DNA from: an uncultured virus (IMG/VR IMGVR_UViG_3300033075_000331)
Lineage: Duplodnaviria; Heunggongvirae; Uroviricota; Caudoviricetes
Virus record (IMG/VR): IMGVR_UViG_3300033075_000331
Direction: 5' to 3' (one strand)
DNA: 64,000 nt
The notes under the pieces are model-generated. The model worked only from the letters and a program-made list of their open reading frames with translations. It was not told where the DNA came from and did not search any database. The position numbers and the translations under genes are program-made. Below are positions 1 through 64,000 of the stretch, in pieces; the stretch's first letter is position 1; the number at the start of each line of letters is the position of its first letter.

Positions 1-993
1 ATATCGGTATCCATGAAGTCCCGTATTGACCGTAACACCATCCTTGACAAATTCGAGTGTTTGTGATGCACCATACCATTGCGATCCCAAGTTGAATCGT
101 TGAATGTCATCAATGTTGACGTCGTAATGCCCCTGTAGTCGATTGTAATAGAGTGTAACGTTGCTGGTAAGGGAATTACTCAGCTTCGACGTATACAGCC
201 CTGAGACGAAGCTCTGGGCAAATCGATCATTTTCCAGAGTGGAAAGGGGATTGTGCGCCGGATTCTTTTTGATTTCGCTTAACGGTGAGGGTGCCCACGC
301 AAGTTCATTCTGCGTCCATCCTGTAAAAGCAACGACGCGAGCCATGGACTTCGACCAAAGATAGTCCGATACCACAAACGCGGACCATGAGCGATTATCG
401 GAGTGGTCACGAAAACCGGGAACGCGCTGACTAGTGGAACGAACGAATGTGGCAAGCGGTCCAGACTTGGCCGTATATTCGGTGCCAATAAACTGGTTGT
501 AATTGTAATCGATTGCTCGACCTGTGTTGTGAGGCACGACCGTTTCAAAGTCAATCGCGCCCGCATACGAGGTATTTCCATATGACGTTGAACCCACCCC
601 ACGTTGAATCTGCATCGACTTGACGACGTGTGAGAAGTCAGCAAAATTGGCGAAATAGACGCCCTGATCTTCTGGCTCATTGAGAGGAACCCCATTGAGT
701 GTAAGATTCATACGAGATTGATCCAACCCGCGCAGTCGGAAATATGCGTAGCCGTTGTATGCGCCATTCTCGGAATATGCCGTAATTGATGGCGTAGCAG
801 TTAGCAACAATGGCATGTCCTGACTCATATCAACGTGGTCCAAGTCGCTAGCCAAATTGACTGACTTTTTGGTGATAGGAGATACCTTGGCGGATCGCAC
901 ACCATCGACCACGATCTTGACGGTCTTGAGAGTATCTTCCTGAGCAAATGCAGGAGTTGCGATCAATAGGAGACTACAAAGTAGGAGTTTCAT
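1..993 (-). CDS. TonB-dependent outer-membrane receptor (N-terminal 331 aa; runs off the window edge)
   Basis: Manual translation, not in the ORF track. ATG at 993 overlaps the TGA of the upstream ORF (ATGA) and the frame is open to position 1. Signal peptide MKLLLCSLLLIATPAFA, then plug-domain motifs GYAYFRLRGLDQSRMNLTLNGVPLNEPEDQGVYFANFADF and MQIQRGVGSTSYGNTSYAGAIDFET, followed by beta-strand-like sequence. Confidence 0.9.
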   Translation of the reverse strand, partial: MKLLLCSLLLIATPAFAQEDTLKTVKIVVDGVRSAKVSPITKKSVNLASDLDHVDMSQDMPLLLTATPSITAYSENGAYNGYAYFRLRGLDQSRMNLTLNGVPLNEPEDQGVYFANFADFSHVVKSMQIQRGVGSTSYGNTSYAGAIDFETVVPHNTGRAIDYNYNQFIGTEYTAKSGPLATFVRSTSQRVPGFRDHSDNRSWSAFVVSDYLWSKSMARVVAFTGWTQNELAWAPSPLSEIKKNPAHNPLSTLENDRFAQSFVSGLYTSKLSNSLTSNVTLYYNRLQGHYDVNIDDIQRFNLGSQWYGASQTLEFVKDGVTVNTGLHGYRY

Positions 994-1379
994 CGTTTGG
1001 TTGTGGTAATGTCTTTGAAAATGTATGTCTTGACCGGAGGTAGCCATTCATACTCTGGTGTGTTGGTATTATCCTTTTTTCGTTGGTCATTGCACGTTGC
1101 ACATTGCCGTGTAAGATCGGCACCACGATCCACGCCGTCGATGAGAAGGTACAATTCCAATAAATGGCCAGCGTCACATTCATACTGCGTACTATGATAT
1201 GCCACGTGATAATGTACGTTTCCATCAGCATCAAAAAAATTCATTGGGGGAATGATGTTAAATTCCTGCCTAAAGAAAACATAGGAATTCACTCCATCCT
1301 TTGCACATGTTGGACACTTGCCCTCCGGGGGCATATCGACCCCGGAGGCTGTTGTGTCTTTCGTCGTAATATCGCTCAT
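990..1379 (-). CDS. hypothetical Cys/His-rich (putative Zn-binding) protein
   Basis: CPTC, YECDAGH and CATC motifs; abuts nadV and overlaps the TBDT start. Confidence 0.6.
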   Translation of the reverse strand: MSDITTKDTTASGVDMPPEGKCPTCAKDGVNSYVFFRQEFNIIPPMNFFDADGNVHYHVAYHSTQYECDAGHLLELYLLIDGVDRGADLTRQCATCNDQRKKDNTNTPEYEWLPPVKTYIFKDITTTKR

Positions 1380-2798
1380 TTACCACTCAACGGTGTGAAG
1401 ATTATCTACCGGGATTTCTGCGCGAGCACGAATTTCATCAAACGTGGTCTCGCCAATCGATTCACCATTGCGATATACCAGCTTGAGAATGTTCTCACCC
1501 GGAGTGCTCGCATCGACTGTCGTGAGAACGCCCGAATCATCGTACATCAGCTTTAAACGACCAGCCTTGGAACGCTTACCCGCCGAGTCCGTGATGGGGT
1601 CTTTACGGAAGTCATATCGAACACCCTTGATCACGTAGCTGGATGCCTTGATCGCAAACTTCTGCGTGTCACGATTGACTTGCTGTAGGAGTGCGCCGCC
1701 CATACCGAAGGCGATGTTGTCACCAGACCACTTACGAGCTTCAAAGGCTTCAAGAATCGCACGAACCGAGTTGAGATTGATACCATCACCCTGAATGATT
1801 CGCACGTGGTTGAGCACCTTGTATCCCTTGCTATTGACCGTGTGCCCGAAGGACTTATCAAGCGTTTCGATAAGCTGCACGCACACCGTCACCGGATCGC
1901 CAGAGTCAGGACGAACCACAAGCACCTTGTTATTGAGGTTGACTACCTTGTTTCTCAAGGTTCCGCCCCAATAGGATTCGGCAGCACGCCAGAGGTTGTA
2001 CGTATCCGACACACAAGCGATGGCCGGAAAATTCGGATTTTGACCGAACGTATCCAAGAACCTCTCCATCTGTGACTCTTCTCCCGCTTCACCCTTAGCA
2101 CACATGATGCTATGTTCAGTAGCCGGGATCGAAAATCCAGCCATATCGCAGTTGTAATATTCGGAAGCCGCCTCAAGAGCAATCATAGTGTCGGTGCCCA
2201 TGAAGTTGACCAAATGGGCCATACCGCCAATTTCTGCGGATTCTTCTGAGGAAACTCCGCGATATCCGAAATCATGAAGCTTAAACTGGATGAGTTCGGG
2301 AGTTCCCGTCTTCACCAAATTAGCAAGAATGATTTTCTTGATTTCTCGTGAAAGCGTGGCGACGGTGATGGGATACCAAACCTTGAGAAGTAACGTCTCA
2401 AACCAGTTGGTAATCCACTGACAATTGTCATCGGTACCTTCGTATGTGGCGAGTACGTTTCGGTTTGGAATAACCATACCTTCCGGCGCGGCATAGATTT
2501 CCAATGGAATGCGACCGTCGAGTTGATTGACGATATATTCCCATCCCTGACGATTGAAGACCGTACCATCACTAAAGTGCTTGGCCGCGCGCTCAGCAGC
2601 GTAATCGACCATTTCCTGCGTAATGCGCGTGCTCAGATATCGCTTGAGATAATACTGCAAGCCGAACATGACCACTTCGGGAAACGCGCCACCACGAGAT
2701 TCCAGATAGGAATATACGCGCTGTGTGCCTTCGGGGTATGCGGGCCAGTGTGTGACCTTGTAGCTGTCTGTCCGGGTGAGAAATCTCTTATCAGTCAT
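1380..2798 (-). CDS. nadV: nicotinamide phosphoribosyltransferase (NAMPT)
   Basis: TDSYKVTH, LHDFGYRGVSSEESA, SIPATEHS, VSDTY, VVRPDSGDP, IIQGDG and FGMGGALLQ..NRDTQKFA motifs. Confidence 0.95.
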   Translation of the reverse strand: MTDKRFLTRTDSYKVTHWPAYPEGTQRVYSYLESRGGAFPEVVMFGLQYYLKRYLSTRITQEMVDYAAERAAKHFSDGTVFNRQGWEYIVNQLDGRIPLEIYAAPEGMVIPNRNVLATYEGTDDNCQWITNWFETLLLKVWYPITVATLSREIKKIILANLVKTGTPELIQFKLHDFGYRGVSSEESAEIGGMAHLVNFMGTDTMIALEAASEYYNCDMAGFSIPATEHSIMCAKGEAGEESQMERFLDTFGQNPNFPAIACVSDTYNLWRAAESYWGGTLRNKVVNLNNKVLVVRPDSGDPVTVCVQLIETLDKSFGHTVNSKGYKVLNHVRIIQGDGINLNSVRAILEAFEARKWSGDNIAFGMGGALLQQVNRDTQKFAIKASSYVIKGVRYDFRKDPITDSAGKRSKAGRLKLMYDDSGVLTTVDASTPGENILKLVYRNGESIGETTFDEIRARAEIPVDNLHTVEW

Positions 2799-2800
2799 AA

Positions 2801-3712
2801 TTAGATTTTCGTCTTGATGAGGTTAATAGCGTCAACAACGAGGGGACGGTGAAGCGTGACAACAAGAGTATCGAGGTTATCCAGTACGTAATCTACATCA
2901 TACCACTGTGCAATCGCAAGATCGTCTCCACCATGCACACGTCCTGCGAAATATCGAGCGAGAAACAGCGTGGTACTGTGGGAAACTCCCTTAGCTCCCC
3001 GAATACGCCAATCGTTGATAAGGTATTCCTTAACATACTCCGGTGGGGCTTCCAAGTCAATCCCCATTTCCTCTTGAAGTTCTCGACGCGCCGTATCAAT
3101 CAGCAACTCGTCAGGCTCGCGGAATCCTCCTGCGAGGCGCCATTCATCTTCGTTGATACGACGTCCAAGGGCAATCTGTAACTTCGGCAAATCGCGCCAC
3201 AGCGCCACGTCCACCGTGTTATACGTGCGATGGGTCAGAGTCTGATACGCATGGATGACTCCGCTGCGAAATTGGTCAGTGTTGATGTACGTATGCGCCA
3301 AATTATCACGCACTCTAGTGGCTTCAACGTCATCATACCCGAACGTCAATTCTTCGGTTGGATAATTACCGAAATAATGGGGAATAAACCCGAATCGACC
3401 AGAATAGAGCGTAGCACCATCCGGAGAATACAGGCGAATGAATTCATCAACCTTATCCGACCACTCGATATCACTCTTGCAATCGAAAAGGCGCACGAAA
3501 ATGGCGTTCGGAAATAGCTCACGAATCATACCAGTGCGGATTTCGTAGCTTAGAGGATTTGTTGCGGTCGCGGGAGTCTTGCGGTCGCCAATCATGACGA
3601 TCATCTTCTCATGACGATGATCGACGGTGGATAAAAGAGCAAGGTGTCCCGCATGGAGCGTTGGCACCTGAAATCGTCCGATAACTACACCAGCCGTAGG
3701 AAGTTTGGTCAT
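2801..3712 (-). CDS. bifunctional NMN adenylyltransferase / ADP-ribose Nudix hydrolase (NadM-Nudix, NatV-like)
   Basis: IGRFQVPTLHAGH (HxGH) motif, NPLSYEIR, and Nudix box AGGFREPDELLIDTARRELQEEMG. Start moved to ATG 3712 (ATGA overlap with the upstream ORF). Confidence 0.9.
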   Translation of the reverse strand: MTKLPTAGVVIGRFQVPTLHAGHLALLSTVDHRHEKMIVMIGDRKTPATATNPLSYEIRTGMIRELFPNAIFVRLFDCKSDIEWSDKVDEFIRLYSPDGATLYSGRFGFIPHYFGNYPTEELTFGYDDVEATRVRDNLAHTYINTDQFRSGVIHAYQTLTHRTYNTVDVALWRDLPKLQIALGRRINEDEWRLAGGFREPDELLIDTARRELQEEMGIDLEAPPEYVKEYLINDWRIRGAKGVSHSTTLFLARYFAGRVHGGDDLAIAQWYDVDYVLDNLDTLVVTLHRPLVVDAINLIKTKI

Positions 3713-3963
3713 TTGATCTTTTTGAGAATAGTGAATACTGCAATATCCAAAGGAGTAGCTGTTCGCAACACGTCGGTTTCGACTCCTCGATTTGATCCCC
3801 AATCTAAGTGGTATTTGATTTTACCATCTTCTATCGCATACCACTCATCATGAGGTAGATACGGATTTAATTCGATCATATTAAGCAGTCGAATTTTTAC
3901 GATCCTATCCACTTCGTCGTCGCTGATGTTAGCGGTTGACTGCGTTGTGAAGTTTATCTTCAT
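3709..3963 (-). CDS. hypothetical protein
   Basis: 84 aa ORF whose stop overlaps the start of the NMNAT-Nudix gene. Confidence 0.6.
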   Translation of the reverse strand: MKINFTTQSTANISDDEVDRIVKIRLLNMIELNPYLPHDEWYAIEDGKIKYHLDWGSNRGVETDVLRTATPLDIAVFTILKKIK

Positions 3964-3976
3964 ATGTGAATATGGC

Positions 3977-4330
3977 TCAAGTAGTGTGATATGTCAAGGT
4001 CCAGTTATCCCATTTCTCATCGTTTTCATGTTCCCAATCAAGTACCCACTTTTCATAAGCCATTTGATCATCGAGCATTGCTTTTACAAGCGTATCAAAG
4101 TGCCAACGATGTAAGGGATCGCTATCATCGCTCGCACTGCTAGAAATCAATGTGAGTGCTCTCGTAATCCGGTCATCAACTGACGCATTTTCAAAATAAT
4201 CAGTAGGATAAATGACGCGTTTGCCATCCGATGTACGAATTATCCATTCTCCGGGGGCAGGATAGCGAACGATACCAGACCAATCGATTAGATATTTCAA
4301 GCAGGAAGAATCGTTGGGAAAATCATTCAT
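3977..4330 (-). CDS. hypothetical protein
   Basis: ORF; probable start MNDFPND at 4330, in a TGATG overlap with the upstream small ORF. Confidence 0.55.
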   Translation of the reverse strand: MNDFPNDSSCLKYLIDWSGIVRYPAPGEWIIRTSDGKRVIYPTDYFENASVDDRITRALTLISSSASDDSDPLHRWHFDTLVKAMLDDQMAYEKWVLDWEHENDEKWDNWTLTYHTT

Positions 4331-4422
4331 CACTTCCGATACCTTTTCCAACCTTCCACGTCATCTTTCCTTTCGGGAATTCTGGCGGCAATGGTAAATA
4401 CCTTTACGTCACCGACATTCAT
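4330..4422 (-). CDS. 30-aa small ORF (MNVGDVKVFTIAARIPERKDDVEGWKRYRK)
   Basis: Manual translation; fills the gap exactly with ATGA and TGATG overlaps at its two ends. Confidence 0.5.
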   Translation of the reverse strand: MNVGDVKVFTIAARIPERKDDVEGWKRYRK

Positions 4423-4580
4423 TTTCTCGGAGTTTTGATCTTGAGTAGAAAGCATCGTTTGCAATGTTTGGCTTTGAATGAGTGAGGTTTTTCAGTGGAC
4501 CACATAGGACGATAGGGCGTATAAGAATGTCCTATCAATTCACACCACAATTTAGCAAAAAATCTTTTAACGTTTTGCAT
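4419..4580 (-). CDS. small Cys/His protein (C..GH...C.RC, DUF1660-like)
   Basis: LWCELIGHSY...HCKRC pattern; probable start MQNVKR at 4580. Confidence 0.5.
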   Translation of the reverse strand: MQNVKRFFAKLWCELIGHSYTPYRPMWSTEKPHSFKAKHCKRCFLLKIKTPRK

Positions 4581-4776
4581 GTGTAAACGACAACGGTGGA
4601 AATGGTGGAATATCATATGAAGCAAGTACCACATTGTAATGCAGCCAGCTTTCCTTACAGGCTTCCTCGTTGAAAGGAATGCTCTTCTGTGCACATCCTA
4701 ATGCGGTACTTGCATCGAACCTTTTCCACGCTTTCTGAATTTCGTAGAACTTAACTTTATCCACGGAATTTATCAA
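4567..4776 (-). CDS. hypothetical protein
   Basis: 69 aa ORF in a run of tightly packed minus-strand genes. Confidence 0.45.
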   Translation of the reverse strand: MINSVDKVKFYEIQKAWKRFDASTALGCAQKSIPFNEEACKESWLHYNVVLASYDIPPFPPLSFTHAKR

Positions 4777-4987
4777 TCAAAAATGATAGGGATTCTGGCT
4801 TCAAGATAGATGGATCAAATTCACTCCAAAAGTTGATCCGAATCGGACGATGATACATTCCGGCTTTTTTTGCCTTTTCAACACCTTCACAGACATGTGC
4901 GAACCATATCAAAGGATGTTCTTCCATGACTGCGTTTCTGTGCCAATCGATACCCGCAGATGTTTCAGTATATGATATGAAATACAT
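4757..4987 (-). CDS. hypothetical protein
   Basis: Probable start MYFISY at 4987, immediately after the DNA ligase stop. Confidence 0.5.
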   Translation of the reverse strand: MYFISYTETSAGIDWHRNAVMEEHPLIWFAHVCEGVEKAKKAGMYHRPIRINFWSEFDPSILKPESLSFLIDKFRG

Positions 4988-4988
4988 C

Positions 4989-6092
4989 TTAGAAATCTCC
5001 ATCTTCTCGGACGTCAACCGCAACACCATGTTGAGGCTTTCCATCGTTTGTCAACTCGAAATATCGCACCGTCGCCCATTTTCCGATGTACTTGTGCTTG
5101 TTGGTGAGGAGGTTCTTTCGATAGCCAATGTCACCTTCCGACACCGCTTCGAATTCCTTACCGTTGGACGCGAGACACACGAACTTCCCAACGCCATCCG
5201 CAGACCCACCACCGGAATTGATCACATCAACGATCTTGAATTCCTCGTCAACGAAATCCTTGAGCTTGAGAAGATTCGACGAGCGTAGATTGACTTCATA
5301 GAGCCCATTCCGCATACGGATGATGGTGCCTTCGAAGCCGTCTGCCGTGAATCGTTTCTGAGCAGACGTAATATCTTCGTGATTGTGGACAGTAATGGTC
5401 TCGGCAAGAACAATCTGCGGGTTATCAATCTCACGCACGATTTTCTTCAATACTTCATATCGTTCGTGAAATGGAAGTGTATCGTGGAGGATATCATATA
5501 CCACATAGATGAGCTTCGGACTCACATCTTCGCGATATTTCTTCGCAGCAGACATGGTTTCTTGAAGCTTGACATTCCCCGGCAGCATCAACTCACCATC
5601 CAACGTGACAATTTCGTTGATGTTGTCAAATGCAAGATGTTGGATGACTTTGGGAATAATGTCCTTGTTTCCACGACTCCATCCCTGCTTCCCATCATAC
5701 AACATACGCATTCCATTATACTTTCGCTGAACATAGCACGGAAACGTGAGCCGTTCTTTCTTATCGACATACTTTTCGGCCAGCATAGGCAGTGGACGCT
5801 CAGATTCGCGCTTGTCCTTCTGCTTATTGACGGTCGATTCAAACTCGAAATGTGCCTGATCTTCGTTATTACGATAGTTGGCACGTCCTTCATTGGTGGG
5901 GACGGCGTAATACGGATCGGACCACTTGACCACGGACGTCTTACCCGTCTTGGCATTAGTAGCCCACGACGAGGACTGCGTGTAGAACTTGCCTTCGTGA
6001 TCCTTTACAACGTGATTCTGCCAATACTTGACGCCGTTACGAGACTTGGCCTCAATGATATCGGACGAGCGGACAATGGTCAGTTTAGGCAT
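4989..6092 (-). CDS. ATP-dependent DNA ligase
   Basis: Motif I KYNGMR, LDGELM, YVVYDI, EGTIIR and LLKLK, plus a C-terminal OB fold (ATVRYFELTNDGKP). Confidence 0.9.
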   Translation of the reverse strand: MPKLTIVRSSDIIEAKSRNGVKYWQNHVVKDHEGKFYTQSSSWATNAKTGKTSVVKWSDPYYAVPTNEGRANYRNNEDQAHFEFESTVNKQKDKRESERPLPMLAEKYVDKKERLTFPCYVQRKYNGMRMLYDGKQGWSRGNKDIIPKVIQHLAFDNINEIVTLDGELMLPGNVKLQETMSAAKKYREDVSPKLIYVVYDILHDTLPFHERYEVLKKIVREIDNPQIVLAETITVHNHEDITSAQKRFTADGFEGTIIRMRNGLYEVNLRSSNLLKLKDFVDEEFKIVDVINSGGGSADGVGKFVCLASNGKEFEAVSEGDIGYRKNLLTNKHKYIGKWATVRYFELTNDGKPQHGVAVDVREDGDF

Positions 6093-6331
6093 TAGTTAAC
6101 GGGACAGTAGAATTGATCAAGTACGGTAACGATGGGAACGATAATGGTTTCGACGAAGATGAGACCCACAATTACATTGCGCGTACTCACTTCATAGGTC
6201 AGCTTTGGGTCTTTCATATCATCGACTCCGATGCATTCTGCATCGCCATATCCATCAACATGACGACTTGACTCACACGCAGTCAAGAGGAGAAGCAGCG
6301 GAAGCAGTAGAAACTTAGTGTATTTACGCAT
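6092..6331 (-). CDS. small lipoprotein / membrane protein
   Basis: MRKYTKFLLLPLLLLLTA-C lipobox and a C-terminal hydrophobic segment. Confidence 0.7.
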   Translation of the reverse strand: MRKYTKFLLLPLLLLLTACESSRHVDGYGDAECIGVDDMKDPKLTYEVSTRNVIVGLIFVETIIVPIVTVLDQFYCPVN

Positions 6332-6587
6332 GAGTATCAAATTCTCCAAGGTATTCGAATTCAACAGGGCGAGCGCCGGGAGTTGTGAAGGCGATGTACT
6401 GTTCGTACTGCTCGTATGACGTGGTGTTCTCCCAATCGATCTTCTCGTACAATTCTGGATATCCTTTCTGTAGAACATCCCTAATGAACTTCATGACCTT
6501 GAACGTCATCATGAAATTAGAAATATGCGCGACAATCTTAACTGGCTTTTGGGGATCGTATCGTAGCGCCGCGAGATATAGTATCAT
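6324..6587 (-). CDS. hypothetical protein
   Basis: 87 aa ORF in the operon-like run. Confidence 0.55.
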   Translation of the reverse strand: MILYLAALRYDPQKPVKIVAHISNFMMTFKVMKFIRDVLQKGYPELYEKIDWENTTSYEQYEQYIAFTTPGARPVEFEYLGEFDTHA

Positions 6588-6616
6588 AGTGTCTGATGGT
6601 TAGGATGTGGTGTAAT

Positions 6617-7084
6617 CTAACCAGTGGACCGGGCTGTGTCAAGTAGCTTTTCCACAAACTTCTTGGTTTTCGCATGTAACAGGATTTTACTGGTATTTTC
6701 CGCATACCACTCGTTCGCGGTGTCGGGTGAACGTCCCAGTGCCACCGCCACCCCTCGCCAATCGGCCACCATTTCACGAGCATATTTCTCTGGCATTTCT
6801 AGGACACGAGGAGACCGAATATCGTTCAGCGTAACCCAATATTGCCAGTGGTGTGGGTTTTTTCTAATGTGACTTGCCCACGCTAGTGAAAAATCATTCT
6901 GAATTTTCTGTGTGCGTTCTGTTTCGTAAAAGAATCGAGCATACGCTATGAATTCAGAAGGTGAGAGTTTGCTCATGTCATGAACAAGACCCTGCCATAT
7001 TCCTACTCCCAATTTACGAGCTTCGCGATAGACTGCAATTTTATGTACTAATACGTATTTAAAATATTGCCAGTATTTCTTCAT
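6617..7084 (-). CDS. DUF5662-like HD-fold protein
   Basis: H..HDMSKLSPSEF, NPHHWQYW and MPEKYAREMVADW motifs. Confidence 0.75.
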   Translation of the reverse strand: MKKYWQYFKYVLVHKIAVYREARKLGVGIWQGLVHDMSKLSPSEFIAYARFFYETERTQKIQNDFSLAWASHIRKNPHHWQYWVTLNDIRSPRVLEMPEKYAREMVADWRGVAVALGRSPDTANEWYAENTSKILLHAKTKKFVEKLLDTARSTG

Positions 7085-7108
7085 TTTCCTAACAGTAGAA
7101 ATTTGATT

Positions 7109-7192
7109 CTGGTGAGCGTCGAACAGCGACAGACGTGGACTAATCCAAGATCATCTATCGCTGTCCGCGAAAACCATCGGTGTTTTAACCAG
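7109..7192 (-). ncRNA. candidate structured intergenic RNA element
   Basis: 15-bp stem (7121-7135 with 7152-7166) that is fully paired only on the minus strand (3 G-U pairs), an inner UGGA/UCCA hairpin, and a closing CUGGU/ACCAG stem. Confidence 0.45.
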
Positions 7193-7199
7193 TGATTTT

Positions 7200-8351
7200 T
7201 CAATGTAATTCGCTGCCTCCCTTACGAGTCAAATAATCATCGCTAATTATTTTGAATACGACGCGCCCAGCGAACAAATCGTCACGTTCTTTTACAGGTC
7301 GAACCACAACACCTTCCAAGATATCTGTTGATCCCGGAATCGTTGTCTTACCGTTCGCGAGAGACCGCACTACATCATAATCATATGGACCGGAATACAC
7401 AAGCGGTACCATAGGAATATCGTACGAGTTACATAGATCAACAAATACGTGGTGATCGACATACTGCCCATCTACCCGAATGTCGAACGCGTAGAATCCA
7501 ACGTCACCATTCTCGTATCCATACTTCAAGTCTTGAACTCCGACCACTTCGCCATGTAAAGAGACATTCTCTACCTCGACACCCCGCGCTACGCTCATGG
7601 CCAACCGTAAGGTTTCTACTTTACGGCTCAACTCATATTTACGTGCGGCTCTCCAATACACGTTGGTATCATCTTCCTTGATGGCATTGTTACGTGAACA
7701 GACGAAGACCTTTTCGTCTTCCTCCAATCCCGGCCCAATTGCTACCGTCATGTTGGTACCATGCAACTTTTCAGTACCAACGACTGCTTCTCCGGGCACT
7801 AAAGCATTCATGGATTCTGGACGCTTGATATTTTCCAAATCATAGTGTGGCAGAAAGTCTGGCCAACGACGAACCTTTCCAGCCATTTGCATAGGAATTG
7901 GTTCTTCGTATTTGATCAATCGTAAAGTTTCTGCCCAATCTGTGCCTTCGGTATATCCCATGGCGAGTGGGTCGATCCACACGATAATTCCACTTTCCTT
8001 GGCTGCCTCTTTTCTCGCGTCCACTAGTGAATGATATAGTGCATAGTAATTATCTCTCAGCACCGATAGAGGTAATACGATACCTTGTGAGACAATACCA
8101 CGAAGCTTGATTGCCTTGACTCGGTTCTTCTGCTTACCTGTGAGATATGAATCGACCTTCAAGAGCACCGCAATGTCCAAGTTGGTGAACACGGAGTCAT
8201 CAGGAATATAGAGAATGAGGTCTCCTACCGAATGAATTCCTTTTTGCACCACGGCACGATATCCCCCGATTGCGACCAATTCAAGCTTGTCCGCATTTGG
8301 GTGTGGCTCTATGAGAGTGATTTGTCTGATTTTGACTTCGTATGTACTCAT
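7200..8351 (-). CDS. RNA ligase, DRB0094/Rnl2-like, with N-terminal OB domain
   Basis: HPNADKLE and VKAIKLRGIVSQG in the N-domain; EKLHGTN, SRN, HGEVVG, FYAFDI, EGVVVR and FKIIS..YL motifs. Confidence 0.9.
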   Translation of the reverse strand: MSTYEVKIRQITLIEPHPNADKLELVAIGGYRAVVQKGIHSVGDLILYIPDDSVFTNLDIAVLLKVDSYLTGKQKNRVKAIKLRGIVSQGIVLPLSVLRDNYYALYHSLVDARKEAAKESGIIVWIDPLAMGYTEGTDWAETLRLIKYEEPIPMQMAGKVRRWPDFLPHYDLENIKRPESMNALVPGEAVVGTEKLHGTNMTVAIGPGLEEDEKVFVCSRNNAIKEDDTNVYWRAARKYELSRKVETLRLAMSVARGVEVENVSLHGEVVGVQDLKYGYENGDVGFYAFDIRVDGQYVDHHVFVDLCNSYDIPMVPLVYSGPYDYDVVRSLANGKTTIPGSTDILEGVVVRPVKERDDLFAGRVVFKIISDDYLTRKGGSELH

Positions 8352-9001
8352 TAATCTATTCCTTCATATAGTGATGCGAATGCCTCGTCTAAATCCTCTG
8401 GCAATTCTGTAATTTTCATGGCATCGATCAATTTCAAACGAGAATCCTTACACAGCGTATATCCATACTTCGCATATCGAAGTGCACGATTAAACGTCGA
8501 AAACGGAAGTAACAAATTATCATCTATTACTGCACGTCGTAATACCAAATGTTCGAAAAATTTAGGATGATATATTGCGCTATGACTTTCCGGGGGTTCA
8601 ACGTCGTCTAATAAAATTTCCAACCCTGTTGGCTTCGCGGAGTCCGAGACCAACGCAAATTTGGTCACGGTAAAATCAAACATATTGAGAATGGTCGGAA
8701 CATCACCAAATCTCGATTTCACACATTCGACTATAAGTTCTGAGTCGTGGTGACGAAACGCCATCACACTATTTGTTTCGTACACACTTTCATATTCAGA
8801 ATTATCTGTGAAAAATCTGACCGCAGCATCGAAATGTTCTTGCGACTTGAAAAACATATCAATGTCTTTGATCTTGTTTTTTTCAAAAATGTTCTTGAAA
8901 CACCCACCCGCAATGAATCCGGCATGTCCCTCTAAGTGAGTTTTCAGAAAAGTAAGTTGAGGAAACTCTAGTGAATTAATTGCTTCGAATTGTGTGCTCA
9001 T
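8351..9001 (-). CDS. Pol-beta superfamily nucleotidyltransferase (CCA/poly(A) polymerase head-like)
   Basis: FIAGGCFKN, KDIDMFF, FDFTVTKFA and RALRYAKYGY motifs; start at ATG 9001 overlapping the polB stop. Confidence 0.75.
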   Translation of the reverse strand: MSTQFEAINSLEFPQLTFLKTHLEGHAGFIAGGCFKNIFEKNKIKDIDMFFKSQEHFDAAVRFFTDNSEYESVYETNSVMAFRHHDSELIVECVKSRFGDVPTILNMFDFTVTKFALVSDSAKPTGLEILLDDVEPPESHSAIYHPKFFEHLVLRRAVIDDNLLLPFSTFNRALRYAKYGYTLCKDSRLKLIDAMKITELPEDLDEAFASLYEGID

Positions 9002-11634
9002 TTGAAAAACTCGTAGTAGGCTTGGTTGAATTTTGTTGGAAGGTGTCCCCATTCCAATGCTTCATAAAAATTCTCTAACTTATCGGACAATTCAGCCTCA
9101 AAGAATCGATCATAGTCGATGTATTCTTCAACAAATTCGATGAGTTTTTCAGGATCGTCATACGTCTTGAGAGCCACCACATCAAGCTTGTATGGATTCT
9201 TTTTCAGGAACACATATCGAATCTTGTCGCCGTTTTTGATAGGGCGATGCATGGTCTCGACGCCAAATAGCTTGAGCAATCGATTGTACGAGATTGCTGC
9301 CTTAACGTGAATCGGCGTCTTCGACGGAAACTCGCTCAATACATTAGAAGAACCCTTTTCGTACTTTTGGATATCCTTGACGGACGTGTTTCTGGCGAGT
9401 TGGAGGTATGGGATACTAACGAGGTATCTCTTGAAAGTCAAGACCTTCTCGTCAATTTGGCTTCTCGGTACGTCATTCAAAATATCCAACAATATTTCAC
9501 TCATGAACTTCTTGAATGCTGCCGGGAAAGACGACCGCACAATGTCGAGTCCCTTTACCTTCAAATCTTCTGCCGATGTGACGACCTTATCCTTGTTAGT
9601 TTCAAGGTCATACACTTGCTTGAAGACATATCGCTTTTTCTTAAGCCACAATCCACGCTCAATGATCGATTCCCCTTTGATCACAAATCGATGCGACGTA
9701 CAATTGAACATCATAATAGCCATGGTCGAATAGAACTTGTTAAGCTCCGCTTCCATTCGTCGAGCTAATGATATCGTAAACGTCTTGATATCTTCCCGAG
9801 GCTCTGGTAATAGATTGTACATTGGTAACGATGAGAAGTACACCGAATCTGTGTCAATATAGATGCAATGATCCATAGTAGACGGACGTTCCGGTACATC
9901 GCGTTTGTGTGTACGACAATCTTCCTTGATGACTTCCCAATATCTATCTGCCCATGATTCTGATTGTGGCGAAACACCAGCTTTCTTGTATTGCGTGTTG
10001 ATGTATTTTGCTGTCGTCTTGATGATATTTTGCCCCGTAATGGTAACGGCAGACGCATTGTCAATATCATAGAAACGGAAGATTTGAAGTCCCAATACAC
10101 CGTAAATCGAGTTGAGCAAAATCTTCTGCACGTGCTGGCGTCGATCATAGAACGATTCCAATTCCTTATCACCGCTCTTGGCATATTGCTTCATCAAATT
10201 CTTGAATTCCACACGTTCGGCAAACCACTTATCAAGAATTTCAGGAATAATTCCCGTTCTGTCGTTGGCATAAAAGACCCCGTTAGCCGCAATAGAATAG
10301 TCGTTGTCTTTGAGAAATGCGTTCATTTCACTACGTGTTAGGTACGTGGTAGACTTCCCATGTTCAGACACAACATAACGGTCCAATGCGCCCTTAACAT
10401 GCAACTCCACATCCCAATTCTCTATCTTTCCACGTTTGGTTTCGGGAGAGATATTGAGGCTCATGATGATAGAAGGATACAGCGATTGCAAGTCAAGTGA
10501 ATACACCCATTCATATTTGTTTGGGAATGGAGTCTTGACATACGCACCCGTGAATCCTTCTGTGTTGCTTTCCATACGAGCCGCAAATGCTTCACGTCCT
10601 CCATCTGGCTTATTAGGAGCAATAATGCCCTTTCGATGGAGGTAGGTGAGAATGGTCCCTTCGATGTACTTGGAAGGATAGGTGCAATCCTCATACGCCA
10701 CATGGCCCAAGTGACAAATGAACCGCACAAGTTCAATGTATTGCAATTTCTTGTCAAGCTCTACAAGAATTTTGACGTCGCGAATGTTGTATTCAATGAA
10801 CTTCTCAATATCACTTTCGTATAGGTCACTGAGCGTTCCGGTATATTCGACCTTACCCAAGTTGACTTCGATCAATCCGATAGTGTTCAACTGATAGTTA
10901 GGACGTTCAATCAGACGGTATTTCTTGTAAATGGGAAGGTAGTCGAGATTGGAGACGCCCGCGACCACATACTTAGATCGATACTCGTTGTATTCCACAA
11001 TACCAATGGGCGACAGCTTGGCGGCTACATTCTCTCCGAACACGACGCGAAGTCTGTTGTAGAGATATGGTAAGTCGTATCCATCGCTGTTCCAACCACT
11101 GAGAATAGTCGGAGACACGTCGGTATAGTATTCCAACCACGCCAATAGCATTTCATCCTCTTTATCGAAGACTAATACCGTTTCATTGCCATTCTTGGAT
11201 GACTTAACGCGATTTGACGTGTCCAGTAGAAAGACCATATACTCGTCTTTCTGAACATAGTATGAACCAATTGATGTAATGGCTTTGAGTGCGGTTGATG
11301 GTTCTCCAAAGCCATGTGAAGAATCGGTTTCAATGTCGTAGAACATTACGCGATGACCTTTGGATGGCATATCATCGTGCAAATACACATCACTCAATAC
11401 TCTGACTTCTCTGGATACATCGCTCTCAAATAGTCCAACGTCATCCATTCCGAATCGCTTGACTTTCTTGAGTTTATCGCCGTACATGGAAATGTATTTA
11501 CCGTCGTCATCTTTCTTGTAGGCATATCTAAAATCAGAAAAGGGGGTCGATGTGAACCCCTTTTCGTCATCCCACAAATGTACCATTGCTGGTGATGTAT
11601 CGGTTTGTCTTGTAATGAATATATTCTGATACAT
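8998..11634 (-). CDS. family B DNA polymerase (T4 gp43-like)
   Basis: Exo I DIET, GWNSDGYD, YNIRDV, DLQSLYPS, KILLNSIYG, YIDTDS and KKRY motifs. Confidence 0.97.
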   Translation of the reverse strand: MYQNIFITRQTDTSPAMVHLWDDEKGFTSTPFSDFRYAYKKDDDGKYISMYGDKLKKVKRFGMDDVGLFESDVSREVRVLSDVYLHDDMPSKGHRVMFYDIETDSSHGFGEPSTALKAITSIGSYYVQKDEYMVFLLDTSNRVKSSKNGNETVLVFDKEDEMLLAWLEYYTDVSPTILSGWNSDGYDLPYLYNRLRVVFGENVAAKLSPIGIVEYNEYRSKYVVAGVSNLDYLPIYKKYRLIERPNYQLNTIGLIEVNLGKVEYTGTLSDLYESDIEKFIEYNIRDVKILVELDKKLQYIELVRFICHLGHVAYEDCTYPSKYIEGTILTYLHRKGIIAPNKPDGGREAFAARMESNTEGFTGAYVKTPFPNKYEWVYSLDLQSLYPSIIMSLNISPETKRGKIENWDVELHVKGALDRYVVSEHGKSTTYLTRSEMNAFLKDNDYSIAANGVFYANDRTGIIPEILDKWFAERVEFKNLMKQYAKSGDKELESFYDRRQHVQKILLNSIYGVLGLQIFRFYDIDNASAVTITGQNIIKTTAKYINTQYKKAGVSPQSESWADRYWEVIKEDCRTHKRDVPERPSTMDHCIYIDTDSVYFSSLPMYNLLPEPREDIKTFTISLARRMEAELNKFYSTMAIMMFNCTSHRFVIKGESIIERGLWLKKKRYVFKQVYDLETNKDKVVTSAEDLKVKGLDIVRSSFPAAFKKFMSEILLDILNDVPRSQIDEKVLTFKRYLVSIPYLQLARNTSVKDIQKYEKGSSNVLSEFPSKTPIHVKAAISYNRLLKLFGVETMHRPIKNGDKIRYVFLKKNPYKLDVVALKTYDDPEKLIEFVEEYIDYDRFFEAELSDKLENFYEALEWGHLPTKFNQAYYEFFK

Positions 11635-11636
11635 GT

Positions 11637-12575
11637 TTATGCGCTAAGTTTGTCTGCTAAGTCTACGATCTTGTCGTGCCACACCAACCCGTCTCTCCAT
11701 CGCTGCGGGATTGCCTCATATCCGTAGTGCGCGCCCGCTAGCTGCCCATAGACGGCACCAATCGTGTCCGCGTCACCACCGAGACTTAGCACCTTTGTCA
11801 TGCCGTCTTCGAAGGTGTCGGTATGATAAAACGCCCATAAAGCACATTCTAATGTGTCTACGCAATAACCAGACGGCTTCAAATCGTGTTCGATGTGCTC
11901 AACACCACCGAATGAATACGACCGAGTGCTGCTTTCGGTTTTGTTTCGATACTCCCCATTGATAATATGGTCGAATTCATTACCCAAATTCAACCAATCA
12001 CCGGAATGGCGAATTTCAGTTTTTGTACAACCATCCAACGTATCCACTAGCATTGTACCAAATAATGCCGTACATTCAATTGCAACGGGTGCTCCATGAG
12101 TTAGTTTACAAGACTCCCTACATTCATCAACTATCTGATGCATCGTTCTATCATCATGTGCTGCTCCATGAATGACCACGGGTGCCAAACGCATGATACA
12201 CCCATTACCAGCACTATGTTCGTCGGTAGGTGGCTTGATCTGACCCGTAACACGATATGTCATCAGAGACTTAAGTGTGGTCCCACCAATACCCACGGCT
12301 TTACCAGTACATGAATTATGACCTTCGGTAAGCCACTTGACAAAGATATCCATTTGTTGTTCGAGGGTCGCATCTGCTAAAATACCCTCTGCGAGACACA
12401 ATGCCTGAGCCGTGTCATCAGTCCAACCACCAATGGGAATCTTCCATGGACCCGTATCCATGTAATCAGTGACAATTGTACCACGTTCGCCAAATTCAAT
12501 TGGAGCACCGAGCGCATCCCCAACCGCTAGTCCTACCATTGCACCACGAGCCCTACTTTGTAATGAAATTGTCAT
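11637..12575 (-). CDS. ADP-ribosylglycohydrolase (DraG/ARH family)
   Basis: GLAVGDALGAPIEF, WTDDT, AGNGCIMRLAP, TH and GGDADTIGAVYGQLAGA motifs. Confidence 0.93.
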   Translation of the reverse strand: MTISLQSRARGAMVGLAVGDALGAPIEFGERGTIVTDYMDTGPWKIPIGGWTDDTAQALCLAEGILADATLEQQMDIFVKWLTEGHNSCTGKAVGIGGTTLKSLMTYRVTGQIKPPTDEHSAGNGCIMRLAPVVIHGAAHDDRTMHQIVDECRESCKLTHGAPVAIECTALFGTMLVDTLDGCTKTEIRHSGDWLNLGNEFDHIINGEYRNKTESSTRSYSFGGVEHIEHDLKPSGYCVDTLECALWAFYHTDTFEDGMTKVLSLGGDADTIGAVYGQLAGAHYGYEAIPQRWRDGLVWHDKIVDLADKLSA

Positions 12576-12931
12576 TTGATTATTTGCGTGATATATGAAG
12601 TGATTAATTCGTTGGCATTCAAAAGTTCTTTGAGCCCGGTATCAAACCACACGGTTGCAAGATATCGATTGAATGATGTTGAATCCTTGACTGTGACTAT
12701 CTTGACGTATCTATCTTCTAACATGCTCCTGACATATTCCTTTACGATATTTCCTTTCTTTCGTTCTTCGGGAGTACCAGAAAATATCTCCGGTGCATCA
12801 ACTCCCAATAACCGCACTCGAATAGTTGTATAGACGCGTAATCCTAAGTCTAAGTGTACTTCTATTGTATCACCGTCAATGACTCGCGTGCATTCGCCAT
12901 AATACTCATACGTTGGTGCTATCGTTGCCAT
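12572..12931 (-). CDS. thermonuclease (SNase-like)
   Basis: RVIDGDT, RVRLLGVDAPE and RYLATVW motifs. Confidence 0.88.
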   Translation of the reverse strand: MATIAPTYEYYGECTRVIDGDTIEVHLDLGLRVYTTIRVRLLGVDAPEIFSGTPEERKKGNIVKEYVRSMLEDRYVKIVTVKDSTSFNRYLATVWFDTGLKELLNANELITSYITQIIK

Positions 12932-13247
12932 TTTCCAATTGTTCTGGTGGGGGTTTGGGTATATACTTTTCTTTCAATGTAGCGATGCGTTCCTCTCCCA
13001 TAAACTGTACAAAATTAGGATCAATTGGCTCTTGTGTAATCAGGGCATCGATAGCTGTTACTGCCGCGTCAAGATCGCTATATGCATATCCGAACACTCG
13101 ACCGGGATGAAAAATGGCCTGACGATCAAAGGTAAAGACAATCTCAAAACTACCCCATGGGCGTTCTCTACCAGAGTGTATCTCTAGTTTTGTCTCTTCA
13201 ATGAACGACTTGATGATTTCGTACCGAGGATCGTCAGGATAAATCAT
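12906..13247 (-). CDS. hypothetical protein
   Basis: 113 aa ORF overlapping both neighbours. Confidence 0.55.
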   Translation of the reverse strand: MIYPDDPRYEIIKSFIEETKLEIHSGRERPWGSFEIVFTFDRQAIFHPGRVFGYAYSDLDAAVTAIDALITQEPIDPNFVQFMGEERIATLKEKYIPKPPPEQLENGNDSTNV

Positions 13248-13795
13248 ACGCCCGACGATCCAAAGCCTTTTGCCGCACGATTCGTTTCTACAACATCTTC
13301 AATGACTGAGACTTGAATTTGTGGTACCCATGTCAAAATCATCTGAGCAATTTTCTGCCCCTTTTCGATATGATATGGTGCGCCGAGATTCTTGAATGCC
13401 ACCTTAATTTCTCCGGTGTATTCTTCGTCGATCACACCCGCCACTACGAAAATTGACGTCTTTACCGCCATACCACTACGGTCGCGAATCAATCCACCAT
13501 ATGACTTTGGGAATTGACACGCAATACCAGTGGATACTAGGGTAGTTGCCGCTCCACTTTCAATCTTGGTATCTTCGGCAGCATACAGATCAAACCCCAT
13601 ATCTGTATCATGTGCTTTGGTTGGCAACGTGGCATCCGGGCGAAGCAGTTTGACTCCCAATACCGTCGGTACGAATATGGTGGGATAGTACGTGATATGC
13701 GGAAGAACCACGTTTATGTCTCGTTCCGCAAAAGGAACTTCCGGTGAACGAAACATGAAGTTGACATCACCGGAATTACTTGGATTCGTCGTCAT
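13244..13795 (-). CDS. dut: trimeric dUTPase
   Basis: GFDL, RDRSG, GVIDEEYTGE, KIAQ and RAAKGFGSSG motifs. Confidence 0.93.
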   Translation of the reverse strand: MTTNPSNSGDVNFMFRSPEVPFAERDINVVLPHITYYPTIFVPTVLGVKLLRPDATLPTKAHDTDMGFDLYAAEDTKIESGAATTLVSTGIACQFPKSYGGLIRDRSGMAVKTSIFVVAGVIDEEYTGEIKVAFKNLGAPYHIEKGQKIAQMILTWVPQIQVSVIEDVVETNRAAKGFGSSGV

Positions 13796-14462
13796 CAGTC
13801 GTAGTCACGGTATCAGTGTAGAAGTTTGCCGTTGATCTTAGCCCTACTGAACGATTCGCGTAGTATGCATTAGATGATTCATTCAGCGTCAACGATGCAT
13901 TAGAAAAACCATCGGGAGTAAATGTAAAGCCGCGTACGTTATTAGTGGATATACCAAGCTTATTGGCGTATTCCTTGATATCGACGTTACTTAGCATGTA
14001 GACGAATGTCCAGCGACCTGTAGCTTCTAGCTGCTTGATTCGATTCTGCAAGGTTACCGAATTCCACTTATGACTGGAATTTTCTTCACCATCAGAAATG
14101 ACGCAGACGAGATATGCCGTATCGTCAGTTTCCTTTACGCCAGTAGTCAGAGCTTCGATAGCCTTACCAATGGCATCGAACATAGCAGTACCACCAGCGG
14201 GACGATAATCTTCGGCAGTAAAGTCGTCGATGGCAAATGAAGGTACCTTGTCGTAATATACCTTGACGTCTGTATCGAACTGGATCAATGTGACGCGAGT
14301 ATCGCCACCCTGCTCACCATACTTGCGATGCGTGTCAAGCTGCTCTTTGATGGCACCAAGCGCGTTATTATACAGCGAATTCATGGAACCAGACTTATCG
14401 ACCACCATGGCCACATATGTCTTTTTGTTATTTTGCGTTACTTTCTTTTTCTTTGCTGGCAT
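13776..14462 (-). CDS. von Willebrand factor A (vWA) domain protein
   Basis: MIDAS DKSGSM, GGTAMFDAIG and ISDGEENSS; start MPAKKK preceded by GAGG. Confidence 0.85.
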   Translation of the reverse strand: MPAKKKKVTQNNKKTYVAMVVDKSGSMNSLYNNALGAIKEQLDTHRKYGEQGGDTRVTLIQFDTDVKVYYDKVPSFAIDDFTAEDYRPAGGTAMFDAIGKAIEALTTGVKETDDTAYLVCVISDGEENSSHKWNSVTLQNRIKQLEATGRWTFVYMLSNVDIKEYANKLGISTNNVRGFTFTPDGFSNASLTLNESSNAYYANRSVGLRSTANFYTDTVTTTDDDESK

Positions 14463-14470
14463 AAAACCTC

Positions 14471-14893
14471 TTAGGGGTAGTAGACATGAACATACTTGTT
14501 TTCGTCGTTCAGCGCAAGGGGGATGAGCCACTTTAGATTCGGAACGATTTCCAACTCACTCATCGAATATATCGATGATACTTCAACGATACATACTTCT
14601 TCTTCTGTTGTGGTAATTACATTCGTAAATTCGGAAGATGATGCTTTGAATACATGAACGTTATATTGCGGAGATTCTAACACAGCAACGTCATCCCATT
14701 CGGTAATGTTAACGTCAGTTTCTTCCTTGAATTCACGAATCATAGCATCAACAGGAGCAACATCGGTAGTTTCGATCTTACCACCAACTCCATTATACCG
14801 ACCTTTTTGCCAATCGGGTTTCGTTTTTCGAATGAGAATGACCCACTCTCGATCTGGTGAAAAGAGAAACCCAACTACATAATGGATTTTCAT
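14471..14893 (-). CDS. Nudix hydrolase (MutT-like)
   Basis: NGVGGKIE...AMIREFKEET Nudix box. Confidence 0.88.
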   Translation of the reverse strand: MKIHYVVGFLFSPDREWVILIRKTKPDWQKGRYNGVGGKIETTDVAPVDAMIREFKEETDVNITEWDDVAVLESPQYNVHVFKASSSEFTNVITTTEEEVCIVEVSSIYSMSELEIVPNLKWLIPLALNDENKYVHVYYP

Positions 14894-15153
14894 GCGTGTT
14901 TCTTTATCTCAAGTTCAAGCTGTGCAAGAGGAATGACACCTTGAAATCGCTCCACTTCAACGCCCTCTTTCAATAGCACGAATGTAGGAACTCCACGAAT
15001 GTCATATTGATCGACCAAATCGGTGCGTTCATCAACATTCACTTTCTCAACAACAGCGATACCTTCCACTTCTTTTTCTAAACGTGGAAGAATCTTCAAT
15101 ATTTGCTGACATGGTTTACAATAGTCCGCATAAAAGTCCAATACTGTAATCAT
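14890..15153 (-). CDS. thioredoxin
   Basis: DFYADYCKPC and the GVPTF cis-Pro motif. Confidence 0.9.
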   Translation of the reverse strand: MITVLDFYADYCKPCQQILKILPRLEKEVEGIAVVEKVNVDERTDLVDQYDIRGVPTFVLLKEGVEVERFQGVIPLAQLELEIKKHA

Positions 15154-15752
15154 TTTGACGTCTCCAATTTTATTACTTTTCTACACAATTCTATAAATTC
15201 TTTACTACTCAGCTTATGCTTTGCAAAATTCACTTGTTTTGTAACAAACTGAACATTTCCTTCGATATAACCAACATTATTATCTATTCTATCTAATGAT
15301 GCGTTGGTTTCGGCTTTATATTTGCGGGCTTCACTAAAATTAATCGATTCTCCGGTCAATGCACACATCCCATGTTGTTGTTTGAACAGATTATCTAAAT
15401 ATTCAATGGTCAACTCAAATGCAATTCCGCGACGGATTGCATTTTTGGCTACATTGTTAAAATATCTGGCGGGTATTACACCATATCCTTTCCAATTTGG
15501 ATTTCCATTAAAGGAAACTATATGGCATCCGCATCCTCTAGTATGCCCATGCAACAACTTACCAGCCTCTACATACGATGTAGTTCCACATGAACATTTT
15601 ACATGAATATGTGCGCAACCATATTCTTGTTTGCCTTTTTTTAATCGAACAACGGTTGGATTTATAACAGTCCAATTACCATATGAGGTTCCCGCAGAAA
15701 ACACACCATCAAATTTACTTTTTCTAATTACACGATGCTTGTATGTCCTCAT
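15150..15752 (-). CDS. HNH-type (His-Me) homing endonuclease
   Basis: KCSCG...GCGC N-domain; CALTG and ASLDRIDNNVGYIEGNVQFV...VN..K; AT-rich DNA. Confidence 0.75.
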   Translation of the reverse strand: MRTYKHRVIRKSKFDGVFSAGTSYGNWTVINPTVVRLKKGKQEYGCAHIHVKCSCGTTSYVEAGKLLHGHTRGCGCHIVSFNGNPNWKGYGVIPARYFNNVAKNAIRRGIAFELTIEYLDNLFKQQHGMCALTGESINFSEARKYKAETNASLDRIDNNVGYIEGNVQFVTKQVNFAKHKLSSKEFIELCRKVIKLETSK

Positions 15753-16066
15753 TTTTTCTTTCTCTGATAGTTGGTAATGAGACGACACCAATTCAAGAAT
15801 TCTTTCTCGGGGAGGGTATATTTGATCGTATTAACTCGCTTATGTACCCATTGACAATTGGTCTTGGTATAGCCCTTGGTATTGTCGCGACGATCTAGTG
15901 ATGCGGTGTAATCATCTAGTGAGATTTTCTTACCAGAGTATGGACACACGCCACCTTGCTTTTTATAGAGACGACGCAAGAATGCCGCCGTCACAGTCAC
16001 TCGCAACCCGCGCTGTTTTGCACCACGCTTCATCGCAAGAAAATACCGATCAAATCTATCCTTCAT
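15749..16066 (-). CDS. short HNH-type endonuclease, paralogous to the adjacent gene
   Basis: CPYSG and ASLDRRDNTKGYTKTNCQWVHKRVN motifs. Confidence 0.7.
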   Translation of the reverse strand: MKDRFDRYFLAMKRGAKQRGLRVTVTAAFLRRLYKKQGGVCPYSGKKISLDDYTASLDRRDNTKGYTKTNCQWVHKRVNTIKYTLPEKEFLNWCRLITNYQRKKK

Positions 16067-16619
16067 GTGGGAATGTCTCTTTATAGACCGCAGTAATCGC
16101 TTTGCGCCCTGCCGAATTAAGATCGCGTGTTCCTATTCCTGCGAAATCTTCGGTGAGTTTTGGAGTATATTCGTGCACCAACTGAAATCGTTTTTCACCG
16201 GGCTCTCGTAAATACCAATCTTCTGTCGGTTGATCAAATAACCACACGGATTTACCATTGTTTACCGCCATTTGTACTGCCCATCCGGTTCCACCATCTA
16301 CGATATCAAGTTCGTTACTCGCAAATTGTCCCACTGCGTAAATGGCAGTTGAGTTCTTGACTTGGAACCAGTTACGAGCGAGCAATTTCTTTACATACGG
16401 TGCTAAGCGATCCAAGGGACGTTTGAGAGTCTTTGCCGCGATCACAACATGTGCAAATCCTTCATCCAAATCATCGTCGGACAATATACATGGATTTTGT
16501 GAATAATGTGAATGTCCTTGGAAAGAGTAGGCAATGGTCAGGACGTTATTCATCCATCCTTGGTTTTCCCATTCCATATCCGCCCCTTGCGCCCCACCAC
16601 TATGATTCGTGTATGTCAT
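16056..16619 (-). CDS. SLOG/DprA-YspA-like nucleotide-binding protein
   Basis: HSGGAQGAD, RNWFQV, GGTGWAVQMA and FAGIGTR motifs; start MTYTNH overlapping the nrdJ stop. Confidence 0.6.
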   Translation of the reverse strand: MTYTNHSGGAQGADMEWENQGWMNNVLTIAYSFQGHSHYSQNPCILSDDDLDEGFAHVVIAAKTLKRPLDRLAPYVKKLLARNWFQVKNSTAIYAVGQFASNELDIVDGGTGWAVQMAVNNGKSVWLFDQPTEDWYLREPGEKRFQLVHEYTPKLTEDFAGIGTRDLNSAGRKAITAVYKETFPHEG

Positions 16620-18469
16620 ATAATTGTACAACCATCTGGCCCAGCACACGCCAGTTCACCTTGTAAATTGGTATCGTCTTTCAATTCGATCACCTTGGTT
16701 AAATCGACTTCATGTAATGTCTTGAGCAATTCGTAATACGTGGTCTTTGACGTATCCTCGAAAGGCGCTTGTACGTATGTGTGGTCTGAGAATGGGAATA
16801 CGGAGAGCGCCGTGAAATTGTTACGATTCTTCCACATCCACTCGCCAACGGGTTTCCATTCGTCTTCCTTGATGGAAATTGTCGCACTAACGTTGTTGAC
16901 ATTTTCACCCTTGCGATGCCCCGGTGCCACCCATTCGCTCCATACCCGCGCAACTCGTGACAATAGGTCGAGTGCAGATTCGTCACGCGTCACCGCTCCC
17001 GCAGGGGCCTTTTGTGGAATGGAAATGATCGACGTTGTGCTTGGCTTGAAGTAATCATCTTCCAACAAATCGGCATGGTGTTCGGCCAAGTAGTGATAGA
17101 TCGATTCGTTCTTGTTAACGCGCAGACGACGAATGTAATAGTCATTGTGCCACGCATGAATGCCGCTGGACGTTCCAAGTACCAACGATGATGTACCTTC
17201 GGGCTTTACCGTTGTCGTGCGTGCTGCCTTGTTAATGCCAATCAAAGCCGCAACACGTTCATTCTCAGACTTCACAACTTCTGCCGCATCGGCCAAGTTT
17301 AACTCCATGACTTTACCCGATGCAATGCCCGTCATGCTCACCCCGATCAATGCTTCCTTTTCGGTGGTTTCTTTCCATACATCACGAAGATAGTGGAAGT
17401 TGGTATATCCTGCTTGTAATGTTCCGATAAATGCCGCTGCCTTGGCTCTTGCATTCAATTCTTCCTGTGTTGTTACATCGGACACATTGATAGTAGTCAA
17501 ATTACAGAATTGGAATGGACGCAATGAGATTTCGGCACATGGATTGAGACCCCATTCCTTATCATTCGTGAAAAAGAATCCGGGCTCACCAGAATTGGAT
17601 AACTCGATCTTTTTCCACAAGTCCAAGAACGTTGCCTTGTCGATCTTGTGACGGACAATGACTGCTGAGTTGTTTGAACGATGTAGATGTGGATTCTGAT
17701 CAAGATACTCACCATATTTACATGTCAACATGGCTTCATCTGTCAAATCGAACAGCGCAATCATAGCTGAGCGACGAATTCCACCAGATAGTACAGCATC
17801 TGCGATATAGCAATTGATGTGGTGGACTTCCAATGGTGTTAGACGCTCACCGTTTTTCTTACGGTCAAAAATCTTACGAACGTTGTGCAGACAGTCCTTC
17901 AATGGTTCAGGACCGGGAGCCTTTCCACCGGACGTGACCAACATCGCGCCCTTTGGACGAATATCAGAGAAATCGAAGTTTGGTGATGGCTTGCCTTGGA
18001 AGTATGAGCGCACCAATGCTTTAATAGCATCTGCCCATCCTTCAATGCTATCAGCGATCAAATAGCGACGTGATTTGGTAGGAACACGAATTTCTGGTAA
18101 TTGATCGACGTGGTGTGTTTGGACAGAATATCCCACACCTACACCAGACAATAGCAAAAACATCAATTCTGAGAAACATTCTGGCGCGTTCATTGGCAAG
18201 AATGAACAGTTGTAAATACGAGCCGGATTCAATTCGATTGGTTTACCACCAAACTGCATGGATCGCATTGAAGGTAATATCCTATGATCATAGACGAACT
18301 TGTATGCATCTTCAATATCAGATGCAAGATGTGGATATTTCTTCAAATGCATCGCCTTGTTGCGATCTACGATTTCGCTCCACACTTCTCGACGTTGTAG
18401 CTCGGGAATGTATTTCGCATACTTCATATGAATCGTAAGCGAAGACAATATGTTACTGCTAATTTCCAT
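16616..18469 (-). CDS. nrdJ: class II (adenosylcobalamin-dependent) ribonucleotide reductase
   Basis: YNCSF, GGIRRSA, GEPG, NPCAEI, FCNL and TTVKPEGT motifs; C-terminal CAGPDGC redox pair; no beta subunit in the window. Confidence 0.92.
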   Translation of the reverse strand: MEISSNILSSLTIHMKYAKYIPELQRREVWSEIVDRNKAMHLKKYPHLASDIEDAYKFVYDHRILPSMRSMQFGGKPIELNPARIYNCSFLPMNAPECFSELMFLLLSGVGVGYSVQTHHVDQLPEIRVPTKSRRYLIADSIEGWADAIKALVRSYFQGKPSPNFDFSDIRPKGAMLVTSGGKAPGPEPLKDCLHNVRKIFDRKKNGERLTPLEVHHINCYIADAVLSGGIRRSAMIALFDLTDEAMLTCKYGEYLDQNPHLHRSNNSAVIVRHKIDKATFLDLWKKIELSNSGEPGFFFTNDKEWGLNPCAEISLRPFQFCNLTTINVSDVTTQEELNARAKAAAFIGTLQAGYTNFHYLRDVWKETTEKEALIGVSMTGIASGKVMELNLADAAEVVKSENERVAALIGINKAARTTTVKPEGTSSLVLGTSSGIHAWHNDYYIRRLRVNKNESIYHYLAEHHADLLEDDYFKPSTTSIISIPQKAPAGAVTRDESALDLLSRVARVWSEWVAPGHRKGENVNNVSATISIKEDEWKPVGEWMWKNRNNFTALSVFPFSDHTYVQAPFEDTSKTTYYELLKTLHEVDLTKVIELKDDTNLQGELACAGPDGCTII

Positions 18470-18773
18470 TGTGCTTCTCCAAATATAATATCATGTTTTG
18501 TAAAATGGTTATATCTTCTTTAATGAGTCCAAGAACAGAATTACACTGTCTACATAGAAGTTTTCGTACGCTGTTCGTGTGGTGATTATGATCGACACAT
18601 AAAACCTTCGGTGTATTCCCACATAAGTAACATTTTCCTTGTTGCGTCTCAACCATAGCTAAAAACTCTTCTTCACTAAGACCATATCTCCACATTTTGA
18701 ATTTCTTGTAAGATAGGGAGAAATACATATCAAGCGGTATATGCACTATGGGTGCTTTTGTAAAAACTGTCAT
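18459..18773 (-). CDS. endonuclease VII-like protein
   Basis: YGLSEEEF, CYLC, VDHNH and VRKLLCRQCN motifs; AT-rich. Confidence 0.8.
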   Translation of the reverse strand: MTVFTKAPIVHIPLDMYFSLSYKKFKMWRYGLSEEEFLAMVETQQGKCYLCGNTPKVLCVDHNHHTNSVRKLLCRQCNSVLGLIKEDITILQNMILYLEKHNGN

Positions 18774-20149
18774 TTAGTACCATCTGGATCATTGAGTTCG
18801 ATCAACTTTTTCTTCAAGATGCTTTGAATGGTGTTCTTTCCATCATTCATTTCATGCTTGATCGCTCGTCCTTCCGGTGAGTCTTCTGCAACGATATCAA
18901 CACGACCAATTTCGAAGTCAAGATAGGCAGGTAAGACCAAACCGTCTTTTCCAAAACGATTCTTTCCAAGGAATACTCGACCCGTATTACCAACCTTATC
19001 GGCCAACAAACGACTCAAGCTCATCCATACATCACATGCCGCAAGAATGCTGTATGCACCCGCAACCTTATCACCTTCAATGATTTCGTCCTGTTGTGAA
19101 GAACGCTGTGTTTGATGTGCGGTCCATAGTGGTACTTCTAATTCGCCCGCCATTCCACGTAATTCTTCAATGATATTACCGAGTTCTTCATGCTTAGCAC
19201 TTCCCTTATCGATACCACGTAATAAGCCCAAATAGTCTACAATGATCAGGTCTGGTTTCTGATTCAACTGTGCCATTCGATGTGCGTGCGCCATGAGAGC
19301 ATTGGTCGTGACGCTCTTGGTAGGGAAATACTTAATGATCAATTGACCGGAAATACCATCAATTGCTTCACGAACAAGATGTACATTGTCCTTGATATCT
19401 CTCGACTGAATACCTGTCAAAATAGTATCATAGCGAAGCCCGGTGTATTCCTGTGACAATTCCATGGTGTAGTGGACCACTCGCTTGCCTTGACGAATTG
19501 CCGCCATACCAATTGCGTCCAATAACCATGACTTACCGATGCCCTGTGGAGCCAAAATACAACCAACCTCACCTTTCCCTAGCCCACCATCCAATAACTC
19601 GTTCAGAACGGCCCACGGAGTCGCAATCGTGTTCCTAGAGTGCTTACTCACACGTGATTCAATGTCGGCATTCCAATCATGACCAATATTGCGTTCTTGT
19701 CCTGCTCGCATTGCCTTGTCGATGAGGCTCTTAATGTCCTCATACTTGGAATATTCCAACAATTCAGCAGATTTCAAAATCGCATTCTTAAGTTCCTGAT
19801 TCTTACAAAATGCCAAGAATTCATCTTTGATGTACGATAGATCATCTGGGTTTTCTCTGACTTGGAGTAACACCGACATGATCTGTTGCTTTGCTGCCTC
19901 TTTCAAATCGTGCTCTGGTGGAATCTTGCTCCACTCTTTTCCGAGCACTTCCTTCGTAGGAACAGATCGATATTCGTGGAAGTACCACTTGATAGTTTTG
20001 ACAATCCACTGGTTAGCAGGGTGTTCAAAATACTTCTCGTTGACGATATCATATACCTGTTCCAGAAATGCACGGTCGGTGAGGAGTGCGACAATGCATT
20101 TCTGTTGAAATTCCGATCCAAACTTTTGTAGCGTATTCTCTAGTGTCAT
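18770..20149 (-). CDS. replicative DnaB-like helicase (T4 gp41-like)
   Basis: APQGIGKS Walker A, MEL, IIVDYLGLL, WTAHQ and KNRFG motifs. Confidence 0.92.
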   Translation of the reverse strand: MTLENTLQKFGSEFQQKCIVALLTDRAFLEQVYDIVNEKYFEHPANQWIVKTIKWYFHEYRSVPTKEVLGKEWSKIPPEHDLKEAAKQQIMSVLLQVRENPDDLSYIKDEFLAFCKNQELKNAILKSAELLEYSKYEDIKSLIDKAMRAGQERNIGHDWNADIESRVSKHSRNTIATPWAVLNELLDGGLGKGEVGCILAPQGIGKSWLLDAIGMAAIRQGKRVVHYTMELSQEYTGLRYDTILTGIQSRDIKDNVHLVREAIDGISGQLIIKYFPTKSVTTNALMAHAHRMAQLNQKPDLIIVDYLGLLRGIDKGSAKHEELGNIIEELRGMAGELEVPLWTAHQTQRSSQQDEIIEGDKVAGAYSILAACDVWMSLSRLLADKVGNTGRVFLGKNRFGKDGLVLPAYLDFEIGRVDIVAEDSPEGRAIKHEMNDGKNTIQSILKKKLIELNDPDGTK

Positions 20150-20175
20150 GAATTACTCGTGTGAATGATCCAATG

Positions 20176-21234
20176 TTATTTCTCTCTTGTTGCGAACCAG
20201 TGTAGTTGAAGAAACGTACTCGCGATCCAATCATCGAATCGTCCAAATGCGGACATGGCTCTAATCGAGGTCAACAAGCGAATCAGATCGAGCTTGTTCA
20301 GATGGGTGGGTGGCGCGTCGTAGGCGTCCAGTACCTTAATACGAGTCGCCCCGCTCATCGCAACATCGTCGAGCCGCATCAGTTTGAAGTTCAATTCTAG
20401 CTGATCCTTTCCGTCTAAGAGCGTCTTTAAGGCAACAGGAGGTTTCTTTGTGGCTTCGACCATACGTTGTGCTTCCGTAATTAGGTAATCAATATCACGA
20501 GGCACATCGTCTCTCAACTGTGGAAAGTATTTCGCCAAAGTCTTTTCTTTGATACCATCAATGCCCGGAATGTTGTCAGATTTGTCTCCGGTAATGGCAC
20601 GATAAAGTAGGAAGTTGTGTGGATGAATACCATACTTCTCTACTACGCGATCTGCATTATACATGACTTCTGTGACGGGATTCCACACGGTGATATCTTC
20701 ATTTACTAATTGAAGAAAGTCTTTATCGCTGGACATAAGGATAACCTTCGATCCACGCGATGAAATTTCTTGTGCAAGATATGCCAATGCATCATCAGCT
20801 TCAACATTTTCCGGCGCCATAACCGTCAATGGTAGGCAACGTAGCATTTCGACCAATGTGATCAATTGCCACTTCTGAGAGTTGTGCTCGCTTTCCAATG
20901 AATCAAAGCCATACGTTCTATTCAGCTTTGTCATGGTTTTGCGTTGAGATTTGTAATCTTTGAATAGGCCACGACGATATTGACTACCGCCCTTACCATC
21001 AAAGACAATAACCACACGCGTCGGCTTGAAACGACGTATCGTCATTCCAAGACTCTTGAGAAATCCAGTGATTCCTCCAATGTGGTCTCCGTTATCGTTC
21101 ATCGTGGGAGTTGCAGCAAAGCACGACATATAACGATTGAGCCCATCAACTAACAGCACAGATTCGCTAATAGTAGTGGGCTCTGTCGTTTGTTGCTTTG
21201 CCATAAACTCTTTCAGTTTATCGGCTAAGTTCAT
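20176..21234 (-). CDS. 5'-3' exonuclease / FEN (T4 RNase H, PolI 5'-exo type)
   Basis: LLVDG, VFDG, YKSQR, EADD, SSDKDFLQL and GDKSDNIPGIDGI motifs. Confidence 0.92.
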   Translation of the reverse strand: MNLADKLKEFMAKQQTTEPTTISESVLLVDGLNRYMSCFAATPTMNDNGDHIGGITGFLKSLGMTIRRFKPTRVVIVFDGKGGSQYRRGLFKDYKSQRKTMTKLNRTYGFDSLESEHNSQKWQLITLVEMLRCLPLTVMAPENVEADDALAYLAQEISSRGSKVILMSSDKDFLQLVNEDITVWNPVTEVMYNADRVVEKYGIHPHNFLLYRAITGDKSDNIPGIDGIKEKTLAKYFPQLRDDVPRDIDYLITEAQRMVEATKKPPVALKTLLDGKDQLELNFKLMRLDDVAMSGATRIKVLDAYDAPPTHLNKLDLIRLLTSIRAMSAFGRFDDWIASTFLQLHWFATREK

Positions 21235-22359
21235 TTACGCTCCGTCACCGCTCGTTTCAACTTCTACCTCGTCACTGTCAGTAGACAATCCATCCGTCTT
21301 GTACGACATGATGAGGGTGTTGCACATACGATTGTACATATCAGCCTTGACTTCTGGTTTTTCTTCTACGAATGATTTCCAAGTGGACGATGAAAATTCA
21401 AACTCTTCTCCGTTGGAATCGATGTACTTGTACTTTGCCGCATTACCTGTGATCAAGCTATGGTCCTTCAAGAAATCGGTCCATGACGATAGATCATCAA
21501 TACCACGATCAAAGTACACGTCGAACGAACACTTACGATGCGGAGGACCAAGGCGATTCTTGACTACATCGGCATTGATCGTAACACCAATGACGTCCTT
21601 TGCCTTGTTCTTGATGAATCCTGCACGTGCCAAGCGAATACGAGTGGATGCGTGGAATGCAATGGCTTTTCCACCACTCGTTGTCCATGGATCAGAGAAC
21701 GGCATTGCGTTCATCTTCTGGCGTAATTGATTTGTAAAGACCAGAGTGATCTTGTACTTACCAATCATGTTGGTTAGCTTTCGCATGGCCTTTCCGATAA
21801 TGATGGCCTTGTCAGTAGCATAGCCATCTTTATCATAGTCACCTTCAACTTCGCGCTTTGTAGGTGCAGCCGCTACTGAGTCAACCACAATGATGACTTT
21901 CTTGTCACGCTGTGCGGCAGTTCCCTTACGGTAGAGTTCGACAATCTTCTCAATTGTTTCAAAGATTTCTTCGACGGTTTCTGGTTGACGATAGACCATG
22001 CGATCAAAGTCTAGCCCAATAGCGTCATAGAATTCCTGATTGACAGCATTCTCTGTATCGAGAAGCACGGCAACACCACCGGAACGCTGGACATTTGCCA
22101 TCATATGTGCAGCGATAAGCGACTTTCCCGAACCTTCCAATCCAGTGAGTTCGGTGATACGACCACAGGCAATTCCACCGTTAGGTCTGTTGGAAATATT
22201 CAAATCCAGAATTGATGATCCCGTTGACACGAAATCTACCAAATCCGTTGGTGAGGCATCCTGTCCTAGAAAATAGGTTGGGAGCCCGTCTGTATTCAGA
22301 CCATCTGCAATATTATGTGCAAGATCGTCCGAAACTTTTGCTTTAGTTTTCGGAGCCAT
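21235..22359 (-). CDS. recA: RecA/UvsX recombinase
   Basis: GRITELTGLEGSGKS, DTE, VVDSVAA, FTNQLR, SGGKAIAFHASTRI and VKNRLGPP motifs. Confidence 0.93.
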   Translation of the reverse strand: MAPKTKAKVSDDLAHNIADGLNTDGLPTYFLGQDASPTDLVDFVSTGSSILDLNISNRPNGGIACGRITELTGLEGSGKSLIAAHMMANVQRSGGVAVLLDTENAVNQEFYDAIGLDFDRMVYRQPETVEEIFETIEKIVELYRKGTAAQRDKKVIIVVDSVAAAPTKREVEGDYDKDGYATDKAIIIGKAMRKLTNMIGKYKITLVFTNQLRQKMNAMPFSDPWTTSGGKAIAFHASTRIRLARAGFIKNKAKDVIGVTINADVVKNRLGPPHRKCSFDVYFDRGIDDLSSWTDFLKDHSLITGNAAKYKYIDSNGEEFEFSSSTWKSFVEEKPEVKADMYNRMCNTLIMSYKTDGLSTDSDEVEVETSGDGA

Positions 22360-22382
22360 AGTAGGATGAGTTATAGGTGGGA

Positions 22383-22417
22383 ATGCGGGTAGCAAAGATA
22401 TACTCTGCTACCCGCAT
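22383..22417. promoter_or_regulatory. 12-bp perfect inverted repeat between the gp32-like gene and recA
   Basis: ATGCGGGTAGCA-(11 nt)-TGCTACCCGCAT; no U-tract on the minus strand. Confidence 0.55.
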
Positions 22418-22423
22418 CATGAA

Positions 22424-23203
22424 TTAGGAGTCGAAGATTTCCGAGAATTCCTTCTCTACATCCTGTGATACGGCTGGCTTGGCTTCGGTCTTTTTCACAG
22501 GAGTTTCCTCACTGCTTGAGAGCACCGATGCTGCTGATGGACGGTTCACGATGTTGTTAAGAATTTCTCGTAGTTCGGCATCCGTCTTCTGAACAAGATG
22601 GTCCGAAATGCGTGGCTGTTCATCAAGCCACTTGGCGACAAGTTCCTTATCCTTACTGAGAGGGGAAGGCTTGCGTGCGACGTCGATTTCCGTCTTGGCA
22701 AATCCACCGCCCTTGGTCTTGGGAGTGTATGTGACCTTGATATCATAACCCTCTACAGGATCATGAATCACACCGACGTCTTCATCAGTGTAGTAGGCCA
22801 ATAGCTGCTCGTAAATCTTAGGAGAGAATCCCCATAGCTTTACACCTTCGTCCTCTTTACCACGCACAATGACGGGAGCATACACACGTTCTTGTGGGGA
22901 GAACTTTTTACGGACTTCAATCCAATCTTCCTTGGAGAGTCCACCTTCTGAGGTAATCGAATCGCCAAAATCTGCGATTGGATCGGTCTTTCCGAAGCTA
23001 CGTGGTGACACGAACGACGTTTGACCATGGTAGTGAAATTGAAAACTTTGGAACGGCAACCCATCCGTCGCATCCTTCAATGGAACGAGTCGGACAGTTT
23101 GAACACCTTCCTGCAACGTGAGGAAGGCTGCATTACCAGAACCTTTTGTGCGCGATTCAAGGCGCTTTCTTGCTGCTTCGATGATTGCTTGAACGTTTGA
23201 CAT
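22424..23203 (-). CDS. single-stranded DNA-binding protein (T4 gp32-like)
   Basis: VRLVP, FHY, SPRSFGKTDPI, GVKLWGF and DPVEGYDI motifs; acidic C-terminal tail; adjacent to recA. Confidence 0.85.
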   Translation of the reverse strand: MSNVQAIIEAARKRLESRTKGSGNAAFLTLQEGVQTVRLVPLKDATDGLPFQSFQFHYHGQTSFVSPRSFGKTDPIADFGDSITSEGGLSKEDWIEVRKKFSPQERVYAPVIVRGKEDEGVKLWGFSPKIYEQLLAYYTDEDVGVIHDPVEGYDIKVTYTPKTKGGGFAKTEIDVARKPSPLSKDKELVAKWLDEQPRISDHLVQKTDAELREILNNIVNRPSAASVLSSSEETPVKKTEAKPAVSQDVEKEFSEIFDS

Positions 23204-23288
23204 AATGGTATCCTATGATGGATGGTGAATGATACAATGAATTGTAACCTTTACAACAATAAAACGACGCGTCACCGAGAAGGTAACA

Positions 23289-23696
23289 TCACGAAGCCGA
23301 CAATTTGATAATCGAGTGCAACTTCGTTGGGATGATTTTCAATTCGTTATGCGTCGTCACAAGGATGGAATTTTTATATTCCGTCCATGAAACTTGGAAT
23401 TGCTTATCGAGCTTTCCACCGTTCAATGACTTTACGAGAGAATTCAAAGCGTTAATCGTATACAACGTATTGGTCGCCTTCTTTCTATGTAAGGAAATCG
23501 TGTTGGCCGGAATGGTCATTTTCTTCAGTACATCTACGTAAATATTGTACGTACAACACAGAGCACCTTCCGTCAATGTATTTTCAAGTACATAAATTGA
23601 GTCAAATGCAATATCGTATGTATTTACAATGTCGTTTATGGTATGGTCGAGTGTCTCAACCGTACAAAACGTGCATAATAGTTGAGTTTGTGACAT
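23289..23696 (-). CDS. hypothetical protein
   Basis: 135 aa ORF preceded by the promoter-like motif; SLHRKKATNTLYTINALN resembles a protein I recall from related phages (unverified). Confidence 0.65.
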   Translation of the reverse strand: MSQTQLLCTFCTVETLDHTINDIVNTYDIAFDSIYVLENTLTEGALCCTYNIYVDVLKKMTIPANTISLHRKKATNTLYTINALNSLVKSLNGGKLDKQFQVSWTEYKNSILVTTHNELKIIPTKLHSIIKLSAS

Positions 23697-23757
23697 GTAA
23701 AATCTCTTGTAACGGGACTTTACATAAATAGAAGAAGTTCAGTCCAAAGATCAGATT

Positions 23758-25092
23758 TTATTTCATCAAATGAGTGACTTGCTTCATGTCCTGATAATTC
23801 GTTCCGGCATGAATGCGAATCGGGTATTTTCCGCCGTCTTCTAGCGCAGTGACCAATGATCGTAAAAATTGGGCACCGTCACTCGCCTTAAAGTCAATCA
23901 AAATGCTATCATACGTGTACAGAATGATCTTACTATGTGCGTTTTCGAGAATAGGAAGCGCAGCATGGATCAATCGAAAACTGGTGAAACTCTCAAGCAT
24001 CTGTACAATGTAATTGAATGCCTTGGCGGGAGTTGGGTTTTCCAATACCGACGCGTTCAGTACAAAGGGAGTATTGGGAACGTGATATATACCAAATGTA
24101 CACAAAGATGCATACATATTATCGGTAAATTCGTATATTTTCTTGAAAAAATCTATACTTTGGCCCGCTTCCCTATTATCACCGTAGAGCAAGGAGAACG
24201 TTGTCTGTTTTCCAATCGTATATTCCTCTTCGGTCAACGTATCCTTATTGAAATACTGTTTTCCGAGAAATTGGTGAACTGGCTCATCTGGCAATTCATA
24301 CCCAATCATGTTGGCAATGAGCCGGAGATGGAAACTTTCATAATCGATCAGCACCATATACCCCTCACCACCAAAACGACTGGTAATAGTGCTTCGTACG
24401 CCACTGTTCTTATCCAATGCGGAATAATTTACCGAGTCGTATCGATTGGTGACGCGATGTGTAATAGTGTATGGGTTATACTGTGATGCGACAAATCCAT
24501 CATGTAGTGTGGCACGAGGGTAATACGTCAAGAATTCTGGTGTGACGTGGATTTTGGCTCGCTCCATTACCGCACACGTTGGTATAATGACATCGTTGAT
24601 GAACTTGAACGCATCCTTTTGTAGCAATCCTTGAAGACTTGACGCCACCGACGTTCCCCATGTAAAATAGGGTGCCAATAACGATTCCAACTTATAGATC
24701 GGCATCGTGCGCAAATTCGTCAAATGTAATTTACGCAACGTATCCGGCTCGGGCATACTATCGGTGAGATTTGCGCAACGCAACAACACGTGGATATCGG
24801 CAGCACGAACGGTTGGACACACATGACTCCACACCACCCCATTTGGAGTAAACAATGAGAATGCGCCCCGAAATATCGACTCGATATCTACTACGGGATC
24901 AACGCTCTCTGTGTGATTGACGGGAATTGCATATGTTCGCTCGCTATCAAAGTACACGAATATGACAGAAAGAGAATCAAACACCGGATGGGCAGACACT
25001 TTTCCAAATAGAGGTACCACGAGAGCTACTTCATATTGCAATAGAGCCGTGAGACTCTTACGCTGCTCAGGCGTATCTACCAATATAACCAT
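23758..25092 (-). CDS. divergent, compact family A DNA polymerase-like protein
   Basis: Motif A LIDYESFHLRL, motif B KQTTFSLLYG, motif C LYTYDSILID; FNYIVQ. Confidence 0.75.
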   Translation of the reverse strand: MVILVDTPEQRKSLTALLQYEVALVVPLFGKVSAHPVFDSLSVIFVYFDSERTYAIPVNHTESVDPVVDIESIFRGAFSLFTPNGVVWSHVCPTVRAADIHVLLRCANLTDSMPEPDTLRKLHLTNLRTMPIYKLESLLAPYFTWGTSVASSLQGLLQKDAFKFINDVIIPTCAVMERAKIHVTPEFLTYYPRATLHDGFVASQYNPYTITHRVTNRYDSVNYSALDKNSGVRSTITSRFGGEGYMVLIDYESFHLRLIANMIGYELPDEPVHQFLGKQYFNKDTLTEEEYTIGKQTTFSLLYGDNREAGQSIDFFKKIYEFTDNMYASLCTFGIYHVPNTPFVLNASVLENPTPAKAFNYIVQMLESFTSFRLIHAALPILENAHSKIILYTYDSILIDFKASDGAQFLRSLVTALEDGGKYPIRIHAGTNYQDMKQVTHLMK

Positions 25093-25098
25093 TATGCC

Positions 25099-25494
25099 TT
25101 AGTATCCTACCCAGTATTGTTTGAGATTGATCAGTTTTGTGTTCAGTGCGGGCATCGTTTTCATTGCGAGTTCCAACGACAATCTGTTTGCCGTCAAAAC
25201 GCCTGTATATGAGCGAATGCCACCCGAGTCCAGTTTATCTTCTAAGGGACCGGAGACGCGCCATGTCAGTGAAGCTAGACGATACATGGGATTCGAACGT
25301 AACGCGTCATGTGAATTGCGGGTAATCTCAACAATCTCTCCGGTAGGATCGAGAAGACGTTGCACGAAGTATCGTTCAATATACCCCAATGCGATATCCG
25401 CATCGGTGACGAATGGAATATAGGCAGAAATTCTAACTTGTTTGAATGTATCCGGACTATCTGTCAATGCAGTATATACATCATAGTCGCTCAT
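25099..25494 (-). CDS. hypothetical protein (baseplate region)
   Basis: 131 aa ORF translationally coupled to the hub gene. Confidence 0.6.
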   Translation of the reverse strand: MSDYDVYTALTDSPDTFKQVRISAYIPFVTDADIALGYIERYFVQRLLDPTGEIVEITRNSHDALRSNPMYRLASLTWRVSGPLEDKLDSGGIRSYTGVLTANRLSLELAMKTMPALNTKLINLKQYWVGY

Positions 25495-28400
25495 TATTGT
25501 CCCTCACCGTTTAACCAAATGACCTTGAAATATCCTGTGATTTTTGATATCCATCCTTGCGACGTAATGGATTCTGCCAATTGTGTTACCGCAAAGCATC
25601 CATACTTTTCAAAAATGAATGGAAGTTTTTCAACATAAAATCCATCCCCAACCGAAATGCCACCAATACCTTGAATCGTCAACGTGACTTTGGTTGTTGT
25701 AGGGAATGGTGCCACAAACGCATTGTTCTTGTTCAGATAGTGATCGTAACCATCACGCGTGACCTTATTACGCATGGCCGACGCGTTAGGTTCAATGAGT
25801 TGCAAGATGTTGTTCCCAAATCGAGTGACATAACTATCGATAGTGGAATTCAATTGTTGCATTTCTGCTAACTGTAGTTGTGCGTCTGGTGCTGCTGGAT
25901 TGTACGTTCCTCGCGTTGCCAATGGATTCTGTGGCAACCCAACTTGTGGAGACACTGGCGGTTGTCCCGCTGTCTGTCGCAAATAGTTGTACTTGCGCAT
26001 GATTGGATCAACGTAGTAATGTTGATTTCCAAATTCACCCTGACGTACCCAAACCCACGGCTTAGCATCCAATCCCGGCTGTGAAGGACGCGGGACGCCC
26101 CCACACGTATCATTTTGACGGTTCAGGCCAGCCGAACAAAAATAGGTATCCCGAGAGACACGACGTCCACCCCCACCATTATATGAAGATACGGCAGCTT
26201 CTACGTCGCCCCCATGATCCGCTAATACTTGCGACAGATACCATGCAGAAGTATCGATGTTTTTGGCCGGATTATACAATTCTTGCGGACTGATATTTTC
26301 ATCACCCGGTTTTCCACGTGCCGTATCAAGCATTACTTGCCCAAGCCCAATAGCACCTACCTCAGAACGTGCGTGTGGTCTGAATGTGCTTTCATGATCG
26401 ATGAGCACGGTCAACAACAATGGATCGACTCCATACTTTGCAGCAGACGCGTTAATGAGCGATTCAAATGGCTTAGCACGCAATTTGAGAGCTTCACCTT
26501 GTGGGGACAGGGGTGGAGTCACACTACTACGCGTGGCGACCTTGGGAGACTCTACAGGCGCTCTATTGATAGGTTCTACCGCTGTCGCCCCTACGCGTTG
26601 ATCTGGCGCAGGAGATTGTAAGGTTGAGACGATGGACGTAGCAAACGGATCGAACCCCGATGATACCCGCGCACGATCAGTAATGGTTTGCGACATGTAC
26701 GGGGCGGTGCCTTGAGCAGTTGCCTTCATCTTTTCGACCGAAGGTGCTGCCGAATCTCCTGCTCGACGACGCTGAATGTGCTGATCAACCAAATCCTTCA
26801 AATTAGTCCAGTTGAGTCCATACATAAATGCCGACGTTGAGCCCAACTTTGGAAAATCCGTCTTCATTTGGTCGTGTTGTGGACGTGTCGCCGTACGATA
26901 CTTGGCAATCATCATCATTTGCATGACCAATTCTGGCGGGAATGCGCTGTCAAGTTCAACGTCGATCAATTCGCCTTGTGGAGCACCAGATGCGTTACCA
27001 GAATTGAAACGGTAGAAAAATGGGGTACTCTTTCCATCCAAATACTTGTTGTCAATGACCTTATATATAGCCGTTTCTTCATCAAAGAACATCTGTAATT
27101 GCCAATAGCCTTGTACCGCATTGTTCATTTTTGTCAACAATGCTGCCATGGATGCTTGGAAATTGTTTGATTGGATGAATGAATCACGGATGGCTCCCGT
27201 ATTGAGCCATACCCCACGAGACAATTTACCTTTGGTCATGGCTTTGTCAAAATCGTCGAAATAGCCAGCCGTTTGTAATTCCGCAGGGGTAACCGTCGCC
27301 ATATTGCTCTGTAGGAGAAGCATAACGTCAGGACGCGTCGAACGCAAGTACTGATTGTTGCCTAGCCAATCTCGCATGAGACTATCTTCTTCTACCGCCG
27401 TTCTGGATTGTCTGAAATTGATGAATCGTTGTAGGTCGGGTTTGACGTTTGGGTCATCAATCAATGCGAACATTTGAGGAATGATCACGTCCGACAAGAA
27501 ATCCCATGAAATGAACCGATAGTCATTCGGATTTGATGAAAATTCCTTGTAGTCACTGATCTGTGTGAGCTTATTGTCTGTTTTGTTGCTCCACGTTGCG
27601 GTATTGAACGCCACTCCTACCTTTCCAGCATTATCCGAAATGAGTTTGTCAAACAACCCATCCTCACGGAAAAAATCGGCAATAGAAGTCACACGATTGA
27701 TTTCGGGTGACGTGACAGGTACATCGGTTTTGGTATATGTTTGATGGTTATCGATAGACCACGGATATTCACCTGTAGAGTAAATCGTCGTCATACAACG
27801 ATAAATGCCTGTCTTGGCTTCCAATTGCACACTGAAATTTCCAACAGTTCCAACAACAAACTCATAGTTTCCGTTATTTGGTTCAACCCATTCGTTGATG
27901 ACATATCGGCGTCCGTCAAGAACACTCTTTACCAACACTTCGGTGACGTTATCAATATCAGAGAAATCCAACACCTTGTTGATTTGACGATCTGAGAATT
28001 GTTGACCCCATTCCAAGCACACATATCCACCCGCAATCAAGAAATGATTTCGAAGGAATTCGAGTTGAGCCTTGTTATAGCACGTCCACTCGACGGTACA
28101 GATGATAGGTGTAAACGCGCCACGTTGCAGTTGTACACTGGTGATGCCCGGAATAGGATGTGCGCCATGTACTGCCACAGTATTCTTCGTCGAAATGATC
28201 TGTGACTGTGTTTTCTTGTACGTATCCAATTGTTCTGGCGTCAATTTCTCCGCATCATCAGACGGTATATTGGCAACTGATATTTGGCTCGCATCGATGA
28301 GCTTTTTGGCGTATTTTCGAGACCCATTCTTTGTAGTTGCGGTATCATAGGCATATCCTACAATATCTCGTCCATTACCATATGTCGAATCGAAGACGTC

Positions 28401-28655
28401 TAGGTCTGTATCGCCAAATCCATGCAATCCAAGCGTGAAAAACGCATAGGAGTATTCGGTGTCCATTTGGCACGACGTTAATCGAACAAATGGTGCACTT
28501 GTCGGAAATGGATAATTCGATTTTCTATACACCAATTCATTCGTAACGAAATCTCGAAACGAATTCAGTTGTGGATATGGGAGTCGAGGAGACGCCCCAT
28601 TCTTCTGTGCTTTTACAGAGACGGTGGGGGTCGTTGTAGTACGAGGCGCTGTCAT
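25494..28655 (-). CDS. baseplate hub / tail-associated protein with lytic transglycosylase (SLT) domain
   Basis: KYGVDPLLL..IDHESTF, GAIGLGQVM, NPAKNI and SYNGG; hub-like C-terminus LTIQGIGGISVGDGF...GWISKITG. Confidence 0.75.
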   Translation of the reverse strand: MTAPRTTTTPTVSVKAQKNGASPRLPYPQLNSFRDFVTNELVYRKSNYPFPTSAPFVRLTSCQMDTEYSYAFFTLGLHGFGDTDLDVFDSTYGNGRDIVGYAYDTATTKNGSRKYAKKLIDASQISVANIPSDDAEKLTPEQLDTYKKTQSQIISTKNTVAVHGAHPIPGITSVQLQRGAFTPIICTVEWTCYNKAQLEFLRNHFLIAGGYVCLEWGQQFSDRQINKVLDFSDIDNVTEVLVKSVLDGRRYVINEWVEPNNGNYEFVVGTVGNFSVQLEAKTGIYRCMTTIYSTGEYPWSIDNHQTYTKTDVPVTSPEINRVTSIADFFREDGLFDKLISDNAGKVGVAFNTATWSNKTDNKLTQISDYKEFSSNPNDYRFISWDFLSDVIIPQMFALIDDPNVKPDLQRFINFRQSRTAVEEDSLMRDWLGNNQYLRSTRPDVMLLLQSNMATVTPAELQTAGYFDDFDKAMTKGKLSRGVWLNTGAIRDSFIQSNNFQASMAALLTKMNNAVQGYWQLQMFFDEETAIYKVIDNKYLDGKSTPFFYRFNSGNASGAPQGELIDVELDSAFPPELVMQMMMIAKYRTATRPQHDQMKTDFPKLGSTSAFMYGLNWTNLKDLVDQHIQRRRAGDSAAPSVEKMKATAQGTAPYMSQTITDRARVSSGFDPFATSIVSTLQSPAPDQRVGATAVEPINRAPVESPKVATRSSVTPPLSPQGEALKLRAKPFESLINASAAKYGVDPLLLTVLIDHESTFRPHARSEVGAIGLGQVMLDTARGKPGDENISPQELYNPAKNIDTSAWYLSQVLADHGGDVEAAVSSYNGGGGRRVSRDTYFCSAGLNRQNDTCGGVPRPSQPGLDAKPWVWVRQGEFGNQHYYVDPIMRKYNYLRQTAGQPPVSPQVGLPQNPLATRGTYNPAAPDAQLQLAEMQQLNSTIDSYVTRFGNNILQLIEPNASAMRNKVTRDGYDHYLNKNNAFVAPFPTTTKVTLTIQGIGGISVGDGFYVEKLPFIFEKYGCFAVTQLAESITSQGWISKITGYFKVIWLNGEGQ

Positions 28656-28927
28656 TGTTTTCTAGGAATATAGATAGTAGTTCCGGGCACAATATGCAGT
28701 GATCCATCTACTCGACGATTAGCCGCCGCAATTCGCCACCAATCCATCGTAGACCCAAATACATTTCGTGCAATCACGTCCATGCGATCCCGTTCATTTG
28801 CCACTAGATTGACGTCAGTATCTTCGTCAATAAGTACAGCACGAGGACGAGCCGACTTATATACACGACGACCATCTTCCAATGTCTTGATTTCAAGTTT
28901 TACGTATCGATCTTCTGGTCTTGCCAT
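28652..28927 (-). CDS. LysM/tail-X-like baseplate wedge protein
   Basis: DRMDVIARNVFGSTMDWWRIAAAN...PGTTIYIP pattern. Confidence 0.75.
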   Translation of the reverse strand: MARPEDRYVKLEIKTLEDGRRVYKSARPRAVLIDEDTDVNLVANERDRMDVIARNVFGSTMDWWRIAAANRRVDGSLHIVPGTTIYIPRKQ

Positions 28928-28928
28928 A

Positions 28929-30989
28929 TTAGAATCCTATTGGAATAAATGGTACAGCATTCGCAAACGTTTTCGCATCTTCTGTGCGTGGTACTCCAAA
29001 CGGATAGAAGACGCTATTGGCATTCATTTGGCTCTTTTCGATGATTGCAAATGCGATGTTCGCCGTAATGCCGTGCGGCGCTTGTGTGTTGTTCTTTTTA
29101 TCGATTTCCCATGAAATACCATCTTCAATTTGGTACGTAACTGAGGTCAAATACCCCGGTTGGTCTCGATACACGTCACCCAACGTCAATTTTACAAATG
29201 GAGGAACCATGAATCCGCTGTCATATTTTGATGGATAGCACAATCCCGTCAAATAGTTGAATTTGCGATACAATTTGCCCATTTCAGTGTCGTTGAATGC
29301 GTGAAGTTTCAATTGGAATGAGACTTCTCTGGATGTTCCGACATATACAACGTTGCGTTCAATACGTCCCACATAGCGGGTGTCACTCATTTCTGGCTTG
29401 ACACTTTCATTGATGTTGGAAATGAACGCTCGAAATGGAATAGTGGTCTTGTTGACAAAATCAAAGAACCATAGATCAATAAAATCATTGCTATCCTTGC
29501 GAATTGCGTCTATAGTCTTTCGATCTGTGTATGTTGTGCCACTCTTTTCATAGACCGATTGTTGATTGTCGTGTAAATATTGACGATGCCCCGTGCGTAC
29601 AGTTGGATCGATGGTAATATCCGAATCGCCCGTACGCGTTGGGGTGTATCCATCGCCCACGAGCCCACCGCCCATTGGATTACTCTTCCAATATGCCTTT
29701 GATTTCTTCGACTGTGCGGCCAACGTGTCCTTGATGAAATCCATGCGCTTGTCAGTGTCATACATGCTAGACAATGACGATTCTTTGAAGCGCATCTTAG
29801 ATTCAGCAAGGTTGTCATTGCCCGCAGGAGTGTTGAATTTGAACGTTGGGACAATGTTATTGGTCAATGATCCCACTGCGGTATTAAACGCGCTCACAAC
29901 CGATTTACGGATGCTGGCGAGAGCATTTGTGGCACTCTTCTTCGGGGCCAATGTCGCATTAAAAGGCGTTGGTGCGGCAGGACCATCACCTAACACATAT
30001 GGACGACGATTCAAGAATGCAAACGCAGAAATGGTGTCTACGTAGGAAGCTTCATCTTGATCAAAATTGAAATACCCCTCTTTTTTCGTAGCAGACGCAA
30101 TGAAGTATCGATGGGATGCGGCCATGTCTGCACGCACACCATTTCTACCGTTCGGTGCCTTTCCACGCAATGCCGTTGATACCGCACTCGCAATATTGGA
30201 AACCGCACCCTTGATATTGCCAGCACGTAAACTCAAAATTGCTGACTCGACATTACTCGACAGCGAATTGTTCTTTCGGACGGTGCCTTTCCACAACGCA
30301 ATAGAAAAGTATTCTCCCTTACCATCCACATTGAATTCTGGACGCTCATTGATTCCGAGAGACCCCTGATCTTTGAGAGATAGGATACCAGTGATTGCGT
30401 TGACGATTTTGTTAGGTGGAAGCATGGACAACAATCCTTGCGCACCAACCGTTCCCATCACACGTCCTGTGGCGTTCTTCGACGTCGAAACTTGTAAACG
30501 TCCTGCCTTGCCAATTTTACTATCAAGACTGGCGGGTGAAGGTCCGGTTGCGGTAGATTTCTTCCCTGTCAAGAAACTTGCTGCTGCCGATACAAGATTG
30601 GATGGAGAATCAACACTAAAGCTTGCCGGGGTGCTCAACGGACGACGCAAATGGATGTAAGGAACAACGTTACCCATGACAAATAACGGATTCAACAATC
30701 TCGTTTCTGAGAACGTATTTCCCGTTTGTAATGTCTGTTGTTTGACAAGGAACATCAATCCAGCGTTCGACTTTGAGAATTTACCCAATCGAGCTAAATC
30801 GCGTTTCACCGAACCAATAGGCAAAAAGCGAGAGTCGTTTTTGGTATCTTCGCGCGACTTGTCATATGGTTTGATTTCAACATACGGCTGATCGTTACGA
30901 CCACCGGGACCACCTTCGGTCGTTGAATGTGCATCGTATATTTGTCGCATTGACGCTGTAAAGCGTTCGTCCATTCCCTTAAATGCCAT
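28929..30989 (-). CDS. baseplate / tail-tube initiator protein
   Basis: Position after the tape measure gene; C-terminal FRAFI..INES...YVGR...PPFVKLTLGD...SWEI tube-fold-like region. Confidence 0.6.
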   Translation of the reverse strand: MAFKGMDERFTASMRQIYDAHSTTEGGPGGRNDQPYVEIKPYDKSREDTKNDSRFLPIGSVKRDLARLGKFSKSNAGLMFLVKQQTLQTGNTFSETRLLNPLFVMGNVVPYIHLRRPLSTPASFSVDSPSNLVSAAASFLTGKKSTATGPSPASLDSKIGKAGRLQVSTSKNATGRVMGTVGAQGLLSMLPPNKIVNAITGILSLKDQGSLGINERPEFNVDGKGEYFSIALWKGTVRKNNSLSSNVESAILSLRAGNIKGAVSNIASAVSTALRGKAPNGRNGVRADMAASHRYFIASATKKEGYFNFDQDEASYVDTISAFAFLNRRPYVLGDGPAAPTPFNATLAPKKSATNALASIRKSVVSAFNTAVGSLTNNIVPTFKFNTPAGNDNLAESKMRFKESSLSSMYDTDKRMDFIKDTLAAQSKKSKAYWKSNPMGGGLVGDGYTPTRTGDSDITIDPTVRTGHRQYLHDNQQSVYEKSGTTYTDRKTIDAIRKDSNDFIDLWFFDFVNKTTIPFRAFISNINESVKPEMSDTRYVGRIERNVVYVGTSREVSFQLKLHAFNDTEMGKLYRKFNYLTGLCYPSKYDSGFMVPPFVKLTLGDVYRDQPGYLTSVTYQIEDGISWEIDKKNNTQAPHGITANIAFAIIEKSQMNANSVFYPFGVPRTEDAKTFANAVPFIPIGF

Positions 30990-30991
30990 AT

Positions 30992-33592
30992 TTAGCCACG
31001 TGAAAATGCGGAGGTAATAGTTTCACCAACCTTTCGACCATCCATATGAATGACCTTTCCGTCTTTAGTTGCTGTAATGAGTTCTTGTAACAATGATTCA
31101 ATGTTCTTCATGCTAACAACCGTCATTGGATTTTGTACCGAATTGTCAACCTGCGTGTTTACACGTTGGTTGAGACGTGCTGCCATTGGATCGAGTTGTG
31201 TATCCGTTCCTACGATAGCAGGACCGTCGAATGCTGACATGCTGATGTTCTTCTGATACATCGACACACCACCCGACAAGCGAGCATTCGCCACTTTTCC
31301 AAGTTGTCCAAGTGAGGTAACCGACGTCATAACACGAGCAAGCCCCGACAACATTTGCGGAGTCAGCACGGCTTCCCCTTGTAACAGAATTGCCGGAACT
31401 TCCTTTGGCATCAATCCTTTGTGATAACGCGGAGACAGGTTGGTATCAATATATCCGCCAGAATGTTTGCGTCCTGCAATTGCCAATTGAGGAGGTATCG
31501 CATTTGCGGATTCTGATATGGATTTACCCGGCTTTCCAAAGAAAAATCCACCAATTCCAGTTGTAATGATACTGATGATTTGTTTCAAGAGGGCTGGAAT
31601 GGAGTTTTCACCTGTTAGCGCGTCCGTTACTGATGTTGCCAATGCTTCCTGCGTATCGTACGATTTTTGTTGTAATGTTCTTCCCTTTGGATCGGTAAGC
31701 ATGTTAGAAATATCACCAACCGATAGACCAATCGAACGCGCAATCAAGTTCTGTTGTGAACGTGTCATATCTTGGAAACCAGACAAACCTCCCACAGCAT
31801 CCTTCAACGCACCCAACACATCTTCTTCTGATCCGAACACAGATGCGTTACCGAGTGCACTTAGATCAACCCCCGGAGCAAAGACATTGAGACTTGCTTG
31901 TGCTTCCAAGAACCCTTCGAAGTCGGTAGAGAATTTGTTGGCAATGTCCATTACCTTACCGAGCGAAACGCCCATTTTTATGGCTTGAACATTCGCTCTG
32001 ATAAATGCGTCTGCGGTCTTTACTCCACCACGTGCCAATTCTTCCATGTTTTCCGCCATGGATTGTAGTAATTTCGCAGGAGATACGCCATTAGGACCAA
32101 TAGCAAATCCTTTCGCCATTTCAAATACACTTGTTGCTGCTTTGTCGCTACGACCCGAAATACGATAAACTTGAGCACTCAACGCCGCAGCAGCTTCAGC
32201 ACCCATCTTGAAATGAGTAACCATGATTTGAGCTTCGCGCGTCAAGTTTTCCGGAAGATCAAGTTGTCCTAATTGATTGGCGAGTGCAGCGCGCGTCTCG
32301 GCAATTTGCTCAGACGACGCCATGACTCCACGCTTAGCTAATGCAAATTGATCATTACGCGCAGCGCCAATTTGCGACTTGGCCTGATTACCTGTAAATC
32401 CAAGGTCTCGGAACGCCTTTAACGTATCAATAGTGCTATCAAACAACGCCTTAATCGCAAAGAGGATGAATCCCATCATTCCGATACCAATCATCTTCCC
32501 AATAAGCTTACCATTGCTCAAAATGGTTGTCGCAATAGCACTACCACTCTGTTGCCACGATTTAACCAATCCCATTCCGGGTAATTTATCCTTCATGTTC
32601 AACAAGAATTCTTGGGCATTGGCCATGCGATGTTGACCCAACAAATTATCCAAATTACGGGTTGCCACATCAATCTCAGCATTTGCCTCTTGCAATGCAC
32701 GAATCTGAGCATCAATAGCCGAACGTTCACTCTTCGTTGCTGCCTTGCTTGCCTCAATACGTTCCTTGAGCATCTTGCGCTGCGCATTGGCCTCGTTTTG
32801 CAACGTTTGCATACGAAGACGTAGCGCCTTCATTTCTGCGGCAGTGAAGTCTTTCTTGTTCGACGTGAGTTTTGCATCAATGCGAGCTTGTTCTGCCGCA
32901 AGTCGAGCGTCAATAGCTGCGCGTTCTGCACGTGTCTTTCCTTTCTTATCACGTGCCGCCATCGCCCCTAAATCGGTGCGTTCGTTTTGTAGGGAAGTAA
33001 TTTCATCTGCCGTCAATGGTCGAGAACCGCTTCGCAATTGTGAGCGAATTCCGGTTATCTCACCACGAGAGTTGGTCAAAATATCGGCACGTTGCTGTTC
33101 CATTGCGCGTTGTGCGGTTCTGGCGCGTGCCGCAATACGACGCTTTTGTAGGCCCGCCTCGGTGATCAAGTCATCATTGAGCGACATTTGTACAGATGCC
33201 GACTGCTTGATTTTTTGGATTTTGCGAGCCATGAAGAATTCTTTCTCAGAAACCCCGGCATCCCGAGCAGCAATACGTTCATTGCGGTTTTCTATCTCTC
33301 GCATCATCGACCCAACTGCTTGTAAATCTCTAGCGGCACGAGCAATCGAACGAGTGAATTCCGCTAAAAAGCGACGAGGGGCATCCGGTACACGGACCCC
33401 CTTATACGTCAACATGTTTCTGATTAACTGTTGCGTACCAGAATCAAAACGGATGTTGTGTAGCATACTGACAGCAGCGGTGGCAGAATTCTTTGCTGCA
33501 CGAATCTGCGCACCGCCCACTTGACGTTCAATTTCGGTCAGTTTTCTTAATGCTTTATCTAATTGCGCACTAATTGTTGGATCAAATGCCAT
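30992..33592 (-). CDS. tape measure protein
   Basis: 866 aa Ala-rich helical protein with a hydrophobic segment, C-terminal EVPAILLQGEAVL and MDGRKVG; downstream of the chaperone pair. Confidence 0.75.
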   Translation of the reverse strand: MAFDPTISAQLDKALRKLTEIERQVGGAQIRAAKNSATAAVSMLHNIRFDSGTQQLIRNMLTYKGVRVPDAPRRFLAEFTRSIARAARDLQAVGSMMREIENRNERIAARDAGVSEKEFFMARKIQKIKQSASVQMSLNDDLITEAGLQKRRIAARARTAQRAMEQQRADILTNSRGEITGIRSQLRSGSRPLTADEITSLQNERTDLGAMAARDKKGKTRAERAAIDARLAAEQARIDAKLTSNKKDFTAAEMKALRLRMQTLQNEANAQRKMLKERIEASKAATKSERSAIDAQIRALQEANAEIDVATRNLDNLLGQHRMANAQEFLLNMKDKLPGMGLVKSWQQSGSAIATTILSNGKLIGKMIGIGMMGFILFAIKALFDSTIDTLKAFRDLGFTGNQAKSQIGAARNDQFALAKRGVMASSEQIAETRAALANQLGQLDLPENLTREAQIMVTHFKMGAEAAAALSAQVYRISGRSDKAATSVFEMAKGFAIGPNGVSPAKLLQSMAENMEELARGGVKTADAFIRANVQAIKMGVSLGKVMDIANKFSTDFEGFLEAQASLNVFAPGVDLSALGNASVFGSEEDVLGALKDAVGGLSGFQDMTRSQQNLIARSIGLSVGDISNMLTDPKGRTLQQKSYDTQEALATSVTDALTGENSIPALLKQIISIITTGIGGFFFGKPGKSISESANAIPPQLAIAGRKHSGGYIDTNLSPRYHKGLMPKEVPAILLQGEAVLTPQMLSGLARVMTSVTSLGQLGKVANARLSGGVSMYQKNISMSAFDGPAIVGTDTQLDPMAARLNQRVNTQVDNSVQNPMTVVSMKNIESLLQELITATKDGKVIHMDGRKVGETITSAFSRG

Positions 33593-33619
33593 TCATGGTC
33601 TCTGTGAATCTACCCTCTA

Positions 33620-33877
33620 TTACATATCACTAAACCGTGCTTTTTCACTGGCCAGTTCCTCATCTGCCCGACGATAGTGCTCAGGGTAGAGGCGACGGCT
33701 CTCAGCTTCGTCAGCCCGAACCTTGGCCGACAGACGAGCAATTTCGCCTTGTAGCGGATGTTCAGCCACGACGGCATCGGCAAACGACACGTACCGCTCG
33801 CAGAGCCAGTCGATGAACCGAACGGGCAGCGGAGCCTTCTTCATCTTCGGAACCATGTGCTCAACCGGACCCATCAT
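33620..33877 (-). CDS. hypothetical protein
   Basis: 85 aa ORF between the chaperone and tape measure genes, with GAGG upstream. Confidence 0.55.
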   Translation of the reverse strand: MMGPVEHMVPKMKKAPLPVRFIDWLCERYVSFADAVVAEHPLQGEIARLSAKVRADEAESRRLYPEHYRRADEELASEKARFSDM

Positions 33878-33879
33878 AA

Positions 33880-34110
33880 CTACCTCGCCATTGGTGGTTT
33901 TGCGATTTGTGCTGGCATATCACTCGATACACCCTTCATCGCTGCTTGTTCCTTCTCTACTACCTTAACCATTTCCGATACGTAAAAGTTCCTAAGCCAT
34001 ACTGGCAGGTTGTACACCACATTCCATGTCCACCCGCCCCGTCCAAACGTCACCAGATTGAAGATCGTTCTATGCAGGTTAAGCTTATAGTCCGGTGTCA
34101 GGCCAAAGAA
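33880..34110 (-). CDS. gp51-like tail/baseplate assembly chaperone extension (probable +1 frameshift product)
   Basis: FFGLTPDYKLNLHRTIFNL...WTWNVVYNLPVWLRNFY begins inside the end of the upstream gene with no good ATG. Confidence 0.65.
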   Translation of the reverse strand, partial: FFGLTPDYKLNLHRTIFNLVTFGRGGWTWNVVYNLPVWLRNFYVSEMVKVVEKEQAAMKGVSSDMPAQIAKPPMAR

Positions 34111-34861
34111 ACGTAATCCCGATTGGGACGGTCTCCTCTGAGGTATGCTCGCAGTTCTGACACGAGAACGTGAACCGAAGGTCAATGTCTGGCATAATCT
34201 TGCGTCCGTACTCTCTGAAAGCCCTCGCATCACGCGTAGGAAGCGATTCTACGAACTTTCGGATATCATGTGGGTCCGTACTACCATCCACCGAGATAAT
34301 CGCTCTACGCATACGTGTCGTGACTTCTGGTGTGATATCGGACTTAAGTACCCGCTTGAGCCCGTCCAGTTCGGCTTGGATCGCCTTCTCGTCGGACTGT
34401 GTAAGTAATCTAAATAATACCGTCTTTTTTGTCAAGGGGGTTACGAAGACGAATTCGTTCTTGCCCTTGAGTTCGGCTGGGAATGGTACTTCCTTGTCCT
34501 TAAGCTCTTGTAAATCGATGGTGACGCTGTTCTTGGCTTCACATGCGGGGCATTCCATCGTCACTTCGTAATTACGCCCATATGCAAGGATACGAGCCGC
34601 CACGAAGATCGCGTTCTTGTCGCCGGATAGGATTTCAGAATATTTCACCCCTTTAGTCGCGATGACTGCTTCAAGGAATTTATCGACGACTGTTCCGCGT
34701 TGAATCAGGTTTGCCGACGTCAGAATATCTTCATGATACGCTGTTGGCGAATATAAGTCGATTTTTCCGCTAGAAAGTGGGTGCGTTGGTGGATAAAACC
34801 AACCACGTGACGGTAAATCGATTGTTTCCTTGTGCATTAGGGACTGTTCTACTTCTGCCAT
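34085..34861 (-). CDS. gp26-like baseplate hub / tail assembly chaperone
   Basis: LPSRGWFY, EDILT, GDKNAIFVAARILAYG and two CxxC motifs; ends FLWPD. Confidence 0.75.
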   Translation of the reverse strand: MAEVEQSLMHKETIDLPSRGWFYPPTHPLSSGKIDLYSPTAYHEDILTSANLIQRGTVVDKFLEAVIATKGVKYSEILSGDKNAIFVAARILAYGRNYEVTMECPACEAKNSVTIDLQELKDKEVPFPAELKGKNEFVFVTPLTKKTVLFRLLTQSDEKAIQAELDGLKRVLKSDITPEVTTRMRRAIISVDGSTDPHDIRKFVESLPTRDARAFREYGRKIMPDIDLRFTFSCQNCEHTSEETVPIGITFLWPDTGL

Positions 34862-34895
34862 ATTGAATAACCTCAAATAAGTGAACCACTATGTG

Positions 34896-34904
34896 TATAA
34901 ATAG
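34896..34904 (-). promoter_or_regulatory. promoter-like motif CTATTTATA (representative copy)
   Basis: Related copies lie 14-35 nt upstream of starts at 23723, 45410, 51451, 55709 and 58234, and further upstream of the scaffold gene at 61281. Confidence 0.6.
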
Positions 34905-34918
34905 CAGTTATGGACATT

Positions 34919-36865
34919 TTAGACTTCTAACACTGCTTCGTTTTCATCATCGACAATCTTGGATTCATCAATGTCGGTTGCATTCATGTTTTCACGCACG
35001 CGACGAACGAATTCTTTGAAGAATGACTTTTTCTTGGTCTTTTCGAGCGTGGCCTCATCAACTTTTCCATCAAGCATGAGCGAAATGGTCTTGTGTCGTT
35101 CATCCAGCAATTCCCACATGATTTCATCAATAGTATCTTGTACGATGAAGTAATTGACCTGTACTTGACGTGTCTGGCCTTGTCGGTGACTACGATCTTC
35201 AGCCTGTTCGTGAATCCATGGTACATAATACATGTTCAGATGGTTCACGACCGTTGAAACATGTTGTAATCCGTCAATTGCTTCTCCTGCGGCAAAGAGC
35301 GTGAAACAGCCGATCTTGGCTTTTCCGTCCACCATGGCATCTACCGCATTTTGACGAGCACGACTCGATAAGGTGCCGTCGATTAGTGCCGCATCTTTCC
35401 CATAGTGCTCAGCAAGACGTTGTGTCGGCTCTCGATATTGACAAAAGTTCAATACCGCTTCACCCTGTTCCAAATACTCATCATTGAGTTCAATAATAGA
35501 ATCCATCTTGATATCGAGTAGATATTTTTGGACTTGGTGCATTTCTGTTGCTGACGGCAGACCACCACTCCAACTTTTCAATACCTCTTTCATCAATTTC
35601 GTGTATTGTTCCTTTTGCGAAGGCGTCATTTCCACGTAGATAGGATTGTATTGTTTTTCTGGTAGGTCTTTTAGAACCTGTTTCTTTGTTCGACGAATCA
35701 TAATGTCTTTCAACTCGTCGTGTAATTTGTCCATATTGCGTGGCGCATCTCGTGGACCACCATATTTTTCAGTATAACGCATCCAATTACCAAAACGAGT
35801 TGGCGCAATGAATCGTAACAACGAAAATAGCTGTAAATGACTTTTGGTTACTGGTGTTCCACTCAAAAAGAGTACGTATGGCGTCTTGATCCCCGGATAT
35901 ATTGAACGTTCTTTCCAATTTCCAATGATCGCCTTTGTGCGCTTTGCATTTCTGTTCAGAATTTTGGTAATTTCGTCACAAATGAGAAATTCAAACTTCA
36001 AATTCAAGATTGCTTGTAAATTTTTCTCAACAATATCATAGTTCATGACGTGAAATTGTGCATCGAGATTGCCCGTATTCTTACTTCCGGTCCATATACA
36101 CGCATCATGACCTGTAATACGTCGAATTTGTCGTCCCCATTGAATTTTCGCATTCTTCGGAACGATCACCAGTGTACGCAAATTCTTGTAGACGCCATAT
36201 CCGATGCCTTGAAAAGTTTTTCCAACCCCCGGAGCATCACAATTGAGCGAACGCCCACCCGCACGCTCTGCAAATTTGACGCCCACTTTTTGATATCCAT
36301 ACAAATCAAATAAAAGACCCGGAATATCTAATTCTACATCCTCTTCATCGCGTATAGAATCCAATTCTTCTCGACGTTCCTTTTCGAATTTGTAGATTTG
36401 CTTAACACCCTCGTCAACGTCAATATTTTCTTTCGCAAAATACTGAGCACAGAACATTCCAAGTTGTTTGATTGACGTCGGATTGACTTGCCAGTAGAAA
36501 TGAGGTGCACCCACCCATTTTCTTGATTCAACGGATGCTTTAAATGCCTCTTTGATTTTCTCATCTTCGGGATTGTTAGCAGAATACGAAAACCGCACAC
36601 TGATCTTTCCATTGGGGAGTTCCCGTAGAGTGATCTTGCGCGGTTTTAGTTCGGATTTCGTCATTTGTGCCGTTGGCAATGCCAAATGCTCGACGCTTTG
36701 ACCGTCTAGTGCCAATGCTGCCGCCTCTGCCCATATACCAAGTTTGGGTTCAGAGCGCATCATTTCGACATATGCACGATCTGTGGTCAATACGTATCCT
36801 AATGTTCTTCCGCGATACGTTTTACCAATTGTCAGAACAACCTTGAATGTAGATGGATGAATCAT
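34919..36865 (-). CDS. SNF2-family helicase/translocase
   Basis: YQKVGV, DAPGVGKT, ICDEI, LSGTP, MIRRTK and QAEDRSHRQGQ motifs. Confidence 0.88.
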   Translation of the reverse strand: MIHPSTFKVVLTIGKTYRGRTLGYVLTTDRAYVEMMRSEPKLGIWAEAAALALDGQSVEHLALPTAQMTKSELKPRKITLRELPNGKISVRFSYSANNPEDEKIKEAFKASVESRKWVGAPHFYWQVNPTSIKQLGMFCAQYFAKENIDVDEGVKQIYKFEKERREELDSIRDEEDVELDIPGLLFDLYGYQKVGVKFAERAGGRSLNCDAPGVGKTFQGIGYGVYKNLRTLVIVPKNAKIQWGRQIRRITGHDACIWTGSKNTGNLDAQFHVMNYDIVEKNLQAILNLKFEFLICDEITKILNRNAKRTKAIIGNWKERSIYPGIKTPYVLFLSGTPVTKSHLQLFSLLRFIAPTRFGNWMRYTEKYGGPRDAPRNMDKLHDELKDIMIRRTKKQVLKDLPEKQYNPIYVEMTPSQKEQYTKLMKEVLKSWSGGLPSATEMHQVQKYLLDIKMDSIIELNDEYLEQGEAVLNFCQYREPTQRLAEHYGKDAALIDGTLSSRARQNAVDAMVDGKAKIGCFTLFAAGEAIDGLQHVSTVVNHLNMYYVPWIHEQAEDRSHRQGQTRQVQVNYFIVQDTIDEIMWELLDERHKTISLMLDGKVDEATLEKTKKKSFFKEFVRRVRENMNATDIDESKIVDDENEAVLEV

Positions 36866-37134
36866 TATCTCTGTAGACGATATCTCGGATATAATTGAGC
36901 ATCATTTGTTGTGATAGACCCACCACCAGCATTAGGGAATATCACTTTTCCGAGAATTGGCGTAGCAAACGATATACGCAATTCCGGAAATCGCAATTGC
37001 GCGATCCCCGGAATCCGTACACCTTTAACTTGGACAGTTTGTTCTCGGAATGTAATCTGTGATGCAGTAACAGGACGAGCATCCCCGTATAATGTTACAC
37101 CACTACCAGAACGAAATGTAAGTTGAATTGCCAT
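36865..37134 (-). CDS. hypothetical (probable virion) protein
   Basis: 89 aa ORF in the tail-fibre cluster. Confidence 0.55.
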   Translation of the reverse strand: MAIQLTFRSGSGVTLYGDARPVTASQITFREQTVQVKGVRIPGIAQLRFPELRISFATPILGKVIFPNAGGGSITTNDAQLYPRYRLQR

Positions 37135-37136
37135 GG

Positions 37137-39281
37137 TTATTCACTTGAGATTTTCACATAGACATTGACACCAGCGGGCAAACCAGCCGATGGGACGAAG
37201 CGACGACGCGTGTTTACCACGTCCGTTCCAACTCCACTTGTCCATGCCGACCCATTCCAATATTGGAATTCACCGTTTGTTGATGTATTACTACCTTGCG
37301 ACAACACCAACGCATCAGTATCACTGCGATAGTAATTGATCGTAAGAGTTGGTACTGATCCACCAAAGAGCGAAACTTGGTTGAACCCAACTGTACCATC
37401 TGAGGTATTGCTATCATTCAAGTTCCATTCAAATTGCGATGGTAGAACATCAGACGATTCATATGTGATGATGACCGACAATATACGAGCAGGAACACAC
37501 GCATGGCCCAATGTGCGGAATTCAAACTTAAACTGAATTTCCGGTGATCCTGCGATACCGTGCATATTACCTGCTTCCTGTACTGCGGTCCATCCACCCG
37601 AATTATCGTCAATACCGGAGGTACGATAGTACATTCTCCACGATTCCGTCGAAATCCCCAAATTCACTCCTCCCACGCGGCGGTCTTCAAATACCGCCAC
37701 TCGACTATACTGCGCACAGTTTGGCGTGAGAATTTTTGGAGTCAATAGATATGCCCCGGTTGTTGAGGCGTATTGACGTTCAGCTTCCAATGGGACCGCA
37801 TACATGTGGTTTGCAGAAGCTAACAACGAGTGACGGATAATATGCGATACACCCTTGTTTGTCCACAATGTCATAGGGCTTACGTTGGTACTTGGGTGTG
37901 GAGTTACTCCCGTATCAGCCGAAGTCTGATCCAGTTGTTGCGTATTTGTCAGGAAAATATGATCGAATGGGTTTGCAATCGTATTGTATTGGGTGACGAA
38001 TGAACGCGCACCACTCACATGCGTCGATAGCAATACCAATCGATCAATAGTGTCCATAACATCGATACTGGTTAATGCTGCCGTGGCGTTAAATGTTGAA
38101 GTACCTCCCGGTGGAACTTCTGACATGAAATCTGAGTTCCATGTCGTATTTCCCGTAGTCAGTGCCGATTCATCTGCTCTACGCACTTGTGAACGTGCAG
38201 TATAATACAGAGAAGGAGACCCCGAACCCGGCCCATGCCCTAATGTCCAATACAATAAGTTGTTGTTTTGTTCAATGAGCGCGGGCGTGATGGACTGCAT
38301 ACCAGTGACAACCTGTACTGTGCTCGCCGTGTCCGAACCGTTCAAGTTCGCTGGCATATTCAATGGCGCTCTGATATTATGCTTGATGATTTGACCCGCC
38401 ACAGTACCACCACCATTTAAACAGAACATGGAATGTGTCGTGTCTGACCATGAACTTGAGAAGTTTAGACCGGCGGATGCGGTGTGTCGATTTGTGGCAG
38501 CATCCATGAGTCGATGTACTCTACGAGTCGTGTCGCCTGTTACCAAAGATGCTGATCCAATAACTGTTGCCGGATTTTGGAACACCTGTGGTACAAGACC
38601 CTTTACAATATATAGCCCACCAGCACCAGCCGTGGCGTTTGTCGTGGTCAACGCAATCCAATAATCTTCCACAATGAACGGTGTGTTTGCAATTGGAGCA
38701 GGTAAGCTAGAACTTAGCAACATTGTTCCGCCTGATGGGAACGCTTTCGTTTCGTACCATGTAGAAATTTCGTTTGGATTGGTGGAACCAAACCCAATAC
38801 GCGATCCTGTCGTTACACGTCGTGCTGAAAAATCAAATGCAGACGCGGTAACCGATGTACCCACTCCGCTCAAAATAGAGCCCGTCCACGTGTATTTGAA
38901 CGCGTCCATTCCACGGATTGTATGGTTGGTCGTGGTATTGAGGGTTAGGGTAATAGCACCCTCCCAGTTGTATGCATTTGATACGTGACTATATCGATAC
39001 GCTTGAATACGTCGCGTTGCTGCTGCTGCGGCGAAGTCTGCAATAAACACAAGATCGGTTGTATCATTTTCTTCAACAACAACCGGAAAAATTCCGGGTA
39101 TTGCGAGTGCCTGTTCAACCGGACGCGCAAGCGCAATTGGATACGGACCTGCCCACACATTTTCTGGACCACCGGATTGACTTACCTGCGTCATAAGCGC
39201 GCCCAAAAACACCTTGCTTGCGGTGTATGAGCCAGTTGCTTCCACGGTTCCAAATCTAAATTCTTTTGCTACTAAAGTCAT
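37137..39281 (-). CDS. virion structural protein (tail fibre-associated, beta-rich)
   Basis: 714 aa Thr/Ser/Gly-rich protein in the fibre cluster. Confidence 0.55.
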   Translation of the reverse strand: MTLVAKEFRFGTVEATGSYTASKVFLGALMTQVSQSGGPENVWAGPYPIALARPVEQALAIPGIFPVVVEENDTTDLVFIADFAAAAATRRIQAYRYSHVSNAYNWEGAITLTLNTTTNHTIRGMDAFKYTWTGSILSGVGTSVTASAFDFSARRVTTGSRIGFGSTNPNEISTWYETKAFPSGGTMLLSSSLPAPIANTPFIVEDYWIALTTTNATAGAGGLYIVKGLVPQVFQNPATVIGSASLVTGDTTRRVHRLMDAATNRHTASAGLNFSSSWSDTTHSMFCLNGGGTVAGQIIKHNIRAPLNMPANLNGSDTASTVQVVTGMQSITPALIEQNNNLLYWTLGHGPGSGSPSLYYTARSQVRRADESALTTGNTTWNSDFMSEVPPGGTSTFNATAALTSIDVMDTIDRLVLLSTHVSGARSFVTQYNTIANPFDHIFLTNTQQLDQTSADTGVTPHPSTNVSPMTLWTNKGVSHIIRHSLLASANHMYAVPLEAERQYASTTGAYLLTPKILTPNCAQYSRVAVFEDRRVGGVNLGISTESWRMYYRTSGIDDNSGGWTAVQEAGNMHGIAGSPEIQFKFEFRTLGHACVPARILSVIITYESSDVLPSQFEWNLNDSNTSDGTVGFNQVSLFGGSVPTLTINYYRSDTDALVLSQGSNTSTNGEFQYWNGSAWTSGVGTDVVNTRRRFVPSAGLPAGVNVYVKISSE

Positions 39282-39289
39282 ATTAAATC

Positions 39290-41791
39290 CTATGGATATT
39301 GTTCAAGTACCAAATACACCGCTGATGCTGAACACGCCAATGATGATGTGGCCGTATTGTTAATCGTATAATATATCGTATTGCTATAAGTATCGTCCAC
39401 ATTCGCTCCTATCGTCATTGGAGACAGATAGATTTTACGTGGGTTTGAAGTCGTCAAAACATCGATGATGACGCCGTGAGAGCCCGTTGGGTCCACATTC
39501 GATCCTCGGGAAATGTCTTGATCACGTAATTCTGCTCTTCCATACAAGCGAAGGCGCATATTTTGGACCGTTTCCACCGTCATAATCGTGAACGTTGATC
39601 CCATGACCACAGACCCCGTTTCATATGCATTTGTTGTCAATACAGAGGATGTGAAAGTTGCCGTGGTGCGCGTTGATAATCCACCCGCAGGACCACTACC
39701 ACCCGCCGTCAAGGCATACGATGCAGTTCCAAACAACGAACCCGTTATCGAAGGAATGTTTGCACTGCCCGTTACTGAAATCGATCCAGTAAAGATGTGC
39801 TTGTCTGTGGAAACATCACCAAAGACATTGACCCCGGAGCCTGTACCCGTTACAACGATACTACCAGTCAAAATATTGACATTTCCATGCAACGTGGCAT
39901 TTCCAGTGAACGAGCCAGTGAAGGAACCTGTGTTATTTGCTGCTGGCGCTGTCGCATTCAACGCATACGATGCCGTGACCGCATATGAAGATGTGATCGG
40001 AACAAATGTAATGCTGGTTGCTGCACTTGCAGTTGTAGCAAATGATGACGTTGTAGGGACAAACGAAATCGCATTAGCAACAGATGCGGTGCCCAACAGA
40101 GAACCCGTGAATGATCCGGTGAATGATCCAGAATTGACCGACGCATTCGTTGGGGCATACGATGCGGTCGCCGGAATGAACGTAATACTTGTAGCAGCAC
40201 TTGCGGTGATTGCAACCGATGATGTGCCTAGTAGAGACCCGGTGAATGATCCAGTAAACGCACCAGATGGACTTGCCGCCGTTGAATTCATAGCATATGA
40301 TGCCGTAATAGCATACGACGACGTAACAGGAGTAAATGTGATACTCGTTGCTGCACTTGATGTTACGGAATACGATGCGGTAACTGGCGTGAATGTAAGA
40401 CTATTCGCCGCAGATGCCGTAATGGCGACTGATGACGTGCCGAATATCGATCCTGTAATAGATGGGACCGTCAATGATCCGGTGATAGAAACAGAACCAG
40501 TGAAAATATGAGCGTCTGTCGAAACATCACCAAAAATGTTGACCCCCGATCCGGTACCAGCAATAATCAAGCTGCCCGTTTCAATGGTGAGGTTTCCTGT
40601 TGATTTAAACGATCCGGTAAATGATCCAGTGAACGATCCCGTAGTTGTCGCAGTTACGCTGCTATTCAACGCGTACGATGCGGTGCCAAATAGCGAACCC
40701 GTAAAGGAACCCGTAAAGGAACCAGTAGTCGTTGGTGCCGCAGCATTCATTGCATAAGATGCGGTTGTAGCAAATGATGCGGTTGCAGGAACGAATGTAA
40801 TACTATTCGCTGCCGATGCGGTAATAGCGACAGACGATGTACCCAATAGCGATCCGGTAAAGGAACCCGTAAATGAACCGGAGTTGGCCGATGCATTCGT
40901 TGGGGCATACGATGCCGTGCTTGGGACGAACGTAATGCTCGTGGCAGCAGAAGCCGTAATTGCAAACGAAGCCGTTGCAGGAGTAAATGTGATGCTGGTA
41001 GCTGCACTTGCAGTTGTAGCAAATGAAGATGATCCCAACATTGAACCCGTAAACGAACCAGTGAACGACCCACTATTTGCAGATGCGTTAGTTGGCGCGT
41101 ATGATGCAGTAGCAGGAACAAATGTAATACTTGTGGCTGCCGATGCTGTAATTGCATAGGATGAGGTTACTGGAACAAACGTGATGCTGGTGGCTGCACT
41201 TGCAGTTGTAGCAAATGAGCCAGACCCCAATAATGAACCCGTAAACGAACCAGTGAATGAGCCCGTTGGATTGAATGCCGTCGAGTTCAGCGCATATGAT
41301 GCCGTGATCGAATACGACGCCGTTGCAGGAGTAAATGTGATACTCGTAGCCGCACTTGATGTTGTAGCAAACGACGATGTGCCCAATACAGAACCCGTAA
41401 ATGATCCTGTGAATGATCCGGTGGTCGTTGAGGCTGGGGCTGTTGCATTGAGCGCATATGACGCAGTGATAGCGTACGATGCGGTCGATGGAGCACTCGT
41501 AACAAACGTTGCAACAGATGCCGTACCGATTAACGTACCGACAAACGAAGATGCCGTAACAGGTCCGCTGACAATAACCGATCCTGTGAAGATGTTTTTG
41601 TCCGTTGGATCGTCACCAAAGATATTTGTACCACTACCAGTTGTAGTAACACGAAAACTACCAGTATCAACTAGTACGTTTCCTTTGATTATGTGCTGAC
41701 TAGACGGAGAGGAACCAAGAATTGTTCCACTCGTCGTAGCCAACACACCCGATACAATTAGATCACTATTTACTACGAACTGATTTGCCAT
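39290..41791 (-). CDS. repeat-rich tail fibre-like protein
   Basis: Many TGSFTGSFTGSLLGT / TASYA / AATSITF modules. Confidence 0.65.
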   Translation of the reverse strand: MANQFVVNSDLIVSGVLATTSGTILGSSPSSQHIIKGNVLVDTGSFRVTTTGSGTNIFGDDPTDKNIFTGSVIVSGPVTASSFVGTLIGTASVATFVTSAPSTASYAITASYALNATAPASTTTGSFTGSFTGSVLGTSSFATTSSAATSITFTPATASYSITASYALNSTAFNPTGSFTGSFTGSLLGSGSFATTASAATSITFVPVTSSYAITASAATSITFVPATASYAPTNASANSGSFTGSFTGSMLGSSSFATTASAATSITFTPATASFAITASAATSITFVPSTASYAPTNASANSGSFTGSFTGSLLGTSSVAITASAANSITFVPATASFATTASYAMNAAAPTTTGSFTGSFTGSLFGTASYALNSSVTATTTGSFTGSFTGSFKSTGNLTIETGSLIIAGTGSGVNIFGDVSTDAHIFTGSVSITGSLTVPSITGSIFGTSSVAITASAANSLTFTPVTASYSVTSSAATSITFTPVTSSYAITASYAMNSTAASPSGAFTGSFTGSLLGTSSVAITASAATSITFIPATASYAPTNASVNSGSFTGSFTGSLLGTASVANAISFVPTTSSFATTASAATSITFVPITSSYAVTASYALNATAPAANNTGSFTGSFTGNATLHGNVNILTGSIVVTGTGSGVNVFGDVSTDKHIFTGSISVTGSANIPSITGSLFGTASYALTAGGSGPAGGLSTRTTATFTSSVLTTNAYETGSVVMGSTFTIMTVETVQNMRLRLYGRAELRDQDISRGSNVDPTGSHGVIIDVLTTSNPRKIYLSPMTIGANVDDTYSNTIYYTINNTATSSLACSASAVYLVLEQYP

Positions 41792-41794
41792 AGT

Positions 41795-43597
41795 TTACGC
41801 CATTCTGAATTTTTTCAAGATTGCTTTTCGTGCAAAAAACGATGCGGTCACTGAGGTTGGGATTATTGCGTAATATGGCATAGCACCAATCGTTGTCCCG
41901 TCGTGCCCAGCATTGTACAATGAAATATCTGTAACTTGGAAACCTTCTTTAATCCAGTTCACCAATGCTGGAATGTTATAATTAGGGTTGTATCCTGATC
42001 TGTTGTTCTTTTTGAACAATTCGGCCAACGCATTTTCCTTTGTCCCCGGTCCACCTAAATAGGCATCCCATGTTGGAAGATTACGGGTACGATCATAGAA
42101 TGGATCACTCGTTACCGTGACGTCGTGAAGACCCGGTGAACCCGACGAAAAGATTGGACCCGTAGTAATGGCATTGTATCCATATCCGTCAGTACCGGAA
42201 CGTGGATTCCATTTTCCATTGTAATCCCACCGAGTAGGATCACTCTGCTGGACAGTTCCCGCTTGCCGAATAGCTACCGACGCAGAATTTGCGCTCGGTG
42301 CCCATGCAAGATTCGATTTGACCGCAGTGAATATACCATCATAACCAGCATTCGTTTCTCCATAGGAAATACCCGTTTCCCCAGCAGCAGTTGAAATGTA
42401 GGTATTGTGGGTAGCAGACGCTGTAAAGAATGTAGTAGACTGAGCTACGCTAACCAATTTTCCCGGCTGCAATCCATTCGAATCTACTGGCAAAAGAATG
42501 CAATGTTTGATGGTATATAGTCTTGTTGAGGTTGGTGTGCCAGTTCCTATCGCATCACCAACCGCATTAGCATCACTATGTCCAAAAATAGTACCAGATA
42601 CAGTTAATCCAGATGTAATTCCAAGTGACATTTGGTGTGCGTTGCTAATCGATCCGTCTTTGTACCAGAATTCATTTAAGGAGTCGCCGTATACATTAAG
42701 AGTCGGCTGTGTAGATCGACGTACAAAATTTCCCGTCTGAGATGCCCATTTTGTACCCGCCGTTGGAAGAAATCCATCCATGAATAAGTTACCTTCAACA
42801 ATCCAGTCACCCTGACCAATTGCCGTCAACTTATCAAACACGTTTCCGCTGATGATCTTTGTACCAGCGTTTGTAAATGACGGTAAGCTAAAGGTATACG
42901 TTGTTCCTAAACTACCCGTCCATGTGTTATTGACAATGTTGCATGTGGCATTAGATGCGAATGCCGTACCGCCAGTTAATAGACCACAATTCTGGAATAT
43001 GCAGTTTTGCAAGTTGATTTCTGCGCCGGAATTGTTTCCCATATAGAAATCGAAGAACGAATTTGATGCATCACCAATTCGTGTAAAATCACAATACGTA
43101 GCACGCAACCATCCACCGACGACAAATCCGTTGCGTGAGAAATATGCGTTTCCTCCACTTATATTAGAACGCATAAACACCGGGTTAGCTGCACTTCCAC
43201 TGAAATTGATCAATGTATATTGCGTGCTCGCATCTTGCACCAAAAAGCGATAATTCGTAATGCTGGCTGTTGGTGCCATGGACGCATCAAACTCGATTCC
43301 CGCACCAGAACCAGATACTAATACCAACGTCGTTTTCGTAGCACTTCCTTTCAATTGAATATCACCACGTACGATCAATGGGCTAGATACGGTCAATACC
43401 TTATTGATAGCGCCCCACGTAATAGCAGGAATAGGATCATTTTCGGCAGGAGATGTTCCTACAATCGTTGCTGCACCACTCAAAATGGTTACGTTGTGTA
43501 ATATCGTTACCGTGTCACCGTCTCCCGGTACCACTGCTCCTGCCCATGTATTAGGATCGTGCCAATATCCATTCAATGCGGTTGAAATATCTGCCAT
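41795..43597 (-). CDS. beta-helix-like virion protein, paralog A
   Basis: N-terminal NGYWHDPNTWAGAVVP..GDTVTI.HNVT (G8-like start); colinear with the adjacent gene. Confidence 0.6.
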   Translation of the reverse strand: MADISTALNGYWHDPNTWAGAVVPGDGDTVTILHNVTILSGAATIVGTSPAENDPIPAITWGAINKVLTVSSPLIVRGDIQLKGSATKTTLVLVSGSGAGIEFDASMAPTASITNYRFLVQDASTQYTLINFSGSAANPVFMRSNISGGNAYFSRNGFVVGGWLRATYCDFTRIGDASNSFFDFYMGNNSGAEINLQNCIFQNCGLLTGGTAFASNATCNIVNNTWTGSLGTTYTFSLPSFTNAGTKIISGNVFDKLTAIGQGDWIVEGNLFMDGFLPTAGTKWASQTGNFVRRSTQPTLNVYGDSLNEFWYKDGSISNAHQMSLGITSGLTVSGTIFGHSDANAVGDAIGTGTPTSTRLYTIKHCILLPVDSNGLQPGKLVSVAQSTTFFTASATHNTYISTAAGETGISYGETNAGYDGIFTAVKSNLAWAPSANSASVAIRQAGTVQQSDPTRWDYNGKWNPRSGTDGYGYNAITTGPIFSSGSPGLHDVTVTSDPFYDRTRNLPTWDAYLGGPGTKENALAELFKKNNRSGYNPNYNIPALVNWIKEGFQVTDISLYNAGHDGTTIGAMPYYAIIPTSVTASFFARKAILKKFRMA

Positions 43598-43598
43598 A

Positions 43599-45383
43599 CT
43601 AGTATGTTCTAAACTTTACAAGTGTAATTTTTTGTGCATTTACAGATGTGGTGATTGCGCTGTTAATGTATTCCATTGCGCCAATTGTTGCCCCATCGTG
43701 CCCAGCATTATAGAGACTCGAATTGGTAACACGGAATCCTTCCTTAACCCACGTGACCAAATCGGCAATGTTATATCGTGAATCATATCCTGCGCGATCA
43801 TTACGCTTGAACAATTGTCCGAGCGCATGTTCCTTTGTCCCCGGTCCACCTAAATAGGCATCCCATGTTGGAAGATTGCGAGTTCGATCAAAGAATGGAT
43901 CGCTGGTTACTGTGACGTCGTGAAGACCCGGTGAACCAGAAGAGAAAATTGGTCCTCCTGTAACTGCGTTGTATCCATATCCGTCAGTACCGGAACGCGG
44001 ATTCCATTTTCCATTGTAATCCCATTGTGTAGGATTGCTCTGTTGAATGCTGTTGGCCTGTCGAATTGCAACCGACGCAGAATTGGTATACGGCGACCAC
44101 GCAAGATTCGATTTAATAGCAGTATATAATCCGTCATATCCAGCATAGGTCTCGCCATAGGAAATACCCGTTTCTCCAATTGCCGTTGAAATGTAGGTAT
44201 TGTGAACCGCAGATGATGTTACAAATGCATTCGACGACGCAACTCCATATAGCTTGCCCGGCTGTAAACCATTGGATTCTACTGGTAGCAAGATACAATG
44301 TTTGATGGCATACGTACGAGAAGATGCAGGGCTACCCGGTTGAATCGCGTCTCCTACTTGATCGGCAGCACTGTGCCCAAAAACAGTACCAGAAATCGTC
44401 AGACCAGACGTTGTGCCCAAGGTCATTTGGTGCGCGTTACTGATTGATCCATCTTTGTACCAAAATTCATTTAAGGAGTCGCCGTATACGTTGAGCACAG
44501 GCTGAGTGGTACGGCGTACAAAATTCCCAGTTTGGGTGTTCCACTTTGTGCCCGCCGTTGGAAGATATCCTTCCATGAACAAATTACCTTCAACCGTCCA
44601 ATCTCCCTGTCCGATGTTTGCGATTTTATCAAATACGTTTCCACTGATGATCTTTGTACCAGAGTTTGTAAACGCCGGTAGATTGAGAGTGGTCGATCCC
44701 AAACTTCCAGACCACGTGCTATTGGTGTATATCACTTTACCACCAGCAACGACTGCCGTCGCCCCAGTCATAGTACCACATTCCAAGAAATAACAATGAT
44801 CAATGTTGATTTCTGCACCAGAGTTGTTTCCTAGATAGAAGTCAAATAGCGCATTCGATGCATCGCCAATTCGTGTAAAATCACAGTATGCGGCGCGCAA
44901 CCATCCGCCGATAACCGATCCACTGCGCGTAAGGTATGCATTACCACCACCAGCATTTGAGCGAAGGTACACTGGATTAGCAGCACTTCCACTGAAATTG
45001 ATCAATGTATATTGCGTGCTCGCATCTTGAACAACCAACTTGTAATTGGTACTTGCTGGTGAAGATGCTGCCGACGCATCAAATTCAATACCCGCATTTG
45101 TTCCCGACACCACAATAACTGCGGTTTTTGTCGTGTTTCCTTTCAAGGTAATATCGCCACGGACAACCAATGGTGCGGATACCGTTAACACTTTGTTAAC
45201 CGCCCCCCACGCAATAGCTTTAACAAAATCAGAGTTTCCGGGTGAATGTCCGACTGCCGACGCGCTAATAACAGTGACATTGTGGTTCAATGTGACTGTA
45301 TCACCATATGTTGGCACGACACCACCTGTCCACGTTGCTGTGTCGTGCCAATATCCATTCGCTGCTGTTGTAATCGCTGCCAT
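43599..45383 (-). CDS. beta-helix-like virion protein, paralog B
   Basis: End-to-end similarity to 41795..43597. Confidence 0.6.
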   Translation of the reverse strand: MAAITTAANGYWHDTATWTGGVVPTYGDTVTLNHNVTVISASAVGHSPGNSDFVKAIAWGAVNKVLTVSAPLVVRGDITLKGNTTKTAVIVVSGTNAGIEFDASAASSPASTNYKLVVQDASTQYTLINFSGSAANPVYLRSNAGGGNAYLTRSGSVIGGWLRAAYCDFTRIGDASNALFDFYLGNNSGAEINIDHCYFLECGTMTGATAVVAGGKVIYTNSTWSGSLGSTTLNLPAFTNSGTKIISGNVFDKIANIGQGDWTVEGNLFMEGYLPTAGTKWNTQTGNFVRRTTQPVLNVYGDSLNEFWYKDGSISNAHQMTLGTTSGLTISGTVFGHSAADQVGDAIQPGSPASSRTYAIKHCILLPVESNGLQPGKLYGVASSNAFVTSSAVHNTYISTAIGETGISYGETYAGYDGLYTAIKSNLAWSPYTNSASVAIRQANSIQQSNPTQWDYNGKWNPRSGTDGYGYNAVTGGPIFSSGSPGLHDVTVTSDPFFDRTRNLPTWDAYLGGPGTKEHALGQLFKRNDRAGYDSRYNIADLVTWVKEGFRVTNSSLYNAGHDGATIGAMEYINSAITTSVNAQKITLVKFRTY

Positions 45384-45427
45384 ACTATCTCTCTACATGG
45401 TTAACTGTATATAACTAGCACAGATGG

Positions 45428-48400
45428 TTAAATGGTTCGTGCTACAACCTTGATTTGATATCCCGCCGATGATGCCGAAGAGAACAATTGTGCAAATCCA
45501 CCCGATGCGCTGACAAAGAACTGCATATCTGTTGTTGAGCCGATATCTGCGGTCGAATGATCATTATACGAGACCACCGACGCACTCCATACCGCCATAA
45601 CCACACCTGTACGGAGATTTCCGCCATTTTTCACAACATAATCGAAGTGTGACGCGTCATATAGTGAAGAATTCACCGACACCAAGGATGTGACACCCGC
45701 CCCAACCGTCAATCGACTGCCAGAAATGTATACAACATCGACAAGGGTAAGTGATCCACTGATATTTTGTGCAACGCGGAAGGTATTTGATCCGGTGGTT
45801 GCAAAAGTTGCATCATTCTTGTTATTCAATAGGCCAGCATTTGATACATACGATGCCGTTCCAAGTAACGAGCCTGTAAATGAGCCGGTGAATGAACCAG
45901 TTGGGTTAAATGCCGTCGAATTCAATGCATAGGATGCCGTTATAGCATACGATGACGTGAGAATTCCAGTAATCTGTGCACCATCGCCCTTGAACGCAGA
46001 CCCCGTAATGCTTTGCGACACATTCAAGTTACCAGAAACATGCAATACGGTTCCGGTTTCTGTTACAATTGAGTCCCCAATGCTTGCGGCGCTCGTAAAT
46101 TTCGTCAATTTACCAGATGTACCCGAACCAGCAACTCCACCGCCAGTAGCACCAGCCGACAATGCATAGGATGCGGTAAGTGCATATGGTGCATATGAAG
46201 ACGTACCCAACATCGAACCTGTGATAGATGGGATGCTTGCACTACCAGTTACAAGAATTGAACCCGTAAAGATATGTTGATCACCAGAACTATCACCAAA
46301 GATGTTAGCTTGTGCTCCCGCACTCGTGACACTGAAACTACCAGTATCAATGACGAAGTTACCAGTCGTTTTGAATGAACCTGTGAACGAGCCTGTGAAG
46401 GAACCTGATGTAGTAGAGGCTACCGATGCGTTCAATGCGTAAGATGCCGTCAACGCGTACGAAGATGATCCTTGCAACGATCCAGTGAATCCGCCCAAGA
46501 ATGATCCCGTTGGGTTGAATGATGATGCATTGAGTGCGTAGGATGCCGTGATGGCTTGCAATGCGTAGGATGCCGTAGAAATTCCATACACATTGAAGTT
46601 TGTCGTGTAGAAATTGACGCCATCATAGTACATCGTGTAAATGTCATACTCATTCGCAGCTAACGACCCGGAGGTTTGGTATCCGAGTGGGTAGATGGTT
46701 CCTGATGGGAACTGAATTTGGCGGCTTCCCGACGTATCTTGACGAATTTCAAAGACATATCCAACGCCCGGAATTGCGTTGACATATGACATGGTGGTTG
46801 ATCCTGTCAACACCATGGTAAATGCCGACGATTCACGCAAATCGATAGTCGTTGATCCGGATGCTGGTCCCAAATTCTTACGATAATTGACGACCGTACC
46901 AGATACAATCAAGCTCTGTGAGACTGGCGTGTTGTTGAGTGTGATGCTTCCCAACAATGACCCGGTGAATGACCCGGTGAATGATCCAGTTGGATTGAAT
47001 GTCGATGCGTTGAGCGCGTACGAAGCAGTCGTTGCAAATGACGACGTGACAATGCCCGTTACCTGTGCGCCGTCACCCTTGAATGCCGATGCGGTAACAC
47101 TTTGTGAGACGTCTAATGATCCAGTGATTGAGACAATACTACCAGCTTCTGCCATGATGGAATCACCAATGGCATTGATGCTTGTAAACTTGGTAATACG
47201 ACCCGATGTACCAGTACCAGTGACTCCACCACCAGTCGTACCAGCCGACAAGGCATAGGAAGCCGTGAGCGAGTATGGCGCATATGATGAGCTACCAAGC
47301 AACGACCCTGTGATGGATGGAATGTTTGCGCTACCAGTGACCAATACCGATCCAGTAAAGATATGACTATCGCCAAGACTGTCACCGAAGATGTTACTTT
47401 GTGCACCAGCACTCGTAACAGTCAACGCACCAGAATCGATTGTTACATTTCCCAAGAACTTTGCTGTACCCAGTAGCGATCCAGTGAATGAACCAGTGAA
47501 TGATCCTGTTGTAGTTGCTGCGACCGATGCATTCAATGCATACGATGCCGTAACAGCATATGAGGAAGTAACTGGTGTGAACGTGATGCTCGTCGCGGCA
47601 GATGCGGTTGTCGCGTATGACGAGGTTCCAAGTAATGAACCAGTGAACGATCCAGTGAACGAACCCGTTGGCGTGACACCAGACGAATTCAATGCATAGG
47701 ACGCCGTAATAGCTTGTAGAGCATAGGAAGCAGTCGTTACACCATAGATGTTGAAATTCGCGGTGTAGAAATTGATGCCATCATAGTAAATCGTGTAGAT
47801 ATCGTACTCATTGGCCAATAGCGAGCCAGAAGTTTGATATCCGAGTGGATAGACAGTACCTGATGGGAATTGAATTTGACGACTTCCCGTATCATCTTGA
47901 CGCACTTCCAATGTAAAGTTACTGTGTGGTGCAACATTGGTATACGACATAGTTGCACTACCAGTAAGTCTCATTGAATATACTGCCGCACGACGAATAT
48001 CTAACGGAACAGTACCTGCAACGTCACCAAGAGTCACCCCATAATTGACTGCTGATCCTGAGAGTGTCAAACTCTGAGAAACAATCGGATTGACTAACGT
48101 GGAATTAGGTGAAAGTGCCGAAACGTATGATGCCGTACCTAACAGCGAACCCGTGAACGAACCCGTAAATGATCCGGTTGGATTGAATGCAGTTGAGTTA
48201 AGCGCGTACGACGCCGTAACAGCGTAAGAAGCTGTTGGAGGAGTAAATGTGATGCTTGCTGCGGCGCTTGCGGTACCTAGTAACGAGCCCGTAAACGAAC
48301 CCGTAAATGATCCGGTTGGATTAAACGTTGACGAATTTAGCGCATATGATGCAGTGACAGCATATGATGCAGTTGGTGGAGTAAATGTGATACTATCCGC

Positions 48401-51055
48401 AGCAGATGCCGTACCTAACAGCGAACCCGTGAACGAACCCGTAAACGATCCAGAATTTGCCGATGCATTGGTTGGTGCATAGGACGCTGTTGCAGGAACA
48501 AACGAAATCGCATTGGCAACCGATGCAGTACCAATCAATGCGCCCGTAAACGAACCAGTGAACGATCCAGAGTTTGCCGATGCATTCGTTGGTGCATAGG
48601 ACGCAGTAGCAGGAACAAATGTGATGCTCGTTGCCGCACTTGCAGTTGTTGCATATGAAGACGTTATGATGCCAGTAATCTGTGCACCATCCCCCTTGAA
48701 CGCAGATGCCGTAACACTCTGTGAGACGTCCAACGAACCAGTGACAGATACAATTGTACCAGCTTCGGACATAATAGAATCGCCAACCACCGACACATTG
48801 GTAAACTTGGTGATTCTACCCGCCGTTCCACCACCCGTTAAACCACCCCCAGTTGTTCCTGCGGTCAATGCATACGATGCAGTTACAGCTTGATAGATGT
48901 ATGATGCTGTAAAAGCATACGAAGCCGTAGGAGGAATTGAAGACAACGCGTCGGCAACAGAAGCCGTTCCCAATAATGAGCCTGTAAACGAACCCGTAAA
49001 CGAACCGCTTGTGGTGACACCAGATGAATTCAATGCATACGAAGCGGTTGCTGCGTATGACGCAGTAGCAGGAACAAATGTGATACTATCCGCAGCAGAT
49101 GCCGTGATAGCAACACTCGAAGTTCCAAATAGAGAGCCAGTGAACGAGCCCGTAAATGATCCACTTGGGGTTACACCAGATGAATTCAATGCATATGATG
49201 CAGTGATCGAATACGACGCGGTGATCGGAGTAAACGTTAGGCTATTAGCAGCACTTGCTGTAATGGCAACGCTAGACGTTCCAAGTAGAGAACCAGTGAA
49301 CGATCCAGTGAACGACCCGCTGTTAGCAGACGCATTCGTTGGCGCATAAGATGCGGTCAGTGCATTTGGTGTGTAGGATGCGGTAGCAGGAACAAATGTG
49401 ATGCTCGTTGCTGCCGATGCCGTACCGAATAATGAGCCAGTGAACGAACCCGTAAATGAACCGGAGTTGGCCGATGCATTCGTTGGTGCATAGGATGCAG
49501 TTTCTGGGATGAATGAAATGGCGTTAGCAACAGATGCGGTGCCGACTAAAAGCCCCGTGAACGATCCTGTGAATGAACCAGAGTTTGCCGATGCATTCGT
49601 TGGTGCATAGGATGCAGTAATAATACCCGTAATTTGTGCACCATCACCTTTGAATGCCGATGCGGTAACACTTTGTGAGACGTCAAGCGATCCAGTTACA
49701 GAAACGGTCGATCCGGCCTCTGTGATAAGAGAATCACCAAGGACCGATACGTTTGTAAACTTAGCAATTCGCCCAGTTGATCCACCACCCGTCAATCCAC
49801 CACCCGTCGTTCCAGCCGTGAGAGCATACGACGCGGTTACTGCTTGGTAAATGTACGACGCAGTAAAGGCATATGATGCGGTAGGCGGAATTGAAGACAA
49901 TGCATTGGCAACCGACGCAGTTCCCAGCAACGAACCAGTAAATGATCCGGTGAAAGAACCACTTGGGGTTAGTCCGGATGAATTCAATGCATACGATGCG
50001 GTTGTGGAGTATGATGCTGTCGCAGGAGTAAACGTTAGGCTATTTGCGGCGGAAGCCGTGACGGCAACGCTAGCTGTACCCAATAATGAACCGCTAAATG
50101 AACCCGTGAATGAACCAGAGTTAGCCGATGCGTTTGTAGGAGCGTAGGATGCGGTAGCCGGAACGAATGAAATTGCATTCGCTACGGATGCGGTGCCTAA
50201 CAACGAACCAGTTAGCGATCCGCTGAATGATCCGGAATTGGCCGATGGATTGGTTGGAGCATAGGATGCGGTGGCCGGAACAAATGTGATGCTGGTAGCG
50301 GCAGATGCCGTAATAGCAACAGATGCGGTTCCTAGCACCGATCCCGTTAATGATCCAGAGAACGACCCGGAGTTAGCCGATGCGTTTGTTGGTGCATACG
50401 AAGCCGTAGCAGGAACAAATGAGATTGCATTGGCAACAGATGCTGTTCCGATTAACGTTCCGGTAAACGTTCCATTATATGATCCTGTTCTATCGGTAGG
50501 TGCATATGCCGATGATATTGCATACGATGCGGTCGCAGGAGTAAACGATAGCGCGTTTGCAACTCCCGCCACATTGGCAAATGATGACGTACCAGTTAAT
50601 GACCCACTATATGATCCAGTGTATACGGCAGATTGAATTGGTGCGTACGAAGCTGTACGAGCTAATGGCGCATACGATGCCGTTGCCGGAATAAACGAGA
50701 TTGCGTTAGCGACGGACGCCGTTCCCAACAACGATCCTGTGAATGATCCAGTGTGCGATCCAGATTTGTTTGTTGGTGCATATGCTGATGAAAACGCAAA
50801 CGACGCCGTTACCGGAATAAACGATAACGACGATGCAGTATACGCGAGTGAAGCTGTACGAGCCATCACCGCATCTGAGATTTCTCCAAGAGCAACCGCA
50901 GCAAAATCGGCATATGCAGATGACATAGCATATGACGATGTGGTATTGAGGGTTTTAACAGATATTGGCGTCTGTGGGTTGGTTCCACTGACAATACGAG
51001 TTGTAGTATCCTGTGAAGTTACAACAACTCTGATATAAGGAGGTTGCGAAGACAT
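45428..51055 (-). CDS. large repeat-rich tail fibre-like protein (1875 aa)
   Basis: Dozens of GSFTGSFTGSL / TASYA modules, four copies of a GG.T..GR.KFT...GDS...SQSVTASAFKGDGAQ unit, and two copies of an RQIQFPSG...YDIY domain. Confidence 0.7.
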   Translation of the reverse strand: MSSQPPYIRVVVTSQDTTTRIVSGTNPQTPISVKTLNTTSSYAMSSAYADFAAVALGEISDAVMARTASLAYTASSLSFIPVTASFAFSSAYAPTNKSGSHTGSFTGSLLGTASVANAISFIPATASYAPLARTASYAPIQSAVYTGSYSGSLTGTSSFANVAGVANALSFTPATASYAISSAYAPTDRTGSYNGTFTGTLIGTASVANAISFVPATASYAPTNASANSGSFSGSLTGSVLGTASVAITASAATSITFVPATASYAPTNPSANSGSFSGSLTGSLLGTASVANAISFVPATASYAPTNASANSGSFTGSFSGSLLGTASVAVTASAANSLTFTPATASYSTTASYALNSSGLTPSGSFTGSFTGSLLGTASVANALSSIPPTASYAFTASYIYQAVTASYALTAGTTGGGLTGGGSTGRIAKFTNVSVLGDSLITEAGSTVSVTGSLDVSQSVTASAFKGDGAQITGIITASYAPTNASANSGSFTGSFTGLLVGTASVANAISFIPETASYAPTNASANSGSFTGSFTGSLFGTASAATSITFVPATASYTPNALTASYAPTNASANSGSFTGSFTGSLLGTSSVAITASAANSLTFTPITASYSITASYALNSSGVTPSGSFTGSFTGSLFGTSSVAITASAADSITFVPATASYAATASYALNSSGVTTSGSFTGSFTGSLLGTASVADALSSIPPTASYAFTASYIYQAVTASYALTAGTTGGGLTGGGTAGRITKFTNVSVVGDSIMSEAGTIVSVTGSLDVSQSVTASAFKGDGAQITGIITSSYATTASAATSITFVPATASYAPTNASANSGSFTGSFTGALIGTASVANAISFVPATASYAPTNASANSGSFTGSFTGSLLGTASAADSITFTPPTASYAVTASYALNSSTFNPTGSFTGSFTGSLLGTASAAASITFTPPTASYAVTASYALNSTAFNPTGSFTGSFTGSLLGTASYVSALSPNSTLVNPIVSQSLTLSGSAVNYGVTLGDVAGTVPLDIRRAAVYSMRLTGSATMSYTNVAPHSNFTLEVRQDDTGSRQIQFPSGTVYPLGYQTSGSLLANEYDIYTIYYDGINFYTANFNIYGVTTASYALQAITASYALNSSGVTPTGSFTGSFTGSLLGTSSYATTASAATSITFTPVTSSYAVTASYALNASVAATTTGSFTGSFTGSLLGTAKFLGNVTIDSGALTVTSAGAQSNIFGDSLGDSHIFTGSVLVTGSANIPSITGSLLGSSSYAPYSLTASYALSAGTTGGGVTGTGTSGRITKFTSINAIGDSIMAEAGSIVSITGSLDVSQSVTASAFKGDGAQVTGIVTSSFATTASYALNASTFNPTGSFTGSFTGSLLGSITLNNTPVSQSLIVSGTVVNYRKNLGPASGSTTIDLRESSAFTMVLTGSTTMSYVNAIPGVGYVFEIRQDTSGSRQIQFPSGTIYPLGYQTSGSLAANEYDIYTMYYDGVNFYTTNFNVYGISTASYALQAITASYALNASSFNPTGSFLGGFTGSLQGSSSYALTASYALNASVASTTSGSFTGSFTGSFKTTGNFVIDTGSFSVTSAGAQANIFGDSSGDQHIFTGSILVTGSASIPSITGSMLGTSSYAPYALTASYALSAGATGGGVAGSGTSGKLTKFTSAASIGDSIVTETGTVLHVSGNLNVSQSITGSAFKGDGAQITGILTSSYAITASYALNSTAFNPTGSFTGSFTGSLLGTASYVSNAGLLNNKNDATFATTGSNTFRVAQNISGSLTLVDVVYISGSRLTVGAGVTSLVSVNSSLYDASHFDYVVKNGGNLRTGVVMAVWSASVVSYNDHSTADIGSTTDMQFFVSASGGFAQLFSSASSAGYQIKVVARTI
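45428..51055. repeat. degenerate coding repeats (shared with 39290..41791)
   Basis: Recurrent gaacccgtaaacgaaccagtgaacgatcc- and gcatacgatgc-like units with third-position variation. Confidence 0.8.
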
Positions 51056-51067
51056 TAAGTTCTCTGG

Positions 51068-51424
51068 TTACACATCAGTCACGCCCAAATCAACGTTCAC
51101 CTGTCCCTCAATAATTCGGTATACTTCCAAAGGTGTAACTGCCATATTTGTGGCAATTATATCGTATACATATTTCTTTCTGGTCAACAGTGCGCTCTGA
51201 TATGGCGTAAGGGTTATTCTTACGGTTGCATTTGGTACGCTAGTAACCGAGCAACTAAAGTGGGTAACTTCTACCGGGGAAGCTACGCTTTCTTTTATCG
51301 ATCCGCTAAATGACCAACTGGTAATATCGATAGCACTTCCAGACTGATCCGTTAATTGAAGTGTGGTATCGAAAGTAGCGTTTTGCAACACGCACAAATC
51401 TATCGTAGGATATTCACAGGCCAT
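51068..51424 (-). CDS. fibre attachment / BppU-N-like adaptor protein
   Basis: QNATFDTTLQL.D.SGSAIDIT...ITLT..QSALL...YVYDI...RIIEGQV pattern. Confidence 0.6.
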   Translation of the reverse strand: MACEYPTIDLCVLQNATFDTTLQLTDQSGSAIDITSWSFSGSIKESVASPVEVTHFSCSVTSVPNATVRITLTPYQSALLTRKKYVYDIIATNMAVTPLEVYRIIEGQVNVDLGVTDV

Positions 51425-51443
51425 TCATAATCTCCAAAAGCAC

Positions 51444-52343
51444 TCATTTCAATAAATAGGTCGTTTCCGATAGTAATTGCAGAATTTTGTTCAACCCGTC
51501 TTCGATTTCATCTTCCCATATGATTAGCAGTGATATGTTGTTAGCCCTGCACCATTCCGCCTTCTTTTCATCATTCCGAATATTACGTACTTGACATTTG
51601 TACTTTGGAATTTCGTGCACAGTTCCCGGCTTACAATGCCAATAATTTCCGTGAACTTCTACTAAGAAATACGTACCATCTGGTTTGGGAATGTAGAAAT
51701 CATAGAGCGATTTGATTTCTCGTACATAATGTTGAGTGTGGAAATTTATGTTTGCTGCCATTAGTTGATTTTCAAGCTTTGTTTCTAACTTAGATCGTAT
51801 GGCCCATCCGTTAGAAGTTATCATCAACATTCTCGTATTGGATTGTCGTTCCCTAAGTTCTGGATTTTCCCACGCTTTCTTTATGCCTTTGCGAGAATTG
51901 GCCTTATGGCTTTCACTCTTTGGGACGCCAGTAAGTGCCTTAGAAATAGCGAGTCCTCGTTCCTTGTTATTGCGAGTTTTGTCGGCAATGCGTTTGAAGC
52001 GTTCTATTGTTTCTTCCGTGTTTTCTAGTTGCCATACGCGATATTCACCGTTCTTAAATTTTTCCTTTCTAGCCTTTGAAATAGATCGCTTGGTAGTTTC
52101 TGTGTGATTCTTTCCTGCCATCGAATTGGCAACTTTAGAATTGTGTCCACTGACATAATCCATGAATCCACTTGCATGAAATTTGGTTGGTGTACCACAC
52201 CCACATTTGCATAGCGGCACTACACCATCGTGAAAATATGTTATGCGAGCAGATACGCGATCTACGCCATGTGCATTTTTTACATGTCGAGCAATCGATA
52301 AATAAGAATCATACGATACATCACACCACTTACATTGATACAT
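51444..52343 (-). CDS. free-standing homing endonuclease (Zn fingers, NUMOD3-like repeats, C-terminal Vsr/DUF559-like PD-(D/E)xK domain)
   Basis: CKWC..H, CKCGCG, GKNHTETTKRSIS, SKLE, YDFYI, EVHGNYWH and LLIIWE motifs; start at ATG 52343 after GAGGA. Confidence 0.8.
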   Translation of the reverse strand: MYQCKWCDVSYDSYLSIARHVKNAHGVDRVSARITYFHDGVVPLCKCGCGTPTKFHASGFMDYVSGHNSKVANSMAGKNHTETTKRSISKARKEKFKNGEYRVWQLENTEETIERFKRIADKTRNNKERGLAISKALTGVPKSESHKANSRKGIKKAWENPELRERQSNTRMLMITSNGWAIRSKLETKLENQLMAANINFHTQHYVREIKSLYDFYIPKPDGTYFLVEVHGNYWHCKPGTVHEIPKYKCQVRNIRNDEKKAEWCRANNISLLIIWEDEIEDGLNKILQLLSETTYLLK

Positions 52344-52389
52344 AAAATCCTCTTCGTTGTGTATGGGAATACATAGCGAAGAGGATTTT
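52344..52389 (-). promoter_or_regulatory. RBS-sequestering hairpin upstream of the homing endonuclease
   Basis: AAAATCCTCTTCG...CGAAGAGGATTTT 13-bp perfect stem ending immediately before the ATG. Confidence 0.75.
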
Positions 52390-52425
52390 GAAAATGCAAT
52401 CAGACCATAGCATTCTAACAAATTT

Positions 52426-52914
52426 CTAATAATTGAGCACGCAGTAGTCGGGCTGTAATGTAAGTGAAATTTCCAAAGGATCATCCGTGCTCCAATCCGC
52501 ATCACCCCAGTTGATTTCGGTGATAATACAGCCCTTCAAAATCCACTCTTCAACCTTGTCACCGACCGGACCAAGCATGTTGATGATAATGTCTTTCTTG
52601 TAAAAGTCCGCATATCCGTCACGACCTGTTACTGATTCGTGGTGGAGACGAAGCCATTCAATGACGGCTTGTGCACCCGATGGCGCAACAGGATCATATA
52701 ATGACAACTGCACGGTTCCCCACTTGGACTTCCCCTTAACGTAACGCGAGACGTTGATGTGTGGAAGTTCCTTTTGTTCTTGTTGAATGGTAGGACGAGC
52801 TATCTTGCGAATCAAATATGAAGGAATACCGTCAATATACATGAGGTATCGATTCTTCATCTTAGGTTCGAATTGTGTGAAAAATATCTCGTTTTCTGCT
52901 ACTAGATTTGCCAT
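52426..52914 (-). CDS. tail tube protein (gp19-like)
   Basis: FEPK.KNRY, YDPVAPSGAQAV.EW, GPVGDKVEEW; directly after the sheath gene. Confidence 0.88.
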   Translation of the reverse strand: MANLVAENEIFFTQFEPKMKNRYLMYIDGIPSYLIRKIARPTIQQEQKELPHINVSRYVKGKSKWGTVQLSLYDPVAPSGAQAVIEWLRLHHESVTGRDGYADFYKKDIIINMLGPVGDKVEEWILKGCIITEINWGDADWSTDDPLEISLTLQPDYCVLNY

Positions 52915-53004
52915 GTATATTCTCCAAAATGGTCCTGCGACCAAAATGTCTCGCTTATACATATCATGGTTCGCAGATTAATTTCAACTTTTATCGGTAC
53001 AATA

Positions 53005-53047
53005 GAAGCGCCCATCACGAATAAGGTGTATCCATGATGGGCGCTTC
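53005..53047 (-). terminator. stem-loop after the sheath gene (terminator or processing site)
   Basis: GAAGCGCCCATCA...TGATGGGCGCTTC stem with only a weak U-tract. Confidence 0.55.
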
Positions 53048-53059
53048 CAAATCATTCAC

Positions 53060-55396
53060 TTACGCCGGGAATGTAGCTCCGGTTGGAAGAATGTTGAAGT
53101 CAAGGGTGATGAATTCAGCAGTCTTCGCAGGTTGCAAGTACAACTGACCAACCAAGATGTTACGGTCAATAATGTCAGGAGTGTTGTTGCTTTCGTCCAT
53201 GATTACACGGAATGCATACAAACCGGAACGTTCTTGAACCGATGCGAGGTATGGGTTGACGATGGAGAGGAATCGGTTACGGGTTGCCTCGACATTCTGT
53301 TCGAAGACGAGATAACGCGACGTAGACGCAATGAACTTCTTCACGACGATCAAGAGACGACGAACGTTGATACGATCCAATGCGGATGCATTCTGTTGCA
53401 ACGTCTTCTGACCCCAAACCACGATGCCCTGTGCTGGGAATGACGCAATTGGGTTAACGCGACCTTCATACAAATCGTTACGGTTCGATTGATCGAGACG
53501 TGAACGTACTTGCAACGCTTCCCCAATACCACCACGATTCAATCCGGCTGGTGCATACCATTCGGCGGCTACACGATCATTGAACGCATAGACCCCCGGC
53601 ATGACAACAGAAGGTGGAACCCAAATGGTCTTGTTTGATTCCTTATCACGAACCTTTACCCATGGGTGATAGGTTCCGGCATAGCTTGTATCCAAATCTT
53701 CAACTGCGTTGGTAGCTGCCGACACAGTAGCTCCAAGTACATCACCGTCGAGAATGTAGAAACAATCTCCTCGGTTTTCGCACATGTTGATACCTTCGGT
53801 CGCGACATACACGTGTTGACTGTAAACAACACCCGGCATTACAAGCAAGTTGATATCGAATGCATCAGGATTTGCCAATGCATCAATACCACGCTTGTAT
53901 GCTCGTGCACCATCGCTCGTGGAATCTGACAAATCAAATCCCATCGTGTTGCTGTTGGTGATCGACGCGCCAGTATACGTGAGACGCGCAGGGTTAAATC
54001 CATCGAATCCACCTTGGAATGGAACCGTGAACTTACGAAGTGATGTTGCGGTTGAACCAGTGATATCACCGTCAACTGCTGCAATTGTCGTAAGCAAGTC
54101 GAATCCACTGTCAGCCGTATTGATTGGCGTAATACCAACGTGAGCCGATGAACCTGATGGAATTGGAGCCAAATATGACAAGTTGGTATCTTCGTCAAAG
54201 TTGAATCCGTAGTACGTGCGATTGTTCGAAATTGCCGTAGTTGCGCCGACAGGAATGCTGTAGCGCGTCGTGACATATTCCGGTGCAGGAACATCTACAC
54301 GATTGATTGGCGGTGCCAACGGTGCAAATCCATATGGCAATGCTTCTACCGGGACCGCATCCGAGTTATCGTCCATTTCGATGTAAATGTACTGCGAGTT
54401 ATTTGGCCAATCGCCTTCCAAGTAAATGTCGCCATTTGCATCGATGATCGTACGAGCCGAGCCGATACGACGCGCAACATAGTTTGGAGACGTTGGGTCA
54501 AGTGTCAAGTTGTCGAATTGTTCCAAGACGTTGGTCTTTGCATCGGTATCGTCAAATGCACGAACCAACACAGAGAACGTACCATAATCACCCGCAACAG
54601 TGGCAGGGCGAATGGACGCAATAGAAATCTTGACATCCTTGTTTGCGGCATTACCATCGGAAAGCGTCCAGAACTTGAACAAGTTGAAACGCTGACTTCC
54701 GATCAATTGTGAACGGATGAATGGAGTTGCGGCATTGGAATATGTACCATATGTCGTGCCACTCAAGTTCAATTCACCAGTTGCCAATGCAAGATTGACC
54801 GAACCCGAGCCAACCAACGAACCAGAATTGAGAGTCGTTGCGGTTGGGAACACAGCATACACATATCCTTGCTGCGTGGTTTCTGGATCGGTTCCCAATA
54901 CTTTTGCGAAGTAGTTGGTGCTCGTTTCTACAACGGACAAGCCAGAATGCGTCACACTTCCTAATGCACCAGAGAGTGTCAAGGTGAAATTCGTTGGCGT
55001 ACCCGAAATAGAAGCTGTAGGCAATGTAACACCCACTTTGCTTGGGTGAATAAGTGCGAGGGTAGCGGGTACTGATCCAGCGGCGCCAGAAAGTGACAAC
55101 ACGACCGACTTTGCCGCAGTTGAGCTATATCCCCCAAGACCCAATACACGAACGATGGTTGCGCGTGATGCTTCCTGTAGGTAACTCTGCACAGCATATG
55201 GGGTGTACATATCAGGATCAGTTCCACCAAACTGTCTTGCAAACTCTTCCTGACTTTCTACAATAACTGGACGAAATGCTGGTCCCTTTTCAGTTGGACC
55301 AATAAATGCCGCTCCGATTTCCGCAATTCCTTGAGGAAGGAAGGACAAATCTCGCTCTTGGGTGAATACTCCGGGTGATACTAATCTTTCAGCCAT
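53060..55396 (-). CDS. contractile tail sheath protein (gp18-like)
   Basis: VSPGVFTQE.D, WYAPAGLNRG, LYEGRVNPI, WGQKTL, RINVRRL and P.KTAEFI motifs. Confidence 0.95.
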   Translation of the reverse strand: MAERLVSPGVFTQERDLSFLPQGIAEIGAAFIGPTEKGPAFRPVIVESQEEFARQFGGTDPDMYTPYAVQSYLQEASRATIVRVLGLGGYSSTAAKSVVLSLSGAAGSVPATLALIHPSKVGVTLPTASISGTPTNFTLTLSGALGSVTHSGLSVVETSTNYFAKVLGTDPETTQQGYVYAVFPTATTLNSGSLVGSGSVNLALATGELNLSGTTYGTYSNAATPFIRSQLIGSQRFNLFKFWTLSDGNAANKDVKISIASIRPATVAGDYGTFSVLVRAFDDTDAKTNVLEQFDNLTLDPTSPNYVARRIGSARTIIDANGDIYLEGDWPNNSQYIYIEMDDNSDAVPVEALPYGFAPLAPPINRVDVPAPEYVTTRYSIPVGATTAISNNRTYYGFNFDEDTNLSYLAPIPSGSSAHVGITPINTADSGFDLLTTIAAVDGDITGSTATSLRKFTVPFQGGFDGFNPARLTYTGASITNSNTMGFDLSDSTSDGARAYKRGIDALANPDAFDINLLVMPGVVYSQHVYVATEGINMCENRGDCFYILDGDVLGATVSAATNAVEDLDTSYAGTYHPWVKVRDKESNKTIWVPPSVVMPGVYAFNDRVAAEWYAPAGLNRGGIGEALQVRSRLDQSNRNDLYEGRVNPIASFPAQGIVVWGQKTLQQNASALDRINVRRLLIVVKKFIASTSRYLVFEQNVEATRNRFLSIVNPYLASVQERSGLYAFRVIMDESNNTPDIIDRNILVGQLYLQPAKTAEFITLDFNILPTGATFPA

Positions 55397-55419
55397 ACTT
55401 TTTTCTCCCTAAAGGATTG

Positions 55420-55686
55420 CTACGGGGTATCTGGAATGAAATCGCCTGTTGTTAGGTCAATTGCGCCAGCGGAACCGAATTGTTGTTGTAATGTTGTAAC
55501 AACCGCTTGTCTTTCATTTTCTAAATCATCTAGTGCTGCATCAACTTGCTTCAATTCAATCTCTACAAGTTTCTTTTGATAATGTAACTCACCAAAACGC
55601 TTTGTTAGTGCTTCCCAATTTTCAGCCAATGCTCGCAGCTTCGCGATATCTTCTGGTGATGCCTTTTGTGGTGCATTTTCCGACAT
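55420..55686 (-). CDS. small coiled-coil protein
   Basis: 88 aa ORF with AAGGAGG SD and the promoter-like motif upstream. Confidence 0.65.
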   Translation of the reverse strand: MSENAPQKASPEDIAKLRALAENWEALTKRFGELHYQKKLVEIELKQVDAALDDLENERQAVVTTLQQQFGSAGAIDLTTGDFIPDTP

Positions 55687-55771
55687 GTGACCTCCTTTAT
55701 ATTGCGCCTATAAATAGTTGGTTTTTGATTCAAAATAGGCAAATCCCATAACTATCACGCATCTCAACTTT

Positions 55772-56566
55772 CTATTCTATTTTGCTCACCGCTTCGACCA
55801 TCGTGACGACCTTCTTCACTGTGTACAAGTTGGTATTGGTAGAGGCGAGCTTAAAGTTCTTGACCATGCGTTCCGGTAGTAAATATGCCCCAACTTTCAT
55901 GGTGAATACCTTGCGAATGACACGATCCTCGGTAGATGGAAGTGTGGATTCATTCTGGTATTCGTCAATGGATACTCTGAATTTGAAGGTATTTCTATTT
56001 CCCCAATATTCATATGCTTCCGTATTGATTTGTTCCAACAACATGTCCATCTGTTCTTGCAATTCCGTCCAGATAAATACCTCGTATGTCAAATCGATAT
56101 AATCGGGTACTATGACATTGCGAATTTGCTGCGATGGACGGACATGATTCAATACCGCAAACTTGTCATATACATTTCGTGAATTCCATCCGGTTGTCAT
56201 TGATGTATACAAATACTTGTTGCTTGGATTATTCAGTATATTTCGCTTTTCTTCTGTTCTGCGAAGTACGATCAATGGAGTTACCAATCGATCATTATGT
56301 TCATCTCGGATAGCCCCAAATTTGGTAATACTTGCCCATCGTTCCGGGCTACCATATACAACCGGAACCTCAACCCGTTCGTCATTTCGAATGATGGTGG
56401 GCTGAATGATTTGTGTCAAATACGTCATGATTCCGTCATTGATTGTCTCAAGTGTGACGGTCAATTCAGGGGAATTCCCTTCCGTAAATCTTGTATCGTA
56501 CCCCCGATTCGTACTTCCGAGTTGTGGAGGCACTACTCCAATGGCATTTGGATCAATATCACTCAT
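55772..56566 (-). CDS. tail terminator / sheath stabiliser (gp15-like)
   Basis: VPVVYGSPERW, P.I.LRR and VPDYIDLTYE motifs; synteny. Confidence 0.7.
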   Translation of the reverse strand: MSDIDPNAIGVVPPQLGSTNRGYDTRFTEGNSPELTVTLETINDGIMTYLTQIIQPTIIRNDERVEVPVVYGSPERWASITKFGAIRDEHNDRLVTPLIVLRRTEEKRNILNNPSNKYLYTSMTTGWNSRNVYDKFAVLNHVRPSQQIRNVIVPDYIDLTYEVFIWTELQEQMDMLLEQINTEAYEYWGNRNTFKFRVSIDEYQNESTLPSTEDRVIRKVFTMKVGAYLLPERMVKNFKLASTNTNLYTVKKVVTMVEAVSKIE

Positions 56567-57015
56567 GCTTTAGGTCGCTCTAGTTGAAATGCTGACTTGT
56601 TCGTCAAATGCGCCTGACAGACAATCGCGTGATTATATAGTACACGTCCTGCCCAATACTGCGCATCAATTGCCGTGTTGATTTCATAGTATTGCGAATC
56701 GAATTCTATGATATCTCCCATTCCCGGCGCCAAATTTACTTCACGTAATTTATCGCGTAGAAATGCTGCTTCGATAGTTTGCGCAATGCTCACGTTATCC
56801 ATCTGTTCTACTGCTTGCTGATTATCAATGCTTAACATACAGGGTATGGTAATACCGGGTAGCCAAGTTTTCTTTGCCGCTTCCCCATAGCTATTCGTGA
56901 CCGTCTTTCCGGTGTGCATTTTATACAAAATCACCGGAGTATCCATAACTTCATTGATCAATTCATGATTTAAATGCAACATAGTTGCATAATCTCTAGG
57001 ATGTGTAAATCGCAT
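56563..57015 (-). CDS. neck / head-closure protein (gp14-like)
   Basis: N.YGEA..K and P..GDII...YYEI motifs; synteny. Confidence 0.7.
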   Translation of the reverse strand: MRFTHPRDYATMLHLNHELINEVMDTPVILYKMHTGKTVTNSYGEAAKKTWLPGITIPCMLSIDNQQAVEQMDNVSIAQTIEAAFLRDKLREVNLAPGMGDIIEFDSQYYEINTAIDAQYWAGRVLYNHAIVCQAHLTNKSAFQLERPKA

Positions 57016-57016
57016 A

Positions 57017-58219
57017 TTACAGTATGTAGAAGAGCAACGGTACCTTTCTCAAGATATCCTGTGAGTACTGCTCGTTTTCAGCCATTTTTTCCATTTGCTT
57101 TGCACGTCCCGCCTCAAGCAATGATTCACGTAGCTGATCAATCATCTTATCAATCTCGGCTGCGCCTTCCTGACGTAATTGTGGCCCGTCTAGACGCATT
57201 CCTTCACCCGATGGCGTTGGTACGTTTTCATACTTGGAAAGAACACGACCCAACATCAATTTACACAATGCTAATGTATACTTGTAAATCCAACGCTTTC
57301 CTACCGAGTTAATGTCGTCATATGACATGAAGTTATATGGAACATTGGAAAAATCACTGATATTTCCTAATGAACCAGTCGTGACATTTGCCTCGTTACG
57401 TACCGAGTATTGGAAGTACAGTCGATCCCCCGTTTCCGGCATTGGGAAAATCTTGATCTTGTTGTTCACCAATTCAAAGGAATATTGTGAACGACGGATT
57501 TGATCATTGAATTCGATAGCCTGTGTACGCAACAAGGTTTCGTACATCGGCATGACCATGAATTGACCAACCGTTCCCCCGCCCGTCGAACCATTGAGAC
57601 CACCATCATATCCCGCCCAACCGAATTCCCCAAGTAAGTTATTGGTACCGTCTGTAGGACCAACTCCCATATCTCCAAAACCAAATCCACCACGAGAAAT
57701 TGCTGGTGTACGATCATGGAAAATACGACGAATGACAATACGATTGCCACTTTCGCTTACTGCCGCCCACAAGTTCTGCAAATCATATTCTTGCTGGCCT
57801 GTGGTGCAGTCTACATATCCTTTCTTCCAATCCAGATTACCACCAGTACCCGCTTCCGAGCCGTAGTATTCGGAAATTTCCACCACATATGGCAATGGAG
57901 AATTCGCGATCACACGACCATTCAACGAGGTACCAGTCGGCTGACCCTGTAACGACATGAGATTTTCTCGGATATTGAATTCATATACCTGAGAACTATA
58001 TTCCATAATTGCGGCTTCGAATTGCTTGTAAATCATAGCATCTTCCAATTCTACGGCCATTACCGGGTAGCCAAGTGACGCACATACCCAATTTGCTACT
58101 TTTGGCGCCTCGTCAACAAACGTATCCGAGTCGTCAAAATATCCAAACGCTGTTTTTCCTGCCGGATAACTTCCACTTCCCGGCCAAAAGGTTGCATATG
58201 TACCCACGTGATGCTCCAC
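57017..58219 (-). CDS. neck / head-tail adaptor (gp13-like)
   Basis: LGYPVMAVEL, WIYKYTLALCK..LG.V.SKY and L.QEG motifs; directly after the major capsid gene. Confidence 0.75.
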   Translation of the reverse strand: MEHHVGTYATFWPGSGSYPAGKTAFGYFDDSDTFVDEAPKVANWVCASLGYPVMAVELEDAMIYKQFEAAIMEYSSQVYEFNIRENLMSLQGQPTGTSLNGRVIANSPLPYVVEISEYYGSEAGTGGNLDWKKGYVDCTTGQQEYDLQNLWAAVSESGNRIVIRRIFHDRTPAISRGGFGFGDMGVGPTDGTNNLLGEFGWAGYDGGLNGSTGGGTVGQFMVMPMYETLLRTQAIEFNDQIRRSQYSFELVNNKIKIFPMPETGDRLYFQYSVRNEANVTTGSLGNISDFSNVPYNFMSYDDINSVGKRWIYKYTLALCKLMLGRVLSKYENVPTPSGEGMRLDGPQLRQEGAAEIDKMIDQLRESLLEAGRAKQMEKMAENEQYSQDILRKVPLLFYIL

Positions 58220-58264
58220 TAAAGTCTACATCATATAACTAGCGTAGAATTCTTCGTATGAATT

Positions 58265-58298
58265 AAAAAAGGATCGCACATTAAAGTACGATCCTTTT
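58265..58298 (-). terminator. Rho-independent terminator after the major capsid gene
   Basis: GGAUCGUAC-UUUAAU-GUGCGAUCC followed by UUUUUU on the minus strand. Confidence 0.8.
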
Positions 58299-58321
58299 CT
58301 AATCCATTACCAGATTACAAC

Positions 58322-59893
58322 TTAGACAGTTGTCAATCCGTGTACGAAAATCTTACCAAAGAATTCTGGTCGGACGATCTGCTTAGCATATCGCGTCAAC
58401 ACTCCACGACGTGGCGTGAAGTTCTGCGGATCGTAAACGAGAGGCGTCATGATCAATGGAATGTACGGTGCATACACAGCGCCCGTTTCCAAGAAGTTCT
58501 GTCCACGGAAACCGCAGAGCACAACGTTGCTTTGGAGATATGGGTTCTTGTAGACTTGGAAGCGGTTCTGGAAGCTTCCAACTGCGCTGACTCCGAATGC
58601 GAAGTCCTTCTGGTCGCCGTCTGTCTTAGCAGCAAAGCCCGGAATGGTTTCAAGGATTGTTGCGACGTCAGGTGAGACAACCACCCAGTTTGCGCCACCA
58701 CGCATCGTCAAACGGTGGATGTTGTTGGAAACTTGTTGCAAGACGTTTCCAAACGTTTGGTACCAAGTCATGTAGGTCCATGCTTGTGCGCTGAGGTTAG
58801 AATCAGACACGAACGCAGAACCGTTCCAGACTGTTCCAACTTGTGCTGACCAGTAGCCAGTTGTTTGTGCATTGACCAACAACATGTCAAGAATTTCAAG
58901 GTCAATTTCAAGCGAAATGTATTCGCTCAACATTGCCGTCAATTCGGCTTCTGCGTCGATGCTGTGGTACGCATTCAAGTCTTGCGACAATTCAGGCGTC
59001 CAGACAGCCTTCAACTTACGGGTCTTAGCAACAATTGGGATGGAACGAAGTTCGATGTCAACTTCTGGGATGTTCAAATCAGCACCGTTAGGTGGGATTG
59101 ACGAACCCAAAGTATCTTCGAAGTCGCCACGACCAGCAGCAGTTGGTTGCTTGGTGTAGGTGACCTTACCAACGTTGATCAAACCTGATGCGGAAGGAAC
59201 AACGAAGATAACATTTGCTTGGTCTGCGCTCAAACGCGTGAATTGCGGATAGTGAGCGGTGAACCCTGATCCAGATGGAACGAACGCACGAATTGCAGCG
59301 GCGTCAGCACCAGAAAGGTGGGAAAGTGGGACGGTGATTTCGACAACCGAAGAAGCCGAAGTTAGTCCAGACCAACCAGTGGATGAAGAGTTTGCATTTA
59401 CAGCCGCAACAGCGGTAAATGACGAGGTAAAGTCGTTAATGGAATATCCAAAACGACCTGCGCCGTACAAACCACCCGTCGCAGTTTGTGAAGATGTGGT
59501 ATCACCATAGAGTGATTGACCAACCGTACGAGGAGCAACAGCAGTACCGTACTTAAAGTCCATGTAGAAGATAAGTCCGGAAGGCAAGTTCATTGGCTGG
59601 ACGCTAACGAATTCCTTCGCAGCAATTTCACCAAAGACCTTACGCACAAGAGGAAGAGCGACACCGTTCCATTGTTCGGAGTTGGCGTTGGTACCAGTCT
59701 TGGAGTTTTCAGAAACAAGCTGGCGTGCTTGGTTTTCGAGCAGAACAGCCATGTTTCCCTTTTCCGTTTCCGTGCGGAGCCCTTCGAGCAATCCAGTCTT
59801 CTGCCACTTCTTGGCAAGACCACGGGACTGTTGAAGCAATGCATCCATCGGAGTGGAAGATTCGCTTAAAAGCTTACTTAGATCGAACGACAT
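58322..59893 (-). CDS. major capsid protein (T4 gp23-like)
   Basis: LLENQ, VQPMNLPSGLIF, AKTRKLKAVWTPELSQDLNAYH, YAPYIPL and FTPRRGVLTRYA motifs. Confidence 0.96.
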   Translation of the reverse strand: MSFDLSKLLSESSTPMDALLQQSRGLAKKWQKTGLLEGLRTETEKGNMAVLLENQARQLVSENSKTGTNANSEQWNGVALPLVRKVFGEIAAKEFVSVQPMNLPSGLIFYMDFKYGTAVAPRTVGQSLYGDTTSSQTATGGLYGAGRFGYSINDFTSSFTAVAAVNANSSSTGWSGLTSASSVVEITVPLSHLSGADAAAIRAFVPSGSGFTAHYPQFTRLSADQANVIFVVPSASGLINVGKVTYTKQPTAAGRGDFEDTLGSSIPPNGADLNIPEVDIELRSIPIVAKTRKLKAVWTPELSQDLNAYHSIDAEAELTAMLSEYISLEIDLEILDMLLVNAQTTGYWSAQVGTVWNGSAFVSDSNLSAQAWTYMTWYQTFGNVLQQVSNNIHRLTMRGGANWVVVSPDVATILETIPGFAAKTDGDQKDFAFGVSAVGSFQNRFQVYKNPYLQSNVVLCGFRGQNFLETGAVYAPYIPLIMTPLVYDPQNFTPRRGVLTRYAKQIVRPEFFGKIFVHGLTTV

Positions 59894-59910
59894 TCGTTTA
59901 TACCCTCTAA

Positions 59911-61164
59911 TTAGGAGTTTGAGATATTAGCCAACTTCATGAAACGAGCGCGCAAGTCATCCCCTTCTGCAAGGATCGTAGTAGGCTGTGACTTCGGTGC
60001 TGTTGATGCGACTGGCTTGGAGGCAAACCCTTCGGTGATGCCCTTTGAAGCACGCTTGTTGTTGCCAGTAACCTTACCATTGAGGCTTTCAGCCAAAGTG
60101 GTGAAGATGATCTTGACTTCGCGAGGGGTGACGGCACGGTCGAAGTTTTCGACAACTGCCTTCTTCTGCGCTTCGGTAAGACCAAATGTATGGAACAACT
60201 TGTTGGTATACAACAATTTTGCATTGAGCATATTGATTTCTTTGATACGCTCGTGTAGCGTGACAACAACGCTACGGTGTTCTTGTAGAGAGGCACGCAA
60301 GGACGCATTTTCTGCTGCCAAACGTTCGGTTTCTGATACCGTTGCCGATGCATCTTCACCGATTTCGCGAAGGATTTCATCAAGATCAACTTCCTCTTCA
60401 ATGCCTTCACGTGAACCCTTCACTTCCTGTCCCGGAGTAACTTTCTTACCACCGTTGACACCATCCACTGCTGGCATATCTGGCCCATCCTTATCGTTTG
60501 CGCCATTTGTGCTTTCTGCTTGGATACCTGCGTGAGCGTCTTTTCCGGCATCAGCGTGCTTAAATGACTCCATAGCTGGTGCTGGTGGGGCTCCCAATTG
60601 GTCATCCCCTTGAAGATCGAGTTCCAATTCACGGATAATTGCTTCCAAGTCAAGGACGTCTGATTCCCCACCCATTGGGGCTGGGGCTGCGCCGAGTTCG
60701 TCGCCATCTGGTTCGCCACCCATTGGGGCTGCGGCAGGTGCGGAAGGAACTGCTGGTGCTGGTGCTGCTGGTGGAACAGGTGCTGGTGCTGCGGCTGCGC
60801 CAACTGCTGGTGCAGGAGCGCCTAGATCGTCTTCCTCTCCATCCAATTCATCGCCAGTATCAAACGCTTCGCCCATAGGCTCCACTTCCAAACCGGGATT
60901 TTTGATGTGAGATGAATCTGACGTTGCCTTTGATGGCTTCTTTGGTGCTGGTTCATCGACCGTTACCCCGTTGCCACCGATTTCCGATGAAGCGTCGTTG
61001 TCTTCGTTCACTGAACCGTCAATTTCGTTACGTAGGCGAGCAGAGAGCATTGAAGACAATTGTGGTCGGAATGATTCTTCCAACGACTGACGTGCATTCT
61101 GCAACGCCAATTCCTTCACTGCCTTTGCATCGGCTAGCGCCTCTTGCAATAAAGTATCCTTCAT
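59911..61164 (-). CDS. prohead core scaffolding protein (gp22-like)
   Basis: EALADAKAVK, acidic/Pro-Ala linker, NAKLLYTNKLF and RFMKLA; start MKDTLL with GGAG SD. Confidence 0.8.
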   Translation of the reverse strand: MKDTLLQEALADAKAVKELALQNARQSLEESFRPQLSSMLSARLRNEIDGSVNEDNDASSEIGGNGVTVDEPAPKKPSKATSDSSHIKNPGLEVEPMGEAFDTGDELDGEEDDLGAPAPAVGAAAAPAPVPPAAPAPAVPSAPAAAPMGGEPDGDELGAAPAPMGGESDVLDLEAIIRELELDLQGDDQLGAPPAPAMESFKHADAGKDAHAGIQAESTNGANDKDGPDMPAVDGVNGGKKVTPGQEVKGSREGIEEEVDLDEILREIGEDASATVSETERLAAENASLRASLQEHRSVVVTLHERIKEINMLNAKLLYTNKLFHTFGLTEAQKKAVVENFDRAVTPREVKIIFTTLAESLNGKVTGNNKRASKGITEGFASKPVASTAPKSQPTTILAEGDDLRARFMKLANISNS

Positions 61165-61186
61165 TAGTGTGTCTCCTGAACACGAA

Positions 61187-61246
61187 AAGGCTATTGAGTC
61201 AGCCTCTAAACGGTGAGTCCCGAATGATCTGACACTCAATAGCCTT
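61187..61246 (-). promoter_or_regulatory. long hairpin in the scaffold/capsid 5' leader
   Basis: AAGGCTATTGAG(TG)TCAG...CTGACTCAATAGCCTT, 16 bp with a 2-nt bulge. Confidence 0.55.
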
Positions 61247-61318
61247 GCTGAGTGTATTACTGAATTTTGGGAATACAACAAATAAGTAGTAGTTATCTAT
61301 CCAAAGATGTGATTTTTA

Positions 61319-61555
61319 CTAGAAGTTGTTTGAATTTTTCTGATGTAATGATTTTTTCGCATCGCGCTTACGTTGTTTCAATGATTCGTCTCGCTTCAAT
61401 TTGCGTGCGCGTGATGGTGGTACGTGATGTTCTCTGCGTCGGAGTTCATTCATGAGTCCTGATTTCTTGACTTGCTTTTTGAATTCCTTGAGCGCGTCGT
61501 CTACTTCATCGCGATGCTTGCGTCCCTGCTTCGTATAAACTGTCACTTCAATCAT
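61319..61555 (-). CDS. rpsU: phage-encoded ribosomal protein bS21
   Basis: VDDALKEFKKQVKKSGLMNELRRREHHVPPSRARK matches the S21 pattern (ALxxFK...G...E.R.R....KPS); located in the head module as in reported phage bS21 loci. Confidence 0.85.
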   Translation of the reverse strand: MIEVTVYTKQGRKHRDEVDDALKEFKKQVKKSGLMNELRRREHHVPPSRARKLKRDESLKQRKRDAKKSLHQKNSNNF

Positions 61556-61563
61556 ATGCCCTC

Positions 61564-61926
61564 TTATATCGGGTTAGTAGGTGGTTGTTGCTTTTCTGTT
61601 ATTTCCTTCAAATCGGTGCTTGTCTCAATATTGTCCGTAATACCAGCTAATATCGAGCTTACTTCACTTGGTAATTTCGATTGTGACAGTATCTTGGCTT
61701 TCGCAATAGGCAATGATCCAATGAGGAGCGACGTGAAGACCGCGCCCAAGAAAGACCACGCCGTGATTTTCACTACAATACTTTCATCCCTAAAGAACAC
61801 TACAGTAGCTAAGAAACCAATCATACCAACGATAGAAACCAAGACGATGAGTGCCTGTGACATGTTTAAATCACCATCTTTTTCAAAAAATATTGCCTGT
61901 CTTAATTTTCTATTGTGTCCACTCAT
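61564..61926 (-). CDS. two-TM membrane protein
   Basis: Two hydrophobic helices (ALIVLVSIVGMIGFLATVVFF; ITAWSFLGAVFTSLLIGSL). Confidence 0.6.
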   Translation of the reverse strand: MSGHNRKLRQAIFFEKDGDLNMSQALIVLVSIVGMIGFLATVVFFRDESIVVKITAWSFLGAVFTSLLIGSLPIAKAKILSQSKLPSEVSSILAGITDNIETSTDLKEITEKQQPPTNPI

Positions 61927-61956
61927 GCGTATCTCAGTACATTGTCCAACCTTTAT

Positions 61957-62652
61957 TTATACAAGTTTCCAAATCAATTCTTCCATTTTTTCCGGTGGAA
62001 GGTGGGCAAACTTCGCCGCCATTGCCGGATTTTTCTTCTTCAATCGTGCATACACCGCGACGATTGCCTTCAACGTGAGCAGATCAGTGCGACGTGAACG
62101 TTGTTCATTGTTCATGTCCAAATCTACATCATCCTCTTTTACAGGACGTGCGGGTGTCAACTCTAAGGTGTCCGGAGTCAAGGCACCCTTTTCTTCAATC
62201 TTCTGCTGAGACGCATCGACCGGATGTGTTTGGGGTTGATCATCTGGAATTTCAAAATAGCGTTCCAAAATTCGACCCATATCATCATACAGCGCAGTCA
62301 TACGCTGATTGAGTGCATCGGCTTCTGTTGCGAGCTTGGTGAAATCTCCCGCATACGTCTTGATTTCCTTCATGTTGCGCTTGAGCGTGTGAGCATCGAA
62401 CCAATCATCAGCTTCGTTGACGACGGCATACTCAGCATATTCGGCAATTTGTGCGAGGCGCGTACCAACTTCCTGCATGGTGGTTGAACGACGTAGAGCT
62501 TCCCCGAGCTTGTTGTATTGAGAAATTGCATTCAATACTTCTTCCAAACTCAATTGTGGTTGCTGTACAGGTTGAGCCATCATAGCGGACTGCTGGGGCT
62601 GACGTAGTTTTGCCGACAAGTCTTGTTGTGGAGCGCGCATATCTAGTGGCAT
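61957..62652 (-). CDS. hypothetical head-region protein
   Basis: Start MPLDMR after GGAG; DWFDAHTLKRNMKE and LYDDMGRILERYFEI segments. Confidence 0.65.
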   Translation of the reverse strand: MPLDMRAPQQDLSAKLRQPQQSAMMAQPVQQPQLSLEEVLNAISQYNKLGEALRRSTTMQEVGTRLAQIAEYAEYAVVNEADDWFDAHTLKRNMKEIKTYAGDFTKLATEADALNQRMTALYDDMGRILERYFEIPDDQPQTHPVDASQQKIEEKGALTPDTLELTPARPVKEDDVDLDMNNEQRSRRTDLLTLKAIVAVYARLKKKNPAMAAKFAHLPPEKMEELIWKLV

Positions 62653-62662
62653 CTGAAACTCC

Positions 62663-63253
62663 TTACTTTCCAATATGTGTAATAAAATCCACGTATAACG
62701 AATTGAAACGATCATGACGTGCGCTGGCAATGGTATTCTTCACCCCTTCTGCCAAGAATGCGCCATGGGTTGATGGATTGGATACAATATCAAAACAGAT
62801 GAGATTGAAATCATCTTCCACTTGTACTTGGCTTTCACCAATTTGACGCACTGAACCTACTCCACGAGACGAGACGCCCAAACGAATGCCGTTGCGCATC
62901 AATTCTTTTACAATGTTGCCAGATGGAGTGGAGAGAATTTCCATTTCCCCGACCAAATCATTTCCTTCCCAATGCATGTCTACCACGTTATGTGACACGT
63001 TCTTGAGATTTACGACCGTGGATTCTGGGTGGTCCAATTCTCCGAGAGCACGACGTTGTGTCACAAACTCAGTTAGATATTTCTGACATTCACGTTCCAA
63101 AATCGGACGAGGATAACGACGACCGTTTTGATTTTCTGATTCGGCACGTTGGAAAATTCCCTTGATGCGAATGACGCCATTGTTGTTGATCGCTTCCGTA
63201 ATCAATTGTCTATCGTATTGCAATGGGGTATATTCTACTAACAATTGTCTCAT
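62663..63253 (-). CDS. prohead protease (T4 gp21-like)
   Basis: NQNGRRYP, ALGELDHP, VSH, TPSGNI, GVSSRGVGS and DIVSNPST motifs; start MRQLLVE overlapping the upstream stop. Confidence 0.93.
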   Translation of the reverse strand: MRQLLVEYTPLQYDRQLITEAINNNGVIRIKGIFQRAESENQNGRRYPRPILERECQKYLTEFVTQRRALGELDHPESTVVNLKNVSHNVVDMHWEGNDLVGEMEILSTPSGNIVKELMRNGIRLGVSSRGVGSVRQIGESQVQVEDDFNLICFDIVSNPSTHGAFLAEGVKNTIASARHDRFNSLYVDFITHIGK

Positions 63254-63705
63254 GACTTTAACTCCCGAATTTTCTCTGACATTCGCAACAACCGATTTTC
63301 CATCATCGTCAAATGTTTCGCTGTGCGCTTCCATAGACCCGACGCTTCCATGTTGGATTCCGTCTTGAGTCGAGCACTCATTGTCACTAAACGATCTAAT
63401 TCATTCAATGCACGATTAATGTCGCGCACCGATTCACCGATTTTACGTGCCGTAGACTTTGAAGGATCATTCTTGAATGCAAGATAGCGATTTTCCGACA
63501 ATGAAGATTCTCCTTCATCGTCTTTACCAACTAAGGTATATCCACTTGCCTTCAAGGCGATTCTATTACGCACAACCTTCCCAGCCTTACCCTTGGCAGC
63601 AAACGCTTTTGGCGTCTCAAATGCACCAGCGCCCGCACTCGTTGATACTTCGTCAAGTTCTGCGGCCAATAACTCACGCAGAATGGTTCTGATCTTATCA
63701 CGCAT
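63250..63705 (-). CDS. hypothetical head-region protein
   Basis: ORF; LDEVSTSAGAGAFETPKAF. Confidence 0.6.
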   Translation of the reverse strand: MRDKIRTILRELLAAELDEVSTSAGAGAFETPKAFAAKGKAGKVVRNRIALKASGYTLVGKDDEGESSLSENRYLAFKNDPSKSTARKIGESVRDINRALNELDRLVTMSARLKTESNMEASGLWKRTAKHLTMMENRLLRMSEKIRELKS

Positions 63706-64000
63706 CGGCAATCTCTTTTTGCATTTCATACGCAATCAACAATGCCGTAACCTCAGCATCGGAGATTGTGGTAGCGGTCTTGAACTTTTCAAGCTGCGTC
63801 GAGACCTCGTTCAATTTGATCTTAACAATCTTGTCTTGTTCGATTTTCGCGAGTTGACGAAGATTTTTTTGTAGAAAAGTTGACTTCTCTCTAACAAATT
63901 GTGCCAACACAGATGCATCTCCTACGCTGTTGATGTATTCACGCAAAAGTGCCTTCTGGTTCTCATTCAAATTACGGTACTTCGCATTAAACTTGTCTAC
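63698..64000 (-). CDS. hypothetical head-region protein (C-terminal part; starts beyond the window)
   Basis: Frame open to the window edge: VDKFNAKYRNLNENQKALLREYIN... Confidence 0.65.
   Translation of the reverse strand, partial: VDKFNAKYRNLNENQKALLREYINSVGDASVLAQFVREKSTFLQKNLRQLAKIEQDKIVKIKLNEVSTQLEKFKTATTISDAEVTALLIAYEMQKEIADA

Follow-up and report, generated by a model that had tools for sequence, protein, structure and literature searches.

The locus at the start of the 64-kb stretch of DNA analyzed here (hereafter the window) is best read as serving the NAD+ supply of a large T4-like myophage with a diderm host; in it a NARP2 gene pair runs, past a probably unrelated CxxC insertion, into a TonB-dependent receptor (TBDT) of the NAD type that would most likely serve nicotinamide riboside. 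We put the probability of this reading as a whole at roughly two in three. The NMNAT-Nudix and NAMPT genes alone are ordinary; what is new is the joining of a receptor to NARP2 and a candidate specificity residue at position 286 of the receptor. A search of openly accessible literature found no description of a TonB-dependent receptor for an NAD precursor. If the reading is true, a substrate can be named for a widespread subfamily labeled 'iron complex receptor' or SusC, including members in Lak and other megaphages, phage NAD+ counter-defense gains an outer-membrane step, and Leu286 becomes a one-residue handle on vitamin B1 versus B3 specificity.

Organization of the locus

Four genes lie on the minus strand: an NMNAT-Nudix gene (NadM/NatV-like, 303 aa) at positions 2801–3712, an NAMPT gene (NadV, 472 aa) at 1380–2798, a Cys/His-rich orphan, the CxxC ORF (129 aa), at 990–1379, and the N-terminal 331 aa of a TBDT, with no stop codon, at 1–993. 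The co-orientation and the gaps of 2, 0 and -4 nt given in a preliminary description of this DNA were confirmed, and Pfam and NCBIfam concur with its gene names. An 84-aa ORF at 3709–3963 on the same strand, which matched no Pfam or PHROG family, shares 4 nt with the start of nadM; the tight run therefore starts upstream of position 3712, and this ORF is probably the first gene of the nadM-nadV-TBDT run. A weak sigma-70-like promoter match (TTGACA-17-CATATT, 10/12; positions 3969–3997, minus strand) ends 6 nt ahead of the 84-aa ORF and holds the joint best score of a motif scan that found 18 such sites against 15.6 expected in shuffles. Close spacing was rejected as proof of an operon, since gaps of ≤10 nt are the background of this window (38 of 61 minus-strand ORF gaps, with one run of 15). 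Loose Shine-Dalgarno matches, counted without a chance control, were seen for 10 of 38 genes and were set aside as a pointer to the host. The window also encodes a class II (B12-dependent) ribonucleotide reductase at 16616–18469.

An NMNAT-Nudix and NAMPT pair of the NARP2 type

The NMNAT-Nudix protein matched PF01467 (26.2 bits) and PF00293 (36.7 bits), both above cut-off, and aligned with the NadM-Nudix structures 2qjo and 2qjt in the PDB (E = 1e-6 and 2e-6). An HAGH motif is found at residues 20–23 and the Nudix box at 196–218 is intact; the Nudix domain is likely an ADP-ribose pyrophosphatase. The protein is of a short subtype with a 2-residue insert ahead of HxGH, and falls under all NCBIfam NadM cut-offs, scoring 51 against 449 bits at the NadM-Nudix equivalog. 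For NAMPT, PF18127 and PF04095 were matched, NF006629 gave 574 bits against a cut-off of 405, and the E-values were 4e-150 for phrog_448 and 4e-131 to 6e-120 for NAMPTs in the PDB. The motifs DSYK (residue 11), HDFGYRG (175), GTDT (201), PATEHS (225) and RPDSG (296) were all present, and the protein is 41–52% identical to phage proteins that are mostly annotated as NAMPT. Its NAMPT_N domain and PDB NAMPT matches point to the NadV clade over PncB and, probably, over Namat.

The NMNAT gene that a NARP2 pathway calls for is encoded by the same phage, adjoining nadV. The earlier assignment of the two genes to NARP2 is borne out by families and motifs, from which their activity would follow, and the pair, as far as sequence can tell, is ordinary NARP2. 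In Vibrio phage KVP40, NARP2 consists of Nampt/NadV and Nmnat/NatV, as given in the available part of bioRxiv 10.1101/2024.02.11.579819; the two loci share adjoining NAMPT and NMNAT-Nudix genes, a lytic T4-like phage and intact motifs, whereas the NMNAT-Nudix of the window is short and divergent and is followed by an outer-membrane receptor. No PRPP-synthetase-like gene (Adps, the NARP1 partner) was found among the 54 ORFs of the 64-kb window, nor by tblastn across it with one Prs seed.

The receptor fragment

The TBDT fragment holds a signal peptide (a hydrophobic N-terminus ending AFA-Q, judged by eye), a plug domain (PF07715, 41.2 bits, above cut-off) and the first barrel strands. The ESM Atlas has the same 331 aa letter for letter, and no full-length copy was found among proteins of 581–2000 aa; the 131,061-bp source contig would for these reasons end at window position 1, where the receptor is apparently cut by the contig end. 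Contigs from sequencing runs cover the locus piecewise, and one in run X3 reaches 311 nt past that position. Homologs of 581–2000 aa numbered 365, the closest being 45–58% identical and full length, and the best match over the full fragment in viral, metagenome and genome collections had 42% identity. The model of one full-length relative (P0002; pLDDT 91.7) has a TBDT fold, with a TM-score of about 0.8 to TBDT structures, in a search that does not discriminate substrates. The closest relative, P0001, has a different gene upstream of the receptor.

Receptor relatives are associated with NAD salvage or with thiamine

Since many of the receptor loci are near-duplicates, the counts of loci given here overstate independence. 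Among the 139 loci with enough flank, 81 had a full NadR without a TPP riboswitch, 50 had a TPP riboswitch without a full NadR and 8 had neither. At least one gene for NAMPT, PncB, NadM, the NadR NMNAT domain, NadE, PncA or NrtR was near 90 of 112 non-TPP loci, and none was near any of the 72 TPP loci. Viral loci with sufficient downstream sequence numbered 31; full NadR was near 28 of them and PnuC near 23, and neither NAMPT nor a TPP riboswitch occurred at any. The window itself gave no Rfam riboswitch match, nor a match to the TPP profile that had found the 72 loci elsewhere. Relatives of the receptor stand beside NAD-salvage genes and not thiamine genes; the phage therefore probably imports a vitamin-B3 compound too. 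From gene context alone, the substrate is probably an NAD precursor, with nicotinamide riboside the most likely. The scan of 56 of 133 neighbor-family representatives revealed no recurrent periplasmic nucleotidase near NAD-type receptors; had one recurred, NMN or NAD+ would be favored as substrate. The papers found report no substrate test for any receptor of the NadR-linked subfamily.

A single barrel column follows this division. Leu occupies column 286 in 72 of 75 NadR-linked receptors, drawn from three groups, and all 64 TPP-linked receptors, from four groups, have Ala, Gly or Thr there. The small residue, a mark derived here and not from the literature, is absent from the window receptor, which has Leu286 and is therefore probably of the NAD type; it is typed as NadR-linked by Ser304 as well, and its seven closest relatives have Leu (six) or Ile (one). 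A classifier of 45 columns whose training set omitted the window clade's sister group gave the three NadR-linked members of that group scores of 28–36, the window clade 13–29 and the 15 TPP members of the sister group -30 to +3. This multi-column classifier is imperfect: when one group at a time was left out and window-covered columns were used, 15 columns put 6 of 8 cytTPP and 7 of 15 gemTPP receptors on the NAD side, and 30 columns put 15 of 15 gemTPP receptors there. The score of P0001 with 15 columns was close to zero.

The chief alternative is a thiamine receptor resembling OMthi that came from a Gemmatimonadota-type host, lost its riboswitch and lies near NARP2 through the clustering of metabolic genes. 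The window receptor's family presumably takes in BT2390 of Bacteroides. There the OMthi (BT2390)-pnuT-tnr3 cluster serves thiamine uptake, and transport of thiamine by BT2390 has genetic support, according to the accessible part of PMC5613172; it resembles the system predicted here in combining a receptor, a Pnu channel and a trapping kinase, and TPP-controlled loci do occur in the same receptor family. The window clade, moreover, branches beside a Gemmatimonadota-rich group with both NadR-linked and TPP-linked loci, 15 of them with TPP riboswitches, and a phage would not need the riboswitch. Tree placement was nevertheless set aside as a test of substrate, because that sister group is mixed and the deep branching differed between methods. 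Against thiamine stand the Leu286 of the window receptor, found in 0 of 64 TPP-linked receptors, the want of TPP riboswitches in viral loci that nearly all keep a full NadR, and the NAD genes beside the window receptor, which is a setting seen at none of the TPP loci. We consider the thiamine reading improbable. The earlier suggestion of an NAD-precursor receptor holds to the extent that the subfamily is tied to NAD salvage; family context lends no support to B12 or iron, and thiamine is the true rival.

Gene order in bacteria and phages

Of 193 receptor loci, 12 had NAMPT in the flanking sequence, seven of them together with NadM. The preliminary description had offered as grounds for abandoning the coupling an adjacency conserved in no relative, or a receptor for an unrelated substrate; since NAMPT-receptor adjacency recurs in relatives and the receptor falls in an NAD-linked subfamily, neither is borne out. 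One example is a bacterial operon (L104) with the order nrtR-nadM-nadV-TBDT-pnuC-nadR-prs, where 5 nt part nadV from the TBDT. Comparable clusters that include ADP-ribose enzymes were seen at L060, L071, L101, L127 (a Niastella MAG) and the phage-like L041; nadM-nadV-TBDT order is known from NrtR operons of bacteria and from a single phage-like contig. These operons share that order with the window and differ from it in carrying NrtR and ADP-ribose enzymes and no CxxC ORF; the NadM and receptor of the window belong to other clades, so the block was not recently captured from them. We found no published description of such operons, and the available part of PMC5343134 is silent on the receptor in NrtR regulons.

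In phages, a direct link between NARP2 and the receptor is rare. No receptor lay within 10 kb of 80 viral nadM loci, and NARP2-receptor linkage was seen in 0 of 48 whole viral records, 0 of 13 near-complete ones included, with a positive control run. In megaphage LR756502, nadM-nadV lies about 17 kb from TBDT-pnuC-nadR, and in Lak phages the receptor is 7–9 kb from nadR and pnuC. Phage L222 has nadM-nadV followed by a Gcw_chp-family protein, pnuC and nadR, the same logic with another, putative outer-membrane channel. The best NadM homolog (P0123) and receptor P0005 have in common their source, the number of contigs (3) and the longest contig (240,110 bp), which suggests a shared genome without showing adjacency. 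The proposed coupling of NAD+ synthesis to uptake survives in part: the receptor subfamily is NAD-linked, but the genes conserved beside it are those for PnuC and NadR and not for NAMPT and NMNAT.

Neither PnuC nor an HTH-less NadR (NMNAT and riboside kinase domains) is encoded in the 64-kb window, their expected position being beyond the contig end. An NAD-type receptor could instead work with NARP2 alone, importing nicotinamide riboside, nicotinamide or NAD+/NMN from which the host releases nicotinamide for NAMPT. In keeping with this, nadV is just 390 nt ahead of the receptor, and pnuC is missing from the flank at L060, L071, L101 and L127 (with NAMPT) and at L021–L025 (with PncB). Every one of these pnuC-less loci keeps a full NadR, however, and only 3 of 31 viral loci have none nearby. 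Nicotinamide, moreover, is small and does not need a TonB receptor, and we regard an arrangement without PnuC and NadR as unlikely. Least likely is a non-nutritional receptor that alters the surface or sequesters TonB against superinfection, as receptor-level interference has been proposed for huge-phage outer-membrane proteins (10.64898/2026.10.24.761521, accessible part), or one that imports B12 for the class II reductase of the window: the distance in Lak phages speaks for such a reading, but TBDT-pnuC-nadR linkage recurs across phages and bacteria, no cobalamin riboswitch was found in 30 receptor loci scanned with Rfam, and BtuB was the 31st-ranked structural match of P0002 in the search noted above, which does not tell substrates apart.

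Proposed pathway and relation to known systems

In the reading that we prefer, NARP2 with an NAD-type receptor, NAMPT would convert nicotinamide and PRPP to NMN, the NMNAT domain would adenylate NMN to NAD+, and the Nudix domain would split ADP-ribose into AMP and ribose-5-phosphate, feeding PRPP. The receptor, powered by host TonB, would most likely concentrate nicotinamide riboside, or a nucleotide yielding it, in the periplasm; PnuC would carry the riboside in and NadR phosphorylate it to NMN, where both routes would meet. PnuC and NadR are predicted just past the contig end, or may be host-supplied. By analogy to NARP2 and NARP3, the purpose would probably be to uphold NAD+ against NAD-degrading defenses or the demands of replication. 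More tentatively, and at somewhat less than even odds, a single transcript nadM-nadV-TBDT-pnuC-nadR may extend NARP2 into a receptor-equipped NARP3, so that the phage would recycle nicotinamide and also bring nicotinamide riboside in through the two host membranes; the receptor would be the first recognizable TBDT for pyridine nucleosides or nucleotides in phages and bacteria, set apart from thiamine receptors by one lumen-facing change from Leu to a small residue that has switched more than once.

NARP3 of phage TrudiRoth takes up NAD precursors through PnuC (Bas30_87) and NadR (Bas30_86), and is described in the accessible text as a two-gene system of mostly enterobacterial phages (PMC13464706); the words 'TonB', 'outer membrane' and 'porin' are absent from its main text. 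The present locus is alike in pointing to a phage that imports an NAD precursor, and relatives of its receptor lie directly before pnuC and nadR; it differs in that neither gene is visible in the window. The preliminary description knew of no account of NAD+ rebuilding coupled to an outer-membrane transporter: phage uptake is already NARP3, by the available part of PMC13464706, and the join to NARP2 is new. A 2026 preprint, in its accessible part, places huge-phage outer-membrane proteins of 10–22 strands beside 'nicotinamide mononucleotide transport' genes; TBDT-pnuC neighbors may already appear in its Supplementary Table 7. LR745206 and Lak phages encode the window receptor's family. The megaphage receptors of Mar_Mega_1 and LR745206, in the accessible part of PMC9723777, and of Lak phages, in that of 10.64898/2026.10.24.761521, have been called SusC for carbohydrate uptake or given no substrate, whereas the context examined here points to NAD precursors.

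The CxxC ORF

The protein between NAMPT and the receptor has the pattern CxxC...HxHxxxH...CxxxH...CxxC and, judging by it, probably binds metal. It matched no Pfam, NCBIfam or PHROG family, was missing from 188 receptor loci and 80 viral nadM loci, and was a singleton at 90% clustering, with Atlas leads under 0.9. The role of regulator or accessory factor once suggested for it found no backing, as it belongs to no DNA-binding family, does not recur and has nothing that ties it to NAD; it is probably a passenger, an unrelated insertion. Two candidate homologs, P0178 and P0179, were discarded as repeat artefacts. The one real homolog, P0180, is 29% identical over 101 aa and keeps every Cys and His.

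The enzyme pair

The window holds a real cluster, an ordinary NARP2 followed by a probable receptor for NAD precursors. The four ORFs and the gaps between them were as given in the preliminary description, with the ORF calls in agreement. Judged by its sequence, the 472-aa product is an NAMPT: it contains PF18127, scored above the cut-off of NF006629, matched NAMPTs of the PDB at E 4e-131, and kept DSYK, HDFGYRG, GTDT, PATEHS and RPDSG, which we take to be the nicotinamide-binding and phospho-His motifs, as in human NAMPT. The 303-aa NMNAT-Nudix protein (NadM) possesses HAGH and a full Nudix box; solved NadM-Nudix enzymes are weak matches, the best named homolog is in a Bacteroidales genome bin, and the subtype is common in phages, with 188 viral stretches matched. 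Among the best 80 viral loci from these, nadM had an NAMPT nearby in 56 and a divergent 560-aa phosphoribosyltransferase in 18. The latter, which matches NAMPT at ~25%, follows nadM (examples are the viral loci L205:1189-2868, L207, L199 and L206), sometimes with a Prs-like gene close by; its candidate substrates are of the Nampt, Namat or another type. The window's pair fits the published NARP2 definition (bioRxiv 10.1101/2024.02.11.579819), where NARP2 is put at ~1.1% of phages, and is an ordinary member. A related phage, L251, whose tail sheath segment matches that of the window (52426-55396) at 74%, has nadM-nadV-nadE; the receptor is absent from its 96-kb fragment.

Two types of receptor

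A total of 193 receptor loci, many of them near-duplicates, were compiled (28 from IMG/VR, the best 80 of 320 from metagenomes, the best 80 of at least 596 from genomes, and 5 of 24 from INPHARED records); the flanks spanned 6 kb at genome loci and as much as 10 kb elsewhere. Neighbour-gene seeds were verified against Pfam, and a TPP profile was constructed from 18 Rfam hits. Context was counted on 139 loci whose flanks reached at least 700 nt upstream and at least 1,600 nt downstream, 54 short-flank loci being dropped: 81 had full NadR without a TPP riboswitch, 50 a TPP riboswitch without full NadR (26 kinase-only, 24 none) and eight neither. Within these flanks, other NAD genes were found near 90 of 112 non-TPP loci and near none of 72 TPP loci. 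The split between full NadR and TPP riboswitch therefore divides the family into an NAD type and a thiamine type, and phage copies belong to the former. At the 31 viral loci whose downstream DNA was long enough, full NadR was present in 28, PnuC in 23 and PncB in six, while NAMPT and the TPP riboswitch were each found in none. Phage loci L021-L025, L075 and L192 carry the nicotinate route (pncA, pncB, nadE) beside the receptor instead of NAMPT; hence the receptor has been paired with no fewer than two intracellular NAD routes. In Lak megaphages (L193:8007-10061 and L194), an NAD-type receptor is followed 7-9 kb downstream by nadR and pnuC, whose order is reversed, and an NAMPT-like gene lies elsewhere; in Lak-A1 (L198, L200) the latter is in two pieces.

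Sequence comparison assigns the window receptor to the NAD type with a probability that we put at roughly 80-85%. Trees do not decide the matter and residues are more telling. The window and its seven closest homologs (P0001-P0007) form one clade (support 1.0 or 100), which adjoins a Gemmatimonadota-rich group holding three NadR-linked and 15 TPP-linked loci; the nearest cellular relatives are likewise Gemmatimonadota-type, and at deeper nodes FastTree and IQ-TREE disagree. At the column of Leu286, NadR-linked receptors have Leu in 72 of 75 cases (Gln in two, Ile in one), and all 64 TPP-linked receptors carry Ala, Gly or Thr, a pattern that holds within all four of their groups. The window has Leu here, as do six of the seven relatives, the other having Ile. 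A second, weaker marker is Ser304, present in 69/75 NadR-linked versus 6/64 TPP-linked receptors. In the model of P0002 (pLDDT 91.7) the equivalent residues, 294 and 314, are on neighbouring strands (283-301 and 307-326), and strand register and alternation suggest that both point into the lumen, opposite one another. When a classifier was trained with the sister group left out, scores were 28-36 for the NadR-linked members of that group, -30 to +3 for its TPP members and 13-29 for the window clade. Leave-one-group-out classification on window-covered columns was less clean, with many held-out TPP receptors above zero and P0001 near zero at 15 columns; the window receptor was positive in 16/16 settings. 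P0001 (774 aa), the closest homolog, is apparently a lipoprotein gene read through into a receptor; the latter carries a separate signal peptide near residue 122, and the joint product may stem from merged gene calls.

Association of the receptor with NARP2

The coupling of nadV to the transporter, proposed in the preliminary description, is conserved in part. It was borne out from the receptor side, where NAMPT lies in the flank of 12 of the 193 loci, seven of which have NadM too. It was absent from the nadM side, with no receptor within 10 kb at any of 80 viral nadM loci or in any of 48 whole nadM records (positive control run); one record, G001, was left out of the 48 as already known from the receptor side, having both genes far apart. 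The bacterial operon L104 (nrtR-nadM-nadV-TBDT-pnuC-nadR-prs) shares the window's nadM-nadV-TBDT order but lacks the CxxC gene. Extra ADP-ribose enzymes (macro, NADAR, PARG, ARH, Tpt1) occur at L060, L071, L101 and L127, with pnuC absent from the flank. At locus L041, three short genes separate nadM-nadV from TBDT, pnuC and nadR; two of its gene families also occur in IMG/VR phage loci, and its NAMPT is 78% identical to that of megaphage LR756502, in which the NARP2 and receptor modules are ~17 kb apart. Upstream of the receptor, P0001 has a different gene. Recent capture of the block from the bacterial operons is unlikely, since their NadM and receptor sequences group apart from those of the window.

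NARP2 and PnuC in a single phage have a precedent in Vibrio phage D480, which encodes NAMPT as well as PnuC. The phage L222, rated complete at 238.8 kb, carries nadM-nadV, DUF4406, a Gcw_chp (PF09694) protein, pnuC and nadR at 9995-16929. It thus combines NARP2 and NARP3 with another putative outer-membrane channel, while the window's receptor family is absent. The Gcw_chp protein has a signal-peptide-like start.

The 129-aa CxxC protein matched no family in family searches. Its one true homolog keeps all Cys and His residues, and the product is therefore real and probably metal-binding. The suggestion that it is a regulator or accessory factor found no support, and the gene is absent from the 188 receptor loci and 80 nadM loci compared; we read it as a probable passenger. 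Unrelated small ORFs are often found between TBDT, pnuC and nadR in phages.

Proposed pathway and published systems

The two enzymes would convert nicotinamide to NMN and NAD+, and the Nudix domain could recycle ADP-ribose. Using host TonB (TonB/ExbBD had no match among the 54 window ORFs), the receptor would drive the import of nicotinamide riboside or of a nucleotide form, which would pass PnuC and be phosphorylated by NadR, both predicted genes outside the window. NAD+ rebuilt in this way may act against NAD-depleting defences. The cluster is a variation of known phage NAD+ reconstitution, and the decisive downstream genes would lie outside the contig.

NARP3 is published (PMC13464706), and the main text has no mention of TonB, porin or outer membrane. 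Transcribed TonB receptors are reported for Lak phages in a preprint (10.64898/2026.10.24.761521), one sentence of which places genes for 'nicotinamide mononucleotide transport' next to some huge-phage outer-membrane proteins; PnuC bears this name in Pfam. The LR745206 receptor is labelled SusC in PMC9723777. The literature searched, including the accessible text of PMC5343134, yielded no description of a TonB-dependent receptor tied to PnuC, NrtR, nicotinamide riboside or phage NAD+.

Genomic setting

The window comes from a large T4-like myophage and encodes major capsid Gp23, tail sheath, family B polymerase, gp32, UvsX and class II ribonucleotide reductase; the source contig measures 131,061 bp. 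Minus-strand ORFs cover ~97% of the window and 38 of its 61 gaps are 10 nt or less, and the NAD cluster is not singled out by its spacing. The receptor gene has no stop codon within the window. Its 331-aa fragment is present letter for letter in Atlas and the homolog search gave no full-length self-hit, so the contig apparently ends inside this gene; a related contig from sequencing run X3 reaches 311 nt further. An 84-aa ORF and nadM share 4 nt, and a candidate TTGACA-type promoter (3969-3997) ends 6 nt before the ATG of this ORF, which would give a leaderless message; this match is weak, since the window-wide scan found 18 such sites versus 15.6 expected. Similar matches lie at 6614-6642 and near 34435, all three lying a short way ahead of gene starts or between genes. 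An ADP-ribosylglycohydrolase (Tri1/DraG-like; 11637-12575) and a stand-alone Nudix gene (14471-14893) are found 8-11 kb upstream; bacterial NAD-receptor operons often contain ARH genes. The ribonucleotide reductase (16616-18469) is B12-dependent and has several endonuclease VII/HNH-like genes on its flanks (15150-16066, 18459-18773).
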